From: an uncultured Thermoplasmata archaeon
Lineage (GTDB): Archaea; Thermoplasmatota; Thermoplasmata; GCA-020350865
DNA length: 55,405 nucleotides
Reading direction: 5' to 3'
NCBI GenBank assembly: GCA_965371185.1
Contig: CBDUXN010000002.1
Span: forward strand, 1 to 55,405
Part shown: one piece after another, positions 1-55,405 of the stretch
Layout of the letters: each line of letters opens with the position of its first letter
Position numbering within the stretch: position 1 is the stretch's first letter
Notes under the pieces: generated by a model
What the model was told of the DNA's origin: nothing
The model's database searches: none
The model's input: the letters and a program-made list of their open reading frames with translations, nothing else
Made by a program: the position numbers and the translations under genes

Positions 1-1
1 G

Positions 2-367
2 ACATATCCCCCCCTTGCAGAGAATATTATGTTCTCTATCTTTGCCCATATTAGTTATCAGGATACGTTACCTCTTACAGTTCTGGAAGCAATGGCATCA
101 GGTCTGCCAATCGTTGCGTCACGCATTGGCGAGGCACCTCAGATCATTCCTGGAGACGTGGGTTTTGTCACAAGCTTTGAGGAAGGGGATATTTCCAAGG
201 CGCTATCAAGATTATTGGGTTCAAATGATTTGAGGGCAAATCTTGGGAAAGGTGCAAGGGAGAAGGCGGAAAAAGAATTCTCATGGCCTCGAGTTGCTGA
301 GGAATATTTGACAGCATATCGTGATCTGCTCTCATCAAATGCAATGGAAAAGAGGACAAAATCATGA
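2..367 (+). CDS. Glycosyltransferase family 4 (GT-B fold), C-terminal fragment; 5' part lies upstream of the window
   Basis: Frame is open from nt 2. Translation ..FAHISYQDTLPLTVLEAMASGLPIVASRIGEAPQIIPGDVGF.. matches the C-terminal nucleotide-sugar-binding half of GT4 enzymes. TGA 365-367 overlaps the next ATG (ATGA). Confidence 0.75.
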   Translation, partial: TYPPLAENIMFSIFAHISYQDTLPLTVLEAMASGLPIVASRIGEAPQIIPGDVGFVTSFEEGDISKALSRLLGSNDLRANLGKGAREKAEKEFSWPRVAEEYLTAYRDLLSSNAMEKRTKS

Positions 368-1653
368 AAAAAATCGTGGTTGTTGGTGCCGGGGTTACAG
401 GGCTTTACTCTTCACTAGAACTGCTAAGAAGAGGCCACAAGGTCGTGTTGATTGAAGCAAGATCAAAAGTTGGCGGGATGGCACAAAGTATTAAGGATAA
501 AGGTTTCATCTTCGATGTTGGCTCCCACGTAATCCATACCAATAACCAGAAATATAAGGGCTTTATAATGGATTTACTAGGCGATGACCTGCTTGTAAAA
601 AATATTACAGCCAAGTCCTATTTTGACGGCAAATTTCACAACTTTCCGCCGATTATAAGGGACATCTTCGAGTTTCCGCCTGGTAAAGCTCTTAAAATCT
701 TTTTTGCCTTATGTGCGGGTTATATTAACCGTTATAGGAAGAAAAAACCATCGTTTGAGGAGCAAATGAAATTTCTAGCAGGTAATGACTTTTATAAAAC
801 ATATTTTGAAGGCTACACCGCAAAGTTCTGGGGCATTTCACCAAAAAATCTTTCCTCCGAATGGGTGCCCAGGCGAGTAATACCAAGATTCGCAGGAAGA
901 TCAGCCTTAGCAAATGAATGGCAAGCTTATCCAAAGCACGGAGGCATAGAAACCATCCCATTACGAATGGCAAGAATGATAGAGGAAAGAGGCGGAGTAA
1001 TTCGTGTGGATACGAGGTTAAAATCTATTGTAGAGAAAGATGGGAGAGTTGATAAGGTCGTCACGGAAACCGAAAATGGGACGGAAAATATGACCTGTGA
1101 TGCTGTAATATCGACGATACCTTTGCCTCTCCTTTTCGAGATACTTGGGAAAAAATTCGATCTAAAATATCGCTCCATGATTTTCGTGTTTCTCAAACTA
1201 AAAGGTTCCGATATCCTACCTGACATCACGATATGTTTCTTTCCCTCAAGCGAATTACCTTTTACCAGGCTATATGAGATGCTAAAATACAGTCCTCACA
1301 CCTGCCCAAAGGGCTATACCTCCTTAGGTGTTGAGATGCCGTGTTTCTTCCAGGATGAGGTGTGGAACAAGGGGGAGGATGATGTTACCGAGGAAGTGAT
1401 TAAATCTTTGGAGAATGAAAACATCGTAAAAATGGACAATTTAGTAGGGCATTTTATACATAAGGAACAATACGCATACCCAATACCAACGATAGACTAC
1501 TATCAGAAAATTGAAAAATTGCGCAGTTCCATCAGATTATCAAATCTCCATCTCGCTGGAAGAATGGGATACTTTCAATATCTGGATATGTGCGACGCTA
1601 TGGAGAGCGGTGAGAGGGCTGTTAATGCACTTGAACCCTCGTCTCAAAAATAG
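364..1653 (+). CDS. FAD/NAD(P)-binding oxidoreductase (amine-oxidase / UDP-galactopyranose-mutase-like fold)
   Basis: 429-aa ORF. N-terminal dinucleotide-binding motif KIVVVGAGVTGLYSSLELLRRGHKVVLIEARSKVGG. ATGA overlap with the upstream GT gene. Substrate not inferable. Confidence 0.7.
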   Translation: MKKIVVVGAGVTGLYSSLELLRRGHKVVLIEARSKVGGMAQSIKDKGFIFDVGSHVIHTNNQKYKGFIMDLLGDDLLVKNITAKSYFDGKFHNFPPIIRDIFEFPPGKALKIFFALCAGYINRYRKKKPSFEEQMKFLAGNDFYKTYFEGYTAKFWGISPKNLSSEWVPRRVIPRFAGRSALANEWQAYPKHGGIETIPLRMARMIEERGGVIRVDTRLKSIVEKDGRVDKVVTETENGTENMTCDAVISTIPLPLLFEILGKKFDLKYRSMIFVFLKLKGSDILPDITICFFPSSELPFTRLYEMLKYSPHTCPKGYTSLGVEMPCFFQDEVWNKGEDDVTEEVIKSLENENIVKMDNLVGHFIHKEQYAYPIPTIDYYQKIEKLRSSIRLSNLHLAGRMGYFQYLDMCDAMESGERAVNALEPSSQK

Positions 1654-1774
1654 AGCTTTTGAATGATATCACCCATTGCTGCATAAAAATCTTAATTTCG
1701 ATTTCATGATTGTCAATTGTTGGCCTATTATCTCGACACAATATTTATAAACAGAGTATTTACTACACGAAAAT

Positions 1775-2881
1775 ATGAAAATCTGTTTCGTGACTCCTTA
1801 TTCCCCAAAGATGGTTGGAGGGGTTGGCAGGCTTGTCCTTGATATATACAAAGGCCTTCGCAAAAGAAATATCGATTGTATTATCGTCACAAAAAAGATT
1901 GAAAAAGACTTGGATGTGGAGGAAAAACTTATAGAAATACCCCTGATAAATATAAGAATTATAGGCTCAACGATATTCTACTTAAAGTTGATTAAATTAC
2001 TAATCAAATATAGAAGGGAAATAGATGTACTGAATCTGCAGACCCCGTTCACAACTAGCGTAATTTCTGGGATCGTTGGGAAAATACTAGGGGTACCCGT
2101 AGTAACCACAATTCATGGTGCTCTCCCAGATTTTTCAAGAGAGAGAGATGTGTACCATATTAAACTTGTAGAGAAATTGGCTATAGCAATTTCTGATGCG
2201 GTGGTTTCTGTAGATAAAAGGGGCGTGATAGATTACAAACTTCAACATGCTGTTATTATCGAGAATGGTATAGATACTGATAAATATCAATTTGATGAAT
2301 CTCTTAGAAAAAAATTGCGAGCTAAGCTTGGAATAGATGACAAATTCATCCTATTGTTTCTTGGCAGATGGGTTTCTCAAAAGGGTATATATGAGCTCCT
2401 TGAAGCTTTGAAAAGTTTAAATCAAGAGGGTAATAATGTCGTATTGATTTTGATTGGATCATGCGATAATGACGAAATATTGAAAAAGATTAATGAAGAA
2501 GACTTAAAGAATTTTGTCATTCCTATTGGGATAGTGGAAAATACGTTAGAATTTTTTTGTGCATCTGATATTTTCGTCCTGCCTTCATATGCCGAAGGCC
2601 TACCAATTGCAATGTTAGAGGCTATGGCCTGCGGCCTTCCTGTGGTTGTAAGTGCTGTTGGTGGGATCCCATATGTTGTCGAGAATTTTAAAGATGGTAT
2701 TCTCGTTAAACCTCAAGATTCGAAAGACTTGATAGATAAGATCAATTGGTGCCTAGCCAATCCTGAGGAATTAAAGAAAATAGGCGAAAATGCGAAGAAA
2801 AAAATAAGAGAAAAGTACAGTCTAGATCGAATGACCGACGAATATATCAAAATATTCAAGAAAGTGACAAGGAAGGGTTAA
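1775..2881 (+). CDS. Glycosyltransferase family 4
   Basis: 368-aa ORF. C-terminal ..DIFVLPSYAEGLPIAMLEAMACGLPVVVSAVGGIPYVVE.. is the GT4 signature region. TATA-like ATTTATAA lies about 30 nt upstream of the ATG. Confidence 0.8.
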   Translation: MKICFVTPYSPKMVGGVGRLVLDIYKGLRKRNIDCIIVTKKIEKDLDVEEKLIEIPLINIRIIGSTIFYLKLIKLLIKYRREIDVLNLQTPFTTSVISGIVGKILGVPVVTTIHGALPDFSRERDVYHIKLVEKLAIAISDAVVSVDKRGVIDYKLQHAVIIENGIDTDKYQFDESLRKKLRAKLGIDDKFILLFLGRWVSQKGIYELLEALKSLNQEGNNVVLILIGSCDNDEILKKINEEDLKNFVIPIGIVENTLEFFCASDIFVLPSYAEGLPIAMLEAMACGLPVVVSAVGGIPYVVENFKDGILVKPQDSKDLIDKINWCLANPEELKKIGENAKKKIREKYSLDRMTDEYIKIFKKVTRKG

Positions 2882-3732
2882 AGTTCGTTCGATCTATTCT
2901 TAACCTCCTCTAAAGTTGTGAACTCGAAATTCCTGTCAATATGTCCAAGTAAAGACGTTAAAGGGTTTAGGTCTGATGAGCAGATATTATAAACCCAAGA
3001 CTTGAGGTTCGGATGATATTCTTTGATATCTACAAGTTCCCAGGGGTGTATAAGGAAAGTCACATACTCGGATTCAACTTCATTTATGGCAGCAATAGTT
3101 TTCTTTAAACCTGCATAATTCAAATACCCCATGCCGATAGGAGCCCCCTTAAAGTGAGGATTTTCTGTTAGCGGTATTTCAAGAACTGAAGACTCCCCTT
3201 TTCTAGTTATATCTTTTAGTGATGGGTAATATGGCGCTCTTGGAGCGTTCCTATGGTCGAATATTGGGAATATTTTCCATCTCTTAAAATGTCTGCCTGG
3301 CAATACCGACGAATCAATAACATAATTCAATTGCTCTAGCGCTTTTATCGTATTTCTATTGACACTAAAATTTGGTGTACGAAACATCGTAGTTATTGAA
3401 CCAAGAATTTTCTCTATTTCTTTAGTGGCTTCGGATATGTCCCTGAGCTGTTTTTCAAAGCTCATATTACAATAGAATTGAGGGGTATGATCGTATCCAT
3501 GACAACCTATCCTATGCCCTTGATCTGCAATTTTTTTCATTAATTCCGAATACCGTTTGCAAACATCAGCAGTGATAAAAAAATCAATAGTAATTCCATA
3601 ATCGTCCAGCAAACCAAGGAATGGAGGGAGACCTTTTTCTACCCCTATATAGCTGTTTTTAAGATACTGCGTCATGTCTGGCTCGACATCCATTGTAAGC
3701 AACACTTTCTTTTCCATGTTATTTATCCCCAT
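2878..3732 (-). CDS. Polysaccharide deacetylase (carbohydrate esterase family 4-like)
   Basis: 284-aa ORF. Motifs LLTMDVEPD and GHRIGCHGYDHT resemble the CE4 metal/catalytic motifs. Alternative ATG at 3717 (MEKKVLL). Confidence 0.75.
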   Translation of the reverse strand: MGINNMEKKVLLTMDVEPDMTQYLKNSYIGVEKGLPPFLGLLDDYGITIDFFITADVCKRYSELMKKIADQGHRIGCHGYDHTPQFYCNMSFEKQLRDISEATKEIEKILGSITTMFRTPNFSVNRNTIKALEQLNYVIDSSVLPGRHFKRWKIFPIFDHRNAPRAPYYPSLKDITRKGESSVLEIPLTENPHFKGAPIGMGYLNYAGLKKTIAAINEVESEYVTFLIHPWELVDIKEYHPNLKSWVYNICSSDLNPLTSLLGHIDRNFEFTTLEEVKNRSNEL

Positions 3733-4321
3733 GGTAGATAATTTTGTGCCTTTTTATACCAAGCAACTTCAGCATTTTAATCTCTTTGACCAACTTTTTG
3801 AAACCGAACCTGGAATGAGCCCTCAATGATGAATCGTTATCTGACAGAATACCGACATAAACTTTCTTGTATCCCTTACTTTTACAATACCCGAAGATTT
3901 CGTGGAGAATTTGCTGTTGAATTCGTTTGCCTCTCTCCTCCTCGAACACCAATTCATCATAAATCCAAATGCTTTGTTCATCTGCATCCACTTTGTAATA
4001 AACTTCTGGGAAATAGTACGAGATTCCCCTCACCCATGCATAACCGCATATTCTATCGTCCTTTTTTGCGACAAAGCAAATGTCCCCGTTATTAAGTCGT
4101 TCTAATATCACTGCCTTATGTATGGGTCTCTTGCCTCGCATAAGTGTGTCTAAACCGGCATCACTGACCTGAGATATCGCTACATTGGTTTTATATTCGA
4201 TTATAGCTGGTGTGTCATTAACATCCCTCTCGAATATAAGCATGTGTGCACGCTCAAATATGAGCCTTTTAATAAACCTCAATATCCGTTTACATGTTAG
4301 CTTTTCACCGCGAACCCTCAT
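3719..4321 (-). CDS. GNAT-family N-acetyltransferase
   Basis: 200-aa ORF. ..EEERGKRIQQQILHEIFGYCKSKGYKKVYVGILSDNDSSLRAHSRFGFK resembles the acetyl-CoA-binding core (R/Q-x-x-G-x-G/A-like). Abuts the upstream gene with zero gap. Confidence 0.65.
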   Translation of the reverse strand: MRVRGEKLTCKRILRFIKRLIFERAHMLIFERDVNDTPAIIEYKTNVAISQVSDAGLDTLMRGKRPIHKAVILERLNNGDICFVAKKDDRICGYAWVRGISYYFPEVYYKVDADEQSIWIYDELVFEEERGKRIQQQILHEIFGYCKSKGYKKVYVGILSDNDSSLRAHSRFGFKKLVKEIKMLKLLGIKRHKIIYHGDK

Positions 4322-5377
4322 CTATTGTCTCCTTCGAGTAATTCTGTTAAAAGTCCCTCTTACACCATGCTTTTTGAAATATCCTATCCCTAAAATAAAG
4401 GTGTTCAATACGACAGGAGGTAAGATTTTCATATACGTGTCAAAAGAATGCATCTTTCCTCCCCATCGCTCCTTAAATCGCCGCAAGCTATCGTGGTCAG
4501 GTGAGGTTTTGCCAAAATCCACCTCCATCCTTCTTTCCTTTGCTTTCTCTATAAGGGTGTAATAAAGTAGATGGTTTGGATTGAATTTAAGATAACTTGG
4601 ATCTGAGCAGTTATCAAATATTTGGATCCTAGTATTATACATGAATGCCATAAGACCTGCTATGCAAACGCCATTGTATCTTGCTAACAAGATATCGATA
4701 TTCTTAGAAGGGATTGTAGGGAGCATATCAAAGAATGTATCATTGAAAGGCTCCGAGCCGTGCTTTCTTTTGGTCATCACATGCAACCTAATGTACTCCT
4801 CCATGGCCTTGCTATTTGAGAGGGTTTGCTCAACGGCTAACCCCTCCTTTAACGCCTTCCTCACAGCATTGCGAGTTTTTTTGTGAAATATGCTCAGCGT
4901 GTCCTCCACATCGTAAAAATCGGTTAGTACATATGTCAGGTGCCCTGCAATCTTTTTAAAAGATCCTTCAACCAAAAAATTATCTAGTGTTTTATTAGTA
5001 TAATATCCCCGAACATATGCTGCTGGTACACCTTCCTCTTTACCGATCTTTGTAATCTTTCTGAAAAGGACCTCAAACGCCGCTTTTACTCGCAAAATAT
5101 CGGCAGCAAACTTTTGATTTACACATGCCCCCCCATAATCTGCGATGTATGGAGAATGAAGTGCATTTTCTGATAAGAACAAAGGCATAGCCAGCACAGG
5201 CTCCTCTTTATCCCACAAAATTAAATGATAAGGTTTCAAATTGTAGGCATTTTCGATGATCTTCAACCAGTGAGATGTATGAAAAAATGTGCTTAGATTT
5301 GAGGAAGATATAACACTATCCCATTCCCTGCTATGTTTGTGTATGTTTGTATGCTGTATCTCCAAATGCCTTTCCAT
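4322..5377 (-). CDS. FemAB-like / BioF2-like (Acetyltransf_6) acyl- or aminoacyl-transferase
   Basis: 351-aa two-lobed GNAT-like ORF. Segments FHTSHWLKIIENAY, FHKKTRNAVRKALKEGL and NPNHLLYYTLIEKAKERRMEVDFGKTSPDHDSLRRFKERWGG resemble FemA/FemB/FemX-type transferases. Called from motif memory only. Confidence 0.55.
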   Translation of the reverse strand: MERHLEIQHTNIHKHSREWDSVISSSNLSTFFHTSHWLKIIENAYNLKPYHLILWDKEEPVLAMPLFLSENALHSPYIADYGGACVNQKFAADILRVKAAFEVLFRKITKIGKEEGVPAAYVRGYYTNKTLDNFLVEGSFKKIAGHLTYVLTDFYDVEDTLSIFHKKTRNAVRKALKEGLAVEQTLSNSKAMEEYIRLHVMTKRKHGSEPFNDTFFDMLPTIPSKNIDILLARYNGVCIAGLMAFMYNTRIQIFDNCSDPSYLKFNPNHLLYYTLIEKAKERRMEVDFGKTSPDHDSLRRFKERWGGKMHSFDTYMKILPPVVLNTFILGIGYFKKHGVRGTFNRITRRRQ

Positions 5378-5667
5378 CTTTACTCGCCTCTGCTACAGAC
5401 CCATAAAATTTCATCCACAATCTTCGACCAAGTTAAGCTATTTTCAACGGATATTTTCGCTCTCTCTCCGAGCATTTCCATCCTTCTTCTCTTTGGTATA
5501 TGTAAATGGTCTATATAGGCGGAAATTCCACAGGCTCTGTGAAAGTAGTATGGTGTGAGAATGAATATTTTTTATAAAATCACCTTAACCTTAAATTGGT
5601 TAACATGATATATACGTTTTTGTTTATTTTGATTATATTACCAAGTTATTCCGCTAAAAATTGCATA

Positions 5668-7326
5668 TTATATGTTTTCAAAATAATATACATCGATGGC
5701 ACCATTATCATATATCTTATATCTCCCAACTTCTACACTCTTAAAAAATCTAGAAGTATAATATCTTTCGTATGCATAAACTTGGTGGTGTATGGATTTT
5801 AAAGAGAGTGAATATTGAACTTTATATTTCAAAACTAAATTGGTTGGAACGTCGTCGTAGGCATTCTGATGGATAACTATCCAATCTTTTTCAACATTCC
5901 CGGCGCCTTTAGCCTTATACAATGCATCTGACCCGACACTGATTTTTTGGATGGAAATGGGAATGATTTGAAAATCATCCTCATGAAGATAGCCGTAAAT
6001 GAGCTGTTCCGGTCCGGTTGCATGCAAAGTTCCACCGCCGATCGGTAAACACGGTTTCCCTGATATCGCACCAACCCTTGCAGCTAATAACCCATCGTTT
6101 GTAATAAAAGTGTTATCCGTCATATACTTCATGTAAAGAGCGGCATCGTAGGTTGTTTCAGACATACTATCTTCTTCTACACCCCAAGTATCGAACATGA
6201 AATCGACAAATCCGACCGAAGCTATGAGGCTGGCTACCAGCAATGTCAGGACGATAACCTTTCTTTTCTTAATTAACTTGTAAATATGAGAGAATGAAAA
6301 CCCAGCCAGGAGGGAAAAAAATACCAGGAAAAAGTAGGATGAATAGGTTCTCATGCCTATGGTTGGGAATAAAAAGATCAGTGATACTATCAAGAACACA
6401 TCGTAAAGACCTTTATTTTTCTTCCAAATCAGGTACAAGGATCCAATCAACCCAAACACCAGCATTATGCCGATCCTGCCGATTAAGCTCACGAACAGGT
6501 TGATCATTAGGATTGGGGGGGAACTACCGGAAAACAACCTTGTTTCTTCATAAATAATAAGTCCCTGTGCCCCTTGAAGTGGATTATTTCCCGAGAAAAG
6601 CATTCCAAGTAAAGCAATAAATATTGCCACGATGATTGAAGGCCCTAAAACTCTTGAGCTCAATTGCATTTTCCTAGATTTGGCAAAAATAGGAACCAGC
6701 TGCTTATAGAAGGCGAACAGTAGGACGCTTGTGAGATAGGCTATCAAAATAAAAATCATAAAAACGCCCAGCCTATGGCTCGTTCCCACGGTCAGCAGCG
6801 TGATTATGAAAAGGACATTCATCCTATTGACGGCAAATCCTCTCGTTTTGAGAAGGAATAGTATACAGGCCGGTGCAAGTGACATAAATAAATTTCTTGT
6901 GGAGGCTGTCCAAAAGGTCATCTTTATGAATATGGGTGAGAAGGTGAAAGCCAATGCCACCACAAAACAGAACAGGTCGTCGTTCTTGATTTCCCTGGCC
7001 AGAAAGTATGTACTGAATACGCCTATTAAACCGAGAACGATTGAAATCGCCAATATGGAATGCTCCACGTCCACGCCGCAGCTTGTCGATACTCCTGCAG
7101 CTAGAAAAGGATACGCGCTTGGATACGATAGCGGGTAAAGTCCGATGTACGATAAGGGATGGAGAATCCATGGTGCATAGTGGTTTTGAGTGATAGAATT
7201 CCCAAGAATATGAATAACGAAGGAATCGACACCTATTTCATGCTGGACTATAGGGTATCTGATTGCCACGTTTAAAGCGAATAAAAACGAAATCAATAGG
7301 AAATTTACCCTTCTTGAGAATTTCAT
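5668..7326 (-). CDS. Polytopic membrane protein with C-terminal soluble domain; GT-C-fold glycosyltransferase or polymerase-like
   Basis: 552-aa ORF. About 12-13 hydrophobic helices in the first ~385 aa, with an acidic first loop (VQHEIGVDSF), followed by a ~165-aa hydrophilic domain. No WWDYG OST motif seen. Confidence 0.5.
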   Translation of the reverse strand: MKFSRRVNFLLISFLFALNVAIRYPIVQHEIGVDSFVIHILGNSITQNHYAPWILHPLSYIGLYPLSYPSAYPFLAAGVSTSCGVDVEHSILAISIVLGLIGVFSTYFLAREIKNDDLFCFVVALAFTFSPIFIKMTFWTASTRNLFMSLAPACILFLLKTRGFAVNRMNVLFIITLLTVGTSHRLGVFMIFILIAYLTSVLLFAFYKQLVPIFAKSRKMQLSSRVLGPSIIVAIFIALLGMLFSGNNPLQGAQGLIIYEETRLFSGSSPPILMINLFVSLIGRIGIMLVFGLIGSLYLIWKKNKGLYDVFLIVSLIFLFPTIGMRTYSSYFFLVFFSLLAGFSFSHIYKLIKKRKVIVLTLLVASLIASVGFVDFMFDTWGVEEDSMSETTYDAALYMKYMTDNTFITNDGLLAARVGAISGKPCLPIGGGTLHATGPEQLIYGYLHEDDFQIIPISIQKISVGSDALYKAKGAGNVEKDWIVIHQNAYDDVPTNLVLKYKVQYSLSLKSIHHQVYAYERYYTSRFFKSVEVGRYKIYDNGAIDVYYFENI

Positions 7327-7405
7327 TAATAACCCTATACAACAGGCTGCTTATATATTTTTTAGGGAAAAATCCGGCTTAATAAACCCGGTCGTAGGGG
7401 AACAA

Positions 7406-8155
7406 TTAAAGTATTTCGAGCTTTTTTTTCAATATTTTTTTTAAAAGTGGATTCATAACAAAATACTGCTTTCCATCATCTAAGTTCTGTTTAACCGACC
7501 GATGTTTATTTTCCTTAATGTCCTTTACGACCTTAACAAAAGCGGCGCTGGTGTTCTCTTGACATTTTAATCTTATACTTTCAAGCGTGTCCCCTTTGTC
7601 GATGCTGAATTTTTGAGTGTACAAAATATCTCCCAAATCCACACCCGGCGAGACGAAGTGTATAGAAATGCCGGTTTCCTCTCCCAATAGGATCGACCAT
7701 TCTGTTACATTCATCCCCCTGATCTTCGGTAGAATCGCGTAATGGCCGTTCAAAGTTCCGATTTTCGATGTGTTTAAAATTTCCTTTCGAATTATTCCAG
7801 TTCCCCACAACAGGATCAAATCAGGTTCGATCTTCTCCAGAATTCCTCTACAACGTTTACCATTATGACTTTTCACATAATAAACTGGAATATTCAATTC
7901 CTTTGCCACGGACTTGAGTTTTCTGGAAAACATCTTACTACCCACTTCCCCATTCCCTCCGGGAGTCCTTAATTCCTTCATCATCCCTCTGAACCCGTAT
8001 CTCTTCAACCCTACCTTCATCGAGGCAAAAATGCCTACATTGCTGTAAATAATTGCCGTGGGTTTCATACCGGAGGCCGTTAAATTCCTCAATGCCTTCT
8101 CTTTCCAAGCCAGTTTGTCGAATCTTGGATATTGGGAGAAAATCACGATATTCAT
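7406..8155 (-). CDS. Formyltransferase-family protein (Fmt/PurN-like N-terminal domain), candidate sugar N-formyltransferase
   Basis: Motif LNGHYAILPKIRGMN matches N-x-H-x-S/A-x-LP-x-x-RG, and SPGVDLGDI carries the catalytic Asp region. I place the start at MNIVIF (ATG 8155), which directly abuts the upstream stop at 8152-8154. The longer track ORF (to 8263) would overlap that gene. Confidence 0.65.
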   Translation of the reverse strand: MNIVIFSQYPRFDKLAWKEKALRNLTASGMKPTAIIYSNVGIFASMKVGLKRYGFRGMMKELRTPGGNGEVGSKMFSRKLKSVAKELNIPVYYVKSHNGKRCRGILEKIEPDLILLWGTGIIRKEILNTSKIGTLNGHYAILPKIRGMNVTEWSILLGEETGISIHFVSPGVDLGDILYTQKFSIDKGDTLESIRLKCQENTSAAFVKVVKDIKENKHRSVKQNLDDGKQYFVMNPLLKKILKKKLEIL

Positions 8156-9336
8156 AGCAGTTTTTCCTCCAGGTCTTTGGTAACAGATATCCTCTGCATA
8201 AAAGCGTCGGCGAAAAATTTTGTAGCCCAGTTTGGATACTGTAAAGGCGCGTACTTTCCCCAAATGGGATGGGAACCCTTCACGGCACCTTTTATTTCCT
8301 TAAACCTTGAATTTATTGGCTGTAAATGACCTAGTAGGTCGGTTGCGTTCAATGCACCGTTTAAATACCGTATGTCATCCGTCAATTCATAGATCTTGAA
8401 CCAGATAATGCTGAGCTGAGCTATTCCTGTCAGGCATTCGGTTTTTACTATTGGTGCCCATTTTTCGTTATGGGAAGTTGGCATGAACTTCTTCGTTTCG
8501 AATTTCCTCAATAATACTTCGTTCGTTTTTAAAACTGCATCCAAATGTTTTTCATCGTGAAGAATGTAGTACCCCTCCAATAGTCCTCTCAGTGTGTACG
8601 CGATGCCGTGGGTGTTACATGTACGCTGGTCGTTCTCGAACATACAGTTTTCAAAATAACCGTTTTCCTTTTGCTGGGATAACACCCAGTTGTTGATGTC
8701 CTGGGCGGTATCGAGATATTTTCGTTCCTCTGTCAATGAGTACAATTCCAAAATCGCCCAGGCAACTCTCGAGTGATATGCATGCGGAATGTTTTTATAG
8801 CAGTGTTGCAGCCAAAGTCCCTCCTCTTTTCTTATCTTCACAAGAAAAGCTCCGGCTTTGATCAAGGCTTCTAGATATTTTTTATCGCTGGTTTTCTTGT
8901 AGGCTGCCACCCATCCCAACATGACCATGCCTGTATTAAAAACCGTCGAAGGGTTCTTATCTCTTAATAAAACGGAACCCTGATTTATCCCCCCATCCTC
9001 TTTTTGTATATCGATAAGCCAGTCGCACATCATGATAGCCTCACGGAAATATTCATCGTTCGATGAAAACTCTGAGTAGTCGAAGAACGTTTTTGCCATA
9101 TATCCCGTGGTTTCAGGGTATGCTGGTTGCCATCCCTTAGGATAGGAGAATGCTGCGGAGGAACCCTTATGTTCTGTAATTTTATGGGTTAATCGCAGCC
9201 AGTTCATGGCCAGCTCGAGATGCTTCTCCACAGGCAGCTCCAATTCAGGAAAAGGTAGGTAATTTCTCTTCAAATTGGCCAAAGGGTCCGTAAATATTTG
9301 GTAGGATAATCTTAATGTTCTTGTAATTGGGTTCAT
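8152..9336 (-). CDS. Alpha/alpha-toroid-like protein (squalene-cyclase / AGE / LanC-like superfamily), function unknown
   Basis: 394-aa soluble ORF with a repeated helical-hairpin feel (..DWLIDIQKEDGGINQG.., ..NWVLSQQKENGYFEN.., ..THGIAYTLRGLLEGY..). The superfamily call is by impression only. Confidence 0.35.
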   Translation of the reverse strand: MNPITRTLRLSYQIFTDPLANLKRNYLPFPELELPVEKHLELAMNWLRLTHKITEHKGSSAAFSYPKGWQPAYPETTGYMAKTFFDYSEFSSNDEYFREAIMMCDWLIDIQKEDGGINQGSVLLRDKNPSTVFNTGMVMLGWVAAYKKTSDKKYLEALIKAGAFLVKIRKEEGLWLQHCYKNIPHAYHSRVAWAILELYSLTEERKYLDTAQDINNWVLSQQKENGYFENCMFENDQRTCNTHGIAYTLRGLLEGYYILHDEKHLDAVLKTNEVLLRKFETKKFMPTSHNEKWAPIVKTECLTGIAQLSIIWFKIYELTDDIRYLNGALNATDLLGHLQPINSRFKEIKGAVKGSHPIWGKYAPLQYPNWATKFFADAFMQRISVTKDLEEKLL

Positions 9337-9381
9337 TTAATTCTCCTTATTGGTCGTTTTGACCTTCCACAAACCCTCTTC

Positions 9382-10569
9382 CTACACCCTGCTATGCCTC
9401 CCCTGTTTGGCCTCAGCGGTCTTATAATAAATTTCCATAAGCTCGTTGGAGATGTTATCCCAGGAATAGCGCTTAGCCGCAACAATACAATTATCACTGT
9501 AACTGTCTCTCCCATCTCTTATGACCTTTAAGATGGCATTTTTTACAGGTTCGGATTTTGCTTCCTTGACCAGCTGACCTGTTTTTCCGTCAATCACAAC
9601 CTTGTTAACACCACCCACATCGGTGGACACAACAGGAACACCGCAAGTCAATGCCTCTATAACAACGGTTGGCATCCCCTCAAATTTTGAGCACAAGACG
9701 AGGGCATCAGCACAATTCATGATCTCCGGGATCCTCTTATGCGCCACAGGTTTTAAGAATGTGACCCCTTTTATATCCTGGGTTTTGATTATGTTTTTGA
9801 GCCTCTTCTCTTCCGGCCCCTCTCCTACCAAAACCAATCGTGCTCTTGGCATCTCGGATTTCAGGCTCTTAAAAGCCTGAAGAAGCAGGTCCAGGTCTTT
9901 CTCTATGGAGAACCTGCCGATATAAAGGATGATGACCTCATCTTGGCTGAAGCTGTATTTCCGCCTCATCTTTTTCCTATCCAGGGGCTTGAATATACTT
10001 GTATCCACACCCACAGGAATGACCACGATTCTATCTCCAAGATCGCCACCTTTTTTTGAATAATAATCCTTTGTGGATTGGTTCACAGCTATCAATTTGT
10101 CGATACGGTTCAGGCTCCATTTTTCTATGGAAGTGTATATTCCCCATATTAGGATGTTCTTTCTCGTTTTTATACCTATATCAGGTATGCCGTGCAGCGT
10201 GCACACTTTAGGATATCTCCTGCGGAACAGGATGAACGGGAGCATGAAATCAGGTCGGTGCGCATGAATAATCGAGTTTTTGGACGGCTTCAAAAAAGGT
10301 GTTTTAACGAAGAGCTTCAATAGAAAAATAATGCTTGTTGCCTTCCTCATCTTTAGTGGGATACACTTGATATTATAGTTCTTCAGTTCCTCGTCCTCGA
10401 TCTCGGTGCTGATAAGCGTCACATCCATTCCTTTTTTGCCCAGGGATACCGCTAGACCTGCAATATAAGCCAATGTGCCGCTTGGCTCAGCTTTGAATGG
10501 ATTCTTTCCCGATACCAGGATTATTTTCAGTTTTCTTCCTCCTCTTATTGAGGCGATTAGGGGGTTCAA
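9382..10569 (-). CDS. Glycosyltransferase family 4
   Basis: 395-aa ORF. ..ADALVLCSKFEGMPTVVIEALTCGVPVVSTDVGGVNKVV.. is the GT4 signature. The track start is a TTG codon and there is no nearby ATG, so the start is uncertain. Confidence 0.8.
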   Translation of the reverse strand: MNPLIASIRGGRKLKIILVSGKNPFKAEPSGTLAYIAGLAVSLGKKGMDVTLISTEIEDEELKNYNIKCIPLKMRKATSIIFLLKLFVKTPFLKPSKNSIIHAHRPDFMLPFILFRRRYPKVCTLHGIPDIGIKTRKNILIWGIYTSIEKWSLNRIDKLIAVNQSTKDYYSKKGGDLGDRIVVIPVGVDTSIFKPLDRKKMRRKYSFSQDEVIILYIGRFSIEKDLDLLLQAFKSLKSEMPRARLVLVGEGPEEKRLKNIIKTQDIKGVTFLKPVAHKRIPEIMNCADALVLCSKFEGMPTVVIEALTCGVPVVSTDVGGVNKVVIDGKTGQLVKEAKSEPVKNAILKVIRDGRDSYSDNCIVAAKRYSWDNISNELMEIYYKTAEAKQGRHSRV

Positions 10570-10670
10570 GTAGATAAGGTCAGTATATTAAAAACTATCT
10601 CTGGTTGGTGGTTGTGCGCTGTTCAATGATACTTGCTTTGATGTTTGTATCAACCTTCCCGTTTATCAAT

Positions 10671-10728
10671 CCCACCCATCGTGTTCCTCCACCATCCATT
10701 ACCCACCACCAATGTCCCTTCCACACGC
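10671..10728. repeat. C-rich intergenic tract (G-rich on the sense strand of the downstream minus-strand gene), loose copy
   Basis: cccacccatcgtgttcctccaccatccattacccaccaccaatgtcccttccacacgc lies 100-160 nt upstream of the GT4 start at 10569. Confidence 0.3.
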
Positions 10729-10802
10729 TCATCATCCTCGTGCAATACCATGAAAATCAAAAGTCTTATCTATACCAAACCAATACATGCTCTGTTGGGA
10801 AT

Positions 10803-12059
10803 ATGGGCAAGAAAATCTGCATCCTGGGTCTTGGTTACATAGGACTACCTACAGCCGGCATGCTTGCCACGTACGGGTATGATGTTATAGGCGTGGATGT
10901 AGATGAGAAAATCGTAAAAAAAATGGTCAACGGGGAGGTTCACATAAGGGAAGCAGGACTTGAAACGCTGGTACAGGCTGCATTGAAGTCAAGACGACTT
11001 CAGGTTCGAACAGCGCCTCAAAAGGCGGATGTATTCATAGTATGCGTCCCAACACCCATCGATGATGAGACAAAGAAGCCAGATCTCCGCTTTGTTGAAT
11101 CTGCTGTTGAGAGCGTCCTTCCTCATCTCCAAAAGGGCAACTTGATAATAGTGGAATCTACGGTGCCTCCGTCGGCTAATAAAAACCTCGTTATCCCGAT
11201 TCTGGAAAAAAGTGGATTGGAAGTTGGAAAGGAGCTGTTTGTGGCATACTGCCCAGAGAGGGTTTTACCGGGCAAGATACTCACGGAGCTTGTGAACAAT
11301 GACAGGATAATCGGGGGCGTGGATAAGAAATCAGCTGAGATGGCCAAGGAGCTCTACAGATCCTTTGTGGAGGGTGACATTCACCTGACAGATATCGAAA
11401 CTGCTGAAATGGCGAAGTTGATTGAAAACACTTTCAGAGATGTGAACATAGCCCTAGCCAACGAATATTTGAAGGTATCAGAGCGTGTGGGCGTAGATGT
11501 TTGGAAGGCCATTGAACTGGCGAATAAACATCCGAGGGTCAACATTCATTATCCAGGTCCCGGGGTCGGTGGCCACTGTATTGCAGTTGATCCATGGTTC
11601 ATTGTGAAGGCGGATGAAGAGGACACAATTCTCATCAGAACCGCCAGAAAGACCAACGACGGGATGCCGAACTTCATCGTTAATGTCATGGAAAAGGAAT
11701 TGGAAGGGATTGAGAACCCGACGGTAACGGTATTCGGGGTTGCATATAAAGGGAATGTAGGTGATACACGTCAATCACCAGCCCGACAAATCATTTCCCT
11801 TCTGATGGAAAGGGGATACGAGGTCAGAGCTTATGATCCCTTGGTAGAGGATTTCCATTACGAGCTTTTACCCTTGGAGAAGGCTGTGGACAATTCTGAC
11901 TGTATAGTAGTTCTGGCAGATCATAGAATTTTCAACAATTTGGACCTAGAAGTAATTTTTTCGCTGATGAGGAATAAAAGGGTCATCGATACCAAGAACT
12001 GCCTCTCCCCAAATTGGGAAAAAGCAGGTTTCAGTGTCAGGATTTTAGGAAATGGATAA
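10803..12059 (+). CDS. wecC: UDP-N-acetyl-D-mannosamine (UDP-sugar) 6-dehydrogenase family
   Basis: Start taken at ATG 10803 (MGKKICILGLGYIGLPTAGMLA, the NAD-binding GxGxxG). The catalytic-Cys region GPGVGGHCIAVDPWF is present. Immediately followed by wecB. The track's TTG extension from 10605 runs through a C-rich intergenic tract. Confidence 0.8.
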   Translation: MGKKICILGLGYIGLPTAGMLATYGYDVIGVDVDEKIVKKMVNGEVHIREAGLETLVQAALKSRRLQVRTAPQKADVFIVCVPTPIDDETKKPDLRFVESAVESVLPHLQKGNLIIVESTVPPSANKNLVIPILEKSGLEVGKELFVAYCPERVLPGKILTELVNNDRIIGGVDKKSAEMAKELYRSFVEGDIHLTDIETAEMAKLIENTFRDVNIALANEYLKVSERVGVDVWKAIELANKHPRVNIHYPGPGVGGHCIAVDPWFIVKADEEDTILIRTARKTNDGMPNFIVNVMEKELEGIENPTVTVFGVAYKGNVGDTRQSPARQIISLLMERGYEVRAYDPLVEDFHYELLPLEKAVDNSDCIVVLADHRIFNNLDLEVIFSLMRNKRVIDTKNCLSPNWEKAGFSVRILGNG

Positions 12060-12061
12060 TA

Positions 12062-13153
12062 ATGAGGATTTGCATTGTTGCGGGTACCCGCCCGGAAATA
12101 ATCAAAATGTCACCGATTATCAGGGAATGTAAGGAGAGAGGCATTGATTACCTGATGATTCATACGAACCAGCATTATTCCTACAATATGGACAAGATAT
12201 TCTTTGAGGAGCTGGCCCTCCAAGAACCTGAATACAATTTGGAGATAGGCTCCGGAACCCACGGCGCTCAAACCGGGAAGATGATCATCGAACTGGAAAA
12301 AAGGCTGATGAGGGAAAAACCTGATGTCGTTTTGGTAGAGGGAGATACGAACACGGTTTTGGCAGGAGCCCTCACAGCCTCGAGATGTCGAATAGATGTT
12401 GGGCATGTGGAGGCAGGTCTGAGAAGCTTTGATAGAACCATGCCCGAAGAAATCAACAGAATGTTGACGGATCATCTATCCTCGTACCTGTTCGCTCCCA
12501 CCCCTATCTCAAAGAGCAACTTGATGGGCGAGGGCATCAGAGAGGATTGGGTATATGTCGTAGGAAACACGATCGTGGACGCCACGATACATCACCTGGA
12601 GCTTGCCAGGAGAAAATCGAATATTTTAGAAGATTTGCAGTTGACGGAAAAAGGCTATTTTCTGCTCACGATCCATCGCCAGGAGAATGTTGACGATGAG
12701 GAGAGGCTGAACAAGATAATCACCTCCCTAAGGGAAATCGATAAAAAGTACGATATACCGATCATCTACCCGATACACCCAAGATCAGAAAAGATGATGA
12801 AAAAATTCGGCTTGAAAACGCAATTGGAGGGGATCAACAACATAAAATTGATTGAGCCAGTGGGTTATATGGATTTTCTTGTCCTCGAGAGGAACGCGAA
12901 GCTTGTACTTACGGACTCGGGTGGCGTTCAAGAAGAAGCTTGCATATTGAATGTTCCCTGCGTGACGTTGAGATACAATACCGAGAGACCTGAGACCGTG
13001 GAAGTAGGCAAAAATATGGTTGTTGGGGTCGAAAGCGAAAATGTGTTGAAGGGTGTGGAGGAGATGTTGAAAAGGGATTTGAGCGACAAAAATCCATTTG
13101 GAGACGGAAGAACCGGAAAGAAAATAGTGGATATTATGATTGAATCCGTTTAG
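12062..13153 (+). CDS. wecB: UDP-N-acetylglucosamine 2-epimerase (non-hydrolysing type)
   Basis: MRICIVAGTRPEIIKMSPII.., ..VLVEGDTNTVLAGALTA.., HVEAGLRSFDRTMPEEINR and DSGGVQEEA are classic WecB/MnaA motifs. The ATG lies 3 nt after the wecC stop. Confidence 0.9.
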   Translation: MRICIVAGTRPEIIKMSPIIRECKERGIDYLMIHTNQHYSYNMDKIFFEELALQEPEYNLEIGSGTHGAQTGKMIIELEKRLMREKPDVVLVEGDTNTVLAGALTASRCRIDVGHVEAGLRSFDRTMPEEINRMLTDHLSSYLFAPTPISKSNLMGEGIREDWVYVVGNTIVDATIHHLELARRKSNILEDLQLTEKGYFLLTIHRQENVDDEERLNKIITSLREIDKKYDIPIIYPIHPRSEKMMKKFGLKTQLEGINNIKLIEPVGYMDFLVLERNAKLVLTDSGGVQEEACILNVPCVTLRYNTERPETVEVGKNMVVGVESENVLKGVEEMLKRDLSDKNPFGDGRTGKKIVDIMIESV

Positions 13154-13176
13154 ATAAATTCCGTTTGGCCCTAAAT

Positions 13177-14403
13177 TTAATCGTAGAGGCCTAATAGCCT
13201 TTTCTTCATTACTTCCCAGGTGTGCTTTTTGTAGATCTCTCTGGCCTTACCCACCATTTTTTCTGTTTCAACTTTATTTTGGTAGATATACTTTATCTTC
13301 TCAGCCAGATCGCTCTCATTTTCTGGTTCGTAGTAGACTGCGGCATAATCACCAAGTAATGCATACAATCCCTTCAGACGGCAGGCTATGATAGGTTTGC
13401 CCAAGGCTATGTATTCAAACACCTTGTTCGGCATAGCGAATTCGGTCATGGGGTTCTTAACGTAGGAAATTATTCCATAATGCGACTGGTCTAAATAACC
13501 TGCCACATCCTCTCCCCTCAATTCACCGCCAAAATACACTTTGTCTCCAAGGCCAAAGTTATTTGCAAGTGTTTTTAGTTCATCCTTGTACCCTACGCCA
13601 CCGAGCCCATAGGTATGTCCAAAGAGTATAAAAAAGATCTCTGGAATGTCCTTTTGAACTTTGGCCATGGCCTTTATTATGACCTCGATGTTCCGTTCAG
13701 GATTTATTCCCCCAACATATACGGTAATAAATTTTCCATCCAATCCCAGCTGAGCCTTGAAATCCTTCAGATCCCTTTTCACAAAAATTTTTTCGTCAGG
13801 GGTGTTCATTATTACGATGATCTTATTGGACGGGACACCTCTGTCCACAATAACTTCCTTTCTCACATCGTTAACAGTAATAACATGATCAGCGAAAGTG
13901 GTGCTGATCTTCTCCAGCACACATACTATTTTCACCGCGGGGGAGCTCATGTCTTTGTTAAACCGCGCGGCGAAAATCTCGGGCATGACCTCATGCAGGT
14001 CTAAAATGATCTTCTTTCCCTTCAGCTTCAGCATTATGGCCACAAAAACGAGGAAATCGGGCAAAGAATGCACATGAACGACATCGTATTTTCTTTTGGA
14101 GTCCAATCTGTTCAATGTGATAAAGACCTGGAGAAAAAACAGGGTATAGTGGTAAAGATATCGAAGGTAACCCCCCCTTTTATGGGTCAGGGAAACCCTG
14201 TGAATATTCACACCGTTGAAGGAACTTGACCTATCTTCGTCCTCCCCTCTCAAGCAGATAACGTCCACCGAATACCCCTCCTCGATCAAGGCCTCAGCAG
14301 CCCTTCTAACCCTTGGATCGAAGGGATAAAACGAATAAACCGGCATGCAGACCGTCTTCTTTTTCAGATTCTTTTCCATGATCTCATTCAACCCCCGCAA
14401 CAT
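13177..14403 (-). CDS. Glycosyltransferase family 4
   Basis: 408-aa ORF with a GT-B layout; the C-terminal half carries ..MPNKVFEYIALGKPIIACRLKG... Possible later start MEKNLKK (14379), which removes the overlap with the upstream deacetylase gene. Confidence 0.7.
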   Translation of the reverse strand: MLRGLNEIMEKNLKKKTVCMPVYSFYPFDPRVRRAAEALIEEGYSVDVICLRGEDEDRSSSFNGVNIHRVSLTHKRGGYLRYLYHYTLFFLQVFITLNRLDSKRKYDVVHVHSLPDFLVFVAIMLKLKGKKIILDLHEVMPEIFAARFNKDMSSPAVKIVCVLEKISTTFADHVITVNDVRKEVIVDRGVPSNKIIVIMNTPDEKIFVKRDLKDFKAQLGLDGKFITVYVGGINPERNIEVIIKAMAKVQKDIPEIFFILFGHTYGLGGVGYKDELKTLANNFGLGDKVYFGGELRGEDVAGYLDQSHYGIISYVKNPMTEFAMPNKVFEYIALGKPIIACRLKGLYALLGDYAAVYYEPENESDLAEKIKYIYQNKVETEKMVGKAREIYKKHTWEVMKKRLLGLYD

Positions 14404-15232
14404 CCCTATACTGGATGAACTCGACCTTCTTGCTAACGTAATCTATAAACGTCTCCAGGCCTTCAAGCGCCTTTTTTCCTCTATTTTTCTTATGCCTTCT
14501 TGGCAACCCATCCCAAAGTGTGATTTCATTATCGCCTAACACCTCCCATGGGTGAAGGTAGAAAACCACGGGGTCAAAAAAATGAGAGGAGATATTGAAT
14601 AAATTACACACCCTCTTGGCGCCGAATGATCTAATTGCAGACAGGGTGAGAGGAACTATGAAGGCGGAGATAGGTACCTCCAATACACTGGAATCGCCTT
14701 TTTTGAAGATATTTTGCCTTGAAGGATGATAGGGCCGTGTGGGAGCAAAGAACGCCTTCACATTGTTTCCCACTCCAAGACCGAAATCAAAACGTAGGGC
14801 TGTGACGGAACTGTCGCAAATATATCCTTGATTTTCCAAGGCCTTTATCGTATCGCTGCTCGCTTTGGCATAGGGAGCTCGAAAGATCTTTACTTCATCG
14901 GTAATTGCACTCTTTATGGCATTGGTGGCATTCTCGATCTTTTTAACCTGCTCATCCAGATCTATATCAATGAAATTCTCTGCCATGTCGATACCATGGG
15001 AATACCCATGGCAACCGATTTCATGTCCGTTATTGTGGATTTCTTTTACCGGGGATTTGTATTCCTCAGCGAACTTACCGGCAATAAAAAACGTGGCTTT
15101 GACCCCCTTCCCCTCCAGAAGGTCGAGGATTCTCTCTATACCAGCTTCGCTCCCTGGGAAGTGGTCCACATCGACAGTCAATATCATCCTTTTTTCCATA
15201 CTCAACCGTTCCCTTCTTTTCTCTATTGTCAT
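14384..15232 (-). CDS. Polysaccharide deacetylase (CE4-like), second copy
   Basis: ILTVDVDH and GHEIGCHGYSHG motifs parallel the 2878-3732 gene. Possible start at MEKRMIL. Confidence 0.75.
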   Translation of the reverse strand: MTIEKRRERLSMEKRMILTVDVDHFPGSEAGIERILDLLEGKGVKATFFIAGKFAEEYKSPVKEIHNNGHEIGCHGYSHGIDMAENFIDIDLDEQVKKIENATNAIKSAITDEVKIFRAPYAKASSDTIKALENQGYICDSSVTALRFDFGLGVGNNVKAFFAPTRPYHPSRQNIFKKGDSSVLEVPISAFIVPLTLSAIRSFGAKRVCNLFNISSHFFDPVVFYLHPWEVLGDNEITLWDGLPRRHKKNRGKKALEGLETFIDYVSKKVEFIQYRDVAGVE

Positions 15233-15250
15233 TGTATTTCAACTTACAGT

Positions 15251-15280
15251 TCGCCGCCTTGCCCCCACCGCCCGCCCTCA
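15251..15280. repeat. C-rich intergenic motif copy
   Basis: tcgccgccttgcccccaccgcccgccctca lies 20-50 nt upstream of the deacetylase start (15232, minus strand). Confidence 0.35.
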
Positions 15281-15357
15281 TTTCAGATCAACGGAGTGTC
15301 AACCCTTCGAGTTCACATGGCCCTATTGTTATGAACATTGATTTAAGTATCGATTCA

Positions 15358-16434
15358 TTATACCACATCCGAATCCCCCCAAGTGATGAGCCAGTTTTGG
15401 GGATTTTTTACGGCATCGAGATCGATGTCCTTGGAGATTGGATAGATTATAAAAGGTTGGGGTTTTGGGTTAAGTTTTTGAGGGCTTGGCATAAACCCGC
15501 ACTTTCTCAGCACCCCATTATATTCGCCCCATTTTGGCATCATGCACGCTATCGCATCAACCTCCTTTTTTTTCAGATATTCAACAGCTTTTAGAACAAG
15601 TGCGTGGGCAACGTTCTCATAGTTAGGCAGTGCCAGGATATCCACTATGAGTCCATTCCTCAGTCCAAATAGCTCCATCACCCTAACAACCACAAAACCC
15701 AATATGCGGTCATCTTTCTCCGCAACGAATACCTGATAATGTTTCTCAGGGCACTCAGCATATCTCCAATTCAGATACCTGCTATCACGCTGTAAGATTA
15801 CATTATGGGGTGAACATGCCTTCTCCCAAAACCTGTCAAATCTCCTGTCGAACCTCTCTATGGTTTTTATAACGATATCGCCTTCTATATTCGCCTTCCT
15901 AGACCTATAAACCACTTTAAATAGAAATCTACCAAACAGTTGGCTAAAGAGGCCGAGAACCCTATTGGCAACCAGTTTTTTTGAGACGTTCTTAAAGTTA
16001 ACTGGCCTCACCATCACATCCGGTGTGAACAGCTCTATGCACCCCATCTTCCTGTGACCAGGTAATGCCTTTTCATTGGGAAACCCAATCACGATGCTAA
16101 CCCCTTCTTCTTCTAAATCGGATAACAGCCTTTTTCCAAGGGCAACGAATATGCCACGGCGGGCATAATCCGGATGGGTCATACCGTCAACCTCCAGGGA
16201 GGAGAGGGCCTTCGTTTGTCCAATTTTAATACTGCGGTGAAGGGCAGCAAGATGGGCCATAAGATTCTCTTCTTCATCCTCTGCGATCAAAGCCTTGAAA
16301 CCATCAGGGTTCTTTTTGAATTCCCAATTCCACTGCACCGTTGTCCTTGTCTTGTTGAATATGAAATTGAAGAGAGGCACTATCCTTTGCTCATCGCCGT
16401 CCTCGTAGTCCCTTATCGACCAATTTTTTCCCAT
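15358..16434 (-). CDS. GNAT-family acetyltransferase, two-domain (about 358 aa)
   Basis: The N-terminal GNAT core is ..MTHPDYARRGIFVALGKRLLSDLEEEG... A second GNAT-like lobe lies in the C-terminal half. Confidence 0.6.
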   Translation of the reverse strand: MGKNWSIRDYEDGDEQRIVPLFNFIFNKTRTTVQWNWEFKKNPDGFKALIAEDEEENLMAHLAALHRSIKIGQTKALSSLEVDGMTHPDYARRGIFVALGKRLLSDLEEEGVSIVIGFPNEKALPGHRKMGCIELFTPDVMVRPVNFKNVSKKLVANRVLGLFSQLFGRFLFKVVYRSRKANIEGDIVIKTIERFDRRFDRFWEKACSPHNVILQRDSRYLNWRYAECPEKHYQVFVAEKDDRILGFVVVRVMELFGLRNGLIVDILALPNYENVAHALVLKAVEYLKKKEVDAIACMMPKWGEYNGVLRKCGFMPSPQKLNPKPQPFIIYPISKDIDLDAVKNPQNWLITWGDSDVV

Positions 16435-16467
16435 TATTTACGACCCCAAATTTCAAATTACTCCTGG

Positions 16468-17547
16468 TTATCCTCCCCTCTCAACGAGAAAATCCACGAT
16501 TCTTTCAGAAGCCTTTCCATCACCGAACGGATTGATTTCATGGTCAATCTTAGTATCATGCATTCGTCTTACCCCATCGGCGATTACTTTTTGGTCTGCC
16601 CCAACGAGAATATTTGCATTCAAATCCAAAGTCTCTGTCCATTCGGTGTTATCCCGCAGTGTTACGCACGGGACCCTCAGCAAGAAAGCTTCTTTCTGCA
16701 CACCGCCTGAATCCGTTATCATCACCTTTGCATTTGAGAGCAGGAACAGGAACTCAAGGTAGCCTATTGGTTTCATCTCCCGCACCATATCAGAATTCTT
16801 GATATCATCCCATAATCCGAACTCCGTCAACTTCTTTTTTGTGCGTGGATGTACTGGGAACAAGAGCGTTTTATCCAAGGCCAAAAGCGCCCTGATGATG
16901 TTCTCCAACCTCTTCCTGTTGTCCGTGTTCTCAGCCCGGTGAACTGTTACAAGATAGTAATCATCTTCAAATCGATATTTCTCAGAAAAATTGCTTTTTG
17001 CAAGGCTGAGATGATCAAAGCAAGCTTCAACCATGGTGTCCCCAAAATGATGTATTTTATCCTCTGATACGCCCTCTTCTTCTAGATTTTTAACAGCGGT
17101 GGTTGTGGGGCAAAAAAGGGCATCTGAGCAACGGTCGATTAAAATCCTATTGATCTCCTCTGGCATGGTCCTGTCAAAGGATCTCAGTCCCGCTTCCACA
17201 TGGCATGTCTCCACCCCCCGAATTTTTGTGGATGCCAATGCACCTGCTAAACTCGTATTGGTGTCTCCAGGAACGATGACAAAATCGGGCATCTCCTTTG
17301 CGATTACACTCTCAATTTTTATGAGCATATTGCCGATCTGATAACCGTGGCTACCAGAGCCCACATCAAGGAAATGATCTGTTCTCGGCAATTCGAGCTC
17401 GTTCAGAAATATCTGGTTCATCTCCCTATCGTAATGCTGTCCTGTGTGCACTAGCACATGTTGAATACCCCTTCCCAGTATCTCTTTGATCACAGGCGCC
17501 ATCTTCACAAAATTCGGCCTAGTCCCCACTACGGACAGTACTTTCAT
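16468..17547 (-). CDS. wecB: UDP-N-acetylglucosamine 2-epimerase, second diverged copy
   Basis: MKVLSVVGTRPNFVKMAPV.., ..VIVPGDTNTSLAGALAS.., HVEAGLRSFDRTMPEEINR and DSGGVQKEA. Confidence 0.9.
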   Translation of the reverse strand: MKVLSVVGTRPNFVKMAPVIKEILGRGIQHVLVHTGQHYDREMNQIFLNELELPRTDHFLDVGSGSHGYQIGNMLIKIESVIAKEMPDFVIVPGDTNTSLAGALASTKIRGVETCHVEAGLRSFDRTMPEEINRILIDRCSDALFCPTTTAVKNLEEEGVSEDKIHHFGDTMVEACFDHLSLAKSNFSEKYRFEDDYYLVTVHRAENTDNRKRLENIIRALLALDKTLLFPVHPRTKKKLTEFGLWDDIKNSDMVREMKPIGYLEFLFLLSNAKVMITDSGGVQKEAFLLRVPCVTLRDNTEWTETLDLNANILVGADQKVIADGVRRMHDTKIDHEINPFGDGKASERIVDFLVERGG

Positions 17548-17638
17548 ATTTTCTCCTCAAGAGTATAAGACACAAATCGATATGATATTTTGCCAGTATT
17601 TTAGTTTTTCCGTGTTTTATCGGTAGAGGTTTATATGG

Positions 17639-17660
17639 CCCACCGCCGTCCTCCCTCCAT
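17639..17660. repeat. C-rich intergenic motif copy (best-conserved form)
   Basis: cccaccgccgtcctccctccat lies about 95-110 nt upstream of wecB copy 2 (start 17547, minus strand). A second tract ccatcccccaacctcccgccc sits at 17700-17720. Confidence 0.4.
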
Positions 17661-17774
17661 TATTCCATTGGCCATTAGGATATCAGGTTGAACCCGCTAC
17701 CATCCCCCAACCTCCCGCCCTTTTTAGATCCAAGGTGAGATATCCATGGATGGAAAACCTCCATAATCCTAACC

Positions 17775-17782
17775 TTTATAAA
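17775..17782 (+). promoter_or_regulatory. Candidate archaeal TATA box for the Gfo/Idh/MocA gene
   Basis: TTTATAAA is centred about 32 nt upstream of ATG 17811, implying a very short leader. Confidence 0.35.
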
Positions 17783-17810
17783 TTAATAAACCCCTTCAAC
17801 AGCGAAGAGC

Positions 17811-18794
17811 ATGCTCAATGTTGGGGTAATAGGCGTAGGCATGATGGGGCAGAACCATGCAAGGGTTTACTCTGAGATAGCGAATTTGATCGGCATCGCT
17901 GATTCGGACGAAAATGCGGTTAGTGAGATATCAAAAAGGTTCAATGTAAAAGGTTACCTCAAATTTCATGAATTGCTCAAGAACAAAGACCTGGACGCGG
18001 TGACGGTTTCCACCCCTACTTCCACCCATTTTGAAGTGGCGAACGCGGCAATTGAGGCTGGAAAACATGTTTTAATCGAAAAACCCATGTGCGGTGAGTT
18101 GGAGCCCGCGAGAACCTTGACAGCGAACGCAAAGAAGAAAGGCGTGGTTCTGGCTGTGGGGTACATCGAGAGACATAACCCAGTAGTGGGATTTACCAGG
18201 AACCTGCTGGAAAAAAACCAATTTGGAGAGGTTATATCAATATCCTCAAGGAGGGTCAGCTCATTCCCCTCCCGAGTCAAGGACGTGGGTGTTATTTTGG
18301 ATCTCGGTATTCATGACATCGATGTGATAAGGTATCTCATGGGCACAAGTATCAAGAGCGTTTATGCTCTGGCAGGCAACTCGGGAGACACGGAGTTTGA
18401 GGATCATGCCAACATCCTTCTTGAGTTTGAAAACGGTGTATTCGCTTTTATAGAGGTGAATTGGCTCACGCCCATGAAGGTTAGAAAAGTTGCACTAACA
18501 TGTTCAAAGAACTTTGTGGAGATGGACTACATCAACCAGTTCCTTCATATTTCCTCCTCGATCATGAAAAGGATCGATACCGGTAACCTTTACAGGATCC
18601 CGCAGGAGTACGAGGAAAGGAAAATCGAACTGGAGAGGAGAGAACCTCTTAGAAATGAACTTACCGATTTTTTAAGTGCGATTGAGGACGGTGGCTCGCC
18701 TTTGATACCTGGAGAAGAAGGTGTCGAGACCTTGGAGATCGCGCATGCCGCCATGCTTTCCGCTAAGAATGGGATGAAGGTTGAAATTGGATGA
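17811..18794 (+). CDS. Gfo/Idh/MocA-family NAD(P)-dependent sugar oxidoreductase (WbpB-like candidate)
   Basis: MLNVGVIGVGMMGQNHARVY.. Rossmann N-terminus and ..AGKHVLIEKPM.. motif; 327 aa. Confidence 0.8.
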   Translation: MLNVGVIGVGMMGQNHARVYSEIANLIGIADSDENAVSEISKRFNVKGYLKFHELLKNKDLDAVTVSTPTSTHFEVANAAIEAGKHVLIEKPMCGELEPARTLTANAKKKGVVLAVGYIERHNPVVGFTRNLLEKNQFGEVISISSRRVSSFPSRVKDVGVILDLGIHDIDVIRYLMGTSIKSVYALAGNSGDTEFEDHANILLEFENGVFAFIEVNWLTPMKVRKVALTCSKNFVEMDYINQFLHISSSIMKRIDTGNLYRIPQEYEERKIELERREPLRNELTDFLSAIEDGGSPLIPGEEGVETLEIAHAAMLSAKNGMKVEIG

Positions 18795-18835
18795 TTTGAC
18801 AAATTTATGAATCATATGAGATAGGAGGTTGAGAA

Positions 18836-19462
18836 ATGGCTGGAATAAAAATAAAGAAGACGAAACCTTGTAAATTGGCGTATATCGAGCATACTGGTGA
18901 CTATGGGGCGATTCCATACGATAAATACTTCGAGCAGCTTTACGCCTGGATAAAGGAAAAGAATGTAAGGCCGGGATTTAAACCCTTGGGCATATTCCAT
19001 GACAACCCGGAGCAGACACCACCTGAGGAGTGCAAGAGCGAAATCGGCATTCCCATCGTTGGAGAAGTGGAGGCCGAAGGCGACATCAAAATCAAGGAAC
19101 TGCCTTCCATGGAAGTGGCTGTAACCAAATATAAAGGAGGGACAAAGGAGATCCAAGAAACCTACAAGAAACTTGGCGAATGGATAACGGAGAACGGCTA
19201 TGAATGGGCTGGCCCTTGTATGGAGATATATTCCAAAAAGCCGAAGGTCAAGGGCGAGGAAACCATAGTCTACGCCACGGTACAGGCACCGATAAAAAAA
19301 GCCGAAGGCAAGTACCTGTTGAGAAAGGTGGCTGAGAAGGAAGAAACTGGTGAAGAGGAAGCAAGTGAAGAAGTTGGCGAGGAAAAGGCCATTGAAGATG
19401 TTGATATAGTAGATGCTGAAAATGAGGAAATCGATGAAAAAGAACCTGAAAGTACCGAATAG
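18836..19462 (+). CDS. GyrI-like (SOUL/AraC effector-binding-like) small-molecule-binding domain protein with acidic C-terminal tail
   Basis: The first ~155 aa (..LAYIEHTGDYGAIPYDKYFEQLYAWIKE..MEIYSKKP..) resemble the GyrI-like fold. The last ~45 aa are Glu-rich low complexity. GGAGG lies 8 nt upstream of the ATG. Confidence 0.5.
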   Translation: MAGIKIKKTKPCKLAYIEHTGDYGAIPYDKYFEQLYAWIKEKNVRPGFKPLGIFHDNPEQTPPEECKSEIGIPIVGEVEAEGDIKIKELPSMEVAVTKYKGGTKEIQETYKKLGEWITENGYEWAGPCMEIYSKKPKVKGEETIVYATVQAPIKKAEGKYLLRKVAEKEETGEEEASEEVGEEKAIEDVDIVDAENEEIDEKEPESTE

Positions 19463-19473
19463 ATCGATATTTC

Positions 19474-19692
19474 TCAAATCAAATGAATAAGCCTCTGGCC
19501 CCCGCCAATAGCATCACTTCGAGATTGGATTACATCCACAAAGATCTTGAAGTCCTGGAAGCTGACAATATCATGGTTCGCAAGATCTACGATATCTTCC
19601 TTCCATTTCGTATCATCTATCACCTGGCTCTGGTTGAGGTAACTGTTAGGGTCACTTATATTGCTTACAGTTATAACAGTACCAACGATCAT
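19474..19692 (-). CDS. Hypothetical 72-aa protein (weak call)
   Basis: The ORF neatly fills the 190-nt convergent gap and has ordinary composition. Its only ATG lies 41 nt inside the upstream gene and no motif is recognised. Confidence 0.25.
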   Translation of the reverse strand: MIVGTVITVSNISDPNSYLNQSQVIDDTKWKEDIVDLANHDIVSFQDFKIFVDVIQSRSDAIGGGQRLIHLI

Positions 19693-21349
19693 AGACGTAA
19701 CTTAATGTCCCACCACAACTCATGCAAGTATATTGTTGTTGTGGAGCATATGCAGGCGGCTGCCCTTGTGGCCTCCGCTGTGGCTGTACATATTGCTTAC
19801 AGTTATGACAATATAAACGATCATTAACATATCTCGCTGGCAAACCACAGGTTGGGCATTGAAGAACAGCAATATCGCACGTGTTATTGAATTGATATAT
19901 CGACAAGCCGAGCGATATTACTAGCAAAATTCCAGCAACACCTTGAGCAACCATTAGTGACTTAATACCGGCAATAAACTCATCAGCCGCATCCTCCAAT
20001 TCCGCATCGTTTTGTGTGTTCATCATATCATCGATAGCCACATTTATTCCTGAGCTTAAAAATAGGCTGAGAAATATTATGGCTATTAGGGCTGCTAAGC
20101 CCACAAAAATAGGGGCAAATATTTTTAGCTTGCCACCTCTCCCCTTCAGAATTTCTTTTATGGCATACATAATAGAAAAAATGAGCATTATTACTGCCAA
20201 TGTCGCTAAGATAGACGATAGAACCCAGTTATTAATTGCCCCCTGGAAATAACCAGCTACATCTCTTGCTGCCTCCTGAGAATATGGCTCGTTTTCTACT
20301 ATGTAGGTTGCACTTTCAAGACCTGAAAAGGCCAGTTCTAAAAATGCGAAAGAGGCAATAACTAAAATCAACCCGGTTATAATTATGATCATTCCATATT
20401 GGACATTCTTATCTTCAGCAGGTAAAAGAAGGGCCGATTTTTTAAACCGAAGAAGTCCTATTATACCAATAAACGAACCTGCGATTAATAGGAGTAAGGT
20501 AAGCCTACTGTAAACAAAGAAAAGTAGGCTCCCAATTATAGTAAATATCAACGCTGCTATCGTGGTTTTTCTTCCTTTAATCCGGGGTGGAACACGTGGT
20601 GGATATAATTGAGCAGGAGCTTGAGCGGGAGCAATATATGCTGGCTGGGCTGGGGGTGCAGGCTGCGTTTCCTTCTCCGTAACAAAATCGTCCCAGCTTG
20701 GTTCCTCTGCTTCTTTTTTTTCAGCGACCTTCGCTTTTTCTTCAATTTCTTGCTTTTTACCGCAATTGGTACAAAAGGTAGCTTCAGCAGGTAACTCTGC
20801 CCCGCAAAAGATACAGAATCTTTTTTCACCCTCTTTTGGTGAGCTTTCTTGGGTTTTTAATTCATCGCTGTATTTTTGACAATTATAGCAGTACCATTTC
20901 TGATATTGTTGAATGAAAGACAAAGATTGGCCACATTTTGGGCAGGGGTATTGAACCGGTTGTGCTGGGGCAGGTACCTGAGCCTGAGGCATCCCTGTGG
21001 ACATCGATCTTAATCTACCCCCTAAATCCTCTATGGCCCTCCATCCTTGTCTCCTAGGTATACCTCCGACAACAGCTTTTGGTGCAAAATCCTGTTCAGA
21101 CACACCATAAACCCCGATAAATCCCTCGGTGTGGACGATCATTCCGCCTTGAATTGGTTTGAAGTAGATCTCAAAGTATTTTGGAGCAGTTAGCCCCAGT
21201 CCTCCCGGGACACCAATACGACCCTTCATAAAATCCTGTCTTTCTTCCACAAGTTTTACTTTATTGTCGTTCATCCAACGCAAAATTTCATTTCTTATAT
21301 CTTGATAACTCCTTCCGTATACAGGCATTTCTTGTATTGTTCTACTCAT
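19652..21349 (-). CDS. Multi-zinc-ribbon polytopic membrane protein (N-terminal soluble domain, 2 ribbons, 6 TM helices, 2 ribbons)
   Basis: Start taken at ATG 21349 (MSRTIQEM), which forms an ATGA overlap with the upstream stop. Ribbons lie at 20870-20944, 20762-20815, 19790-19858 and 19658-19726. There are six hydrophobic helices between about residues 270 and 500 of the track ORF. Confidence 0.8.
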   Translation of the reverse strand: MSRTIQEMPVYGRSYQDIRNEILRWMNDNKVKLVEERQDFMKGRIGVPGGLGLTAPKYFEIYFKPIQGGMIVHTEGFIGVYGVSEQDFAPKAVVGGIPRRQGWRAIEDLGGRLRSMSTGMPQAQVPAPAQPVQYPCPKCGQSLSFIQQYQKWYCYNCQKYSDELKTQESSPKEGEKRFCIFCGAELPAEATFCTNCGKKQEIEEKAKVAEKKEAEEPSWDDFVTEKETQPAPPAQPAYIAPAQAPAQLYPPRVPPRIKGRKTTIAALIFTIIGSLLFFVYSRLTLLLLIAGSFIGIIGLLRFKKSALLLPAEDKNVQYGMIIIITGLILVIASFAFLELAFSGLESATYIVENEPYSQEAARDVAGYFQGAINNWVLSSILATLAVIMLIFSIMYAIKEILKGRGGKLKIFAPIFVGLAALIAIIFLSLFLSSGINVAIDDMMNTQNDAELEDAADEFIAGIKSLMVAQGVAGILLVISLGLSIYQFNNTCDIAVLQCPTCGLPARYVNDRLYCHNCKQYVQPQRRPQGQPPAYAPQQQYTCMSCGGTLSYVYDRWYCYNCKQYK

Positions 21350-22461
21350 TCTAACACCTTCATTTTCCCACATTCACCACAGAAAACAGCTTCTCCCGGA
21401 AGCTCAGCACCGCAGAATGCACAGTATTTCTTCTGGCCTGCAACAGAAGGAGGCTCCTGCACAGGTTTTGAGGGCGGTGGTCCTGGCGGAGGCGCAACTG
21501 TTGGTTGCTGTAGTTGAGCAGGTGAAGGTTGATATTCCCGTTCTTCCAGCGGTTGCTGAGGCGATTCGGTATTCTTCTTTGTGATGAGCAAGAATATTGC
21601 CAATACCACGATTACTAGAATTGCGATAATCACTCCAAGTAACAGATAGAGATCAATTCCTTCTTCGGGCTTTTCCAGATAATCACTCCTATCCAATGGG
21701 TCTGTACCATTTATGTACTCTTCATAATTTATATAGCCGTCTCCGTCTGGATCCTCCAAAGCATCGCTAGGGTTCAACGGATCAAACCCATGAATGTTCT
21801 CCCATTCATCAGGCATGCCATCGTTATCATCGTCCAGGTCCTCAGAATCTAGGATACCATCTCCATCCGTATCTATAGGTGAGGATGAGTTGACACTAAA
21901 GAAACCAAAACCCTGGAGATCAAGCCAAACCTCTCCACTTAATTGAGGGATTAAATACAATGTTTCTAGTGATGCACCGGGTTCGATTTCTGCTTCTATT
22001 GTGACATCTTCCATTCCCGTAGCCCAACCAGCATAATAATCTCCAAACCAGGAGTCTGGAATGTAAAATGCCAATACCTGCAGGGATTCTGTATCATTTT
22101 CTACGAATGCCTCTTGAAGACCTGGCACCGTAAGGGTTTGGGCAACAGAGTTAGAGTTCTGAACTTCAACAATGATTGCAATGGGAGAGTCTAGTTCCTC
22201 GTCGAGTGTAGTGCCACCAGTATATTCGATAGACCCGCCGGCCTCTATTTCCATGCTCATATCCACTTGACTTCCTGGAGGATCTGGCTCTAGTGTAGAA
22301 TAAAAGTCATTCAATGATTCATACTCCACGAATCGTAGTTCAACATTCCATCCATTGACCCCACCGCCCACTGCAAGACTGGGCAGACATCCAAATACAC
22401 CGATAACCAACAAGCACACAATAATAATGGATAGTTTTTTATGACCAATCATTTTTATCAT
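21346..22461 (-). CDS. Type-I membrane protein: signal peptide, ectodomain with thrombospondin-type-3-like Ca-binding repeats, one TM helix, Pro-rich linker, C-terminal zinc ribbon
   Basis: MIKMIGHKKLSIIIVCLLVIGVFGC.. is the signal. DTDGDGILDSEDLDDDNDGMPDEWE and DPDGDGYINYEEYINGTDPL are the repeats. The TM helix is LYLLLGVIIAILVIVVLAIFLLI and the ribbon YCAFCGAELPGEAVFCGECGK lies at 21370-21423. Confidence 0.8.
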   Translation of the reverse strand: MIKMIGHKKLSIIIVCLLVIGVFGCLPSLAVGGGVNGWNVELRFVEYESLNDFYSTLEPDPPGSQVDMSMEIEAGGSIEYTGGTTLDEELDSPIAIIVEVQNSNSVAQTLTVPGLQEAFVENDTESLQVLAFYIPDSWFGDYYAGWATGMEDVTIEAEIEPGASLETLYLIPQLSGEVWLDLQGFGFFSVNSSSPIDTDGDGILDSEDLDDDNDGMPDEWENIHGFDPLNPSDALEDPDGDGYINYEEYINGTDPLDRSDYLEKPEEGIDLYLLLGVIIAILVIVVLAIFLLITKKNTESPQQPLEEREYQPSPAQLQQPTVAPPPGPPPSKPVQEPPSVAGQKKYCAFCGAELPGEAVFCGECGKMKVLE

Positions 22462-22589
22462 CTCTTTCTATATCCATTATCTGTTCCATCATTCATTTCC
22501 CCACTAATCTGCTTTTTATCACAATTCCCACAGAATATGGCATGTGCTGGGACCTCTGCACCGCAAGAATCACAATGTCGCCCTTCCAT
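22458..22589 (-). CDS. Stand-alone 43-aa zinc-ribbon protein (not in supplied ORF track)
   Basis: Hand translation gives MEGRHCDSCGAEVPAHAIFCGNCDKKQISGEMNDGTDNGYRKR*. Its TGA (22460-22458) overlaps the ATG (22461-22459) of the next gene. The CxxCGAE.P..A.FC..C pattern is the same as in the two downstream genes. Confidence 0.6.
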   Translation of the reverse strand: MEGRHCDSCGAEVPAHAIFCGNCDKKQISGEMNDGTDNGYRKR

Positions 22590-22641
22590 TTCCCTCGCCT
22601 TTTCCTACATCTTCTATCAAGTATTTTTCTTTTACGATATT

Positions 22642-22773
22642 TCACCTTTCTTTTCCAAAAATCTGCTTTTTCTCACACCTGATACAAAAATCCGCGTTTA
22701 CAGGGAGATCAGCACGGTGCTCTGGAGATGTGGAGAGATATAATCACAATTTCGCTCTCACGGTTCTTATCAT
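22642..22773 (-). pseudogene. Decayed tandem copy of the small zinc-ribbon gene
   Basis: Same 132-nt length. Translation is MIRTVRAKL*LYLSTSPEHRADLPVNADFCIRCEKKQIFGKER*, with an in-frame TGA at 22746-22744. The first Cys pair is replaced (S..H), while the second half aligns with AEVPAHAIFCGNCDKKQISGE. Confidence 0.35.
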
Positions 22774-22892
22774 CAGATATATAATAGACATCAATATGTC
22801 AAACCTGAGAGGATTTATGATATATTCAACTGGTGCGATACTCTATTAAATGAATACCTCAGAAGGGTTATTAAAAGAGGCTCCAGACAGCA

Positions 22893-24191
22893 TCACTTCC
22901 CCACACCTTTATACACAAACCCATTCCCCGTGCAAACATCTTTATCGAATACATTCCTTCCGTCAACTATGATGGGGGTTCTCATCAACTCCTTTATGTG
23001 CTCGAGGCTCAGATTCTTATAAGATGTGTGTGCCGTCACCAACACTATGCAGTTTGAGCCTTTTAGAGCCTTATCGAGGTTATGGAACACACTGAGACCT
23101 TCACATTCCTCCACGAAAGGGTCATGGGGCCTGACCTCCGCGCATCTACCCTTCAACTCCTGGATGATCGGGAAGGCAGGTGAATTTCTGATGTCGTCGG
23201 AATTCTCAAGATAGGCAAGACCCAGGATAGAAATTACCGCCTCCTCTATTTTTACTCCTCCTTCTTGAAGAGCCGCTACAGTCAATTCCACCATGTGATG
23301 CGGCATGGAATCGTTAATATCCCGTGCCAGTGCAATTATTTTAGGCGAAAGCACGTTTTTAACCCCCCATGCTAACAGCCAAGAATCCTTGGGCAAGCAG
23401 TGCCCACCGACTCCTGCACCTGGTTTATGCATGTCCCTGAAAGGGCATTTGTTCACCAATCCTCTGACCTCATAGGCGTTCACATCCAGCTTTTCGCATA
23501 TCAAAGCGATCTCGTTTGCAAAGGCGATTTGTACATCTCTGTAAGCATTTTCTGCGGTTTTCACTACCTCAGCGGTGAGCGAATCGGTTGGATAAAGCTC
23601 CCCCTCGACCACATGCTGGTAAAGCTCCAGGGCTATTTTTGTACTCTCCTCGTTTATGCCTCCCACAACCCTGTCGTACTCCCTGATGTTCTGAAGCAAT
23701 CTACCAGGCATCACCCTTTCCGGACAGTTGGCCAGATAAAAATCCTTACCTGCAACCATACCCGATTCGGTCTCAAGAATGGGCTTCGCCACCTTCTCCA
23801 TGGTTGTCGGGGCTATTGTGGATTCTATCACCACGAGACTGCCTTTTGTAAGGTTTTTTCCAACATCCCTTAGAGCAGATTCAAGGGACGAATATTTCGG
23901 CTCCATTTTTTGTGTGTCGAAGGGGGTCTGGACAGCTATCAATATGGTGTGGGCATCCCTGCAGGCCGAAAAATCCTGGGTTGCGGAAAGCCTTCCTTCA
24001 GCCACCATCTTCTTCAAGAGCTCTTCAAGTCCAGGTTCCTCACCCTTTATGGGGCACTCCCCATTGTTGATCATATCAACCTTTGGCCGGGAGCGGTTGA
24101 TGCCCACGACCTGAAACCCTTTTGTGGCGAACGCCACCGCCACCGGGATCCCCACATATCCCATGCCTACAACCACGATTTTTTTATTCAT
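22893..24191 (-). CDS. wecC: UDP-sugar 6-dehydrogenase family (UDP-ManNAc dehydrogenase-like), second copy
   Basis: Start at ATG 24191 (MNKKIVVVGMGYVGIPVAVAFA). The catalytic region is GAGVGGHCLPKDSWLL. The track start at 24227 is a TTG. Confidence 0.8.
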   Translation of the reverse strand: MNKKIVVVGMGYVGIPVAVAFATKGFQVVGINRSRPKVDMINNGECPIKGEEPGLEELLKKMVAEGRLSATQDFSACRDAHTILIAVQTPFDTQKMEPKYSSLESALRDVGKNLTKGSLVVIESTIAPTTMEKVAKPILETESGMVAGKDFYLANCPERVMPGRLLQNIREYDRVVGGINEESTKIALELYQHVVEGELYPTDSLTAEVVKTAENAYRDVQIAFANEIALICEKLDVNAYEVRGLVNKCPFRDMHKPGAGVGGHCLPKDSWLLAWGVKNVLSPKIIALARDINDSMPHHMVELTVAALQEGGVKIEEAVISILGLAYLENSDDIRNSPAFPIIQELKGRCAEVRPHDPFVEECEGLSVFHNLDKALKGSNCIVLVTAHTSYKNLSLEHIKELMRTPIIVDGRNVFDKDVCTGNGFVYKGVGK

Positions 24192-24204
24192 GTTTCCAGC
24201 CCCG

Positions 24205-25167
24205 TTAAATGATTTGCATAACGGCAAAGATGATGATTATGAGGCAAAGTACCCCTTCGATTGCCCAGAGTATCCAGACCAATTGCCGTTCTTTTACCCT
24301 TCTTTTCTTCATGATCAGATGGGTCAACGATTCTATTTTCCCTTTGTAGGTCAAGTAACCATCCTTGTCGGGAATGCCGTAATTCTCGCCTCGGAAATGT
24401 CCTCTAAGTTTAAGGGAAAACTCGATGATCATCGGTATGAACAGTATCGCCCCGATGGTCTTCAAATCGCCGATAATGGCGGCACATGCTATGGTTGAGC
24501 CCATGAACAGGGTGAGGGTATCTCCGGGAAATATTCTTGCTGGGTAGCGATTGAACCAAAGAAAGGCCAAAAGCGCACCCAGAAGCGGGAACAACAGTAG
24601 AAGAGAGTCCATAGCACCGAACAAGAAGGAAATTATTATCAATGTTATGCTGATGATGATCCCCAAACCCGCACCCAGGCCATTGAAGCCTTCGAGCATA
24701 TTACCCGCATTGGCAGCACAGGTCACACCAAATGGAGCGATCAGCACCATGAGCAAACCAAAATCCACTTCAACGAATATGAACGACATTGTGGTCTTGT
24801 CCACCACATACACACCGATCGGTATGGCGAACAGGAAGGGGATAACAGCCTTGATCCTCTGCCTCAAACCGAAGAGGTCGTCCATGATCCCCGCTAAAGC
24901 AGCACCTACCACCGCCAAGACCGGGGCTGCCAGAAGGGGCAGATCATCTTTGTTAAAGAGTTTGTTGATCACTAAAAGGGTTGAGACACCGGAAATGAAA
25001 CCTATGACCACCGCCAATCCACCCATCTCTGGGATCTTGGGTTTGTTGAATTTGTTTTGATCCACACCTACAAGGCCTCGTTCCGTCAATTTTTCTATGA
25101 GCCAGAGTACGGTAATGAATGTGGTCAAAAATGATACTATTAGAGCTATTATCAGTATTTCGACCAT
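24205..25167 (-). CDS. MraY/WecA-family polyprenyl(dolichyl)-phosphate N-acetylhexosamine-1-phosphate transferase (AglH-like)
   Basis: About 10 TM helices. Motifs include ..GIMDDLFGL.. and ..NAGNMLEGFNGLG.. (the N-x-x-N-x-x-D/E-G-x-D/N-G-L type). ATG at 25167 (MVEILII); the track start at 25191 is a GTG. Confidence 0.75.
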   Translation of the reverse strand: MVEILIIALIVSFLTTFITVLWLIEKLTERGLVGVDQNKFNKPKIPEMGGLAVVIGFISGVSTLLVINKLFNKDDLPLLAAPVLAVVGAALAGIMDDLFGLRQRIKAVIPFLFAIPIGVYVVDKTTMSFIFVEVDFGLLMVLIAPFGVTCAANAGNMLEGFNGLGAGLGIIISITLIIISFLFGAMDSLLLLFPLLGALLAFLWFNRYPARIFPGDTLTLFMGSTIACAAIIGDLKTIGAILFIPMIIEFSLKLRGHFRGENYGIPDKDGYLTYKGKIESLTHLIMKKRRVKERQLVWILWAIEGVLCLIIIIFAVMQII

Positions 25168-25240
25168 GGCCCTCAAACCCTGTGAAGTCACTAAATAGGT
25201 TAAAAATCTTTTGATTTGAGTATTGATGATGTCAACCTAT

Positions 25241-25269
25241 GCCCTCCACCTTTCCCCCTCCACGCGCCC
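25241..25269. repeat. C-rich intergenic motif copy
   Basis: gccctccacctttccccctccacgcgccc lies 75-100 nt upstream of the phosphosugar-transferase ATG at 25167 (50-80 nt if the GTG at 25191 is the start). Confidence 0.35.
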
Positions 25270-25347
25270 TTAAGTTAATATTCCCCAAGGAGCAAGACGA
25301 AAAAGAATGATAAGACCGTCTCAAAAAGAAAAAATCTGATGAGAAAG

Positions 25348-27615
25348 CTACGGATCCAGTTTACTCGTCCTCACCCTCCTCCTGACGATGTAAACGATAA
25401 GACATGCCGTCAACAGAATCAGCAGCAGCAGGAAAAATGGATTGCCCTCCTCGGCTTTTAGAGCCTCCTTTTCCACCTCATGGTATTCCACTGCATCCAG
25501 GTCATAGTAACCAACGGTCATAGACAATTCAGAGCCTTCGTATCCTGAATATGGGGAGCCGAATCTGAGGGGTGCGATCATGGAATTGTCATCCCCAAAA
25601 TCGATGAACTGCGTTTCACCCAAATCCCCTCCCAGGATGAGTTGGACCGACATGATATATTCGATCCTCAATTCAACATAGCTGTTCTCTCTAATTGGAT
25701 TTTGGGCTTTGAAACCCTGCCCCACTATGTCGAAGGCCCATAGTGCATTTGTATCTGCGGCGTCCACATCCAGCTCCTCACGCCTGGAGCCAGAAAATAC
25801 AGGGCTGAAACCCCCGGTGAAATCAACTGACCCGTCGTTGTCGTAGTCGATGGTGTACGAGAGATCTCCAGCAGAGAGCTCAGAGGTATCTAAAGGAAGG
25901 TAACTCAACTCGATTATCACCTTCTCAACCTTCTCAGGAACGAAAATGATCTTCGTTTGATTCACAGTGGTTAGAGACCTTCCAAACTGGTCGTTGTACC
26001 TGCTGTACTCTCCCTCCCATTGGGCGCTTAAAACATTCGTGGGCTTGGATGTATCCACCTCGACCATCATGTGTTCATAGCTTCTCAGAGCATCTTCAAC
26101 GGATATGTCCTTCTCAGGGTACATCTTCCTGAGCCTTTCCAACGTTAACGCCACGCCGACAGCCTTTTCAGCGTTCACTATTCCGTAACCCTGGCAGTAA
26201 TCCATTGGCCTTCCGTCCATGCCTGTTATATTATCCTGGGCTGGCACGCCGTGCTCCTCGGTTGGTTCAAGGTATGTGGCAGTGGCTTCAAGAATCCACT
26301 CGGCCTCATGTATCCTCGTCTCAGGGTTCTCCCACCAGCTTTCGTCATCACCGCTGTAATCCTCGTGCCTATCGCTTATCCCTATGGAAGGAGCGGCTTG
26401 AAACAGCAATGCAACCAGACCTGCAACATGCGGTGTGGACATGGATGTGCCGCTAATGGCCAAGTAGTACGGGTTAGGGTTACCACCAAGCTTCGAGCCT
26501 CCGCTTATCGCTGTTCTTCTCGCGTGTGCGCTCCATATACTCCTCCCTGGTGCACCGATATCTGGATATGTGTGGTTCCAGCCGAGTTTTCCCTTCGAGC
26601 TGAAATCTGTAACAGCGCTGCCATCCCTCTCATAGGCTGCCACCATGATAGCAACCGGCGTATTGCCTTCAAAGCTTGTGGAGATCTCATCCCCCTCCAT
26701 GTTGTCCCTGCCTTCATTGCCTGCAGACCAAGTGGTCACGACATTGTTTTCATATGCCAATTTCATTATCACCTGGGACAAAGGCGCTTCGGGATCGTAC
26801 TCATCCTCTATCGTATGCCAGCTGTTCGTGGCGACTCTGATGTTATGGGGATTGGCATTAGGGCGGGAGTGATCATAGACCCACTCCAGGCTTACCAGGT
26901 AGTCAGCCACCGTTGGATCAACAATCGTCAGGCCGATCAAGTTCGCTCCAGGCGCCACACCTCTTCTAGCTCCAGCAGATGCATCGCCATTGCCGGCGAC
27001 AGTGCCAGCGACATGGGTACCGTGGCCGTAGTCAAAATCCGTGTTCTCCATCTCTATCCATGCATACCCCTCCTCCCTGTTCAGGTAGAGGTTCATGATC
27101 GTCTTTTCACCGTAATCGAGGTCCGGATGGCCAGCATCTATACCTGTATCCACAACCACTATGGTAACTCCCTCGCCGTCGATATTAGAAAATTGGGAAG
27201 AACCCCTGATCTCCCTGTTCCAAGCCCTTGTTGCGTTTATCACAGACAGTGACATCTCCATGTCGATCTCCACATCCCTGTTCAGGTCTATTCTCTTAAC
27301 CATGGAATAACTGCTCAACATTTTGACGGAATCCACATTGCCTCTAGCATAAACTGCGGGTATGATATGATAAGTGTAGATAATCTCAAAGTTAAGGGCA
27401 TTTAGCATACAGGTATCCCTCTCTTCCACATCCTCTTTGAATTGGACGATGATCTCGATGCTGTCAGAAGGTGACATATTTTTCAATTCCCTCAGCGTGC
27501 TCTGAGGGAAGACGTCCTCCCGATATTCCTCTCCAGCGATTATGGGGGCATAATGTGGAATAAGGAGCAAAAAGGAAAACATAACCAACGCAACTCCCTT
27601 GTTTTTCAACTGCAT
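25348..27615 (-). CDS. Secreted subtilisin-like serine protease (S8) with C-terminal TM anchor
   Basis: Catalytic triad contexts are VVDTGIDAGHPDL, HGTHVAGTVAGNG and GTSMSTPHVAGLVALL. The N-terminus is hydrophobic, and the C-terminus is FFLLLLILLTACLIVYIV followed by RRRVR. ATG at 27615 (MQLKNKG). Confidence 0.9.
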   Translation of the reverse strand: MQLKNKGVALVMFSFLLLIPHYAPIIAGEEYREDVFPQSTLRELKNMSPSDSIEIIVQFKEDVEERDTCMLNALNFEIIYTYHIIPAVYARGNVDSVKMLSSYSMVKRIDLNRDVEIDMEMSLSVINATRAWNREIRGSSQFSNIDGEGVTIVVVDTGIDAGHPDLDYGEKTIMNLYLNREEGYAWIEMENTDFDYGHGTHVAGTVAGNGDASAGARRGVAPGANLIGLTIVDPTVADYLVSLEWVYDHSRPNANPHNIRVATNSWHTIEDEYDPEAPLSQVIMKLAYENNVVTTWSAGNEGRDNMEGDEISTSFEGNTPVAIMVAAYERDGSAVTDFSSKGKLGWNHTYPDIGAPGRSIWSAHARRTAISGGSKLGGNPNPYYLAISGTSMSTPHVAGLVALLFQAAPSIGISDRHEDYSGDDESWWENPETRIHEAEWILEATATYLEPTEEHGVPAQDNITGMDGRPMDYCQGYGIVNAEKAVGVALTLERLRKMYPEKDISVEDALRSYEHMMVEVDTSKPTNVLSAQWEGEYSRYNDQFGRSLTTVNQTKIIFVPEKVEKVIIELSYLPLDTSELSAGDLSYTIDYDNDGSVDFTGGFSPVFSGSRREELDVDAADTNALWAFDIVGQGFKAQNPIRENSYVELRIEYIMSVQLILGGDLGETQFIDFGDDNSMIAPLRFGSPYSGYEGSELSMTVGYYDLDAVEYHEVEKEALKAEEGNPFFLLLLILLTACLIVYIVRRRVRTSKLDP

Positions 27616-27698
27616 GACCAAAGCCCCATTTTCAAGAATTATAATGTAGAATATATCATATATATATTTCTGAAGTTTTAATAATTTATAAATAAATC

Positions 27699-28715
27699 CT
27701 AAAACCCAGTTAGCATCTCAGAGAAGGCTTCTATTCTCAATTTCGCCTGCGAAGGGGTTTTTTTCGGCATATCCCCTTGAATTGTGAGCAAGGGATAATC
27801 CAGCCGTTTTCTCAGAACATCATCCTCCAGGAGGTGATGACATGCGAATTGTGTGTAATGTATTATTCCATCCACCTTCCTTTTTTCCAACTCCTTTTCC
27901 AAGAAGTTTATCCTGAATTCCAATTCCCTGGCGAAAGTATAATTGCAGTAATTACTCGCAAGCTCGTCCATATTTCTGCCTGAAAGCCTGGCGAATTCGA
28001 ACGGCAGTTCATCATACACCACATGAAGTCCAAAGGAGCCCAAAACCTCATGGAAATCTGGATATATGGGTGGCACGCCCAGTAACGCGATCCTGCTGGG
28101 GTATTCCATGTTTTCCTCCTGCATATCATCCAATAAACTCTCAAACAGGTTTGGATCACCCTTCATATCGCTGAGCGACACCATGATTTCAAAGACCCTT
28201 TTGGCCGACAACCGACCCTGGACCCTCTTCCTGTCAAGCTCAAGGGCTTTCCTCTTGATTTTATTCATCAAATCGAACATGCCATTGTCCTCAATACCGC
28301 CCAAAAAGGATGCAAGTTCCTCCAATTGAGCTCTCATGTAACCCACATCTTCCTGGAAGGGATAGAAGAAATAGAAGGTGTTGACACCGCTCATGGCCAC
28401 CTTTTGTCCATCAACAAGGGCATTATGACAATCTCCACCGGCAACCACCACCAAGTAATCCAAGGGAAAAGTTTTTTTCAGTATCATGTCTCTCCAAATG
28501 GCAGTCCAGGCGCATAGCTTGCTGTTTGGTTGAAGGTTCGAATTGGGAACGAAGTTGTTGACATCGCATGGTTTTTTTCCACAAGCAAATATCAGCTCGG
28601 GCGGCACCAATGCCGTTATGCCCACCGTATCCATGTTTTTTGCTCCAATGCCTGTTGCAAGGACGAACCCAATATTTATCGTTTTTGAGAACAGTTTTAA
28701 TATGTCTATGCCCAT
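27699..28715 (-). CDS. 2-hydroxyacyl-CoA dehydratase / benzoyl-CoA reductase subunit-family protein (HgdB/BcrC-like)
   Basis: 338-aa ORF. The N-terminal ..ITALVPPELIFACGKKP.. and the overall pattern resemble this family. A more likely start is MDTVGI (28634). No activase or partner subunit is present in the window. Confidence 0.45.
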   Translation of the reverse strand: MGIDILKLFSKTINIGFVLATGIGAKNMDTVGITALVPPELIFACGKKPCDVNNFVPNSNLQPNSKLCAWTAIWRDMILKKTFPLDYLVVVAGGDCHNALVDGQKVAMSGVNTFYFFYPFQEDVGYMRAQLEELASFLGGIEDNGMFDLMNKIKRKALELDRKRVQGRLSAKRVFEIMVSLSDMKGDPNLFESLLDDMQEENMEYPSRIALLGVPPIYPDFHEVLGSFGLHVVYDELPFEFARLSGRNMDELASNYCNYTFARELEFRINFLEKELEKRKVDGIIHYTQFACHHLLEDDVLRKRLDYPLLTIQGDMPKKTPSQAKLRIEAFSEMLTGF

Positions 28716-28782
28716 CTGCTTGATGATCCCGTATTACAGAAGCGAACAGCATTAGAGCGGCTAGATAAAAGGGGAGGATAAG

Positions 28783-29160
28783 ATGAAGGAATTCAAGATC
28801 TTTGTGAAGCACAAGCCCGGAGAGCTGGCGAAGGTGACCGAAACCTTAGCGGGCAGAGCAGTCAACATCAAGGCCATTGCCAGCGAGGCCCTGGGAGAGG
28901 ACGCTTCCCTGAGGGTTGTGACCAACGATATCAACACGACCATAAAGGCCCTGGACGAATCAGGAACGAAATTCGAGCAAAACGATATACTTACGTTTTG
29001 GCTCATCGACAGACCAGGAGAGCTGGCTAAGGTTGCGAAAAAGCTGGGCAAGGCGAAAATCAACATTAAATCCATATACATTTTGGGTCAAAGAGAAGGC
29101 AAAACAGAATTGGCCTTGGTTGTGGATGACATGAAGAAGGCCAGCGAGCTGCTGGGTTGA
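28783..29160 (+). CDS. Tandem ACT-domain protein
   Basis: Two ~60-aa repeats begin FKIFVKHKPGELAKVTETLAGRAVNIKAI and FWLIDRPGELAKVAKKLGKAKINIKSI. GGGGAGG lies upstream of the ATG. Confidence 0.6.
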   Translation: MKEFKIFVKHKPGELAKVTETLAGRAVNIKAIASEALGEDASLRVVTNDINTTIKALDESGTKFEQNDILTFWLIDRPGELAKVAKKLGKAKINIKSIYILGQREGKTELALVVDDMKKASELLG

Positions 29161-29239
29161 TGGTCTTATCCCCATTGACCTCAATATATATGAACGTACA
29201 AGTTATCCAGGCCAATAAGAGCTCCCGAGAGGCTTTTAA

Positions 29240-30259
29240 ATGCAACTTTCAGATTTCGATTATTCTCTACCGCAGCGTCTCATAGCGCAAAGCCCTGCAG
29301 AGCCTAGAGATACCTCGAAACTCATGGTGCTTCGCAATGACGAGATCGAGCACAAAACATTTCGGGATTTGGTAGGGTATCTTGGCAAGGGAGATGTGCT
29401 CGTTCTGAACGATTCCAAGGTTTTGCCTGCCAGGCTCTTTGGAAGGAAGGAAACAGGAGGAAAGGTGGAGCTACTTTTAATAAACAAGGAGGATGGAAAT
29501 AGGTGGGAATGCCTAATAAAAGGTAAGAGCGTCAGATCGGGTACAAAGCTATTTTTTGCTGAGAACAGGTTGGAAGGCATCGTGGAGGATAGGATCCAGG
29601 GGGGCAGGTTCAGGGTTGAGTTTCTTACTGAGAATGACTTGGATGAGATCATCCAAGAGATCGGTGAGATGCCCATACCGCCTTATATCAAAGAGGTACC
29701 TGAGGATCCGCAGAGGTACCAGACCGTCTATGCAAAAGAGAACGGTTCTATAGCCGCCCCAACAGCGGGGCTGCATTTCACCGAGCAAACGCTCGGCGAG
29801 ATCCAAACGAAAGGCGTTGAGATCGTCAACATAACGCTGCATGTGAGCATAGGCACATTCTTGCCCGTGAAAAGCCAGGATATTACCCTTCATACCATGG
29901 GACCCGAGCATTTCGAAATCGGGGCGAATGCGGCAAGGAAGATCAACACCGCAAAGGCCAATGGAAACAAAATAATCGCCGTGGGAACCACCACGGTCAA
30001 GGCCCTGGAGAGCGCCTGCGATGATGCGGGGAAAATAATGGGAATGGAAGGTCAAAGCGATCTTTTCATCCATCCTGGATATGAATTCAGATCCGGTTTG
30101 GATGCGCTATTAACCAATTTCCATCTGCCTAAATCAACGCTCCTCATGCTTGTAACGGCATTTGCTGGTGGGGACAGGATCATGAAGGCCTACAGAACCG
30201 CAGTGGATAACTCGTACAGGTTCTACAGCTTTGGCGATGCAATGCTGATTCTGAGGTAA
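29240..30259 (+). CDS. queA: S-adenosylmethionine:tRNA ribosyltransferase-isomerase
   Basis: MQLSDFDYSLPQRLIAQSPAEPRDTSKLMVL.., ..VLVLNDSKVLPARL.., IAAPTAGLHFT and GTTTVKALES are QueA hallmarks; 339 aa. Confidence 0.9.
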   Translation: MQLSDFDYSLPQRLIAQSPAEPRDTSKLMVLRNDEIEHKTFRDLVGYLGKGDVLVLNDSKVLPARLFGRKETGGKVELLLINKEDGNRWECLIKGKSVRSGTKLFFAENRLEGIVEDRIQGGRFRVEFLTENDLDEIIQEIGEMPIPPYIKEVPEDPQRYQTVYAKENGSIAAPTAGLHFTEQTLGEIQTKGVEIVNITLHVSIGTFLPVKSQDITLHTMGPEHFEIGANAARKINTAKANGNKIIAVGTTTVKALESACDDAGKIMGMEGQSDLFIHPGYEFRSGLDALLTNFHLPKSTLLMLVTAFAGGDRIMKAYRTAVDNSYRFYSFGDAMLILR

Positions 30260-30264
30260 TAGCG

Positions 30265-31371
30265 ATGTTCGAAGTGATCAGCAAGGATGGAAAATCAGAG
30301 GCAAGGACAGGAAGCCTGAAGCTTCCCACCTGTGCAATTGAAACCCCCGTCTTCCTGCCAGTGGCCACAAAAGCAGATGTTAAACTCACCAGCCCGGACG
30401 AGCTCAGAAATCTCGGCGCGCAGGCATTGATCGCAAACGCATTCGTGCTTTATCTGAGACCTGGGATCGAGGTCATCGAGGCAGCAGGCGGGATACACGA
30501 GTTCATGGGATGGGACGGTGCCGTGTTCACGGACAGCGGAGGTTTCCAAATGCTCAACAAGGATTTTCTCCTGTCCGTTTCGGATTCCCACGTTACTTTC
30601 AAGTCACCCTTCGACGGCACGAAGCACCGTTTTACCCCAGAAAAATGCGCGGAGATACAGATGAAGCTCGGCTCGGACGTGGCCATGATATTGGATGACT
30701 GCCCAGCCTACGGCAGCGGTTATGAGCATATTTCCACCTCCACCAAGAGGACGATACATTGGGCGGAGAGGTTCAAAAATGCCCATAGAAGTGATGAGGA
30801 TCAGAGGGTATTTGGTATCGTTCAAGGCGGGGTATACAGGGATTTAAGAGAGAAGTGCAGCTCCTCACTTGTGGATATGGATTTCGACGGCTATGCAATA
30901 GGCGGCTTATGCATCGGCGAGCCCAAGGAAACCATGCATCAGGTCATCGAGTGGACTGCACCGCTTCTGCCTCATGACAAACCAAGATATCTCATGGGTG
31001 TCGGCTCCCCGGAAGATATGTTGGAGGCCATTGCTTCGGGTGTGGACATCTTCGACAGCGTATTTCCAACGAGAAACGCGAGGCACAACACAGTTTACAC
31101 CAAAAGAGGGAAGGTGAACATCGGCAAGGAGAAGTTCAATGGCGACTTTAGATCGATAGATGAGGGATGCGAATGCTATACTTGCAGGAAGTTCTCGTTG
31201 GCCTACGTCAATCATCTGCTTCGGGAGCATGAATATCTCGGTATGAGGCTGGCAACAATCCACAATTTATTCTTCTTGGAGAACCTGATGACGGAGACAA
31301 GAGAAGCGATTGGGGAGGGGGAATTCAATAGGTTCAAAAGTGAATTTTTTGGGAATTATGTGGGTAAATAA
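30265..31371 (+). CDS. tgt: Queuine/preQ1 tRNA-ribosyltransferase, bacterial type (no PUA / archaeosine C-terminal domains)
   Basis: DSGGFQ, FGIVQGGVYRDLR, FDGYAIGGLCIGEPK, DKPRYLMGVGSPED, FPTRNAR, CECYTCRKFSLAYVNHL and TIHNL align along their length with my memory of E. coli Tgt. 368 aa; the ATG lies 5 nt after the queA stop. Confidence 0.9.
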   Translation: MFEVISKDGKSEARTGSLKLPTCAIETPVFLPVATKADVKLTSPDELRNLGAQALIANAFVLYLRPGIEVIEAAGGIHEFMGWDGAVFTDSGGFQMLNKDFLLSVSDSHVTFKSPFDGTKHRFTPEKCAEIQMKLGSDVAMILDDCPAYGSGYEHISTSTKRTIHWAERFKNAHRSDEDQRVFGIVQGGVYRDLREKCSSSLVDMDFDGYAIGGLCIGEPKETMHQVIEWTAPLLPHDKPRYLMGVGSPEDMLEAIASGVDIFDSVFPTRNARHNTVYTKRGKVNIGKEKFNGDFRSIDEGCECYTCRKFSLAYVNHLLREHEYLGMRLATIHNLFFLENLMTETREAIGEGEFNRFKSEFFGNYVGK

Positions 31372-31553
31372 GTAGCCTTTCAAAGCATGGAAAAACTTGA
31401 GAACTCAGGAGTAACCTTGTCGCAACCCTTTTGGGATTAAACCCGCCCCATTACTTCATAGGATATCTTCACCGAAAAGTATAAAATATCATAATATTAT
31501 GGAAAACCTCCTATCTTAATTCGTACATTGAGATGGAACTTGGAGGAGTTGCA

Positions 31554-34500
31554 ATGAAGATGGTGAAGAGAACGGATGTTATTGGCAATTGCAAATATAG
31601 ATTCAGAGGCGTATTTTTAGCAATAATCCTACTCGCTTCCGTAGGGGTAATAAACCACATTAGCGTGAATGTAGTTGGAGCAGATATCTATGAGCCTGAT
31701 GATGATCCCGGAAATGCTACCGCCATCACAACCGATGGTACCTTATATAGCCACGATTTCACCCCTGGTAATGACTATGAGGACTGGCACAACTTCACTG
31801 CAACAAGTGGTACTTACTATATCATAGAAACCCATAATCTCGGTGCCGCTGACACTGAGCTCTGGCTATACGATACTGATGGAGTTTCCTTAATCTACCA
31901 TAATGACGATAATGGAACGGAACCATCAGCATCAAGAATCGAATGGATAGCACCAAGAAGCGATAATTTCTATGTCCTGATCACCGAATATAATTGGGGT
32001 ACTGGTCCATCATACACATATGACATCAACATAACAGAATCAATACCACCGCCGGGAGATATCTATGAGCCAGACAATGATTTCGGAAACGCGAGTGTCA
32101 TACCTACAGATGGCACGAATCAAAGTCACACTTTCCACATCAATGCTGATGAAGACTGGGTAATGTTCACCATCACACCAGGAACGATATACACCATAGA
32201 AACACTGAATCTCTCATCTTCCTGTGATACATATATTGCATTATTCGAAAGCGACGGTACCACCGTTATTCTTGAAGATGACGATGGAGGAGGAGGTTAT
32301 GCCTCACGTATTATATGGGATCCCACAGGATATCCTGCAGGCGATTATTATGTCGGAGTTTGGGGGATCATGGGAGGTTCTGGACCTAATTGTTCTTACG
32401 ACATAAGAATATATGAAAGTGGGGCTTCACCTGATGCCTATGAGCCCGACGACAACCCAGGAGAGGCGACCCTCATCCCCACGGATGGGACGAACCAAAC
32501 CCACAATTTCCATGTCTCAAATGACGAGGACTGGGTAATGTTTTCCATCACGCCAGGAACACTCTATACCATGGAAACACTGAACCTCTCACCTTCTTGT
32601 GACACATATATGGAATTATACGAAAGCGACGGCACCACACTTATCGACTGGGACGATGATTCAGGAGGAGATTTCGCGTCCCGGATTTATTGGAATTCCA
32701 CAGGGTATCCGCCGGGCAATTATTATATCAGAGTTATTGAGGTTTGGGGAGGTGCTGGGGTCGATTACTATTATGATATCAGAATATTGGAAAAGGGACC
32801 AGCTGCCCAGTTCGATCCTCCGCATTCGGATCACGGTCTGGATACGGATAGCGACGGCCCATACAACTTCTTGGTTGTCAACGCCACAGTGAATGTAAGT
32901 GTTGCAGGCAATTACATAGTGTATGGTGAGTTAGAGGATATTTTCTATTATTGGATAGATGATGATATCAATGTCACCTCTCTTACCGTTGGTAATCAAA
33001 CCGTGGAACTGCGTTTCGATGGTGTCAGCATAAACAGTAATGGCGAGGATGGACCCTACATCGTAATGCTATACCTGTATAACGAATCCTGGGGTCTGAT
33101 CCAAATTGATATGCATACGACAGATGCTTACACATATGATCAGTTCCAGCCTCCACCCGATGCTCTCATCGTTACGGGCAATGACATTGCACCAGTGGAT
33201 GTTATCCAGGGTCAAACCGATGTTGAAATGGAACAGTTGACACTCAGTGCCTCTAAAGGTTCCGTGAACGTGACCTCATTTACGGTGGTTCTATCGGGAA
33301 CAGGTAATGATGCTGACGTGTTAGATGTGAGGTTGTTTGATGATGCTGATGATACCGGCGATTTAACAGGGGGAGATGTGCAGCTTGGAACAACCCAGAC
33401 ATTCTCAGGGGGAACTCTCACGTTCTCGGGTTTGTGGTTCACAGTATATTTTGGAACGGATGAGAATCTCCTCATCGTGTACAACATATCTATCACGGCC
33501 ACAGTTGGCCAAACCGTTGGTTGTACAATTGTGGACAATACTTCTATCACTGTGGAAGCGTCGGATACTGTCAATGCATTTTTAACCATCCAATCAACGA
33601 ACTCCACCATCCAAGACCTACCTGATGCACTCACGGTCCTCGGTACAGACAAAGCGCCAACCGATGTTATCCAAGGTCAAACCGATGTCGAGATGGAGCT
33701 GTTGACGTTAACAGCAAGTGCCGATAGTGTTACCTTATCCGCAATCAAAGTGGACCTATCAGGCAACGGTACGGATGCTGATGTTGCCGGGGTGAAATTG
33801 TATGACGATATCGATGAGAGCGGTAATCTCACGGTTGGTGACACTCAACTTGGATCAACCCAGACGTTTTCAGGCGGCACCCTCACATTCTCTGGACTAT
33901 CCTTTACCATCGATTTCGGTTCCCCTGAGTATCTGCTTATCATGTTCGACATCTCCCCTTTAGCCACTGTAAACGATGCTGTTGGCTGTGAAATCGTGGA
34001 TGAAACCTATCTTACCGTAGCACCGGATACCGTCAATACTTTCACAGCGATAAATTCAACGAATTCAACAATTCTCGACTCGGGATCGGATGTGCTAACA
34101 GTCACAGGTACGAATGAGGCGCCAACCAATGTCTTGCAGGGCGAAACAGAAGTTGTTATGGAGCGGTTGACGCTTACTGCAATCGGTGGCTCGATATCGG
34201 TAACCGACATCAAAGTCGATCTGTCCGGAACCGGTTCGGATTCTGACATAGCCGTGGCAAGATTATTTTATGATACTGACAGCAGTGGTACCTATACAGC
34301 GGGAATGGATATCCAGTTGGGATCGGACCAAACATTCGTGGGCGGTACCCTCACCTTCACAGGTATTGTGCTGATATTGGGCTCTGGGATGACGGATTAC
34401 CTGTTCATCCTTTATGATATTAATGCCACTGCAACCGTAGGCGCCACAGTTGGCTGCACACTCGTGGATAATACCTACATCACAGTGGAACCGCCTAATG

Positions 34501-37001
34501 TCGTCAATCCGTTTACCGCGATACAGTCAACCAACTCAATCATTCTCGAAGCCCCAGATACCCTCACCGTTGTTGGCACGAACAAAGCACCCACCAATGT
34601 GGATCAGGGCCAAATCGATGTTGAGATGATTCAACTGACCTTAACCGCCAGCTCAAAGAACGTGACATTAACATCCATTGGGGTTGACAGAAACGGAAGC
34701 GGAATAGATGGTGATATTGCCGCTGTAAAGTTGTATGATGATGTGGATGACAGTGGCACCTTGAACCCTGGCGATGTACAATTGGGAACGACCCAGACCT
34801 TCTTGGGCGGCACGCTCACGTTCTCCGGATTATCGCTCTTGGTTAGTTCAGGAACACCTGAGAATCTCCTTATAGTATTCGACATATCCATGGGGGCAGC
34901 AATAGGCGTTACCGTTGGCTGTGTCATCGTCAACAATTCCTACATCACAGTGGCAGGAATCGATACCGTCGATTCCTTTATAGTCATCCAATCCACCAAT
35001 TCGAACATTCAAGACCTTCCGGATGCCCTCACAGTCGTCGGAACGGATGAGGCTCCTACAAACGTTCCCCAAGGTCAAACTGATGTTGTGATGGAGCATT
35101 TAACCTTAACAGCCGGTTCCGACGATATAAGTATAACCTCAATTACGGTCGATTTATCTGGGACAGGTGGGGATACTGATATTGTTGCAGTGAGATTGTA
35201 TGATGATACCGATGACAGTGGTAACTTGACCGCGGGGGACACTCAATTAGGAACAAGCCAAACATTTTTAAGTGGGACGCTTACATTCTCAGGTTTATCG
35301 TTTGTTGTAAATTTCGGTACGCCCGAGAATCTGCTCATCGTATTCGACATCAATACCACGGCAACCCCTGATGCCACGGTTGGTTGTGCGATTGTTGATG
35401 AGACGTATATAATTGTGACAGCGCCGGATACTGTCAATATCTTTGCGGCGATACGATCAACCAATTCAAGCATTCAGGGAGATGTCACCCTCCCGACGAT
35501 CACATCGATAGTTCTGTCTGTTCCATCACCCATTAAAGCTGGTACCGTGACCTTTAACATAACCTTCAGCGAGGATATGAATACGACGATAAGTCCCACT
35601 GTAACTTTTGGCTTCACCTCGCCTTATGACACCCACACGATAACCCCCTCGTTATATTCCACTACTACATGGACAGGGACCATCACGATCGATGCGAGCA
35701 CTGGTGATGGAACACACACACTCAATGTATCTGGTGCTGAGGATTTGGCGGGCAATCAGATGTTGTCAAACACATCATTCACATTCGTTATCGATACAAC
35801 ACCACCAACGATAATTGGCATGACACCCACGGGAACGGATGTCCCACTCGCAACATCGATATCCATCACATTCAATGAGAGCATGGATACTGCGTCTGTG
35901 GAGAATGCGTTCAGTTATTCAAATGGAACTACCACATGGACAGCCGCGAACGGTTCCATTGATTGGAGTGCCAACACCATGACTTTCACTCCCACCTCGG
36001 AATTGAGTTATCATACCGAGTTCACTGTATCAGTAGGTATGGGTGCTGAGGATGTCACCGGAAATGGTTTGACATCGCAATTCAGTTGGCAGTTTACCAC
36101 GATACAGCAGCCAGACATAACTTCGCCTGCGGTAGTATCTGGGTCGCCGACAGGAACCGATATCGAGGTGACAGACATCCTAACCATTACATTCGATGAG
36201 CCCATGAATCACACATCAGTAGAAAATTCTATAACCATAACTCCGGATGTCCAAATTTCAGATTACAGTTGGGACGGCAACATCCTGACCGTAACGTTCT
36301 CATCCGATTTGGAGTACGACACGGAGTATAATGTAACCATTGGCACAGGAGCAAAGGATTCAGCAGGCAACGCCCTGGCAGCCCCGTACGGTTGGCAGTT
36401 TACCACGATACAGGAGCCAGACACGACTTTACCCACGGTGGGATTTGTATCACTGACAGGAACCGATATCGAGGTGACAGACACCCTAACCATTACATTC
36501 GATGAGCCCATGAATCACACATCAGTAGAAAACTCGATTACCATAACCCCAGATATCCGAATTTCAGATTACAGTTGGGACGGCAACACCCTGGCCATAA
36601 CGTTCTCATCGAATTTGAAGCCCGACACAGAATACAATGTAATCATTGGCACAGGAGCAAGGGACTCAGCAGGCAACGCTTTGGAGGGCCCATACAGTTG
36701 GTATTTCACTACAAAGGCAGAGCCTGAAGAAGAATCACCGGTTATGTTGATAGTTCTTGTTGTAATCATCGTCATCGTTGTTTTGTTATTCTTGTTCTTG
36801 AAGAAAGGCAAGCCAGGAGAACTACCAGAGGAAGCGCCATCTGAGGAATTAGGTGAAGAAGGGGAAGGCGGAGCCCTTGAGGAAGAAGCCGAAGAAAGAC
36901 TTGAAGAGGAACCAAAACCAGTGGATGAAGAGCTGGAAAGGGAAGCTGAAGGAGATATGCTCGACGAGCTGGCAGAGTTAGAGAAAATCATCAGAGAGTA
37001 G
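31554..37001 (+). CDS. Giant modular surface protein (about 1815 aa) with C-terminal TM anchor and acidic cytoplasmic tail
   Basis: GGAGG lies 8 nt upstream of ATG 31554 (alternative ATG at 31533). Hydrophobic signal/anchor FLAIILLASVGVI. Modules: 3 PPC-like, 5 x 155-aa repeats, 4 SbsA-Ig-like. TM helix VMLIVLVVIIVIVVLLFLFL, then a ~60-aa Glu-rich tail. Confidence 0.85.
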   Translation: MKMVKRTDVIGNCKYRFRGVFLAIILLASVGVINHISVNVVGADIYEPDDDPGNATAITTDGTLYSHDFTPGNDYEDWHNFTATSGTYYIIETHNLGAADTELWLYDTDGVSLIYHNDDNGTEPSASRIEWIAPRSDNFYVLITEYNWGTGPSYTYDINITESIPPPGDIYEPDNDFGNASVIPTDGTNQSHTFHINADEDWVMFTITPGTIYTIETLNLSSSCDTYIALFESDGTTVILEDDDGGGGYASRIIWDPTGYPAGDYYVGVWGIMGGSGPNCSYDIRIYESGASPDAYEPDDNPGEATLIPTDGTNQTHNFHVSNDEDWVMFSITPGTLYTMETLNLSPSCDTYMELYESDGTTLIDWDDDSGGDFASRIYWNSTGYPPGNYYIRVIEVWGGAGVDYYYDIRILEKGPAAQFDPPHSDHGLDTDSDGPYNFLVVNATVNVSVAGNYIVYGELEDIFYYWIDDDINVTSLTVGNQTVELRFDGVSINSNGEDGPYIVMLYLYNESWGLIQIDMHTTDAYTYDQFQPPPDALIVTGNDIAPVDVIQGQTDVEMEQLTLSASKGSVNVTSFTVVLSGTGNDADVLDVRLFDDADDTGDLTGGDVQLGTTQTFSGGTLTFSGLWFTVYFGTDENLLIVYNISITATVGQTVGCTIVDNTSITVEASDTVNAFLTIQSTNSTIQDLPDALTVLGTDKAPTDVIQGQTDVEMELLTLTASADSVTLSAIKVDLSGNGTDADVAGVKLYDDIDESGNLTVGDTQLGSTQTFSGGTLTFSGLSFTIDFGSPEYLLIMFDISPLATVNDAVGCEIVDETYLTVAPDTVNTFTAINSTNSTILDSGSDVLTVTGTNEAPTNVLQGETEVVMERLTLTAIGGSISVTDIKVDLSGTGSDSDIAVARLFYDTDSSGTYTAGMDIQLGSDQTFVGGTLTFTGIVLILGSGMTDYLFILYDINATATVGATVGCTLVDNTYITVEPPNVVNPFTAIQSTNSIILEAPDTLTVVGTNKAPTNVDQGQIDVEMIQLTLTASSKNVTLTSIGVDRNGSGIDGDIAAVKLYDDVDDSGTLNPGDVQLGTTQTFLGGTLTFSGLSLLVSSGTPENLLIVFDISMGAAIGVTVGCVIVNNSYITVAGIDTVDSFIVIQSTNSNIQDLPDALTVVGTDEAPTNVPQGQTDVVMEHLTLTAGSDDISITSITVDLSGTGGDTDIVAVRLYDDTDDSGNLTAGDTQLGTSQTFLSGTLTFSGLSFVVNFGTPENLLIVFDINTTATPDATVGCAIVDETYIIVTAPDTVNIFAAIRSTNSSIQGDVTLPTITSIVLSVPSPIKAGTVTFNITFSEDMNTTISPTVTFGFTSPYDTHTITPSLYSTTTWTGTITIDASTGDGTHTLNVSGAEDLAGNQMLSNTSFTFVIDTTPPTIIGMTPTGTDVPLATSISITFNESMDTASVENAFSYSNGTTTWTAANGSIDWSANTMTFTPTSELSYHTEFTVSVGMGAEDVTGNGLTSQFSWQFTTIQQPDITSPAVVSGSPTGTDIEVTDILTITFDEPMNHTSVENSITITPDVQISDYSWDGNILTVTFSSDLEYDTEYNVTIGTGAKDSAGNALAAPYGWQFTTIQEPDTTLPTVGFVSLTGTDIEVTDTLTITFDEPMNHTSVENSITITPDIRISDYSWDGNTLAITFSSNLKPDTEYNVIIGTGARDSAGNALEGPYSWYFTTKAEPEEESPVMLIVLVVIIVIVVLLFLFLKKGKPGELPEEAPSEELGEEGEGGALEEEAEERLEEEPKPVDEELEREAEGDMLDELAELEKIIRE
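31683..32807 (+). repeat. Three tandem 375-nt (125-aa) coding repeats, pre-peptidase C-terminal (PPC)-like domains
   Basis: Units start in frame at 31683, 32058 and 32433, each with D(I/A)YEPD(D/N)(D/N)xG(N/E)A(T/S)..TDGT....F....DEDW..F...G..Y.IET.NL. Confidence 0.6.
33159..35486 (+). repeat. Five tandem ~465-nt (155-aa) coding repeats of an unassigned beta-rich domain with a DDxDxSGxLTxGD Ca-loop-like motif
   Basis: In-frame unit starts at 33159, 33624, 34089, 34557 and 35022. Consensus D.LTV.GT..APT.V.QGQTDVEME.LTLTAS....T.I.VDLSGTG.D.DI..V.LYDD.DDSG.LT.GD.QLG.TQTF.GGTLTFSGLSF....GTPENLLIVFDI. Confidence 0.8.
36114..36725 (+). repeat. Two tandem 306-nt units, near-identical at DNA level (SbsA-Ig / Big_5-like domains 3 and 4)
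   Basis: Units start at 36114 and 36420. From 36150 and 36456 the copies share a 28-nt run and a 48-nt run of identity separated by a single mismatch, and they diverge towards the unit ends. Confidence 0.85.
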
Positions 37002-37109
37002 GAGATTAATCCGTCCTATTAAAAAACCTTTAAACCCCATCTAATACGGCTACTTATCCTGGAATTAGGCCCCAAATCCTCAAATCAGGAAAAAACTCCT
37101 CCAAAAACA

Positions 37110-37117
37110 TTTATATA
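37110..37117 (+). promoter_or_regulatory. Candidate TATA box for second giant surface-protein gene
   Basis: TTTATATA lies about 80 nt upstream of ATG 37194. GGAGG sits at 37179-37183, so this would be a leadered mRNA with an SD. Confidence 0.3.
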
Positions 37118-37193
37118 CACGTATGGGTATCCTCACGCTAAAGCTGTAGGGGCTACGGCTTTTTAATGAGAAAAAAGTTAGGAGGACTGTGTT

Positions 37194-39926
37194 ATGAAAG
37201 AAGGTAAAAAGAAAATCAAATCGATGTTTTTGGTAGTGTGCTTGTTGTTCAGCGCTTTTATTGCAATTGCGAGTATCTCAGTGAGCGCGGACGAGGACGT
37301 GGGCGGAGATATCGAAGCGGTATATGATGACAACTGGATGGAAGAGCAACCGGCGATACCACTTGATGCCGATAAGCTGATCCAGCTCAATTATCATGTC
37401 ACCGGATCCGATGCCTACCATCTCGGCGATATTGACGTCCCAGTGCGGATCACGCTCCGGAACACACACGGGTCTGACAATATCTATGTTGACCAGGCTT
37501 CACTAACCTCAAATCATGCACTGTTTACAGTAAACGATGATGAGGACGATGGAAATACCATCGTTAACAGCGGTGGAACAACTAATTTCGATTTCACCAT
37601 CGATATCGGAACCGCTGGAGCTGTCAATTTTTTATATGTAGGTGCCCTCAGATTAAACCTAGATGACATGGAGCAACCCCCAGGTACCGATATAAATGAC
37701 GAGACCTTTGACTTTGACATATATGTGAGCTCGGTATTTGATGACGACTTTCCGGACGACGATATGGATGTGCACGAAGGCCTGCCGTACATAGATGAAA
37801 CACCTCCGGATGATGATGAGTTCGAGGCCGGCGTGACCATGCAGGAAGGTGAAATGCCTCTTACAGAGTACGCGGATTACGATATTACTGATGTTCACGG
37901 AACATTGAGCAATCTTGCCACCGGTGTTACGCTCTCCGGCGGACAAGCTGAAGCGATAAATCCCACTGGAGGTGGGTCGTTCGACCTGTTCTGGAGGTTC
38001 GATGTACCTGCAAGTACTATACCTGGTTTCTACTCCATGGATTGTTTAATGGTGTACGTGCGAGACGATACAGGAGCCACCATCACCGAGAATGCCAGAG
38101 GCACAGGACTTTATGTGGACTTCACACCCCGAGTAACTGCGAGCCTGCAGACACCTGTTACAATAAACCAGATAGATGACCTTCAGGCGACATTGGACGT
38201 GATCTTCACCAACGATGGCAACGTTGATCTAACAGATATGATGGTGTATCCTCAGCCTGATATGGACTGGCTGGATGTGAGATTCCACCACTACGAGAAC
38301 GATGACGACACATACGTCACAGAGTTTAACATCGGCGCCTTGGTTGTCGGAGCATCAAGCTCTGCGGTGACTGTGGAAATCGCAGCTGCCATGATGCTGC
38401 CAAACGGCGACCACAGGGTTCCGTTCGAATGGAACGGCTGGTATTATGAGGACGGCAGTACAGGGACCGCAACAAGATGGGTGGAATGCGGAGCTTACAT
38501 GTATGATCATGATACCGACGACGAAACACCCGAAGTTGGAAGACTTTACAAGGACATCAACGAAGATGGAAGATACGACGGCGGCGACGCGGAACTGGAA
38601 CCTATCTGGGAAGGCGCCTGGGTGGACTTCACAGTTAACGATGCCAACGGTTTGACATGGGAAGCCTTCCTCACCAACCCAGCCACAATCAACGCAGGCT
38701 TGGACGGCGATGTGATGTACACAACCATCACAGTCACGATATACAACAAGGAATTGGTTAACTACAAGGATTTGGAGGTTACTCTGGAGACAGGGCTAAA
38801 CCTACCCTTCTGGGATCCGGCTGTGGAAGACCACACAGAATCTCAACTAAAAATGGACCCAACATCAATGACCACGATACCGGCTGGCACACCTGGAACC
38901 CCGGGCGAAGCAACCATCGACTTCACAGTGGACGTGAACGCAGCATGGTGGAAGGCGAACTCCGTTTCACCAGAAACATACCTCGTGGACGTCACTGTGA
39001 ATGCTACAAATGACCACGACGAGACCCGAATTGTGGGCACAGTGATACCCGTGAAGTTCGACATTACCGGCTTCGGCCCAGAGCTCTTTGCACGCGCCGT
39101 TAATTATAATAAAGATTTCAAACCAGGTGCTACATTCGCACTCACTATTGAAATAACGAACTACGGCGACGACACGGCAAGGGAAGTGGATGCATATCTC
39201 AGGGCAGATTTTATTGCAGGCTGGGAAATTGTGGATCAGTTCGTTACGAGCATCAGTTCTTATGGCGCAAGAGATTATACTGGTAGCGGCGGTGTCGGTG
39301 ATGCAAGTTGGGGTTGGGAAAGCGATTGGGGCACTTATGATCGCTTCAACAGGACCAACGAAATCAAGCCCGCAGACTTAGATGTAGACGACATACCAGA
39401 GATGGTGGAACTCTACGATTGGATAAGGCGCAGGGAAACGCCACCGCAGGGAATTGTGCTCTGGATGCATGTGGACAGGCTCGAGCCGGGTCAAACACAC
39501 AACTTTGTGTTCGAAATGAAGTCCGACGTGAACATGGTGGAGGGCATGGCTTACTATGAAACCCTGGAACTCTACTACGTGGATTCAAATGGAGAAGACT
39601 ACGGACCAAATGGTAAGCCCGTAGGAACTATAGAAGACCATTACGCACCACCACAGCAGGTGCTGATCAGGGCAGGCACGGGAGAAGTTTACACTGGAAA
39701 GGACGAAGTGGATTGGGGCCTCGTGCTGAACGCGATAATATTCGCCATCATAATCGTGATAGCCTTCATTCTCGGAGGAGCGATTATGGGTGGAAGGCGG
39801 GAAAAGCCGGAAAAACACAGGCCAGAAGAGGAACCATACGAGGCACCTGAAGAGGAATACGGTCCACCACCAGCACCAGAGGATGAGCTGGGACCTCCCC
39901 TACCAGAGGAAAACCCACCAGAATAA
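37194..39926 (+). CDS. Large surface protein (910 aa), signal peptide, acidic ectodomain, C-terminal TM anchor and Pro/Glu-rich tail
   Basis: The signal is MKEGKKKIKSMFLVVCLLFSAFIAIASISVSA. No internal repeats were noticed. The TM helix is LVLNAIIFAIIIVIAFILGGAIMG, followed by REKPEKHRPEEEPYEAPEEEYGPPPAPEDELGPPLPEENPPE. Confidence 0.8.
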   Translation: MKEGKKKIKSMFLVVCLLFSAFIAIASISVSADEDVGGDIEAVYDDNWMEEQPAIPLDADKLIQLNYHVTGSDAYHLGDIDVPVRITLRNTHGSDNIYVDQASLTSNHALFTVNDDEDDGNTIVNSGGTTNFDFTIDIGTAGAVNFLYVGALRLNLDDMEQPPGTDINDETFDFDIYVSSVFDDDFPDDDMDVHEGLPYIDETPPDDDEFEAGVTMQEGEMPLTEYADYDITDVHGTLSNLATGVTLSGGQAEAINPTGGGSFDLFWRFDVPASTIPGFYSMDCLMVYVRDDTGATITENARGTGLYVDFTPRVTASLQTPVTINQIDDLQATLDVIFTNDGNVDLTDMMVYPQPDMDWLDVRFHHYENDDDTYVTEFNIGALVVGASSSAVTVEIAAAMMLPNGDHRVPFEWNGWYYEDGSTGTATRWVECGAYMYDHDTDDETPEVGRLYKDINEDGRYDGGDAELEPIWEGAWVDFTVNDANGLTWEAFLTNPATINAGLDGDVMYTTITVTIYNKELVNYKDLEVTLETGLNLPFWDPAVEDHTESQLKMDPTSMTTIPAGTPGTPGEATIDFTVDVNAAWWKANSVSPETYLVDVTVNATNDHDETRIVGTVIPVKFDITGFGPELFARAVNYNKDFKPGATFALTIEITNYGDDTAREVDAYLRADFIAGWEIVDQFVTSISSYGARDYTGSGGVGDASWGWESDWGTYDRFNRTNEIKPADLDVDDIPEMVELYDWIRRRETPPQGIVLWMHVDRLEPGQTHNFVFEMKSDVNMVEGMAYYETLELYYVDSNGEDYGPNGKPVGTIEDHYAPPQQVLIRAGTGEVYTGKDEVDWGLVLNAIIFAIIIVIAFILGGAIMGGRREKPEKHRPEEEPYEAPEEEYGPPPAPEDELGPPLPEENPPE

Positions 39927-39961
39927 GGGGCACAACCCCTTCTTTTATTCTCTTTTTTTTT
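39927..39961 (+). terminator. Stem-loop plus T-run downstream of the 910-aa gene
   Basis: GGGG-CACAA-CCCC is followed by ttcttttattctcttttttttt. Oligo-T tracts are archaeal termination signals. Confidence 0.4.
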
Positions 39962-40059
39962 GGTGGGTTCCTTGGTAGTTTGCAAACTAACTGGTGCAAT
40001 AACAATGCCTCAGGACAATCCTTTTAAATGCATAAAATATTACAAACCGGGGTGAAAAA

Positions 40060-40323
40060 ATGGAAGAATTAGAGGAGATAGGCAGGGTTTTCAAATTCTT
40101 TGCCAAACCCAGTGTTGCAGCCATTGAGATCACATCAGGGGAGCTCAAGGTTGGGGACACCATAATGATAAAGGGCGAAACCACCGATTTGACGCAGAGG
40201 ATCGAATCAATGGAGATAGATAGGGTTAAGGTGGAGTCTGCCAAAGCAGGTCAGGGTGTTGGCATTAAAGTGATAGAACGCGTCAGGCCGAATGATAAGG
40301 TTTACAGGGTAAAAAATGAATGA
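40060..40323 (+). CDS. Small beta-barrel protein resembling EF-Tu domain 2 / translation-factor barrel
   Basis: 87 aa. ..AAIEITSGELKVGDTIMIKGETTDLTQRIESMEIDRVKVESAKAGQGVGIKV.. has the G-x-l-k-v-GD ... G-d-x-v-G-i pattern of that barrel. Confidence 0.45.
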   Translation: MEELEEIGRVFKFFAKPSVAAIEITSGELKVGDTIMIKGETTDLTQRIESMEIDRVKVESAKAGQGVGIKVIERVRPNDKVYRVKNE

Positions 40324-40834
40324 AAATCTCAAAAAGGCTTATAAACTGGGAAATGATTACTGTTACAACATCATAGGGGGAGATGAATTGAAGACGTATA
40401 TACGATTAAAATACAACAGCAGAGGCACGAAGCCCTCGGAAGTTTACAAGCTTTTAAAAGAACAAAAATTTCTGCCAACCATTGGCGAATATGACTTTGT
40501 GTACGATTGGGGCGAAGGTAAGGATGTGGAACCGGACCAGATATTAGAAAAATTGGACTCTATACATGATGTACTTAAAGAACTTGATGTCATATACGAG
40601 GTCACCACCAGCGATCCCATGTACCATATCAGGGAGGTCATGCCAACAACGGAAATACCTCAGCCGACTGCCACACCAGCACCCTCTACACCAGCACCAT
40701 CAATACCCAGCCCGGAACCTCCACCCCCACGGGAGGAAGCGCCGGAGCCCAAGTGCCCTAATTGCGGCGGCAAAGCTTCTTATATCAAGCAGTATGATAG
40801 ATTCTATTGCTACACCTGTAAGAAGTATGTCTAA
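40316..40834 (+). CDS. Hypothetical protein with Pro-rich linker and C-terminal type-A zinc ribbon
   Basis: 172 aa; its ATG overlaps the end of the previous gene by 8 nt. The C-terminus KCPNCGGKASYIKQYDRFYCYTCKKYV (40754-40828) matches the ribbons of the 19652-21349 gene. Confidence 0.65.
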   Translation: MNENLKKAYKLGNDYCYNIIGGDELKTYIRLKYNSRGTKPSEVYKLLKEQKFLPTIGEYDFVYDWGEGKDVEPDQILEKLDSIHDVLKELDVIYEVTTSDPMYHIREVMPTTEIPQPTATPAPSTPAPSIPSPEPPPPREEAPEPKCPNCGGKASYIKQYDRFYCYTCKKYV

Positions 40835-40911
40835 AGGCTTTTTTTGAGAGCCCCCAATATTTTTTCTTTCTTATTTATCAAGCCATTACATGATTCAAAG
40901 CAGGTTGATCG

Positions 40912-41706
40912 TTAACTCTGAGTCACGATCTCATATAGTATCTTATCCTCAATGTTGGTGTTGATATCTTCTATGGTAGAAACTACGTTGTGTACCTGGT
41001 CACTGGATGCAAAAAGCATGACGTTCAAACCCCTTTCAACGGCGTCCACAGCCGAGCTGAGCGGCGCAAATTCAAAATCAGGTTCGATTTTGGCCTTTTT
41101 TACAACCGCGATGGAAACGGCATCCATGACACCAACCTTTTGAGGGCGAAGCCTGTCGTGAAGTTTCCTGATACCTTCTATGGAAATGGAACCGCTCCCG
41201 CCCTTTTGTATGGACGGCAATTCTACTATGTGTATCATTCCTGGGGATAGCGTAACTATCCCATCCAGATCCTTTATCGCCACATCCTCATCCATTTCAG
41301 CATTTGAAATGGCGATGCCTTTGGACTTTGATGTCCTACCGGAATAGGCTGTAAGTACGCCGTTCTCCATGAAAAGACCCACCTCGTCTCCCTTTCTTAT
41401 GGGGGTTTTGGCAATGGCGGCGCATACATCGATTATATCCAGCTCTGCTATCTTCGCGTCCACGAAGGTCTTCAGCTCAGAGAAGTTGGTATGCAGGAAA
41501 TCGATCCCTTTCTTCGTGGCTCTGGACTCCCTCCCGATGCTCTGGATAAAACCCTCGTTTTTCATCCTCCTCAGATACTCAGAGGCCCCTTGAACGGTTA
41601 TGTCCAATTTCTCTGCTATGGTTTTGAGTTTTATATGTGGGTCTTTTATAACCTCTAAAAGGATCAAAAGCTCGGTGCTCAATCTCAAATCACGAAGTAT
41701 TTTCAT
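40912..41706 (-). CDS. Winged-helix transcriptional regulator with ~190-aa C-terminal domain of unknown function
   Basis: The N-terminus ..LILLEVIKDPHIKLKTIAEKLDITVQGASEYLRRMKNEGFIQS.. is a typical wHTH. The remainder is not recognised. Confidence 0.6.
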   Translation of the reverse strand: MKILRDLRLSTELLILLEVIKDPHIKLKTIAEKLDITVQGASEYLRRMKNEGFIQSIGRESRATKKGIDFLHTNFSELKTFVDAKIAELDIIDVCAAIAKTPIRKGDEVGLFMENGVLTAYSGRTSKSKGIAISNAEMDEDVAIKDLDGIVTLSPGMIHIVELPSIQKGGSGSISIEGIRKLHDRLRPQKVGVMDAVSIAVVKKAKIEPDFEFAPLSSAVDAVERGLNVMLFASSDQVHNVVSTIEDINTNIEDKILYEIVTQS

Positions 41707-41767
41707 GCTAAACCACGCCCCATCATGTTGTTAGACATCATAATCACTCTCCAATAATCGTTCTATT

Positions 41768-42382
41768 TCAGGATTTTCTCCGATCCTTAGATGGTGAAAA
41801 AATGCCTCTAATATCCGGGATACCGTGCTCATGAACATACATGAATATCGTCCCGAATAGAGGTACGAATATGAGGGAGCTCATTAAATGGTAAATGGTG
41901 AATGGGGTCTGCATTACAAGAACAGTAAGCAGCCATCCCAAGGTTCTGGGGGTCATGAAGATCCAATAACCGAATGCGGTCCAGAAATCATATATCAGCG
42001 TTGCAATGAGGCCTACACCCACAACTACAGCCACACCCTTCACCGTATACGCAACCTTGGGTTTAACGAACCTCCCTAAGAGACCGATCATGACATATCC
42101 AGACCACGTGAAGAAGGTTAGACCGATTATCGCGCCGATCCCGAACCCAGAGCCGTAATCTGTGAGCGTGTAGATCCACCAATCCGAGATCACCATAACC
42201 GTCAGAGGCACGAGTATGCAGTAGAGCCCTCCAAGAATTACACCGGAGAGCAGTGCTATCGCCAGTACCGTCTCGATGTTGGCGTATTGAATGAGCAGGA
42301 TGCGCCCGCATACGCCTATTATCACCAGCAGCACGGCCAAGTTCAACTTGTTCATATTAATTTTCAGGGGTAATTTTATCAT
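41768..42382 (-). CDS. Small polytopic membrane protein (5-6 TM), ECF S-component-like in size and topology
   Basis: 204 aa and almost entirely hydrophobic helices. Possible start at MNKLNL (42355). Last gene of the DUF4430 operon. The family was not verified. Confidence 0.4.
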   Translation of the reverse strand: MIKLPLKINMNKLNLAVLLVIIGVCGRILLIQYANIETVLAIALLSGVILGGLYCILVPLTVMVISDWWIYTLTDYGSGFGIGAIIGLTFFTWSGYVMIGLLGRFVKPKVAYTVKGVAVVVGVGLIATLIYDFWTAFGYWIFMTPRTLGWLLTVLVMQTPFTIYHLMSSLIFVPLFGTIFMYVHEHGIPDIRGIFSPSKDRRKS

Positions 42383-42415
42383 TCTACCATCTCCATATCA
42401 GCAACATATCACATT

Positions 42416-42898
42416 CTATTGTCTCGGGTCCTCGAACCTCCACTCCACAACGTCCCCATTAAATATCTCCTTCTTATCGCATCCTATCTCTCCATATACA
42501 TCGTTGACATAGTACTGCCACCACATTCCATTCTCCCCGTTCTCTGTGCCGTTTATGGCATTTATGAACATCGCATCATAGCCCGGCCAGTGTGTAAACC
42601 TCACAGAGAAATTGTACTCATTGGAGCATTCCTGTAATATTTTGAAAACGGTATTGTTGAGGGTAGGCACATTCAAATAGTCGATCGTCCAACCATTGCC
42701 TTCTATTTTCAGGCTTACTTCCATGGGGTTGTTTATCGGCTTCACCTCATCACGTTCCTGTATATATTCTGCTAAAAACCATAATCCTATTATGGCTAAT
42801 GCTAGAACAATTATGAGGGCAGCCGCCTCCAATATCGTTCTTTTCCTATCTTCTTTTTTTATTCCCATGGCAACACGTTTTTTATCATTCTGTAGCAT
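42416..42898 (-). CDS. N-terminally anchored DUF4430-like (transcobalamin beta-domain-like) protein
   Basis: The TM helix is ILEAAALIIVLALAIIGLWFLA. The C-terminal MWWQYYVNDVYGEIGCDKKEIFNGDVVEWRFE fits the W.Y.VN....G....L..GD.I.W motif I associate with PF14478. Confidence 0.5.
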   Translation of the reverse strand: MLQNDKKRVAMGIKKEDRKRTILEAAALIIVLALAIIGLWFLAEYIQERDEVKPINNPMEVSLKIEGNGWTIDYLNVPTLNNTVFKILQECSNEYNFSVRFTHWPGYDAMFINAINGTENGENGMWWQYYVNDVYGEIGCDKKEIFNGDVVEWRFEDPRQ

Positions 42899-42901
42899 AT
42901 C

Positions 42902-44836
42902 TCAGTGCTTCACAGCGACTACATAACAGGCTATTATCAGAATAACAACGAAGATGATCACCAGAGCATAGCTGAGCATTGGGTCCATACCCTCCTCTTC
43001 CGGTTCATCAAGGGTCTTGAAGGTCAGTGAAGCTGTTTGATGGGTCGTATCCGTGCTGTTGAGGGTTACAGCCAGATCGTTTTTTCCGTTTCCGTCCATG
43101 TCCACATTCTTGGTTTCTCCGACAGCTATATTCAAGGTCTGCGCCTTAGTGTTGAGCTCCAAGATGACGCTGTCCTTGGTAATGCTCCTCAGCATCACCT
43201 TGTGCTCTTCACCTTTGCGATTGAACCTGACGCCATTCCCTCTTTTTATTATCTGTGTCACACCTCCAGAATCAACTGTTATCTGTGGCGGCTCGTCCTC
43301 GAAGCAGTACAGCCTGCCATTATCACAGCCTATGAACAATTTCCCTTCGCAAATGGCAGGCGAGGAGATTATATATTGTTTAGGCGAGGGTGTATAACTC
43401 CAGATCAATTCTCTAGTGCTATGATCCAGGCAATAGATGGTGCTGTTCTGAACATTCGTGGCAAAGTACACCTTACCTTCTGCGATTGCAGGAGAGGATT
43501 GAACAGCGCCATTGGGCTCGAATTCCCAAAGTTTGTTACCATTCATATCAAAGCGGTAAAATTTTCCATCCATGTTCATTTCCCCTGCGCCCACGAAGAT
43601 TGCGCCATTAAGCACAGCTGGTGAGGAAACGCTGCTTCCTATTTCCTTTCTCCAGGTCAAATTACCATTCGTTGCGTTCAGGCAGTAAAGGTATCCATCC
43701 TTGGAAGTGAAAATAACCCTATCACCAACTGTTGTAGGAGAAGAACCAATAGAACCATTAACAGAGAAATTCCAAAGCACTTCACCATTTTTCGTGTCGA
43801 AGCAATAAAGTTCGTAGGGTGGTGCCCATTTGAAAGTGGAAGAGTCGTAGAGACCCATGGTTCCTATGTACACCTTCTCTTCTGATACACACGGGGATGA
43901 AAAATAGACGGAGCTGGAGGTTGGGCTTTTCCACAACACATTACCGCTATCCTCATCCAGGCAGTAAAAGGAACCTGGGCCGCCGCTGAAATTGAACGAA
44001 CCCACGAATACCTTGCCGTTTACGACCGTAGGTGCAGAGGTTACACCTGAGATACCTGGATGGGCAGTTATCTCTCTTTTCCATATAGGTTCACCATTGG
44101 TAAAATTCAAAGCGTAAAGATACCCGTCCTTCCCGCCAATGAAAACTTTTTCATTGGATATTGCAGGGGAGAAGCTGCCTAGCATGTCCTTATTATTCCA
44201 CAGGAGCTTTCCATCTAGATTAAAACAGAACACGCCTCCCCAGTTATTTATAATCACCTTTCCATCCACTATTGCAGGTGATGCTGCCAATTCAATTGTT
44301 TCCGTATCGTATGACCATAGAAGGTTGTTTGTGGAAGGCCCGGAGCCTCTAATTGAACCTGAGTTGAAAGCATCGTGTTGAAAACCTGCCCAGGGGTATT
44401 TTAATGCTGGCACGGCCATCGGTTCCGAGGAACTGGGGCACCACCCTATGATATCCCCATCATTCAGTTGGACATCATTTGCCCCCTTATTTGAACCCTC
44501 CCAATCCTCAGCGGATTTGTTCCACAATAAAAACGACCACCACCAGCTCCAGTCATCGGGACTGTTTAACCCCCCAATACCGTTGATAAAAACCCCGAAG
44601 GAAAACCATTCCACAACCAAATCCAAATTCAGTTGACTGCATGCTTCCTCAGTTGCTTTAATCGCAGTACGGTTCTCACCAAGCATTATATCCTCCCATT
44701 GCACAATGCCATTGCCGAAGTCGATCATCACTTCAACGCTGATCTCAGAATCTTCTTCAGATTTTATTGTGGGCACGAGTGTTATCACAAGCATCCCAAG
44801 TATTAGCAGAGCCATAATGGATTTACAGCACTTCAT
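42902..44836 (-). CDS. Surface protein: signal peptide, DUF4430-like domain, PQQ-like beta-propeller repeats, beta-rich domain, C-terminal TM anchor
   Basis: 644 aa. The N-terminus carries ..WWWSFLLWNKSAEDWEGSNKGANDVQLNDGDIIGWC. There are many repeats of the type ..P(A/T)(I/V).(D/N)GK(V/I)(F/Y).G..DG.LYC(L/F).. (BamB/PQQ_2-like). The C-terminal helix is LSYALVIIFVVILIIACYVVAV. Confidence 0.7.
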   Translation of the reverse strand: MKCCKSIMALLILGMLVITLVPTIKSEEDSEISVEVMIDFGNGIVQWEDIMLGENRTAIKATEEACSQLNLDLVVEWFSFGVFINGIGGLNSPDDWSWWWSFLLWNKSAEDWEGSNKGANDVQLNDGDIIGWCPSSSEPMAVPALKYPWAGFQHDAFNSGSIRGSGPSTNNLLWSYDTETIELAASPAIVDGKVIINNWGGVFCFNLDGKLLWNNKDMLGSFSPAISNEKVFIGGKDGYLYALNFTNGEPIWKREITAHPGISGVTSAPTVVNGKVFVGSFNFSGGPGSFYCLDEDSGNVLWKSPTSSSVYFSSPCVSEEKVYIGTMGLYDSSTFKWAPPYELYCFDTKNGEVLWNFSVNGSIGSSPTTVGDRVIFTSKDGYLYCLNATNGNLTWRKEIGSSVSSPAVLNGAIFVGAGEMNMDGKFYRFDMNGNKLWEFEPNGAVQSSPAIAEGKVYFATNVQNSTIYCLDHSTRELIWSYTPSPKQYIISSPAICEGKLFIGCDNGRLYCFEDEPPQITVDSGGVTQIIKRGNGVRFNRKGEEHKVMLRSITKDSVILELNTKAQTLNIAVGETKNVDMDGNGKNDLAVTLNSTDTTHQTASLTFKTLDEPEEEGMDPMLSYALVIIFVVILIIACYVVAVKH

Positions 44837-44923
44837 TCAATCACCTTAAAGTAAACTTGAATATATTAAAATGTATTTTAATTTTGTGGTGATTCTTGTC
44901 ATATCTCGTTTATCTATCTAAAA

Positions 44924-44950
44924 CCCGCACGCCGCCCTCACCTCCATCCC
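44924..44950. repeat. C-rich intergenic motif copy
   Basis: cccgcacgccgccctcacctccatccc lies about 90-115 nt upstream of the propeller gene start (44836, minus strand). It closely matches the 17639-17660 copy. Confidence 0.4.
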
Positions 44951-45058
44951 TGAGCCGTCCAAAATATCGGGTAAAAATTTCACTTATGATAATTGATAAT
45001 GATAACCGCACCTATAGTATTAAAGTAGTCTTTGTTCTCATAATTGAAACCGATAACG

Positions 45059-45295
45059 ATGATGGAGAATAACATAGACGAAACGATGCTACTAAGAATA
45101 GTGGCAAAGAGAGGGCTGATGGGGGCCAGCAGGGATGAACTATTCAAGGAGCTCGGAGGCATCGCTTACAGCGATTTAGAAAGGTATATTCAAGAGCTGG
45201 AACGAAAAGGATACATAACGGTCGATTGGCTCGGCTGGAGCGATTTTGTTATAACGGTTACCCGTGAGGGTAAAGAATTCGTAACCGAAACTTAA
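45059..45295 (+). CDS. Small winged-helix DNA-binding protein
   Basis: MMENNIDETMLLRIVAKRGLMGASRDELFKELGGIAYSDLERYIQELERKGYITV.. has a wHTH pattern. ATG at 45059; the track start at 45044 is a TTG. Confidence 0.5.
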   Translation: MMENNIDETMLLRIVAKRGLMGASRDELFKELGGIAYSDLERYIQELERKGYITVDWLGWSDFVITVTREGKEFVTET

Positions 45296-45337
45296 GGGAA
45301 CACGGAACGGCTCCGCGGCAACTTTATCGGTCCAGAA

Positions 45338-46450
45338 TCATTTCTTTTGACCCTTTTTGTCCCCAAGGAGCTCGTCCACAAGTTCCACGATATCCTTGAC
45401 CTCGATATCGCAGTCAGTAGATTCTTTTCCAAGGGTAAGGTTGTTCACGCAGAAAGGGCACGCTGTTAGGAGCACATCTGCAAATTTTGCGTTCTCTATG
45501 CGTCTTTCCGCTATCCTTTTTGACATGTCAGGGAAAGCTGCGCGTAGCCCTCCTCCACCTCCACAACATCTCGCTGTTTCCTTATTGAATTCCATTTCCT
45601 TGAACTCGGCCTTTGGAATCTTTTCGATGATCTTTCTCGGTGCCTCATATACTCCTGCATGCCTCCCCAAATGGCATGGATCATGATATGTAACGGTCTT
45701 TGGGTATTCCTTCAGAGGCAGTTCTTTCTCAGCCAGAAGTTCTGTGATATGCATGGGTTTGAACTTCAGTTCTCTGAAATCAGGATAGTGGTTCTTGAAC
45801 ATGTTGTAGCAGCCTGCACAGGAGAATAAAAGCGTTTCTATGCCCAGTTCCTCCACAGAGTCCAGGTTATGATCCACCAGCTTCTTTACATCCCCGTCCT
45901 TACCACCGATTCTCTGAAGCGGGCTGCCGCAGCAGACCTCATCTATAACCGTATAATCCACACCCAGTTTGTCCAATATGGACATGGTTGTTTTGGCGAT
46001 GTTTTGATTTCTGTATGCTGGGGTACAACCTATAAAATAGCCAATTTTGGCTTTTTTTGGAGTTTTACCGAATTGCTCGCCTTGCTTCTCGGTTTCGCCG
46101 TAAGGGTTACCGTATTTCAAGATGTTGTCCGCGAATTTTTTGTGCTTTTCGAGAGCATGTTCATCAAGCAGCTCCTTGCGTGCTGCTTCAATGATGTCTA
46201 CAACACCAACATTTGAAGGACATCTCCTTTCACAGTCTCCGCAGGTTGAGCATTGGTAAAGAGTCTCCACTATCGAATCATCGATGTCAAATCTATCCTT
46301 TAGCATACCATATGCAAGAATTACTTTACCCCTGGCTACAGAGGATTCCCAACCAAAGTCCTCAAATATGGGGCACACGCTCCTACAAAAACCGCATTGG
46401 GTGCAGACGAGCATCTCTTTTTCAAGTGATTCCAAGTCCTTTTCCGTCAT
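45338..46450 (-). CDS. Fe-S oxidoreductase, HdrD/GlcF/GlpC-like (two 4Fe-4S motifs plus two CCG domains)
   Basis: The ferredoxin-type motifs are CTQCGFCRSVCP and CSTCGDCERRCP. The cysteine-rich CCG-domain signatures are ..EVCCGSP.. and ..ARCCGGGGG... Confidence 0.75.
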   Translation of the reverse strand: MTEKDLESLEKEMLVCTQCGFCRSVCPIFEDFGWESSVARGKVILAYGMLKDRFDIDDSIVETLYQCSTCGDCERRCPSNVGVVDIIEAARKELLDEHALEKHKKFADNILKYGNPYGETEKQGEQFGKTPKKAKIGYFIGCTPAYRNQNIAKTTMSILDKLGVDYTVIDEVCCGSPLQRIGGKDGDVKKLVDHNLDSVEELGIETLLFSCAGCYNMFKNHYPDFRELKFKPMHITELLAEKELPLKEYPKTVTYHDPCHLGRHAGVYEAPRKIIEKIPKAEFKEMEFNKETARCCGGGGGLRAAFPDMSKRIAERRIENAKFADVLLTACPFCVNNLTLGKESTDCDIEVKDIVELVDELLGDKKGQKK

Positions 46451-46695
46451 TTAAATTCCCTTTTGAGAATATGTTCAACACCCTTTTCTTGGCTCCTTAA
46501 TATAATTCTGATAACCATATACTTGAATATGTGTTTGTCTCTGATATGGGTTACCGAACTTTCCAATGACAACGGTCTCACTGTTTTAAGGCTAAACATG
46601 AATACTCTACATAGTTTTAATCCTTTTGATACTGGTGTTATATTCCACAAACTTATATATACGAACTTTATTAGGGTAGCCACCAAAAAAGGAGA

Positions 46696-47550
46696 ATGGC
46701 AATGGCTGCAAAGAGAGCTCCAAGAGCTACAGCGCGAAAGGTGAAGGACAAGTGGCGGTCCAAGGAATGGTACAGAATACTCGCTCCAGAGATGTTCAAT
46801 AATGTACAGATTGCGGAGACGTTGAGCGACGACAGTGCTAAGGTAATAGGCAGGGTAACAGAGGTGACGATGCAGGATTTGACAGGCGATTTCTCGAAGA
46901 TGCACATCAAACTCATGTTTAAAATTCATGAAGTGAATGGCTTCGATGCCCATACCAACTTCATTGGACACACTCTTACAAGTGATTACATCCGAAGATT
47001 GACCAGGAGAAAGCACTCGAAAACAGACGGTGTTTTTGATGCAATAACAAAGGATAAGGCTTTGATTCGGGTCAAACCAATGGCGGTTACGGAGAAGAGG
47101 ATCCAGGTTTCCCAGCAGAAGGCGATTCGCAGTATCATGGGGAAGATCATAACCAGCGAGGCCGCCAAATCCATAAGCAGTGAGTTCATAAAAGAGATGC
47201 TTTCAGGCAACATATCGAAAAGCATTCTCAGGGCGAGCAAGCCCATCTACCCGTTGAAGAGGGTGGAGATACGGAGATCAGAGGTTCTCAGATCGCCAAC
47301 AGAAAAGGTTGTGGCGCCGCCACCTCAACCGCTAGAAGAGGTAGCCGTGAGGACTGAAGAGGAGTTGGAGGAGAAACCCGAAGAGCTGGCTGGGGAGGCG
47401 GTGGAAGAGAAAATTGACGAGAAGGAGAGGCCGGAAGAAACCATTGAGGAAGAGAAGGCTGGAGAAGAGGAAGTCGAGGGGAAAGAGGAGCTGCAACCAA
47501 AACCCGAGGAGGAAAAGGTTGTAGAAGGGGAAGGACCAACGGAGGATTAA
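46696..47550 (+). CDS. rps3ae: 30S ribosomal protein S3Ae (eS1) with ~80-aa acidic C-terminal extension
   Basis: ..KVKDKWRSKEWYRILAPEMF.., ..LTSDYIRRLTRRKHSK.. and ..KPIYPLKRVEIRRSEVL match S3Ae. Residues 205-284 (47308-47547) are Glu/Pro/Lys low complexity. AGGAG lies upstream of the ATG. Confidence 0.9.
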   Translation: MAMAAKRAPRATARKVKDKWRSKEWYRILAPEMFNNVQIAETLSDDSAKVIGRVTEVTMQDLTGDFSKMHIKLMFKIHEVNGFDAHTNFIGHTLTSDYIRRLTRRKHSKTDGVFDAITKDKALIRVKPMAVTEKRIQVSQQKAIRSIMGKIITSEAAKSISSEFIKEMLSGNISKSILRASKPIYPLKRVEIRRSEVLRSPTEKVVAPPPQPLEEVAVRTEEELEEKPEELAGEAVEEKIDEKERPEETIEEEKAGEEEVEGKEELQPKPEEEKVVEGEGPTED

Positions 47551-47594
47551 CCTCGCTCATTCCATTTTGAGAATTAGAATTATCGATTACATGT

Positions 47595-47733
47595 GCCGAG
47601 GTGGCTCAGCCTGGTGGAGCGTCGGACTCATAGGGTACAGCTTGATGCTCTCAGGCACCTAAGAAATCCGGAGGTCACGGGTTCAAAAACGAGCCAGTTG
47701 AGGCTGGCTCTGTTGAAAACCCCGTCCTCGGCA
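47595..47733 (+). tRNA. tRNA with anticodon CAU (elongator Met or Ile2) carrying two putative introns
   Basis: Manual cloverleaf: acceptor GCCGAGG/CCTCGGC; D arm GCTC-AGCCTGGTG-GAGC; anticodon stem TCGGA/TCCGG with loop CTCATA^A; variable loop AGGTC; T stem ACGGG/CCCGT; discriminator A. Insertions lie at 47633-47665 (33 nt, after position 37) and 47688-47719 (32 nt, in the T loop near 59/60). The spliced length is 74 nt. CCA is not encoded. Confidence 0.8.
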
Positions 47734-47735
47734 CT
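47710..47735 (+). repeat. Direct repeat copy A (3' end of second intron, T-stem 3' strand and acceptor 3' strand of the tRNA)
   Basis: ctgttgaaaaccccgtcctcggcact, followed by a T-run. Confidence 0.85.
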
Positions 47736-47736
47736 C

Positions 47737-47744
47737 TATTTTTA
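47737..47744 (+). terminator. Oligo-T tract after the tRNA
   Basis: tattttta lies immediately 3' of the discriminator region. Confidence 0.35.
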
Positions 47745-47788
47745 TGCAAATCTTTATGTGAAACCAATGCAATAGGTTTCAAAAGAAT

Positions 47789-48403
47789 ATGGAAGGGTAT
47801 AGATTGCCACTGATAGAATCGAGATATGGTATGTGGATTTTTCTGCTTACAAAAATCATGGCCATTGTAATACTCGTCGTATTCCTTTTATTTGCGTTTA
47901 ACATCGCAAGATTATGGCTCACTTACCTCCCTCAGATGGAAGAGGCTGCTGAGGAAACAGCAAGAATGTTGGCAGAAACAGGCGGAGGGGGAGAACCTGC
48001 CTCAATAATACAAGGCGACATAATTCCTGAGTTGCGAATGGTTTTAATGCTCTCGTTAATATTATTCGGCCTGTTAGACGGCATTTATGCGCTTATGTTG
48101 TGGAGAGGAAAACCTCCATTTCGGAATGAATCAGTTTTAATTCCTCTAACAGCAATATATTTCATTGCCAGAATTTTTCACACTTACGTCATAACCATTA
48201 TTTCAACAACAATAGTCACCCATAGTAATCCCAGAATTTTAATGAACTCACTCTACCTGACAATCCCAATTTTTTCAGTGCTCAGCCTCGTGATAATCAT
48301 AATCGTTTATAATAAGGTTTTAAAGAGAAGAAAAAAAGGGACAAAAATCCTGTTCAAAATCCCGTCCTCGGCACTATTTTTTTGGACAGAAAATTTTAAT
48401 TAG
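47789..48403 (+). CDS. 4-TM membrane protein, paralogue 1 of a tandem triplet (unknown family)
   Basis: 204 aa. Shares W..(Y/F)(L/F)P(Q/N)ME.A.EET, GG, (L/C)FGLLD..(Y/F)A..LW(R/K)GK, NPR..MN.LYL and FKIP blocks with the next two genes. Its C-terminus after FKIP (SSALFFWTENFN) is encoded by the tRNA-like repeat. Confidence 0.7.
   Translation: MEGYRLPLIESRYGMWIFLLTKIMAIVILVVFLLFAFNIARLWLTYLPQMEEAAEETARMLAETGGGGEPASIIQGDIIPELRMVLMLSLILFGLLDGIYALMLWRGKPPFRNESVLIPLTAIYFIARIFHTYVITIISTTIVTHSNPRILMNSLYLTIPIFSVLSLVIIIIVYNKVLKRRKKGTKILFKIPSSALFFWTENFN
48350..48375 (+). repeat. Direct repeat copy B (tRNA 3'-end-like 26-mer inside the 3' end of paralogue 1)
   Basis: ctgttcaaaatcccgtcctcggcact has 24 of 26 identical to copy A, including an exact 15-mer cccgtcctcggcact. 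The offset is exactly 640 nt and it is also followed by a T-run. Confidence 0.85.
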
Positions 48404-48471
48404 ATTCAATATAATTATTCAATTGGAAATATAAAAAAGTTGAGGGTTCCTAATTGTCTCTAATTGGACAA

Positions 48472-49029
48472 ATGAAATTAAGTGAATATGAATTTTCAAC
48501 GAAGGGTCTGGCAGTTAATATTTTTATTGCTTTCTTGGTTTTCTTATTTTTCATGCTGATCATGCAATGGATGTTCTTTTTTCCAAATATGGAAGACGCT
48601 TATGAAGAAACGAAAAGTATGATAGAAAGAACCGGCGGGGAAGATTCTGGGAGGCTGATTCACGGCGAATACATTGGGGAAATTAAATTCGCTCAGGTAA
48701 TTTCTTTTATATGTTTTGGATTGTTAGATGCTGTTTTTGCTTTTATGTTGTGGAAGGGGAAGGCCCCAAAAAGTCAGGAGATAACTACAAGAGTATTATC
48801 AGAGGCCCATTCTACTATTAGAATGTTCAGCGCTTTTGTGATTATCATGCTTTCAATTTCGATTTTGATTGGGGATAATCCTAGAATTTTTATGAACCTA
48901 CTTTACCTCATAATAGCTGTATTCTCTGTGATCAGCCTCATAATTATTCTCTACTTCCAAAGGAAATTTTTAACCGCAAAAATGAAGAAAGAGCTGGTCT
49001 TTAAGATTCCTGACGAGGCTACCCATTAG
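48472..49029 (+). CDS. 4-TM membrane protein, paralogue 2
   Basis: ATG at 48472 (MKLSEYEF); the track start at 48454 is a TTG. It has the same conserved blocks and ends ..LVFKIPDEATH. Confidence 0.7.
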   Translation: MKLSEYEFSTKGLAVNIFIAFLVFLFFMLIMQWMFFFPNMEDAYEETKSMIERTGGEDSGRLIHGEYIGEIKFAQVISFICFGLLDAVFAFMLWKGKAPKSQEITTRVLSEAHSTIRMFSAFVIIMLSISILIGDNPRIFMNLLYLIIAVFSVISLIIILYFQRKFLTAKMKKELVFKIPDEATH

Positions 49030-49082
49030 TCTCCCAAATTCACGTTTAAGTTAATAGGAAAACTTATTAAACCTCAATACAA

Positions 49083-49679
49083 TTGATATTTAAACAAATA
49101 GAGGTGTCAGAATTGCTTAGCTCGATAAAGGGTGAGGAAACTAGGTTTTCTATGAAGGTATTAACCGTCCTTGTATTAATTGGATTCCTGGTTTATACGA
49201 TGATTATATTAACACTATGGATGTCTTTTCTTCCGAATATGGAACACGCCGCTGAGGAAACACAAAAATTAATCGAAAAATCTGGTGGCGAGACCTCGAC
49301 GGTACAAAGTGTTTATTTCTCTGAGATGAGAATGGTTTATACCATATCATTAATATGCTTTGGATTGTTGGATGGTGTCTTTGCTTATCTCTTGTGGAAA
49401 GGAAAGATGCCTAATAGTCGATTATATAATGTGATTGGACCGCAAGTGGTATTATACTCCACTATCAGAGGTATCATCGGTGGATTAATCATAACTCAAC
49501 TATCAATAGGAACTTTTACTGGGCATGACCCTAGATTGATGATAAACATGCTTTATTTGGTAATAGCTATATCTTCCGTTATTAGCTTGATAATCATTTT
49601 TTACATTAAGATGAAGTATCTCAGAGAAAATAATGAAGAAGATGTAACTTTTAAAATCCCTGAGGATGCTTCGTTCTAG
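49083..49679 (+). CDS. 4-TM membrane protein, paralogue 3 (start uncertain)
   Basis: The track start is TTG 49083; the first ATG is at 49152 (MKVLTVL), preceded by GGTGAGG. It has the same conserved blocks and ends ..VTFKIPEDASF. Confidence 0.65.
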   Translation: MIFKQIEVSELLSSIKGEETRFSMKVLTVLVLIGFLVYTMIILTLWMSFLPNMEHAAEETQKLIEKSGGETSTVQSVYFSEMRMVYTISLICFGLLDGVFAYLLWKGKMPNSRLYNVIGPQVVLYSTIRGIIGGLIITQLSIGTFTGHDPRLMINMLYLVIAISSVISLIIIFYIKMKYLRENNEEDVTFKIPEDASF

Positions 49680-49760
49680 TCCCTCATACTCCATTCACTA
49701 TCATATGTAAATGCTCACCCATGTTTTTTTAGGTTAACTTTTACGGTAAGTATGTTGGTA

Positions 49761-49916
49761 TCAAGGTTCATCAATATCTGTATTTACATCTCCACGAAGA
49801 TCCCGCATAATTTTATCCGTATTTCCTTTGCCTAAATAACCCTCAAACTCGTCGAATACGTCGGAATTAGATTTCTTACGAGTCTTAACTTGTACTTTCT
49901 TAGGACTGTCTGACAT
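49761..49916 (-). CDS. Hypothetical 51-aa protein downstream of radA (weak call, not in ORF track)
   Basis: Hand translation gives MSDSPKKVQVKTRKKSNSDVFDEFEGYLGKGNTDKIMRDLRGDVNTDIDEP*. It is on the same strand as radA, 48 nt after it. No motif is recognised. Confidence 0.25.
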   Translation of the reverse strand: MSDSPKKVQVKTRKKSNSDVFDEFEGYLGKGNTDKIMRDLRGDVNTDIDEP

Positions 49917-49964
49917 GACTACCCTCAACCGGCATAATTATGCGGTTTAAACTTTTCAATCGCT

Positions 49965-50909
49965 CTAATCCCTAATACCCTCCTCACAGAGCATGATCAC
50001 GGCCTCCCCATCTGGCAAGCTCGGAGAGTCCACGAGCCTGCATATCCTCTTGCTTCCCTTGCTCTTTCTCATGTATATTCTGAAAGTGGCGGTGTGGCCA
50101 ACGATATGGCCTCCAATGGGTCTGGTCGGGTCGCCGAAAAATGCATCCGGTTTCGCGGAAACCTGATTTGTAACGAGGATCGCTGCGTTGGTCAAATCAG
50201 CGAACCTCTGCAGGTCGTGCATATGTCTGTTCAGCTTTTGCTGCCGCTCAGCCAATGCCCCCCTGCCGATATACTCGGCACGGAAATGCGCGGTCAAAGA
50301 ATCGACTATCAGAAGTCTGACAGGAAACTCCTTTGCGAGCATCTTCGCCTTGTCCATCAAAAGCATCTGGTGGTGGGAGTTGAAAGCCCTTGCCACATGC
50401 ACATTTTGCAAAACTTCTGTGGGATCCAGATCTAGGGCCTGTGCGATCTGTATTATCCTTTCAGGCCTGAAGGTGTTCTCTGTATCGATCATCAAGGTAT
50501 GGCCTTCCAATCCCCCCTGCTCCTCTGCCAGTTGAACATTCACCGCTAGCTGATGCGCTATCTGCGTCTTCCCTGAGCCGAACTCTCCATAGACCTCCGT
50601 TATTGCCTGTGTCTCAAAGCCTCCGCCCAATAATTCATCAAATGCCTTGGCCCCTGTGGTGAGCTTACCAACGGTCTTCCTTTTATCTAGCAACGCGTCT
50701 CCCGTCATGAAGTTCCCGATATCCGCCTCGTGTTTTGCAAGATTTATGATCTTGTTGGCTGTGGGTTCTCCTATCTCAGCCAACTCCGCAAGGTTCTTAG
50801 GAGATTCCACAGCTATGGACATCAAATCCGTATAGCCTGCTTCTCTCAATTTTTCAGCAGTTGCTGGTCCTACTCCTGGCAACTCTTCTATTTTTTTTTC
50901 TTCTGCCAT
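49965..50909 (-). CDS. radA: DNA repair and recombination protein RadA
   Basis: The N-terminal HhH is ..[20 protein letters not shown].., Walker A is GEFGSGKTQ and Walker B is ..[15 protein letters not shown]... 314 aa. Confidence 0.95.
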
Positions 50910-51019
50910 TTAATTCACCATTTTTTGGTTTGTTGAATAAATCGCTTTTTGAACTTATAAGGGTATCTATGAGGGGTAGGTGAAAGTAATACTTTGCCGA
51001 TGACGATGGTTTAAACCAG

Positions 51020-51046
51020 CCCGCCGCCCCTGTCCACCACACCCCC
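51020..51046. repeat. C-rich intergenic motif copy
   Basis: cccgccgcccctgtccaccacaccccc lies 110-140 nt upstream of the radA start (50909, minus strand). Confidence 0.35.
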
Positions 51047-51073
51047 TTGTTAACCTATTTATGGACTTTATTA

Positions 51074-52231
51074 TTATGTCACTATCTCTTCCACCTTGTC
51101 CATCTCGATCGCCCTTCTCACCTCCATTGCCACCCTTCTTCCGGTGCTCATGCTCTTTCTCCATAATGTGTTGCCGTAGGGATGTCCAACAGACATATGC
51201 ACGTTCGTGCCCCCTCCCACTCTGGGCGCAACATCGTATATGAAGAAGTTCAGATCTTTATCCACACATGTTTGCAGGCAGAACGGTCCTATTATGCCTG
51301 GGGGATGATGCTCCTGTGTTGCCTTGACGTAACTCTCGGCCAGGGGGAAAACCTTTTCCAGCAGTGATTCTCGGAGCGTTGCGCTGTTGTGCCCGCATAC
51401 GGTGTATTCAGGATACATCTGCTCCTCGGTCAATGCCATCTGCTGCGGTGCAGGTAATCTCACATGGCCGTCCAAACTCGTCTCGAATCTCCAGTCCACC
51501 CCAATAAGTTCGATTTTCGAGCCGGAAGGTTCTATGGGCGAGTAGAAGAAATCGAAGTTGAACACAGGTCCTATGATATAGCGCTCGATCCTCGCCCTAC
51601 CCAAATCCTCCTTGGTTATCACGCCCTGCTTGAGGAGAACCTCCGATTTCTTTAGGTATTCCTCATGAGTTGAGGCACTAAAAAAACCGCGCTCCAGTTT
51701 CTTGACGGCATGATGAAGCTTAATGATACTCAAATCCTTTATATCCTCCGGTCTCTCGACTTTTTCCGGGAATGGTAAACCAGCCTTTTCCAACAGCCAG
51801 TAATAATCCTGCTTCTCCCCCCTTTCCTCGGTTCTCAACATGTTCCTGCTCCCCACCATAGGCACTTTGAAATCGTTCTCTATCTCATCCAATCCGATAT
51901 AGGATGAGAATGACCTGTTCGGAATGAACAAAGCATTTTCATCGATGAGCATCTTCTGGTTCTCAGGCTTCATGATCTCGTTGAACTTGTCGTAAACAAC
52001 GGCCTTGTCCACCACACCTCTGATCAACCTGCCATCAGCATCCCTCTCGGCCAGAAGATATGTATTATAGGTCTTTTCCCTGCCCTTTTGGCATATCACA
52101 AGCGTCTCGAACCCCTCTTCTATTGCGCCGTCGCATACATCCAATGCAGAATGCGAAGCTATCATGCCGAGTTTTACCTTACCAAGATCGTACTCCTTCA
52201 AAACTTCCTGAATCTCTTCTCTCTCAATCAT
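51074..52231 (-). CDS. purP: 5-formaminoimidazole-4-carboxamide ribonucleotide (FAICAR) synthetase, ATP-grasp
   Basis: ..IASHSALDVCDGAIEEGFETLVICQKGREKTY.., ..IGPFCLQT.. and ..APRVGGGTN.. align with my memory of the Methanocaldococcus PurP. 385 aa. Confidence 0.88.
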   Translation of the reverse strand: MIEREEIQEVLKEYDLGKVKLGMIASHSALDVCDGAIEEGFETLVICQKGREKTYNTYLLAERDADGRLIRGVVDKAVVYDKFNEIMKPENQKMLIDENALFIPNRSFSSYIGLDEIENDFKVPMVGSRNMLRTEERGEKQDYYWLLEKAGLPFPEKVERPEDIKDLSIIKLHHAVKKLERGFFSASTHEEYLKKSEVLLKQGVITKEDLGRARIERYIIGPVFNFDFFYSPIEPSGSKIELIGVDWRFETSLDGHVRLPAPQQMALTEEQMYPEYTVCGHNSATLRESLLEKVFPLAESYVKATQEHHPPGIIGPFCLQTCVDKDLNFFIYDVAPRVGGGTNVHMSVGHPYGNTLWRKSMSTGRRVAMEVRRAIEMDKVEEIVT

Positions 52232-52291
52232 AGTCCCTCACCCCAATTTGAGGGGGGTAAAGGGATGTAAAAAGATAAACATTGGGGTGCT

Positions 52292-52978
52292 ATGTCATCA
52301 AAACCTCTTTTTACCCCTAACCTCTTACCTTCACGGATGATTTGCGGTGTGGATGAGGCTGGTAGAGGCCCAGTCATTGGCCCTATGGTCATCGCAGGCG
52401 TGATGCTAAAAAGCGAATCCCAGTTGGACGGTTTGAATGTCAGGGACTCGAAAAAATGCACGCCGAAGCGCAGAGAGAAGCTGGCTTTGGAGATAGAAAA
52501 AATTGCGAGAACGGAGGTTATAATCGTTCCTGCAAGGGACATCGATACCCTAAGGGAGCGCCTTACCTTGAACAAGATCGAGAGCGACCTGTTTGCCAGC
52601 ATCATCGAAAAACTGAGGCCCTCAACCGCATATGTTGATTCCGCAGATGTGAATGTGGAGACATTCAGGCGGAACATCGAAGACGAACTGAGCTATGAGG
52701 TGGAAATAATCTCCAAGCACGGGGCAGATGAGATATACCCAATAGTGTCTGCGGCATCCATAATAGCGAAGACAACCCGTGATGCAGAGATTCGAAAGAT
52801 CGCTGAAGAGCTTGGCGAAGGGATAGGCAGCGGGTACCCTTCTGATGCCGTCACGATGCAATTCTTGGAAAGCTGGGTTGAGAGCCACGGTACACCGCCG
52901 CCCTATACCCGTCTCTCGTGGAAGACGACACAGCGTCTTTTGAGCAGGCTCAAGAGCAAGAAAATAGAGGACTTTTAG
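52292..52978 (+). CDS. rnhB: Ribonuclease HII
   Basis: The motifs are CGVDEAGRGPVIGPMVIAGV, ..VRDSKK.. and ..GADEIYPIVSAASIIAKTTRD... 228 aa. Confidence 0.93.
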   Translation: MSSKPLFTPNLLPSRMICGVDEAGRGPVIGPMVIAGVMLKSESQLDGLNVRDSKKCTPKRREKLALEIEKIARTEVIIVPARDIDTLRERLTLNKIESDLFASIIEKLRPSTAYVDSADVNVETFRRNIEDELSYEVEIISKHGADEIYPIVSAASIIAKTTRDAEIRKIAEELGEGIGSGYPSDAVTMQFLESWVESHGTPPPYTRLSWKTTQRLLSRLKSKKIEDF

Positions 52979-52989
52979 GAGGTCCGGAC

Positions 52990-53328
52990 ATGGAGGAAGT
53001 GCTGAAAGAATGGCTGAAAAAGGCAAAGAAGAGGGTGGATGAGGACGAGAAGTTCAGGAACGAGTTGAAGGAATTCGATGGAGTCTTTCAGCTAGAGATA
53101 ACCGACGGTGATAGCTACCACGTCCCCATTAAAAACGGAGAGGTGGGGGAGCTTGCAAAGGGCAAGGTGGATGATCCACGACTAACTATAACTTCAGATT
53201 CTGAGACACTAAAGGCCCTCATGAGCGGGGAGTTGGGGGCCATGAAGGCCTTTGCATTGAGAAAAATTAAACTGAAAGGTTCGTTTGAGGACATCCTCAG
53301 GCTGAGAAAGTTCCTTAAGACGGACTGA
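52990..53328 (+). CDS. SCP2 (sterol-carrier-protein-2-like) lipid-binding domain protein
   Basis: ATG at 52990 (MEEVLKEW). ..FDGVFQLEITDGDSYHVPIKNGE..LTITSDSETLKALMSGELGAMKAFALRKIKLKGSFEDILRL.. is the SCP2 pattern. Confidence 0.7.
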   Translation: MEEVLKEWLKKAKKRVDEDEKFRNELKEFDGVFQLEITDGDSYHVPIKNGEVGELAKGKVDDPRLTITSDSETLKALMSGELGAMKAFALRKIKLKGSFEDILRLRKFLKTD

Positions 53329-53372
53329 ATTTATTTCGACCTTTTTCCAGCGCGATAAATCGACCCATTATT

Positions 53373-54671
53373 TCAATATCTAAGTATATCGCTCTTCATG
53401 AACTCCCGCAACAATGCTGTTGCATAGCAGCCCTTCATGAGATCGAACCGCATTCTTACACTTCCCTCCACAATCTTCCAATTAAAATTCCTAAATGGTG
53501 AGATCAATTCCCTTCTCATGCCTTTGGAGGACAGTTCCTTCATCTGCGGCACAATGAAATCCTTTGGCACTATGTCTTCCTCTTCCAACACCCCCCTCTC
53601 TATTTCTCCCTGTTCACCTCCTGCCACCCTTACCTCAGCCCCGGGAACAAGGCCGCTTAAGAACGCCTTCCCTTCTCTGATCCTTTTCCTCACCTTGTTC
53701 ACGTTCTCCTCGCTGACATCTATCCATTTCTTATGGTCAGGCAGGCTGTTTGCATCTGTGGGGAGAACTATGTCCCCGATCAACGGCTCATCCATCAACA
53801 ACCCGTTTTCGATTCTTCGACCCAAGATCCTGTTGAAGAGGTAAGATTGATATGCATGGACGAACATCATTGAAAGGTTCTTTGGCAATACCGAGATTGC
53901 TCCAGCAAAGTCATCCTCATTTTTTACCAGATGGTTCAACATCGCCCTTTCAAAACCCAAATGTTTTGGAAACAGTCTCAGCGCCTCCCCGTAACCGATA
54001 CCCTCCTCCAAACCTCTTCTGGCCTCGAAAGCCTCCTTCCCCTCGATGTCAACCGGGTTGCCCAGATAGGTGAATACAGCGCCTCTAAAATCCCCTTCCA
54101 TGATCTTCTTGCCAACCAAATGGGTTATTGGTCTCACTGCGCCGAATCTCTGATGACCGAAAAAATTGGGAAAACCTCCAAGGGCCTTAAGTTCCGTGAA
54201 GGTTTCGTTAACCAGCTTTTCTGCCTCGATTTCTGAGGCCTCCATGTCCCTGATAACGATTTCGAAGCTGTTTCCAATCAGGTCCCCCAAATTGAGGCCT
54301 TTATTCGAGCTGTATACATCCAGCACCTCCAAATCCTTCATGCTCACCCTTTCTGCAAGCTCTTTTGATGCCTTGATAGAGATCAGCTGGGTGGTTACCG
54401 CTCTTCTATCCTTTGTTCCCGCAAAACCTATCCTGTTCCTGCTGATGCCCAATCTTCTTGACATCTGTCGAATGAGCCGGTTGGTCTCCCAATTTTTGGC
54501 CCTGATCTTAACTATGGCATATTCTCCTTCTTCCTCCTTTGGCGGAGGCAGCGAAATCTCCACCACGATGAAATCCTCGGCATTTTTTCTGAGCTTGCCT
54601 CCTACGCCTTTCGTGTCGGTATAGAATAGCTCAATACCGATTACTCTTTCATCTTCAAATGCCTTGATCAT
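53373..54671 (-). CDS. truD: tRNA pseudouridine synthase D (TruD/Pus7 family)
   Basis: The catalytic motif FAGTKDRRAVTTQ is present, plus ..FPNFFGHQRFG... 432 aa. Confidence 0.88.
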   Translation of the reverse strand: MIKAFEDERVIGIELFYTDTKGVGGKLRKNAEDFIVVEISLPPPKEEEGEYAIVKIRAKNWETNRLIRQMSRRLGISRNRIGFAGTKDRRAVTTQLISIKASKELAERVSMKDLEVLDVYSSNKGLNLGDLIGNSFEIVIRDMEASEIEAEKLVNETFTELKALGGFPNFFGHQRFGAVRPITHLVGKKIMEGDFRGAVFTYLGNPVDIEGKEAFEARRGLEEGIGYGEALRLFPKHLGFERAMLNHLVKNEDDFAGAISVLPKNLSMMFVHAYQSYLFNRILGRRIENGLLMDEPLIGDIVLPTDANSLPDHKKWIDVSEENVNKVRKRIREGKAFLSGLVPGAEVRVAGGEQGEIERGVLEEEDIVPKDFIVPQMKELSSKGMRRELISPFRNFNWKIVEGSVRMRFDLMKGCYATALLREFMKSDILRY

Positions 54672-54720
54672 CCATGGTGGATTGTTTGACTGCTAAAAGA
54701 ATTTTTGGCGATGCCTGTTT

Positions 54721-55230
54721 TTACTTATCAACTATCATTTCATAGCAATAGTAGGGCTCTTCATTCTCAGGGAAATGTATCTGTCCAGGTTTCCTTTTGT
54801 ACTTTCGTTTTTCAAATAACTGTAAGCTTCGTGGATTGCTGCTGTATGTATCAACCCTGATAGAAGAATATCCGTTTTCCCTGGCATAATTTTCCGCGAA
54901 ATCCATGAGTTTTGTGGCAATACCCATCCTCTGCCGCTCAGGATGCACCGCTAAACGATGGACGATAATGACTTTACCAAATTTATCTGTCCAATCGATA
55001 TCATCATACTCTTCATCCTGCTCCTCAGAAAGCACGATTACACCAACGATCCTTCCTACATCCTTCATGGCAAAAAGCGAGCCAGATTCAACATCCGATT
55101 TAAAAATCTCAAGTGGCGGATACTGCTCGTTCCATTGATCGATGCCATTGGCATTCATGTTCTTTATACATTCCTGAACGAGCTTGAGAATCTCATTAAT
55201 ATCATCCGATTCAGCTCTTACGATTTTCAT
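54721..55230 (-). CDS. GNAT-family N-acetyltransferase
   Basis: 169 aa. ..IVHRLAVHPERQRMGIATKLMDFAENYARENGYSSIRVDT.. is the Q/R-x-x-G-x-A acetyl-CoA-binding core. Confidence 0.8.
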   Translation of the reverse strand: MKIVRAESDDINEILKLVQECIKNMNANGIDQWNEQYPPLEIFKSDVESGSLFAMKDVGRIVGVIVLSEEQDEEYDDIDWTDKFGKVIIVHRLAVHPERQRMGIATKLMDFAENYARENGYSSIRVDTYSSNPRSLQLFEKRKYKRKPGQIHFPENEEPYYCYEMIVDK

Positions 55231-55242
55231 GTTTCACCACCG

Positions 55243-55404
55243 TCAGTGCTTTTTTTCCTTCAATCCGCGGATAAAAAATCCAGCAGCACCGGTCCCAGCC
55301 AAGATAAAAATTATCAAATGTAGCACAAACTCTATCCAGTCATTTCTCTTTCCAAAAAAACGCCAGAACCTCAGTATTCCATTGGCAATGGAAATAAAAG
55401 TAAA
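55243..55404 (-). CDS. C-terminal fragment of a membrane protein; 5' part lies beyond the window end
   Basis: Frame is open from 55404 to TGA 55245-55243: ..ISIANGILRFWRFFGKRNDWIEFVLHLIIFILAGTGAAGFFIRGLKEKKH*. It ends 13 nt before the GNAT start. Confidence 0.35.
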   Translation of the reverse strand, partial: FTFISIANGILRFWRFFGKRNDWIEFVLHLIIFILAGTGAAGFFIRGLKEKKH

Positions 55405-55405
55405 A

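Follow-up and report, generated by a model that had tools for sequence, protein, structure and literature searches.

Three tightly packed genes in an archaeal glycan island seem, on balance, to encode a cytoplasmic module for tailoring surface glycans, one in which an amino acid takes the place of the N-acetyl group on an amino sugar and is then perhaps capped. The genes encode a Fem-family transferase, a small GNAT acetyltransferase, and a CE4 (NodB-type) de-N-acetylase. They lie in the window, the whole 55,405-nucleotide stretch analyzed here (GCA_965371185.1 CBDUXN010000002.1:1-55405), which derives from an uncultured Thermoplasmata archaeon. Amino-acid decoration of a de-N-acetylated sugar, as the earlier note had suggested, is the best-supported reading of the Fem family and fold, the CE4 partner, and the island context. 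The novelty lies in the host being an archaeon and in a small GNAT that is tied to one Fem subclade.

Gene layout of the cassette

The three minus-strand genes are located exactly as the earlier note had described them (Table 1), and Pfam matches together with the neighboring genes bear out its account of a glycan island in which the Fem gene shares an operon with genes for a GNAT and a CE4 deacetylase. Of the two junctions it described, the zero gap at 4322/4321 is confirmed: the Fem stop codon (TAG) is followed at once by the GNAT ATG, with a GGAG motif approximately 8 nt 5' of that ATG. The 14-nt overlap at 3732/3719 is more likely a 1-nt gap. A second in-frame CE4 ATG at 3715-3717 (Met6) yields a 279-aa protein, which is the gene call in a public protein collection and agrees with the N-termini of the orthologues. 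We consider this start more likely than the first ATG, and its use leaves a 1-nt spacer between GNAT and CE4 rather than an overlap. The tight packing of the trio is independent of the start chosen. On the other side, the stops of the CE4 and convergent GT4 genes overlap by 4 nt (TTAA).

The three genes are real; two independent contigs from metagenomes (L013 and L014) carry their orthologues (66-79% identity) with the gene order unchanged. The AT-rich spacer upstream of the Fem gene contains several TATA-like runs, as read from the sequence, and probably holds the trio's own promoter.

Table 1. Features of the cassette and the surrounding glycan island (positions in the window)
Feature	Position	Strand	Remarks
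Further GT4, C-terminal part, cut by contig end	2..367	+	PF00534
FAD-dependent amine-oxidase / UDP-galactopyranose-mutase-like oxidoreductase	364..1653	+	PF01593 102.9 bits; GLF 50 bits
Convergent GT4 glycosyltransferase	1775..2881	+	PF00534 144 bits; in VimF's position
CE4 (NodB-type) de-N-acetylase	2878..3732	-	284 aa from first ATG
Small GNAT acetyltransferase	3719..4321	-	200 aa
Fem-family transferase	4322..5377	-	351 aa
AT-rich spacer upstream of Fem gene	5378..5667	-	290 nt; GC 0.338
Formyltransferase	7406-8263	-	Upstream of trio
UDP-ManNAc dehydrogenase-like gene and UDP-GlcNAc 2-epimerase gene	10605..13153	+	
Second dehydrogenase-like / 2-epimerase copies	22893-24227 and 16468-17547		
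UDP-GlcNAc 3-dehydrogenase-like oxidoreductase (WbpB-type step)	17811..18794	+	NF040723 324 bits, cut-off 450

A Fem-family transferase with the catalytic residues of FemX

The protein of 351 aa belongs to the Fem/Acetyltransf_6 group, with scores above the Pfam thresholds of both PF13480 (45.3 bits; cut-off 22) and PF02388 (36.7 bits; cut-off 24), the two families that the earlier note had proposed to compare, as well as that of PF04339 (30.1 bits; cut-off 27). The best NCBIfam model is TIGR03019, matched at 89.1 bits under a curated cut-off of 260.35, and all 123 aligned relatives match the same model. A family profile of 123 sequences matches FmhB over its full length (6snr; 6e-34), FemX over residues 4-307 (approximately 1e-26), the aminoacyl-tRNA-dependent peptide synthases 9wqw/9wqy (3e-20), and FemA. 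The AlphaFold2 model (pLDDT 95.4) has a predicted fold closest to FemX (TM 0.70/0.73), and the ten best Foldseek matches in the PDB are all Fem-type aminoacyl-tRNA transferases. Sba18/Sbb17 bound to streptothrisamine align with TM 0.67/0.82, while acetyl-CoA-dependent tandem GNATs, such as VipF, reach only approximately 0.45. The FemAB-like call of the earlier note is therefore upheld by both Pfam families and by the full-length FemX/FmhB profile match; neither a purely generic GNAT score nor a lack of association with glycan genes, the outcomes that it had named as contrary, was found.

Lysine 302 forms the only invariant column of the family (123 of 123 relatives), and the preceding position is Phe or Tyr in all but one of them (122/123). 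F301-K302 align with F304-K305 of FemX, in which Lys305 is the catalytic residue and Phe304, present in all Fem transferases, touches C75 of the tRNA (PMC9723616, PMC12945691). The C-terminus of the protein is basic, with seven Lys/Arg and no acidic residues among the last 32. From homology, modeled fold, and these residues, we predict an N-aminoacyl transferase that depends on aminoacyl-tRNA and has a sugar amine as its acceptor.

A peptidoglycan precursor was considered as the acceptor and rejected: the host is archaeal, the island contains no Mur genes, and the acceptor-binding Lys36 of FemX aligns with Ile41. Archaea have no murein, so the acceptor of the Fem enzyme must be another amine.

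To our knowledge, biochemical proof of the donor exists for none of the Fem proteins from glycan loci (PF13480/TIGR03019), VimA of the bacterial Wbp/Vim pathway included, and Pfam describes PF13480 as an acetyltransferase (GNAT) domain. This leaves room for a different enzyme, an N-acyltransferase that draws on acyl-CoA, acyl-ACP, or some other activated acid to attach an unusual acyl group (e.g., glyceroyl, lactoyl, or hydroxybutyryl), with the small GNAT acting on a different amine. An earlier annotation made VimA an acetyl-CoA transferase, and for HfsK the description goes no further than a putative N-acyltransferase (PMC7468200, PMC5362036); Veith et al. 2020 make no mention of aminoacyl-tRNA (PMC7468200). 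Among archaeal glycans, a single one is known in which a 2,3-diamino uronic acid bears an N-acyl group other than acetyl: the N-glycan of Methanoculleus marisnigri, which has glyceric acid, not an amino acid, on 2,3-diaminoglucuronic acid (PMC11407970). We nevertheless regard this combination of donor and GNAT role as unlikely. CoA motif A, [QR]xxGx[GA], is absent from the Fem protein and from the region of its 123 relatives that aligns with residues 250-290; the invariant lysine and its aromatic neighbor correspond to the FemX residues at the aminoacyl-tRNA end (PMC9723616); and the fold is clearly closer to aminoacyl-tRNA enzymes than to CoA-dependent tandem GNATs. Moreover, when VimA is swapped between species, the amino acid added follows the VimA orthologue (PMC7468200).

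The deacetylase and the small GNAT

The CE4 protein matches PF01522 (73.9 bits) and, as its best NCBIfam model, the XrtA-system polysaccharide deacetylase TIGR03006 (92.5 bits; cut-off 276). Residues H78, H82, R118, P120, and H229, representing the NodB metal-binding/catalytic His/Arg motifs, are invariant in six of six aligned sequences.

The small GNAT exceeds the PF00583 cut-off (38.5 bits; cut-off 20.7), and its similarities to characterized relatives are weak (21.6-35.6 bits). The best NCBIfam matches are ArsN1 and RimI (amino-acid N-alpha-acetyltransferases), and the weak PDB matches are phosphinothricin N-acetyltransferases; the nearest characterized relatives are thus associated with amino-acid alpha-amine acetylation. 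These weak similarities, together with the position of the gene, suggest that the enzyme probably acetylates the alpha-amine of the attached aminoacyl residue, which is the least firm of our functional assignments. Only five orthologues were recovered among 5.8 billion proteins, and all five are encoded on contigs equal in length to those holding clade-A Fem genes. The small GNAT was thus found only with clade A, the Fem subclade of the cassette.

Distribution and genomic context

Across 26 mapped loci, Fem-like genes commonly adjoin the gene of an enzyme that generates a free amine on a sugar. The neighbor is a DegT aminotransferase in L035, L039, L041, L043, and L044, and a CE4 in the window, L013, L014, and the archaeal locus L054; in L038, a CE4 lies approximately 1.6 kb upstream of two Fem-like genes. 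Likewise, the second Fem-like gene of the window's genome follows DegT and SDR genes. Fem-like genes, which the earlier note had described as known from bacteria, are not confined to them: PF13480 has matches in three control archaeal genomes, and of 301 genomes from the phylum to which the window belongs, 12 (G000 among them) have TIGR03019 matches. Its idea that the Fem gene was acquired from bacteria gained no support. A search of four congeneric genomes did not find the cassette, which is best explained as an accessory, strain-variable part of the island.

These patterns bear on whether the three enzymes work in sequence at all. They could instead be co-expressed but independent tailoring enzymes that do not act on one sugar, with the CE4 serving, for example, as a deformylase/deacetylase for the nearby formyltransferase (Arn-like) and the GNAT as a plain sugar N-acetyltransferase. 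The formyltransferase gene and a gene for a 552-aa polytopic protein do lie upstream of the trio on the same strand, the CE4 has a weak match to the ArnD deformylase model (25.6 bits), and the island encodes a second CE4 plus tandem-GNAT pair. We find this arrangement quite improbable, however, because L013 and L014, at 66-79% identity, preserve the order and tight packing of the trio, no Fem subclade other than the cassette's was found with the GNAT, and the 290-nt spacer separates the trio from the upstream genes. The CE4 also scores far better on TIGR03006 than on ArnD, and the common pairing of Fem-like genes with amine-generating enzymes elsewhere points the same way.

The surrounding island and its host

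The host is an archaeon, as RadA (PF08423, E = 1.4e-92) and an archaeal-type PurP (DUF1246 + DUF1297) are encoded on the same contig. Beside the cassette, the convergent GT4, the oxidoreductase, and the partial GT4 at the contig end (the sixth syntenic gene) are 48%, 68%, and 63% identical, respectively, to genes at the matching positions in L013, and the six-gene neighborhood is conserved as a unit. The neighborhood features three GT4 genes. Elsewhere, the island harbors genes for a PF00953 transferase of the initiating type, for more GT4 enzymes, and for the kinds of sugar-nucleotide enzyme that are usual in glycan assembly. Among the latter, two UDP-ManNAc dehydrogenase-like genes (NF040825, 438 and 421 bits; cut-off 750) and two UDP-GlcNAc 2-epimerase genes (PF02350, 395 and 360 bits) would supply HexNAc uronic acids. 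The archaeal UDP-GlcNAc 3-dehydrogenase model, NF040723, is by far the best match for the 3-dehydrogenase-like oxidoreductase, which could possibly supply a 2,3-diamino sugar acceptor.

Mycothiol offers a different template for the same steps: MshB de-N-acetylates a GlcNAc glycoside, MshC adds an amino acid, and MshD, a GNAT, N-acetylates it. The trio and its GT4 follow the step order of MshA/B/C/D, the GT4 reaches 114 bits with the BshA model and 75 bits with that of MshA, and conservation of the six genes as a unit would suit a pathway for a small soluble glycoside such as mycothiol or bacillithiol. Even so, we judge it highly improbable that the product is such a compound rather than a glycan decoration. 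The GT4 falls far under the BshA and MshA cut-offs and scores higher with generic GT4 models; the multiple GT4 genes, the PF00953 transferase, and the sugar-nucleotide enzymes speak for glycan assembly; and genes related to inositol, malate, or cysteine were not seen.

Proposed mechanism

We propose that the trio replaces an N-acetyl group by a capped amino acid in three steps. The CE4, judging by its family and motifs, would first de-N-acetylate a HexNAc-type precursor, linked to a nucleotide or a lipid, and so leave a free amine; the island enzymes may provide this precursor as a uronic acid of the ManNAcA or 2,3-diacetamido type. The Fem enzyme would then move an aminoacyl group from aminoacyl-tRNA to that amine, as its homology, fold, and catalytic residues suggest; FemX carries out this transfer with peptidoglycan precursors, Orf11 with the amino sugar of streptothrisamine, and VimA has been proposed to do so in the Wbp/Vim pathway. 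Finally, and most tentatively, the GNAT would cap the added residue by transferring acetyl from acetyl-CoA to its alpha-amine. This would yield an N-(N-acetyl-aminoacyl) amino sugar, which neighboring GT4 enzymes would put into the glycan. Donor, amino acid, and acceptor sugar are all inferred. No transmembrane segment is predicted in the Fem, GNAT, or CE4 proteins, nor a signal peptide in the CE4, so aminoacyl-tRNA and acetyl-CoA would be reachable in the cytoplasm.

Several observations count against this scheme: the TIGR03019 score (89 versus 260 bits), the lack of a dedicated tRNA near the cassette, the glyceric acid on the Methanoculleus marisnigri glycan, and a window in which neither a WbpE-type 3-aminotransferase nor a WbpD-type acetyltransferase gene was found. 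The genome is assembled in 295 contigs, and its two good DegT genes, which look like those of 4-aminotransferases, lie on other contigs (C9 and C67).

The fuller claim is that a self-contained cassette of CE4, tRNA-dependent Fem enzyme, and alpha-amine-capping GNAT furnishes an archaeal surface glycan with an N-(N-acetyl-aminoacyl) amino sugar; we advance it only tentatively. If true, tRNA-dependent aminoacylation of a glycan would be shown in Archaea for the first time, and unrelated enzymes would be performing a mycothiol-like swap of acetyl for N-acetyl-aminoacyl.

Comparison with known systems

The Fem protein shares the double-GNAT fold and the Phe-Lys pair with FemX (Weissella viridescens; 1NE9, 4II9) and with FmhB/FemA (Staphylococcus aureus; 6SNR, 1LRZ). 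It differs in its low identity (approximately 16%), in the Ile41 that replaces the FemX lysine, and, relative to FmhB/FemA, in lacking the coiled-coil insertion (351 aa versus approximately 420 aa). Mycothiol synthesis by MshB/MshC/MshD follows the same logic of deacetylation, aminoacylation, and N-acetylation, but the enzymes are unrelated, the deacetylase being of the LmbE type and the ligase ATP-dependent and CysRS-like, and the product is a small soluble thiol. The paired models of XrtA/PEP-CTERM exopolysaccharide loci, TIGR03019 and TIGR03006, are the best NCBIfam matches of the window's Fem and CE4 proteins, but both proteins score far below the cut-offs and the cassette has no linked exosortase/PEP-CTERM; the only above-cut-off match in the genome to the exosortase family PF09721 (33 bits) is on contig C190.

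Sugar aminoacylation from aminoacyl-tRNA also has a biochemical counterpart, as Orf11 performs Gly-tRNA-dependent aminoacylation of the streptothrisamine amino sugar in vitro (PMC12945691). Orf11 and Sba18/Sbb17 (9wqw-9wqy) share the Fem fold and an aminoacylated sugar amine with our proposal, but belong to Streptomyces secondary metabolism, are 13% identical to the window Fem protein, and have no deacetylase partner described. Caulobacter holdfast HfsK (Acetyltransf_6) and the deacetylase HfsH have likewise been proposed to act in a single pathway, and HfsK has a similar basic C-terminal stretch; unlike the cassette, HfsK is c-di-GMP-regulated, and hfsK and hfsH lie apart in Caulobacter crescentus (PMC5362036).

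The closest parallel is the Wbp/Vim pathway. Like the cassette, it places a CE4, a TIGR03019-like Fem protein, and a glycosyltransferase (a GT4 in the window) side by side in a HexNAc uronic acid locus, and its proposed chemistry is de-N-acetylation followed by addition of an amino acid to the freed amine; the likeness is drawn through the TIGR03019 model and gene arrangement. Only part of the Wbp-type gene set was found with the cassette, the host is archaeal, and the small GNAT between CE4 and Fem is without Vim counterpart. In the Vim system, the attached amino acid is the site that joins the linking sugar to the secreted cargo protein, whereas the GNAT of the window would cap the alpha-amine. 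This linking-sugar pathway operates in Porphyromonas gingivalis and Tannerella forsythia, where VimE (CE4) de-N-acetylates, VimA adds Ser or Gly at C-2, and VimF is a glycosyltransferase (PMC7468200). The chemistry that the earlier note had placed outside the described archaeal pathways is therefore published for bacteria, in the order VimE then VimA (PMC7468200); its claim holds for archaea, for which no N-aminoacylated amino sugar was reported in the literature searched. Overall, the deacetylation and aminoacylation steps that we propose have genetic precedent in the bacterial Wbp/Vim pathway.

Organization of the cassette

Three minus-strand open reading frames, which the earlier note had described as a tightly packed operon of a FemAB-like transferase, a GNAT and a CE4 deacetylase, are confirmed by our ORF calls, coordinate for coordinate, on a contig whose RadA and archaeal-type PurP genes mark it as archaeal. 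The TAG stop of the Fem gene is followed immediately by the ATG of the GNAT gene, with a GGAG motif approximately 8 nt upstream on inspection of the sequence. The 14-nt overlap previously described between the GNAT and CE4 genes holds for the first ATG of the CE4 gene, but gives way to a 1-nt spacer if translation begins at the second (3715-3717). This second start yields a 279-aa protein, agrees with the N-termini of the orthologues, and is the form called in a public collection. The CE4 gene shares a TTAA stop overlap with a convergent GT4 gene. Upstream, a spacer of 290 nt (34% G+C) lies between the trio and the next gene, and a dedicated promoter for the three genes is therefore possible.

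Cassette genes and related features of the window, of its own genome (contigs C9 and C190) and of bacterial MAGs
Feature	Location	Strand	Remarks
FAD amine-oxidase / UDP-galactopyranose-mutase-like protein	364-1653	(+)	68% identical in L013
CE4 gene of trio	2878-3732	(-)	284 aa from first ATG
GNAT gene of trio	3719-4321	(-)	200 aa
Fem gene of trio (P0001)	4322-5377	(-)	351 aa
Polytopic membrane protein and formyltransferase-domain protein	5668-8263	(-)	Membrane protein 552 aa; just upstream of trio
Second CE4 and tandem GNAT	14384-16434	(-)	282 aa and 358 aa (Acetyltransf_9 + Acetyltransf_1); same island
Second CE4 alone	14384-15232		35% identical to cassette CE4
Second Fem-like gene of the genome	L035:9459-13675 region (C9)		359 aa; PF13480, 47.9 bits
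Exosortase/archaeosortase-family gene	L037:2915-4072 (C190)		PF09721, 33 bits, above cut-off
Fem-like genes of bacterial MAGs	L039:6348-11470; L041:6627-8705

P0001 as a Fem-type transferase

The assignment of the 351-aa product, P0001, to the Fem family was correct. It exceeds the Pfam cut-offs for Acetyltransf_6 (45.3 bits), FemAB (36.7) and FemAB_like (30.1), and both profile and fold match FemX-type enzymes. A scan of 1.84 billion representative proteins returned 4,289 related clusters at E <= 0.001 and 5 at E <= 1e-30, placing P0001 in a small subclade (clade A) of a large family. A profile built from 123 relatives matched S. aureus FmhB (6e-34), Weissella FemX (about 1e-26, residues 4-307), the aminoacyl-tRNA-dependent peptide synthases 9wqw/9wqy (3e-20) and FemA. 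Contig searches recovered no related loci with P0001 alone and four, all bacterial, with alignment A1.

The AlphaFold2 model of P0001 is confident (pLDDT 95.4, pTM 0.91), and its best 10 PDB structure matches are, without exception, aminoacyl-tRNA-dependent Fem-type enzymes. TM scores are 0.70/0.73 against FemX and 0.67/0.82 against Sba18 bound to streptothrisamine, whereas acetyl-CoA-dependent tandem GNATs reach only about 0.45. Only K302 is strictly conserved across the family; the residue before it, at position 301, is F or Y in 122 of 123 sequences. This F301-K302 pair aligns with F304-K305 of FemX, in which Lys305 is catalytic and Phe304, conserved in all Fem transferases, stacks on tRNA C75 (PMC9723616, PMC12945691). 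The CoA-binding motif A is missing from P0001 and from all 123 relatives in the region aligned to P0001 residues 250-290. The alternative, a Fem enzyme with a donor other than tRNA, has to be set against these matches. A private tRNA close to the Fem gene was looked for and not found, either in the window or at six related loci. Taken by itself, aminoacyl-tRNA is the probable donor.

A proposed three-step pathway

The CE4 protein carries a NodB domain (73.9 bits), with conservation of two His, an Arg and a further His. Pfam places the middle protein among the GNATs; its best matches, which are weak, are enzymes that acetylate the alpha-amine of amino acids (ArsN1, RimI and phosphinothricin N-acetyltransferase). 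Transmembrane segments are absent from all three proteins. We propose that the CE4 enzyme would remove an N-acetyl group, that the Fem enzyme would aminoacylate the freed amine from aminoacyl-tRNA, and that the GNAT would then acetylate the new alpha-amine. We lean modestly towards the first two steps, taken jointly; the capping step is distinctly more tentative.

Alternatively, the three genes could encode independent tailoring enzymes, including an Arn-like set. The formyltransferase-domain protein encoded just upstream has an N-terminal extension of about 110-136 residues, its polytopic neighbor returned no matches in Pfam, NCBIfam or PDB sequence searches, and together with the CE4 protein the pair loosely recalls ArnA/ArnD/ArnT. 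An Arn-like deformylase reading of CE4 is nonetheless weak (25.6 bits vs 92.5 bits for TIGR03006). The best NCBIfam models of P0001 and CE4, both scoring well below their cut-offs, are TIGR03019 and TIGR03006, respectively, a known pair of bacterial XrtA/PEP-CTERM polysaccharide loci. Synthesis of a peptidoglycan or pseudomurein cross-bridge was rejected on account of a context made up of glycan genes only. A third alternative is that the product is a mycothiol-like small molecule.

Anchoring of archaeosortase substrates was also considered and is not favored. The genome's only exosortase-family gene above cut-off lies on contig C190, where it immediately follows the gene of a protein of 905 aa or more, and is unlinked to the window; a capping GNAT would likewise argue against such a role.

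Candidate acceptor and Fem-like genes in other glycan loci

Several enzymes of HexNAc uronic acid synthesis are encoded in the island: for one protein the nearest model is that of the archaeal UDP-GlcNAc 3-dehydrogenase (324 bits), for two it is that of the archaeal UDP-ManNAc dehydrogenase, and a further two are UDP-GlcNAc 2-epimerases. Neither a 3-aminotransferase nor a WbpD-type acetyltransferase was found in the window, a whole contig that starts partway through a gene; the good DegT genes of the genome lie on other contigs and resemble 4-aminotransferases. For the acceptor, we can offer a ManNAcA-type sugar or a 2,3-diacetamido uronic acid as no more than a plausible guess. For the FAD protein, a mutase function and action on the attached amino acid are both conceivable; that it might oxidatively deaminate a seryl group towards glyceroyl, as in the Methanoculleus glycan, is pure speculation.

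We mapped 26 loci from archaea, bacteria and metagenomes. The Fem-like genes in them belong to glycan clusters and often immediately adjoin a gene whose enzyme makes a free sugar amine. This neighbor is a DegT aminotransferase in five loci (L035, L039, L041, L043 and L044) and a CE4 protein in the window, in the metagenome contigs L013 and L014, and, with zero gap, in archaeal L054. In bacterial L038, a CE4 gene lies approximately 1.6 kb upstream of two Fem-like genes, and WbpB-like and DegT genes are also present. These amine-making neighbors support a sugar amine as the acceptor of the Fem enzyme. In related archaea (L049, L053), homologues of the island's tandem GNAT are encoded in one operon with Fem-like genes.

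Contig C9 of the window's own genome carries the second Fem-like gene, preceded by genes for a divergent DegT aminotransferase and a dehydratase-type SDR protein, with a radical-SAM/SPASM gene downstream. The locus resembles a further route to an N-acylated amino sugar, one that would need no deacetylase. Its neighborhood also includes genes for a flippase, a PMT_2-type GT-C protein and a methyltransferase.

Of the bacterial MAGs of L039 and L041, one, a Deltaproteobacteria MAG, has three Fem-like genes close together, and in each MAG a Fem-like gene is directly downstream of WbpB-like and DegT genes. Both MAGs also encode Fem-like ORFs of approximately 670-690 aa, twice the usual size, which suggest fused forms.

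Conservation and origin

Fem-GNAT-CE4 gene order is kept at 66-79% identity on L013 and L014. On L013 the convergent GT4 (48%), the FAD oxidoreductase (68%) and another GT4 (63%) are conserved as well, extending the unit to a six-gene neighborhood. Contig-size matching and the metagenome loci stood in for the genomic contexts of the closest homologues. Only five GNAT orthologues were detectable among 5.8 billion proteins, all on contigs equal in size to those of clade-A Fem genes, and by the same proxy for co-occurrence the CE4 orthologues match six clade-A Fem contigs.

No orthologue of the Fem gene or of the cassette CE4 gene was found in any of the four congeneric genomes searched (80-88% complete). 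The CE4 proteins that do match there share just 30-36% identity with the cassette CE4, a distance similar to that of the second CE4 of the window. The block at 364-7326 has 38.9% G+C relative to 44.7% for the genome, approximately 1.5 SD below the mean and a level reached or undercut by approximately 7% of the genome's 3-kb windows; its GC3 is 0.34-0.45 relative to 0.50-0.60 elsewhere in the window. Such values are typical of variable glycan islands, and the low G+C is weak evidence for lateral transfer. Based on this distribution and on base composition, the cassette is accessory and possibly laterally transferred. Since none of the four congeners was found to carry it, we regard it as a surface trait that varies between strains, of a kind that we infer is usually tied to pressure from viruses or predators.

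A tree of 86 Fem-like proteins recovers the P0001 clade with good support (SH-aLRT 98) but not its point of attachment, and so speaks neither for nor against a bacterial origin. CE4-linked Fem genes fall in three separate places, so the pairing with CE4 seems recurrent.

Relationship to known pathways

The surface glycans of archaea are chemically very diverse, and few of their tailoring enzymes are known. A 2024 review reports only two related archaeal modifications: a threonine amide-linked to the C-6 carboxyl of a uronic acid, and a 2,3-diaminoglucuronic acid bearing acetic and glyceric acid in a Methanoculleus glycan (PMC11407970). The literature searched contained no account of Fem-type enzymes taking part in archaeal glycan synthesis. 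If our model holds, charged tRNAs supply glycan decoration in archaea as in bacteria, and the cassette predicts an N-acetyl-aminoacyl sugar that could be sought by mass spectrometry.

Amino-acid decoration of a de-N-acetylated sugar, as proposed in the earlier note, appears right in substance, but its novelty does not stand, as the Wbp/Vim pathway already describes this chemistry for bacteria (PMC7468200). For that bacterial pathway, aminoacyl-tRNA is a candidate donor. The T9SS linking sugar is a 2-N-seryl- (P. gingivalis) or 2-N-glycyl- (T. forsythia) 3-N-acetyl-hexuronic acid or amide; VimE, a CE4 protein, is proposed to strip the C-2 acetyl group and VimA, which matches TIGR03019, to add the amino acid; an interspecies exchange of vimA changes Ser to Gly; and adjacency of vimA and vimE with Wbp genes was noted in several bacteria (Veith et al. 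2020, PMC7468200). Orf11 supplies in vitro proof that a Fem-fold enzyme is able to aminoacylate a sugar amine from Gly-tRNA (reviewed in PMC12945691). The cassette, if read correctly, would offer a compact, soluble three-enzyme system to settle whether the VimA/TIGR03019 donor is aminoacyl-tRNA.

In summary, the cassette is an archaeal, accessory and Vim-like system, extended by a small GNAT found only with the Fem subclade of P0001. If that GNAT caps the alpha-amine, the product would be a terminal decoration, whereas the T9SS sugar links to protein.

Follow-up and report, generated by a model that had tools for sequence, protein, structure and literature searches.

A candidate translationally coupled operon of zinc-ribbon membrane proteins in an uncultured Thermoplasmata archaeon: a one-off variant of a common design

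The window analysed here is a whole 55,405-nucleotide stretch of DNA from an uncultured Thermoplasmata archaeon. Among its genes are three open reading frames on the minus strand, which we designate P1 (22589-22458), P2 (22461-21346) and P3 (21349-19652). Both junctions are ATGA overlaps: the stop codon of P1 overlaps the start of P2 at 22461-22458, and P2 overlaps P3 in the same way at 21349-21346. Shine-Dalgarno-like sites accompany the overlaps; in particular, GAAGGTG stands six bases upstream of the P3 start at 21349. This arrangement supports a real operon and suggests that its translation is coupled. ATGA overlaps are frequent in the window, e.g., at 52228-52231. An AT-rich spacer of 303 bp with TATA-like runs (22590-22892, minus strand) precedes P1 and is likely the promoter region. 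The operon is flanked by glycan genes, namely UDP-GlcNAc 2-epimerases, UDP-sugar dehydrogenases, glycosyltransferases, deacetylases and GNATs, and no ftsZ or other division gene is annotated within the window.

P1 is a 43-aa stand-alone zinc ribbon of type B (22458-22589, minus strand) with Cys ligands at 22521-22574. It was recognised by a ribbon regular expression and by the Pfam model Zn_Ribbon_1 (PF13240; 23.0 bits, E=6.7e-5, gathering cutoff 25). The public protein collection lacks P1, which means that gene calling passed it over.

P2 is a 371-aa type-I membrane protein (21346-22461, minus strand; all features of P2 and P3 below are on this strand). Its N-terminus is a hydrophobic segment, the signal peptide. 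The ectodomain contains 54 D+E versus 3 K+R, and three N-x-S/T sequons; its first part (aa ~33-195, 21877-22365) is highly acidic. Homology searches detected no homologue of this part, as every match was confined to the TSP3-type Ca-binding repeats that come next (aa ~196-262, 21676-21876). The repeats match TSP3_bac (PF18884) in two stretches with 45.8 bits (cutoff 25), which places P2 in this family. Hydropathy and topology analysis gave a transmembrane (TM) helix (aa 271-293, 21583-21651) with TKK next to it on the cytoplasmic side. A cytoplasmic Pro/Gln-rich linker (aa 294-344, 21430-21582) leads to a C-terminal type-B ribbon, CAFCGAELPGEAVFCGEC (21370-21423), identified by Pfam, the regular expression and comparison with the consensus (Zn_Ribbon_1, 22.9 bits, E about 7e-5, cutoff 25). 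We read P2 as an acidic surface protein that binds Ca2+, is probably glycosylated and has a single TM helix as its anchor. All other surface proteins of the window are built alike: a signal peptide leads into an acidic ectodomain, and a C-terminal TM helix is followed by a Pro/Glu-rich tail. The ribbon is the sole difference of P2 from them. P2 resembles bacterial TSP3-repeat surface proteins (TSP3_bac; MtsC and MtsD of Myxococcus) in having two to three Asp-rich Ca-binding TSP3 repeats adjoining the membrane from outside. However, its matches to the NCBIfam models MtsD and MtsC are weak and far under the cutoffs (19 versus 800 bits), the rest of its ectodomain is an orphan, and its anchor is a TM helix with a cytoplasmic ribbon instead of MYXO-CTERM.

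P3 is a 565-aa polytopic membrane protein (19652-21349). Its reading frame stays open as far as an upstream ATG at 21373; in the public annotation the protein starts there and has 573 aa. The protein consists of an N-terminal domain of about 120 residues (N-domain; aa 1-120, 20990-21349), four ribbons and six TM helices. The N-domain is followed by a type-A ribbon, CPKCGQSLSFIQQYQKWYCYNC (20879-20944; regular expression and profile), and a type-B ribbon, CIFCGAELPAEATFCTNC (20762-20815; Pfam, regular expression and consensus comparison). Next are Glu/Lys-rich and Pro/Ala/Gln-rich linkers (aa 200-258, 20576-20752), the six-helix membrane domain (aa 261-488, 19886-20569) and two more type-A ribbons, CPTCGLPARYVNDRLYCHNC (19799-19858) and CMSCGGTLSYVYDRWYCYNC (19667-19726), both found by the regular expression and in the AF2 model. 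P3 belongs to the Pfam families DZR (PF12773; 28.0 bits at aa 136-197, cutoff 27.3) and, by its type-B ribbon, Zn_Ribbon_1 (27.1 bits at aa 178-199, cutoff 25). Hydropathy and the AF2 model agree on the six helices, and the loop charges fit the positive-inside rule with an N-in/C-in topology, which places all ribbons in the cytoplasm. AF2 models the ribbons as beta hairpins (pLDDT 61-74) and leaves the inter-ribbon linker disordered (pLDDT below 50).

A preliminary description of this DNA had proposed three minus-strand genes joined by ATGA overlaps within a glycan island, the above architectures of P2 and P3, and a cytoplasmic position of all ribbons. Our analysis reproduces all of this: the coordinates and both junctions are correct, sugar-nucleotide enzymes, glycosyltransferases, deacetylases and GNATs lie in the flanks, the architecture of P2 is supported by Pfam and topology, that of P3 was found as described, and the ribbon orientation agrees with the loop charges.

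No named system corresponding to P1-P3 was found in Pfam, NCBIfam, PADLOC, PDB sequences or by Foldseek, in line with the preliminary description; in particular, the PADLOC models of anti-phage defence gave zero matches. The same description treated the genes as a candidate undescribed system. Two of the findings that it had named as speaking against this were obtained, namely ribbons of a generic kind and homologues that lack synteny. Syntenic homologues did not turn up elsewhere: no homologue of the P1-P2-P3 trio was detected, and no full-length homologue of P3 was found among 1.84 billion representatives. Just two protein clusters related to the P3 membrane domain were found, neither with a P2-like gene beside it, and the P2 ectodomain is an orphan. 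The trio is a unique variation on a widespread design and does not amount to a new machine.

The ribbons themselves are common. The regular expression found seven sites in the real ORFs of the window versus none in 200 shuffles, and six of these seven ribbons are encoded by P1, P2 and P3. The type-B motif of the three proteins, CGAE(L/V)P..A.FC..CG, is the consensus of Pfam Zn_Ribbon_1/DZR and is identical to the one derived from 69 ribbons on 39 unrelated proteins; at the nucleotide level the three type-B ribbons of the operon are only 63-67% identical. Thus the shared module that was pointed out in the preliminary description is indeed present in all three products, but it is a family consensus, not a signature of the operon. 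Type A is a promiscuous ribbon module of 25 residues, present in one to nine copies per protein on unrelated archaeal membrane proteins, including MMPL/RND transporters, SAP-domain proteins and DUF4337 proteins. In the window, the regular expression also found it (40754-40819) at the end of an unrelated 172-aa protein (40316-40834, plus strand), so the module is not operon-specific. This is a fourth ribbon-bearing gene, additional to the three described before. Archaeal membrane proteins carry such ribbons as generic, mobile accessories, and the idea that they are special to the operon is not supported.

The type-B ribbon gave only weak matches to PDB sequences, among them Sulfolobus ArnA (5a8i, E=0.011). 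The ArnA zinc ribbon may mediate protein contacts, which would make it a further precedent for a docking role. Compared with the PDB, the type-A profile found its best match to a full-length ribbon in eS31 (S27a, PF01599; E about 0.02), with which type A shares the C-x2-C-x14-C-x2-C spacing and a Y-[DE]-R-x-Y-C core. Several type-A proteins exceed the PF01599 cutoff (25-32 bits among the relatives, cutoff 22.3); P3 has no match to this model. The type-A module differs from eS31 in an additional, invariant Tyr at its terminus, in its conserved core of aromatic residues and in its setting, which is not the ribosome: it occurs as tandem repeats on membrane proteins.

Membrane proteins with Zn_Ribbon_1 or DZR ribbons are a widespread class with no established function. 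P1-P3 resemble this class in that their type-B ribbons fit the models (P3 above both cutoffs, P1 and P2 two bits under) and in that a low-complexity linker connects a ribbon at a cytoplasmic terminus with a TM helix. They differ from it in three respects: the P2 ribbon is the C-terminus of a type-I protein, three ribbon genes appear to be translationally coupled, and P3 joins one B ribbon, three A ribbons, a six-helix domain and the N-domain in a combination that has no full-length match.

The new element here is the N-domain. It represents an undescribed family, found mostly in Bathyarchaeia and having no Pfam model; the preliminary description had rightly called this part of P3 unrecognised. 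The P3 N-domain matches the family domain (~118 aa) over its full length, including the conserved W25, H73-x-E-G, PRRxGW and L109/L113, and at least 60 homologues were found (E down to 1e-50). A comparison of 38 members with Pfam gave no consistent family, KA1 and SRPBCC included. Homologue alignment and a structure model (pLDDT 88.6) predict a beta-alpha-beta4-alpha helix-grip, KA1-like fold, and the Foldseek neighbours of the model are KA1 domains (TM-score up to 0.74), BamC-N and SRPBCC. Target-normalised TM-scores to KA1 domains are 0.71 (4yom), 0.74 (5wi2) and 0.64 (3ose) with rmsd 2.8-3.8; these fold matches are weak, with Foldseek E about 1e-3 to 1e-2 and sequence identity of 4-16%. In predicted topology it is like the KA1 domains of three kinases (SAD, MARK1, Chk1), the N-domain of BamC and the helix-grip/TBP-like fold; a KA1 sequence signature is absent from it. 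KA1 domains bind acidic membrane phospholipids.

We sampled the N-domain family at 23 + 46 loci. In its members the domain is always cytoplasmic and usually near TM helices, most commonly after an ArsR-type HTH and two TM helices. Such HTH(DUF7347/ArsR)-2TM-N-domain proteins of Bathyarchaeia, which are uncharacterised, are the closest relatives of the P3 N-domain (42-56% identity); unlike P3, they begin with a winged helix and lack ribbons. Outside the HTH-fused type, the N-domain tends either to be joined to ribbons in one protein or to have ribbon-bearing membrane proteins as gene neighbours. The N-domain is fused to ribbons in five of 45 unbiased loci. A gene encoding a ribbon and a TM helix lies within three genes of the N-domain at 7/21 non-HTH loci versus 1/24 HTH-type loci of Bathyarchaeia (Fisher p = 0.017, or 0.035 with the window omitted; background 7/342 genes). 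This statistic, obtained from 45 loci with crude ORF calling and regex-defined ribbons, is modestly significant. At locus L008, three tightly packed genes encode 4TM-N-domain-ribbon, 2TM-ribbon and PA14-ectodomain-TM-ribbon proteins. At locus L029, an N-domain-TM gene is accompanied by SHOCT-TM genes and by a gene with the order signal peptide, ectodomain, TM, Pro/Gln linker and type-A ribbon; the ectodomain of this surface protein is unknown, and its gene adjoins a LamG/FG-GAP giant. N-domain proteins thus recur beside single-pass surface proteins with cytoplasmic ribbons, a tendency that is weakly supported statistically.

The closest precedent for the role of such ribbons is CdpC of Haloferax volcanii (HVO_0399, DUF7093), a membrane-attached protein with zinc ribbons at both ends of a long disordered linker. 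CdpC is the membrane anchor of FtsZ1, and its C-terminal ribbon is a zinc-dependent docking site that binds FtsZ1; archaea widely carry multi-ribbon proteins of unknown function (bioRxiv 10.64898/2026.07.16.738847). P3 is similar in carrying ribbons on a disordered linker (AF2 pLDDT below 50) and on Pro/Gln linkers and in being attached to the membrane. The attachment differs, since CdpC uses an amphipathic helix and P2 and P3 use TM helices. Further, no match to DUF7093 at E<=1 was found in P1-P3 or in ten type-A ribbon proteins, and no link to FtsZ or a division gene is visible at the operon.

The reading that we favour, tentatively and with confidence a little short of even, is a lineage-specific co-translated envelope operon in which flexibly tethered ribbons act as docking knobs inside the cell. 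On the cytoplasmic side, the tail of P2 and the two termini of P3 would extend on flexible Pro/Gln-rich linkers tipped by ribbons, and P1 would be a free ribbon. By analogy with CdpC, the ribbons would most likely dock proteins. They may hold P2 and P3 together, possibly via the putative KA1/helix-grip-like domain that the six-helix protein P3 exposes to the cytoplasm, or they may tie P2 and P3 to one common cytoplasmic partner. The ATGA coupling would fix the proportions of P1, P2 and P3. What the analysis shows is how the genes are built, their domains and topology, that the ribbons are generic, that the trio is unique and that N-domain genes recur near ribbon genes. We infer the docking, the partner and the physiological role from this layout and from the precedent. 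The trio is a singleton, and therefore comparison between genomes lends no support to a P2-P3 interaction.

The strongest competitor, which we regard as rather unlikely, is that the genes are co-transcribed and functionally independent: P2 would be one more surface protein and P3 unrelated to it, each ribbon would serve its own polypeptide (e.g., by keeping its terminus cytoplasmic, by self-association or by conferring zinc-dependent stability), and the adjacency would merely reflect the abundance of ribbons in the lineage. In favour of this, the B motif is that of the family consensus, A ribbons are found on many unrelated proteins, one of them encoded far from the operon in this window, conservation of the trio is lacking, and P2 has the plan of its neighbours except for the ribbon; ribbons are so common that they may serve each host protein separately. 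Against independence, two consecutive ATGA overlaps suggest coupled translation, three of the four ribbon-bearing genes are consecutive among ~47 genes, which is unlikely by chance (p = 0.011), and N-domain genes are again found beside genes of ribbon-bearing membrane proteins in other lineages.

The preliminary description suggested an extracellular Ca-binding sensor or adhesin coupled to a membrane partner. As a transmembrane sensor, the P2 TSP3 ectodomain would perceive Ca2+ or a surface ligand and signal via its ribbon to P3, which we find improbable. TSP3 repeats do bind Ca; one Thermoplasmatales TSP3-TM protein (P0010) has cytoplasmic HTH domains, and the N-domain most commonly comes after an ArsR-type HTH plus a pair of TM helices; membrane-tethered regulators elsewhere thus contain both kinds of module. 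Nevertheless, Pfam and NCBIfam found no output or transmitter domain (HisKA/HATPase, HTH, GGDEF, kinase, cyclase) in P1-P3. A single TM helix with a Pro/Gln linker of about 50 residues is a poor conduit for a conformational signal, TSP3 repeats are usually structural parts of surface proteins, and a conserved partner pair is absent.

Improbable as well, finally, is that P1 is the N-terminus of P2, detached by a recent split, a frameshift or a faulty assembly. The ancestor would have begun, in the canonical Zn_Ribbon_1 order, with a ribbon joined by a short basic linker to a TM helix and an ectodomain, and would have had a second TM helix and ribbon at its C-terminus. The P1 tail (..GYRKR) and the P2 start (MIKMIGHKK and a hydrophobic helix) do resemble a ribbon/basic linker/signal-anchor junction, the same order with an N-terminal ribbon is present in gene neighbours of the N-domain (loci L003, L004 and L025), and the public pipeline left P1 uncalled, but a TAG in the P2 frame three codons 5' of its ATG means that fusion requires an indel inside one specific 9-nt stretch, ATGA overlaps like that of P1 and P2 are ordinary in the window (e.g., 52228-52231), and small free zinc-finger proteins are frequent in archaea (references 30 and 34 of bioRxiv 10.64898/2026.07.16.738847).

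Going beyond the envelope operon that we favour, the N-domain, ribbons on disordered Pro/Gln tethers and single-pass adhesin-like surface proteins could together form an undescribed archaeal module, in which the ribbons would dock on the KA1-like domain or on a cytoskeletal partner in the manner of CdpC; we consider this unlikely at present. The ectodomains within the proposed module vary, being TSP3 in the window, PA14 at L008 and an unknown domain at L029. If real, such a module would physically connect surface proteins to an intracellular membrane hub.

The genes P1 (22589-22458, 43 aa), P2 (22461-21346, 371 aa) and P3 (21349-19652, 565 aa) are consecutive ORFs on the minus strand, and an ATGA overlap is found at both the P1/P2 and the P2/P3 junction. 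The P1 ATG is preceded by GAGGGA, and the P3 ATG at 21349 has GAAGGTG six bases upstream; the P3 ORF remains open as far as an ATG at 21373, and P3 is 573 aa long in the public gene call. Between P1 and the UDP-sugar dehydrogenase gene on its upstream side lies an AT-rich spacer of 303 bp. On the other side P3 and a GyrI-like gene converge. The gap between these two genes is occupied by a 72-aa ORF (19474-19692, minus strand) that begins in another frame inside the 3' end of P3, with a 41-nt overlap, and might add a fourth member to the operon. A sigma-70 promoter and terminator scan was uninformative, as the host is archaeal, and neither an Rfam family nor a tRNA was detected in the window.

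A regular expression for the zinc ribbon matched the six-frame translation of the window at seven sites, each within a plausible gene, and had no match in 200 shuffles. Six of the seven sites fall in the P1-P3 operon. Given four ribbon-bearing genes among about 47 in the window, the adjacency of three has p = 0.011. The ORFs, the overlaps and the concentration of ribbons confirm the three-gene ribbon operon proposed in the preliminary description. The seventh site lies outside the operon. It is the C-terminal type-A ribbon, CPNCGGKASYIKQYDRFYCYTC, of an unrelated 172-aa protein (40316-40834, plus strand), in which it follows an unrecognised N-terminal domain of about 100 aa and a Pro-rich linker; this protein has neither a Pfam match nor a close relative.

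P1 is a ribbon alone. It matches Zn_Ribbon_1 with E=6.7e-5 (23.0 bits vs a cutoff of 25) and is missing from the gene calls of the public protein collection. P2 has a hydrophobic, signal-like N-terminus and an ectodomain in which acidic residues number 54 and basic ones 3, with three sequons for N-glycosylation. It further has TSP3_bac repeats (45.8 bits, cutoff 25), a TM helix (aa 271-293) with TKK and a Pro/Gln tail after it, and a terminal ribbon scoring 22.9 bits. For an ectodomain region of about 165 aa, no search gave a homologue, and none was seen among the roughly 900 ORFs of the loci examined; matches of the ectodomain among 5.8 billion proteins were confined to the TSP3 repeats. One such match, P0009, shares the plan of P2 (ectodomain, TSP3 repeats, TM helix, ribbon), and its adjoining gene encodes a short-chain dehydrogenase. 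The exported proteins of the window are all acidic (pI 4.1-4.6), and its cytosolic enzymes have ordinary pI. Each of the large exported proteins, namely a subtilase (25348-27621), an 1822-aa protein (31533-37001), a 910-aa protein (37194-39926) and a PQQ-like propeller (42902-44836), ends with a single TM helix and a Pro/Glu-rich cytoplasmic tail. Therefore P2 can be described as the house style of this genome region plus a ribbon.

P3 consists of an N-terminal domain (N-domain, aa 1-120), a type-A and a type-B ribbon, charged and Pro/Ala/Gln-rich linkers, six TM helices and two more type-A ribbons. Its first two ribbons exceed the cutoffs of DZR (28.0 bits) and Zn_Ribbon_1 (27.1 bits). The loops alternate between Lys/Arg-rich and Asp/Glu-rich, as expected for an N-in/C-in topology, and thus all ribbons are predicted to be cytoplasmic, which bears out their earlier placement. 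The AF2 model of aa 250-565 (mean pLDDT 74) has six long helices; both C-terminal ribbons are modeled as beta hairpins (pLDDT 61-74), and the linker between them is disordered (pLDDT < 50).

Word-indexed searches with the whole of P3 found only P3, the candidates being dominated by low-complexity and TM words; P3 was therefore queried by domain and with a full HMMER scan. No full-length relative of P3 was found in this exhaustive scan; each match covered one part only, be it the N-domain, the ribbons or the membrane domain. Two clusters, P0063 and P0100, are related to the membrane domain, and a metagenome scan with the alignment of this domain gave no match. Foldseek related the membrane-domain model only to generic helical bundles (designed proteins, ClyA, GPCRs) with TM-scores below 0.35. 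PADLOC and NCBIfam gave no meaningful match, and PDB sequence searches returned only weak ribbon matches, to ArnA and eL40.

The two ribbon types are spread far beyond the operon. The motif CxxCGAE(L/V)P..A.FC..CGK is indeed common to all three products, as described earlier, but it is not specific to the operon: it is the position-by-position consensus of 69 ribbons of the same spacing from 39 unrelated proteins found by our searches. The three type-B copies in P1-P3 are only 63-67% identical in DNA, and a recent duplication was therefore rejected. The type-A ribbon is a sharply defined 25-residue module, C-P-x-C-G-x-x-L-x-[YFW]-[IV]-x-Q-Y-x-R-[WY]-Y-C-[YD]-x-C-x-x-Y; 88 of the 149 best matches contain it, with 248 copies in all and one to nine copies per protein. 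Among the proteins that carry it are an MMPL/RND transporter, a two-TM family with a SAP domain and a DUF4337 protein. The closest solved sequence relative is the ribosomal eS31/S27a ribbon (E about 0.02), and several host proteins exceed the Pfam Ribosomal_S27 cutoff. A 258-aa protein, P0061, is almost wholly composed of five tandem type-A ribbons with near-identical Pro/Ala/Glu linkers, an extreme composition that shows how the module can be arrayed like a string of beads.

At least 60 homologues of the N-domain were found (27-63% identity), and none of the 38 members checked has a Pfam match. In species-representative genomes, 21 of 23 N-domain loci come from Bathyarchaeia or Bathyarchaeota MAGs; the closest match (63% identity) is from a "Methanobacteriota archaeon" MAG. 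The AF2 model (pLDDT 88.6, pTM 0.82) has a beta-alpha-beta4-alpha topology, placed by Foldseek in the helix-grip/TBP-like group. KA1 domains of SAD, Chk1 and MARK1 kinases superpose best (TMt 0.64-0.74), followed by BamC-N, DUF4468 and SRPBCC, with E-values of only about 1e-3. An adaptin-appendage-like "TBP domain", as in the "Meth_adaptin" ESCRT neighbourhoods of methanogens (PMC11188069), was also considered and set aside: the 50 best fold matches include no adaptin appendage, and the window has no annotated gene for Vps4 or ESCRT-III. The most frequent architecture is an ArsR-type HTH (DUF7347), two TM helices and the N-domain, which places the N-domain in the cytoplasm near the membrane. 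Such genes (about 279 aa) are found in Bathyarchaeia loci L009-L021 and others. They often have a small same-strand gene of about 96-99 aa on the 3' side (L011, L012, L016, L018), which may be a conserved partner of this membrane-tethered regulator.

The P1-P3 trio is not a conserved system, contrary to the earlier suggestion of a candidate system, and no P2-like gene is present on the contigs of the P0063 and P0100 relatives of the P3 membrane domain. In a set of 45 non-redundant N-domain loci, the N-domain protein itself bears a ribbon in five. A gene with a ribbon and a TM helix lies at most three genes away in 7 of 21 non-HTH loci and in 1 of 24 loci of the HTH type (Fisher p = 0.017, or 0.035 with the window left out); the background rate is 7 of 342 genes. 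These counts depend on crude ORF calling and regular-expression definitions and are suggestive, not conclusive; statistically they hint, if modestly, at a joint action of the N-domain and surface proteins with ribbons.

Two neighbourhoods are closely similar to that in the window. In L008 (Bathyarchaeia), three genes packed tightly together encode 4TM-N-domain-ribbon, 2TM-ribbon and PA14-ectodomain-TM-ribbon proteins, the last with more TM helices. L029/L030 combine an N-domain-Pro/Gln-TM gene and two SHOCT-Pro/Gln-TM genes with a gene on the P2 plan (signal peptide, ectodomain, TM helix, Pro/Gln tail, terminal type-A ribbon), followed by a LamG/FG-GAP giant. The ectodomains of the three loci are all different. 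At L025 (1988-2707, plus strand), and also at L026 and L034, a frame with a type-B ribbon, Pro/Gln linker, TM helix and ectodomain lies 3' of the gene for P0058, an N-domain-4TM-ribbon protein; in L025 it is broken by an in-frame TAA at 2204-2206 and is a split gene or a pseudogene.

The contig itself is archaeal. A bacterial origin was raised by QueA (Queuosine_synth, E=1e-127) adjoining a bacterial-type 368-aa TGT (E=2e-143) at 29240-31371 (plus strand), and was rejected given the presence of RadA (49965-50909) and PurP (51074-52231). It is unusual for archaea to have genes for queuosine synthesis, and therefore the pair points to horizontal transfer. No relative of the contig in the protein collection reaches 90% identity. 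Three membrane proteins of 204, 191 and 198 aa, paralogues in tandem (47789-49679, plus strand; 39-40% identical, no Pfam match), occupy the lowest-GC patch of the window, 35-36% vs about 45% elsewhere. The glycan island contains two UDP-GlcNAc 2-epimerases and two UDP-ManNAc/UDP-glucose-type dehydrogenases (10605-13153 and 16468-17547 / 22893-24227), two polysaccharide deacetylases and several GNATs, and thus looks internally duplicated.

We tentatively favor the reading of P1-P3 as a lineage-specific envelope module in which ribbon knobs serve as docking sites. The Ca-binding surface protein P2 and the polytopic P3 would both offer zinc-ribbon knobs on flexible cytoplasmic tethers, and the knobs might dock onto each other, onto the KA1-like domain or onto a common cytoplasmic partner. 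The layout has one characterized precedent: in CdpC of Haloferax, it is the C-terminal ribbon, carried on a long disordered linker, that binds FtsZ1 at the membrane (bioRxiv 10.64898/2026.07.16.738847). By model match, neither P1-P3 nor ten type-A ribbon proteins belong to CdpC/DUF7093. It is rather unlikely that the genes are independent and merely share a widespread appendage; the dispersal of ribbons over unrelated hosts speaks for this, and their concentration in one operon against it. The interpretation in the preliminary description was a Ca-binding sensor or adhesin coupled to a polytopic membrane partner. It is partly supported, in that the ribbon-bearing surface and membrane proteins stand, but the sensory coupling now seems improbable, as P1-P3 lack any output domain and the disordered linker is long. 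Slightly less probable still is that P1 is the detached N-terminus of P2: their junction resembles a canonical ribbon, basic linker and signal-anchor, but the P2 frame has a TAG three codons before the ATG, which restricts the possible site of an indel.

Membrane proteins tipped with zinc ribbons are widespread in archaea, and a function is known for almost none of them; CdpC, the first to be characterized, anchors the division ring. The P1-P3 locus is a variant of this very common and functionally obscure kind of protein, the zinc-ribbon-tailed archaeal membrane protein. What is new is two modules for which Pfam has no dedicated model, namely the KA1-like N-domain, mostly from Bathyarchaeia, and the 25-residue eS31-like type-A ribbon; both could become family models and be surveyed. 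If the ribbons are mere generic appendages, the locus is ordinary. The operon unites a surface protein, a polytopic protein and six ribbons of two types in a coupled unit, and is thus a compact locus on which to test whether ribbons of this kind serve for docking.

Follow-up and report, generated by a model that had tools for sequence, protein, structure and literature searches.

The window analysed here (the whole stretch of DNA, 55,405 nt) comes from an uncultured Thermoplasmata archaeon whose genome, G000, is a metagenome bin of 295 contigs with 4% contamination. A gene for ribosomal protein S3Ae (46696..47550, + strand; an ORF 75–85% identical in all related loci) makes up the conserved left flank of a slot that reaches from a tRNA(CAU) gene to radA (49965..50909, − strand; an ORF with 87–97% identity in related loci), the conserved right flank. 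Throughout the class S3Ae precedes the same tRNA; in outgroup families this linkage is kept and radA is not downstream, so the ancestral state of the slot is not obtainable from outgroups. Between the flanks the slot of G000 holds three genes of a family of small membrane proteins (the P family), designated P1, P2 and P3.

The tRNA(CAU) gene (47595..47733, + strand) has an elongator-type acceptor stem and two introns, at 37/38 (47633-47665) and, in the T-loop, at 59/60 (47688-47719). No tRNA was called in the raw window by ARAGORN or Rfam; with ~31 nt of the T-loop insert removed, ARAGORN called tRNA-Met(CAT). The orthologue from another family of the class has an uninterrupted T arm GGGTTCAAACCCCGT (it reads GGGTTCAAACCCCGTCCTCGGCA), which places the T-loop intron at 59/60. 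The exons are identical in nine of nine loci of the genus, while both introns are variable. The T-loop insert folds as the T stem, a 3-nt bulge, a TTCAA:TTGAA pairing, an internal loop and a hairpin of 7–8 bp; the hairpin shows compensatory changes across the nine sequences. By the restored cloverleaf, the conserved exons and the varying intron, all read from sequence, the insert would be an archaeal bulge-helix-bulge intron.

We compared the slot in nine loci of the genus (G000-G004 and L066-L069; the locus of L068 is incomplete). The slot is hypervariable: it holds no P gene, one P gene of A-type or B-type, a P gene with another ORF or three P genes. An empty site, which the sequence-only reading had suggested looking for in relatives, is present in G003, where 233 nt separate the tRNA from radA. 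The G003 assembly, which is 80% complete, yielded no full-length P gene, and an empty slot is equally expected after loss. The locus of G000 has three P genes; that of G004 has a P gene, a 62-nt duplicate of the tRNA tail and a further ORF (ORF X); G001, G002, L066, L067 and L069 (and the incomplete L068) have one P gene and no repeat. A P gene is present in the slot at eight of the nine loci and a tail repeat at two. The suggestion that P1 was captured as cargo therefore had to be abandoned, because P is a resident of the slot, mostly without any repeat, and not a foreign gene.

The P alleles are ∼31–59% identical, in contrast to 75–97% for S3Ae, RadA and GlcF; as a rough figure, P alleles of different genomes share ∼40% identity and the flanking genes 80–90%. 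The GC3 of the P genes is 37–40%, below that of S3Ae and radA on either side (58%) and of the core T2SSF paralogue (58–63%). In a phylogenetic tree the family divides into an A-type group (P1 and the genes of G002, L066, L067 and L068) and a B-type group (P2, P3, the genes of G001, G004 and L069, and the metagenome protein P0002), with support 85/98. Residues 27-130 of P1 are similar to the last 105 aa of a T2SSF (FlaJ/TadC-like) protein (37% identity, E 8e-17); our class-wide tally of this T2SSF-like homologue takes in two unpublished genomes, G097 and G211, on which none of the individual statements depends. P homologues were found neither in phage nor in plasmid records, and the genes matched no Pfam, PHROG or PADLOC family. 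The proteins of the slot thus descend from the pilus/archaellum platform protein and are plausible targets of diversifying selection.

The sequence-only reading had noticed that positions 47710-47735, at the 3′ end of the tRNA gene, recur at 48350-48375 with 24 of 26 matches. A pattern search of the window confirmed this: exactly two sites were found (0 and 2 mismatches), and two sites were found in none of 100 shuffles of the window. The match grows to 30/34 if both copies are extended, to 47710-47743 (copy 1) and 48350-48383 (copy 2), with a start-to-start spacing of 640 nt; both copies run into T-runs, as had been described (CTATTTTTAT and ATTTTTTT). The exact 15-mer CCCGTCCTCGGCACT occurs at these two sites only in the whole 3,608,813-base assembly, which excludes a dispersed repeat. 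Two observations had been named in advance as refuting the sequence-only interpretation, dispersal of the 26-mer and an identical P1 C-terminus at loci without the tRNA; we found neither. Copy 2 does derive from the tRNA 3′ end.

Copy 1 (+ strand) begins with 10 nt from the end of the T-loop intron, continues through the 3′ exon (47720-47733) and closes with the trailer and its T-run. Copy 2 (+ strand) is a hybrid in which P-family codons (L F K I P) make up 48350-48363, and 48364-48375, GTCCTCGGCACT, together with the T-run, come from the tRNA tail. The earlier statement that the repeat includes 10 nt of the intron is correct for copy 1; the equivalent positions of copy 2 are the P family's own codons CTG TTC AAA ATC CC. 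As conserved P-family codons (I-L-F-K-I-P) account for the initial 14 nt of copy 2, the likeness of this stretch to the tRNA is no evidence of copied intron sequence, and only GTCCTCGGCACT and the T-run must derive from the tRNA.

That the family's codons alone account for those 14 nt is the one point in favour of a chance resemblance; as an exact 15-mer is seen twice in 3.6 Mb at a distance of 640 nt, and no shuffle gave both sites, chance is extremely improbable. The same holds for the proposal that copy 2 serves a split tRNA as a functional, spare 3′ half: it lies inside an ORF, without a leader complementary to the 5′ half, and has a counterpart in just one other locus of the nine.

The bracketed 204-aa ORF noted earlier is a real gene. 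P1 (47789..48403, + strand), assigned to the A-type by homologue alignment and tree, has an intact reading frame and keeps every residue that is invariant in the family; its last 12 residues are non-native. The C-terminus had been described as encoded by the repeat, and this is true in part. P1 leaves the alignment of ten homologues right after FKIP, as claimed, though the repeat proper gives SSAL only; in the rest of the tail SSALFFWTENFN, FFW is read from the T-run and TENFN from sequence beyond it. Replacement of the native 3′ end, one of the possibilities raised from the sequence, is borne out: in P1 the native (D/E)(E/D)xxx end has given way to a tail read from the tRNA 3′ exon, the T-run and the next bases. 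The tRNA's own T-run, where P1 now ends, probably serves as the terminator of P1. The joint lies within CCC, inside a 12/14 similarity; the Pro codon at this position is CCG in P1, unique in the family, the relatives having CCT, CCA, CAT or CGA. The other complete A-type genes end in FKLPDEAVL (G002), FKLPKETAP (L066) and YKIREKTWI (L067), none of them tRNA-derived. With such ordinary short ends in its A-type relatives, the tail fusion of P1 is younger than the split of A- and B-types.

To the right of copy 2 the locus takes on B-type features. The spacer (48376..48453, + strand) is colinear with the spacer behind the complete tRNA in B-type loci: in local alignments evaluated by dinucleotide shuffles, it matched the post-tRNA spacers of L069 (z 4.5, p<0.001) and G001 (z 3.7, p 0.006), whereas the same shuffle test gave no significant match to A-type loci (p 0.27–0.55). 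The similarity to the B-type loci falls in AT-rich DNA. The spacers behind copy 1 and copy 2 are unrelated to each other. P2 (48454..49029, + strand; the start may be TTG 48454 or ATG 48475) is B-type by alignment and tree and has the native end FKIPDEATH. Its closest relatives are P0002 (59–60%), the single relative found in a homologous-protein search for P relatives, and the L069 gene (57–58%); a search of genome contigs for related loci with P2 alone gave nothing. P3 (49083..49679, + strand), assigned to the B-type on the same grounds, ends natively in FKIPEDASF.

These data bear on the proposal that gene conversion replaced the 3′ end of P1. A short patch, by conversion or template switch, would have copied ∼12–35 nt of the tail with its T-run onto a P1 already situated upstream of P2, with no allele added. 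The clearly tRNA-derived stretch is indeed just 12 nt plus the T-run, the donor is 640 nt away and the 12/14 similarity could prime such an exchange. However, the similarity to the B-type spacer runs ∼55 nt past copy 2, a colinearity that contradicts a short patch, and G004 has a full 62-nt duplicate at the equivalent place; we consider this explanation improbable.

At the far end of the slot a sequence of ∼23 nt (49676..49698, + strand) overlaps the stop codon of P3 and resembles the complement of the radA 3′ end. It scored 26 versus 13.5±2.5 with the radA end of L069 (p<0.001) and gave p 0.002–0.012 with five other radA ends, with only 17–19 matches over the ∼23 nt; the ends of P1 and P2, used as negative controls, showed no such resemblance. 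The best match is to L069, whose P gene is among the two closest relatives of P2. The remnant is possibly the right edge of a B-type allele, a reading to which the sequence match lends moderate evidence. We had also considered remnants of this kind as traces of a shared older event; the resemblance was not significant in G002 or G003, and therefore only the G000 remnant was retained. Further on, downstream of radA, lies a small ORF of 55 aa (49761..49928, − strand) that is present in some alleles only: it is single copy in G000, counterparts with 53–56% identity occur in G002 and G003, and no match was obtained in G001, G004, L066, L067 or L069.

The close agreement of the repeat spacing (640 nt) with the spacings of the paralogues (650 and 644 nt) could suggest that P1 and P2 were born together, in an in-situ, microhomology-mediated tandem duplication of the stretch reaching from the tRNA tail to the FKIP codons, and then diverged. 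This type of duplication is a described mechanism (PMC13167724), and its predicted product, a tail-fused first copy followed by one that ends natively, agrees with the observed arrangement. Still, P1 and P2 share just 38% identity and have unrelated upstream spacers, although 15–17 nt of the tail are identical; besides, the fusion postdates the A/B split. Given the divergence of P1 and P2 and the ends of the other complete A-type genes, we rejected in-situ tandem duplication as very improbable.

The reading that we prefer, with a probability of roughly 0.55, is that the second 26-mer is a recombination scar, at which an A-type allele (tRNA-P1) was joined head to tail with a B-type allele (tail-P2-P3) at a microhomology. 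In the lineage of G000, an A-type arrangement S3Ae-tRNA-spacer-P1 would have been joined to a B-type arrangement of tRNA tail-spacer-P2-P3-radA end. The left side of the exchange was presumably anchored in the conserved S3Ae/tRNA homology. The other joint would be illegitimate: the P1 codons for L-F-K-I-P, conserved in the family, resemble the T-loop-like end of the intron with the 3′ exon (CTGTTGAAAACCCC; 12/14, exact CCC), and a break may have been sealed at CCC through homology-facilitated illegitimate recombination (HFIR) or microhomology-mediated template switching, the switch taking place between two chromosome copies or with incoming DNA. The flanks of the joint are those expected of a microhomology joint, an A-type P gene on the left, a B-type spacer with P2 on the right. 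The parental alleles (an A-type P1 with its native end; tRNA-P2-P3-radA) were not found among the loci compared, where only related A-type (G002, L066-L068) and B-type (G001, L069) alleles occur; the joint is thus a reconstruction and not an observation.

A joint of two alleles might also arise outside the cell, as an assembly or library chimera of two strains, and the fragmented, slightly contaminated bin and the strain-variable locus invite this suspicion. Nevertheless, the sequences at the joint share three exact nucleotides (12/14 overall), much less than it would take to deceive a k-mer assembler, and the joint must therefore be in the reads; moreover, the closed genome of G004 has the same kind of structure, and P1 is intact with its family-invariant residues. 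We regard a chimera as highly unlikely.

In G004 (CP070751.1) the exact duplicate of the tail (62/62 nt) lies 13 nt past the single P gene. It contains the T-loop, the whole T-loop intron, the 3′ exon and the T-run, and starts at G52/G53-T54 of the T arm; the repeat spacing is 707 nt. The T-loop intron had been thought either to predate the event or to be linked to it; in G004, where the repeat carries the entire intron, the intron is older than the duplication. According to the preferred joining of alleles, G004 would represent an independent event of the same formal kind, with the joint at the start of the T-loop leaving the 62-nt duplicate. The joints of G000 and G004 both fall inside the 62-nt segment from T-loop to tail. 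A site-specific enzyme would explain this shared placement directly; an alternative account, which is conjectural, is a survival bias for short repeats.

Such an enzyme is central to the main rival explanation, in which a P cassette was inserted at the T-loop of the tRNA, either through the action in trans of a tyrosine integrase or through the process that spreads certain non-coding modules in this genome, with a duplication of attL/attR type. For G000 this requires that a later deletion of ∼67–76 nt, reaching from the FKIP codons to the intron end, trimmed the right copy and fused it to P1. The 62-nt exact repeat of G004, extending from the T arm to just past the T-run, has the extent of a classical att identity block; the empty site of G003 fits as well, and the difference between the two repeat spacings (707 − 640 = 67 nt) is near the 76 nt that separate FKIP from the intron end in G004. 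Sites of attP type bearing a tRNA intron have already been proposed (Sugahara et al. 2012, PMC3293823).

The absence of an integrase remarked on in the sequence-only reading was borne out, as none was found in or near the locus. The only ORF of at least 50 aa wholly within 47736-48349 is one of 50 aa on the reverse strand (47932-48084), inside P1. There was no PF00589 match on the contig of the locus (C2); other G000 contigs carry seven tyrosine recombinase genes, two of which directly adjoin tRNA genes. On another G000 contig the tail of tRNA-Ala(CGC) has a 19/20 copy starting in the T-loop. A profile built from six copies of the non-coding module and searched with nhmmer found 11 in G000, located behind other tRNA genes and having the sequence CGGGCTATCG ... 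GAGATGCCC ... followed by a palindromic T-run hairpin; several of these ∼11 modules are then followed by a tRNA-tail copy, and tandem 5′-end cassettes are present in the same genome. Tail-copying modules and integrases beside tRNA genes indicate that a dedicated tail-targeting process exists in the lineage.

The evidence at the tRNA(CAU) locus itself is less favourable to insertion. The bracketed 614–645 nt hold the P gene only, with no int gene or fragment; P is resident in most loci, and L069 has the same spacer and a B-type P gene beside the tRNA with no repeat. Even with the threshold relaxed to E 10, the module profile matched none of the nine tRNA(CAU) loci, and the PF00589 matches of G004 are fragmentary only. 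In IMG/VR we found no attP-like match: the 14-mer was unspecific, and two longer patterns gave one chance match each, in unrelated coding DNA. The additional deletion step in G000 also counts against insertion, which we hold to be possible but rather unlikely. The version in which the repeat brackets a heavily eroded integrated element, proposed from the sequence, is less simple than a microhomology joint; neither an int fragment nor a virus or plasmid bearing attP was found. We also considered an insertion of casposon type, with target duplication at tRNA 3′ ends; it was rejected, since Cas1 (PF01867) was not found in any of the five genomes G000-G004, although the controls responded. The interpretation made from the sequence is thus supported in part: the tRNA-derived tail copy, the empty site of G003 and the bracketing in G004 stand, and foreign cargo, an eroded integrated element and a short conversion patch are not supported.

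Integration of the SSV1 and pNOB8 elements into tRNA genes has been described (PMC3293823). As in attL/attR of SSV-/pNOB8-type elements, the extra DNA at this locus is flanked by directly repeated sequence from the tRNA 3′ part, which starts in a loop and runs a few bases past the gene; the tRNA is intact, and an empty site exists in a relative. Unlike in those elements, there is no integrase and there are no int halves, the insert is 0.6–0.7 kb, its gene is resident and no free att-bearing element was found; in G000, moreover, the right copy is cut to 12–15 nt and lies inside an ORF. Another parallel is tRNA-Thr(GGU) of Caldiarchaeum subterraneum, a locus reported to be heterogeneous in the population, where part of the tRNA is copied next to additional DNA (Sugahara et al. 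2012, PMC3293823). There, an att segment was proposed to hold a tRNA intron, and the G004 repeat has the entire T-loop intron. The Caldiarchaeum case, however, has a 5′ fragment and a 1.8-kb insertion sequence encoding a recombinase, the intron having been gained with the element (PMC3293823); in our case no recombinase is present and all nine loci carry the intron, with or without the repeat. The tail-copy modules of G000 share the order tRNA-insert-tail copy and a left edge in the T arm, but at tRNA(CAU) the insert is a protein-coding gene.

Among recombination processes, HFIR has been described for Acinetobacter and pneumococcus. The preferred reading agrees with HFIR or template switching in that an anchor in conserved homology on one side is combined with a joint at a few microhomologous bases on the other, each flank of the joint being colinear with a different parental arrangement. 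The usual outcome of HFIR is replacement or deletion, whereas here, as reconstructed from sequence, the outcome is additive, with the end of the anchor duplicated.

Partial duplications of tRNA genes are usually taken as proof of an integrated virus or plasmid. At this locus such a footprint occurs without a recombinase and around a resident gene, which calls for caution in automated calling of prophages and islands in archaeal metagenome bins. The locus also provides a clear case of a protein gene whose C-terminus and stop region were recruited from a tRNA 3′ exon and its terminator.

A more far-reaching idea, which we find quite doubtful, is that P genes are single-gene cassettes lacking an integrase, moved by a trans-acting recombinase specific to the T-loop or by the tail-duplicating process seen behind other tRNA genes of the lineage; with the tail of an intron-bearing tRNA gene as their target, they would build an integron-like array in an archaeon. 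Integron cassettes serve here as an analogy only: in both, single promoter-proximal genes without a recombinase of their own stack at one site, the newest at the attachment point; in contrast to integrons, the slot has no attC-like element and no IntI-type integrase, shows no sign of excision circles, and has the repeat in just two of nine loci. The complete T-loop intron within the G004 duplicate is relevant to the suggestion that introns keep insertions out of tRNA genes (PMC3293823). If the cassette idea were true, the attachment segment would include the T-loop intron, and the intron would either be no shield against insertion or itself have been delivered by a cassette.

The two 26-mers in which the sequence-only reading had seen a duplicated tRNA 3′ end, at 47710-47735 (copy 1, in the tRNA) and 48350-48375 (copy 2, at the end of membrane-protein gene P1), were confirmed with 24 of 26 positions identical. 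The similarity extends into the T-runs (30/34, spacing 640). The two-site pattern was absent from every shuffled window, and chance resemblance is an unlikely explanation for it. A genome-wide search with the exact 15-mer CCCGTCCTCGGCACT returned these two sites only in the whole 3.6-Mb, 295-contig assembly (G000). The pair is neither a product of chance nor a dispersed repeat.

No tRNA was called in the unaltered window by ARAGORN or Rfam. Once a script had cut ~31 nt from the T-loop, ARAGORN recognized a tRNA-Met(CAT) whose anticodon loop contains an intron; the tRNA(CAU) gene occupies 47595-47733 and its two introns 47633-47665 (37/38) and 47688-47719 (59/60). We compared nine loci of one genus (the window, four genomes and four metagenome contigs): the tRNA exons are identical in all nine, both introns are variable and the hairpin of the T-loop intron shows compensatory changes. 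The predicted fold of this intron (T stem, 3-nt bulge, TTCAA:TTGAA helix, internal loop, hairpin) is, as modelled, a relaxed bulge-helix-bulge arrangement. In a genome of another family the T arm of the same tRNA is uninterrupted, GGGTTCAAACCCCGT, which fixes the splice point; as the intron is present in 9/9 loci of the genus and absent from that family, it was gained within the class. Given the splice point and the exon limits, copy 1 consists of the last 10 nt of the T-loop intron, the 14-nt 3′ exon and the trailer. For the whole of G000, the ARAGORN count is only 34 tRNA genes, tRNA-Met not among them; 19 contain anticodon-loop introns of 14-118 nt. It misses at least two more, the tRNA(CAU) of the window and a tRNA with a very long insert on contig C40.

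Copy 2 forms part of the 3′ end of P1 (47789-48403). In the P family, ten homologues end in F-K-(I/L)-P-(D/E)-(E/D)-x-x-x-stop; P1 ends in FKIP-SSALFFWTENFN. Copy 2 opens with 14 nt (CTG TTC AAA ATC CC) that are conserved P-family codons, alike at 12/14 positions to CTGTTGAAAACCCC of the tRNA, and the tRNA tail begins at the G of an unusual CCG proline codon (GTCCTCGGCACT and the T-run). This succession of family codons and tRNA tail puts the joint within CCC, inside the fortuitous 12/14 similarity. The earlier observation that the repeat includes 10 nt of the intron holds for copy 1; as a sign of intron copying in G000 it does not, because the bases concerned in copy 2 are P-family codons. 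The native acidic end of P1, five residues long, has thus been replaced by twelve residues encoded by the tRNA 3′ exon, the terminator and the next bases, and the P1 ORF stops 28 nt past the tRNA-derived block. Transcription of P1 is presumably now terminated by the T-run of the tRNA. All family-invariant residues are kept, and the gene may well be functional still.

The bracketed DNA holds no integrase, as had been remarked, contrary to the defining feature of an integrated element. The suggestion that its gene is captured cargo failed the test for a foreign insert: P genes are residents of the slot between tRNA(CAU) and radA. Full-length family members are restricted to this genus and, within it, to this slot. 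Over its N-terminal two thirds, P shows homology to the C-terminal part of a T2SSF (FlaJ/TadC-like) platform protein: P (window 47789-49679) matches the last ~105 residues of a T2SSF-domain protein encoded on the minus strand of G000 contig C34 (L031 1507-3310) with 37% identity (E 8e-17). Most genomes of the class encode a T2SSF-like homologue, in a tally that takes in two unpublished genomes (G097, G211); no individual claim depends on these two. P has no family in Pfam, PHROG or PADLOC and no homologues in phage or plasmid collections. Identity among P alleles is 31-59% versus 75-97% for S3Ae, RadA and GlcF; GC3 is 37-40% in P genes, 58% in the flanking S3Ae and radA genes and 49% in glcF. 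The failed integrase and foreign-insert tests leave a tRNA-tail duplication without recombinase at a hypervariable resident locus. SSV- and pNOB8-type elements are well known to leave footprints of this kind, and this one is also comparable to the tRNA-Thr locus of Caldiarchaeum, where an attP carrying an intron has been proposed (PMC3293823); what is new here is that the footprint is recombinase-less, at a resident locus and with one copy turned coding.

The tRNA-radA interval differs in nearly every related genome. The proposed comparison of empty and occupied sites could be made: G003 is without a P gene (tRNA, 233 nt including a small ORF, radA), and other loci are occupied. A single P gene abuts radA in genome G001 and metagenome contigs L066 and L069; genome G002 has a single P gene and the small ORF; in contig L067 a single P gene lies ~145 nt before radA and the small ORF was not found; in contig L068 the interval is truncated where the contig stops; G000 has three P genes. 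The closed 5.2-Mb genome G004 has a single P gene with a native end, a 62-nt tRNA duplicate and an unrelated 235-aa ORF. The duplicate is perfect, begins 13 nt past the P gene (spacing 707) and spans G52/G53 of the T arm, the whole intron, the 3′ exon and the T-run; it includes the G004-specific intron variant and so arose in the G004 lineage. The 235-aa ORF (L035 4323-5030) fills the gap from duplicate to radA and has predicted membrane helices; it belongs to no Pfam, PHROG or PADLOC family and was seen at no other locus. The small ORF of the window (49761-49928, minus strand, 55 aa, downstream of radA, single-copy in G000) has counterparts in G002 and G003 at 53-56% identity; none was found at the remaining six loci. 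It is probably a real small gene of some slot alleles. In L066 (Ga0209636_10022859) the radA 3′-end complement, GCCGTCCTCGGTA, directly follows the P stop codon; it has 10 nt (CCGTCCTCGG) in common with the tRNA tail CCCGTCCTCGGCA, so that the two conserved slot flanks bear a short direct similarity.

In a tree, the P genes fall into two groups, A-type (P1, G002, L066, L067, L068) and B-type (P2, P3, G001, G004, L069 and metagenome protein P0002). Other complete A-type genes (G002, L066, L067) have ordinary short ends without a tRNA-derived tail; the P1 fusion is therefore younger than the A/B split. The spacer after copy 2 resembles that behind the complete tRNA in B-type loci (L069, z 4.5; G001, z 3.7) and shows no resemblance to A-type spacers. 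The spacers behind copies 1 and 2 are unrelated, and an in-situ tandem duplication is unlikely. About 23 nt over the P3 stop codon (49676-49698) resemble the radA 3′-end complement, best that of L069 (p<0.001, shuffles); the L069 P gene is among the two nearest relatives of P2. Such a remnant is lacking at the P1 and P2 ends, and the actual radA end lies 270 nt beyond it, past the small ORF. G000 looks like an A-type allele (tRNA-spacer-P1...small ORF-radA, as in G002) to which a complete B-type allele (tail-spacer-P2-P3-radA end, like L069 and G001) has been joined head to tail, the tRNA tail apparently marking the left edge of the second; with the likeness to B-type loci continuing past copy 2 into the spacer, a short conversion patch is improbable, and we also hold an assembly chimera to be unlikely. 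The parental alleles were not found among the nine loci.

We favour, with a probability of roughly 55%, an illegitimate, microhomology-mediated joint of two divergent alleles. The G000 joint would be one step, through homology-facilitated illegitimate recombination or template switching in break repair, the partners being chromosome copies or the chromosome and incoming DNA. This model accounts for the lack of a recombinase and for the colinearity found to either side of the joint; it also explains why the joint lies at P1 codons that chance to resemble the T-loop-like intron end. Its chief competitor, a site-specific insertion at the T-loop, requires an additional step, deletion of 67-76 nt in G000, and we regard it as rather doubtful. 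The limits of the G004 repeat are exactly those of a classical att block and G000 has seven tyrosine recombinases, two adjoining tRNA genes; however, the integrase is missing, P is a resident and no attP-bearing element was found. No Cas1 was found either in the five genomes G000-G004.

Site-specific insertion could also draw on ~11 non-coding modules of 85-200 nt directly behind other G000 tRNA genes, several followed by a tRNA-tail copy, but this family was not found at the nine loci. The modules (CGGGCTATCG ... GAGATGCCCWTTGTTTGG ... palindromic hairpin CCAACTTTTTATGAAAAAGTTGG) lie on contigs C3 (~24300-24390, ~29455-29550), C5 (~11895-11990), C10 (~9555-9650) and C40 (~7490-7590), and on C49, C50, C104, C185, C213 and C252. 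Those of C5, C10 and C40 are followed by a 17-18-nt exact copy of the same tRNA from T-loop to 3′ end, one of C3 by the tail of a different tRNA; those of C5 and C40 carry an extra internal insert of ~120 nt. Likewise on the side of insertion, the tail of tRNA-Ala(CGC), which a tyrosine recombinase gene adjoins (C35:21123-22007, 400-aa frame), recurs at 19/20 positions from C56/A57 of the T-loop on another contig (C104:~1700-1725). The C35/C104 pair probably represents one conventional integrated element that the assembly has divided between contigs. A second recombinase adjoins tRNA-Leu(TAA) on C126.

Tandem units of 80-111 nt were seen upstream of tRNA-Phe, a C120 tRNA, tRNA-Ser and tRNA-Gln (C29:6456-6753, C120:7221-7626, C5:~12140 and C10 upstream of 9717). 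In each unit the promoter-proximal region is repeated together with the initial 17-22 nt of the tRNA; a hairpin follows, GTGGnn...nnCCAC, whose stem shows compensatory changes between units.
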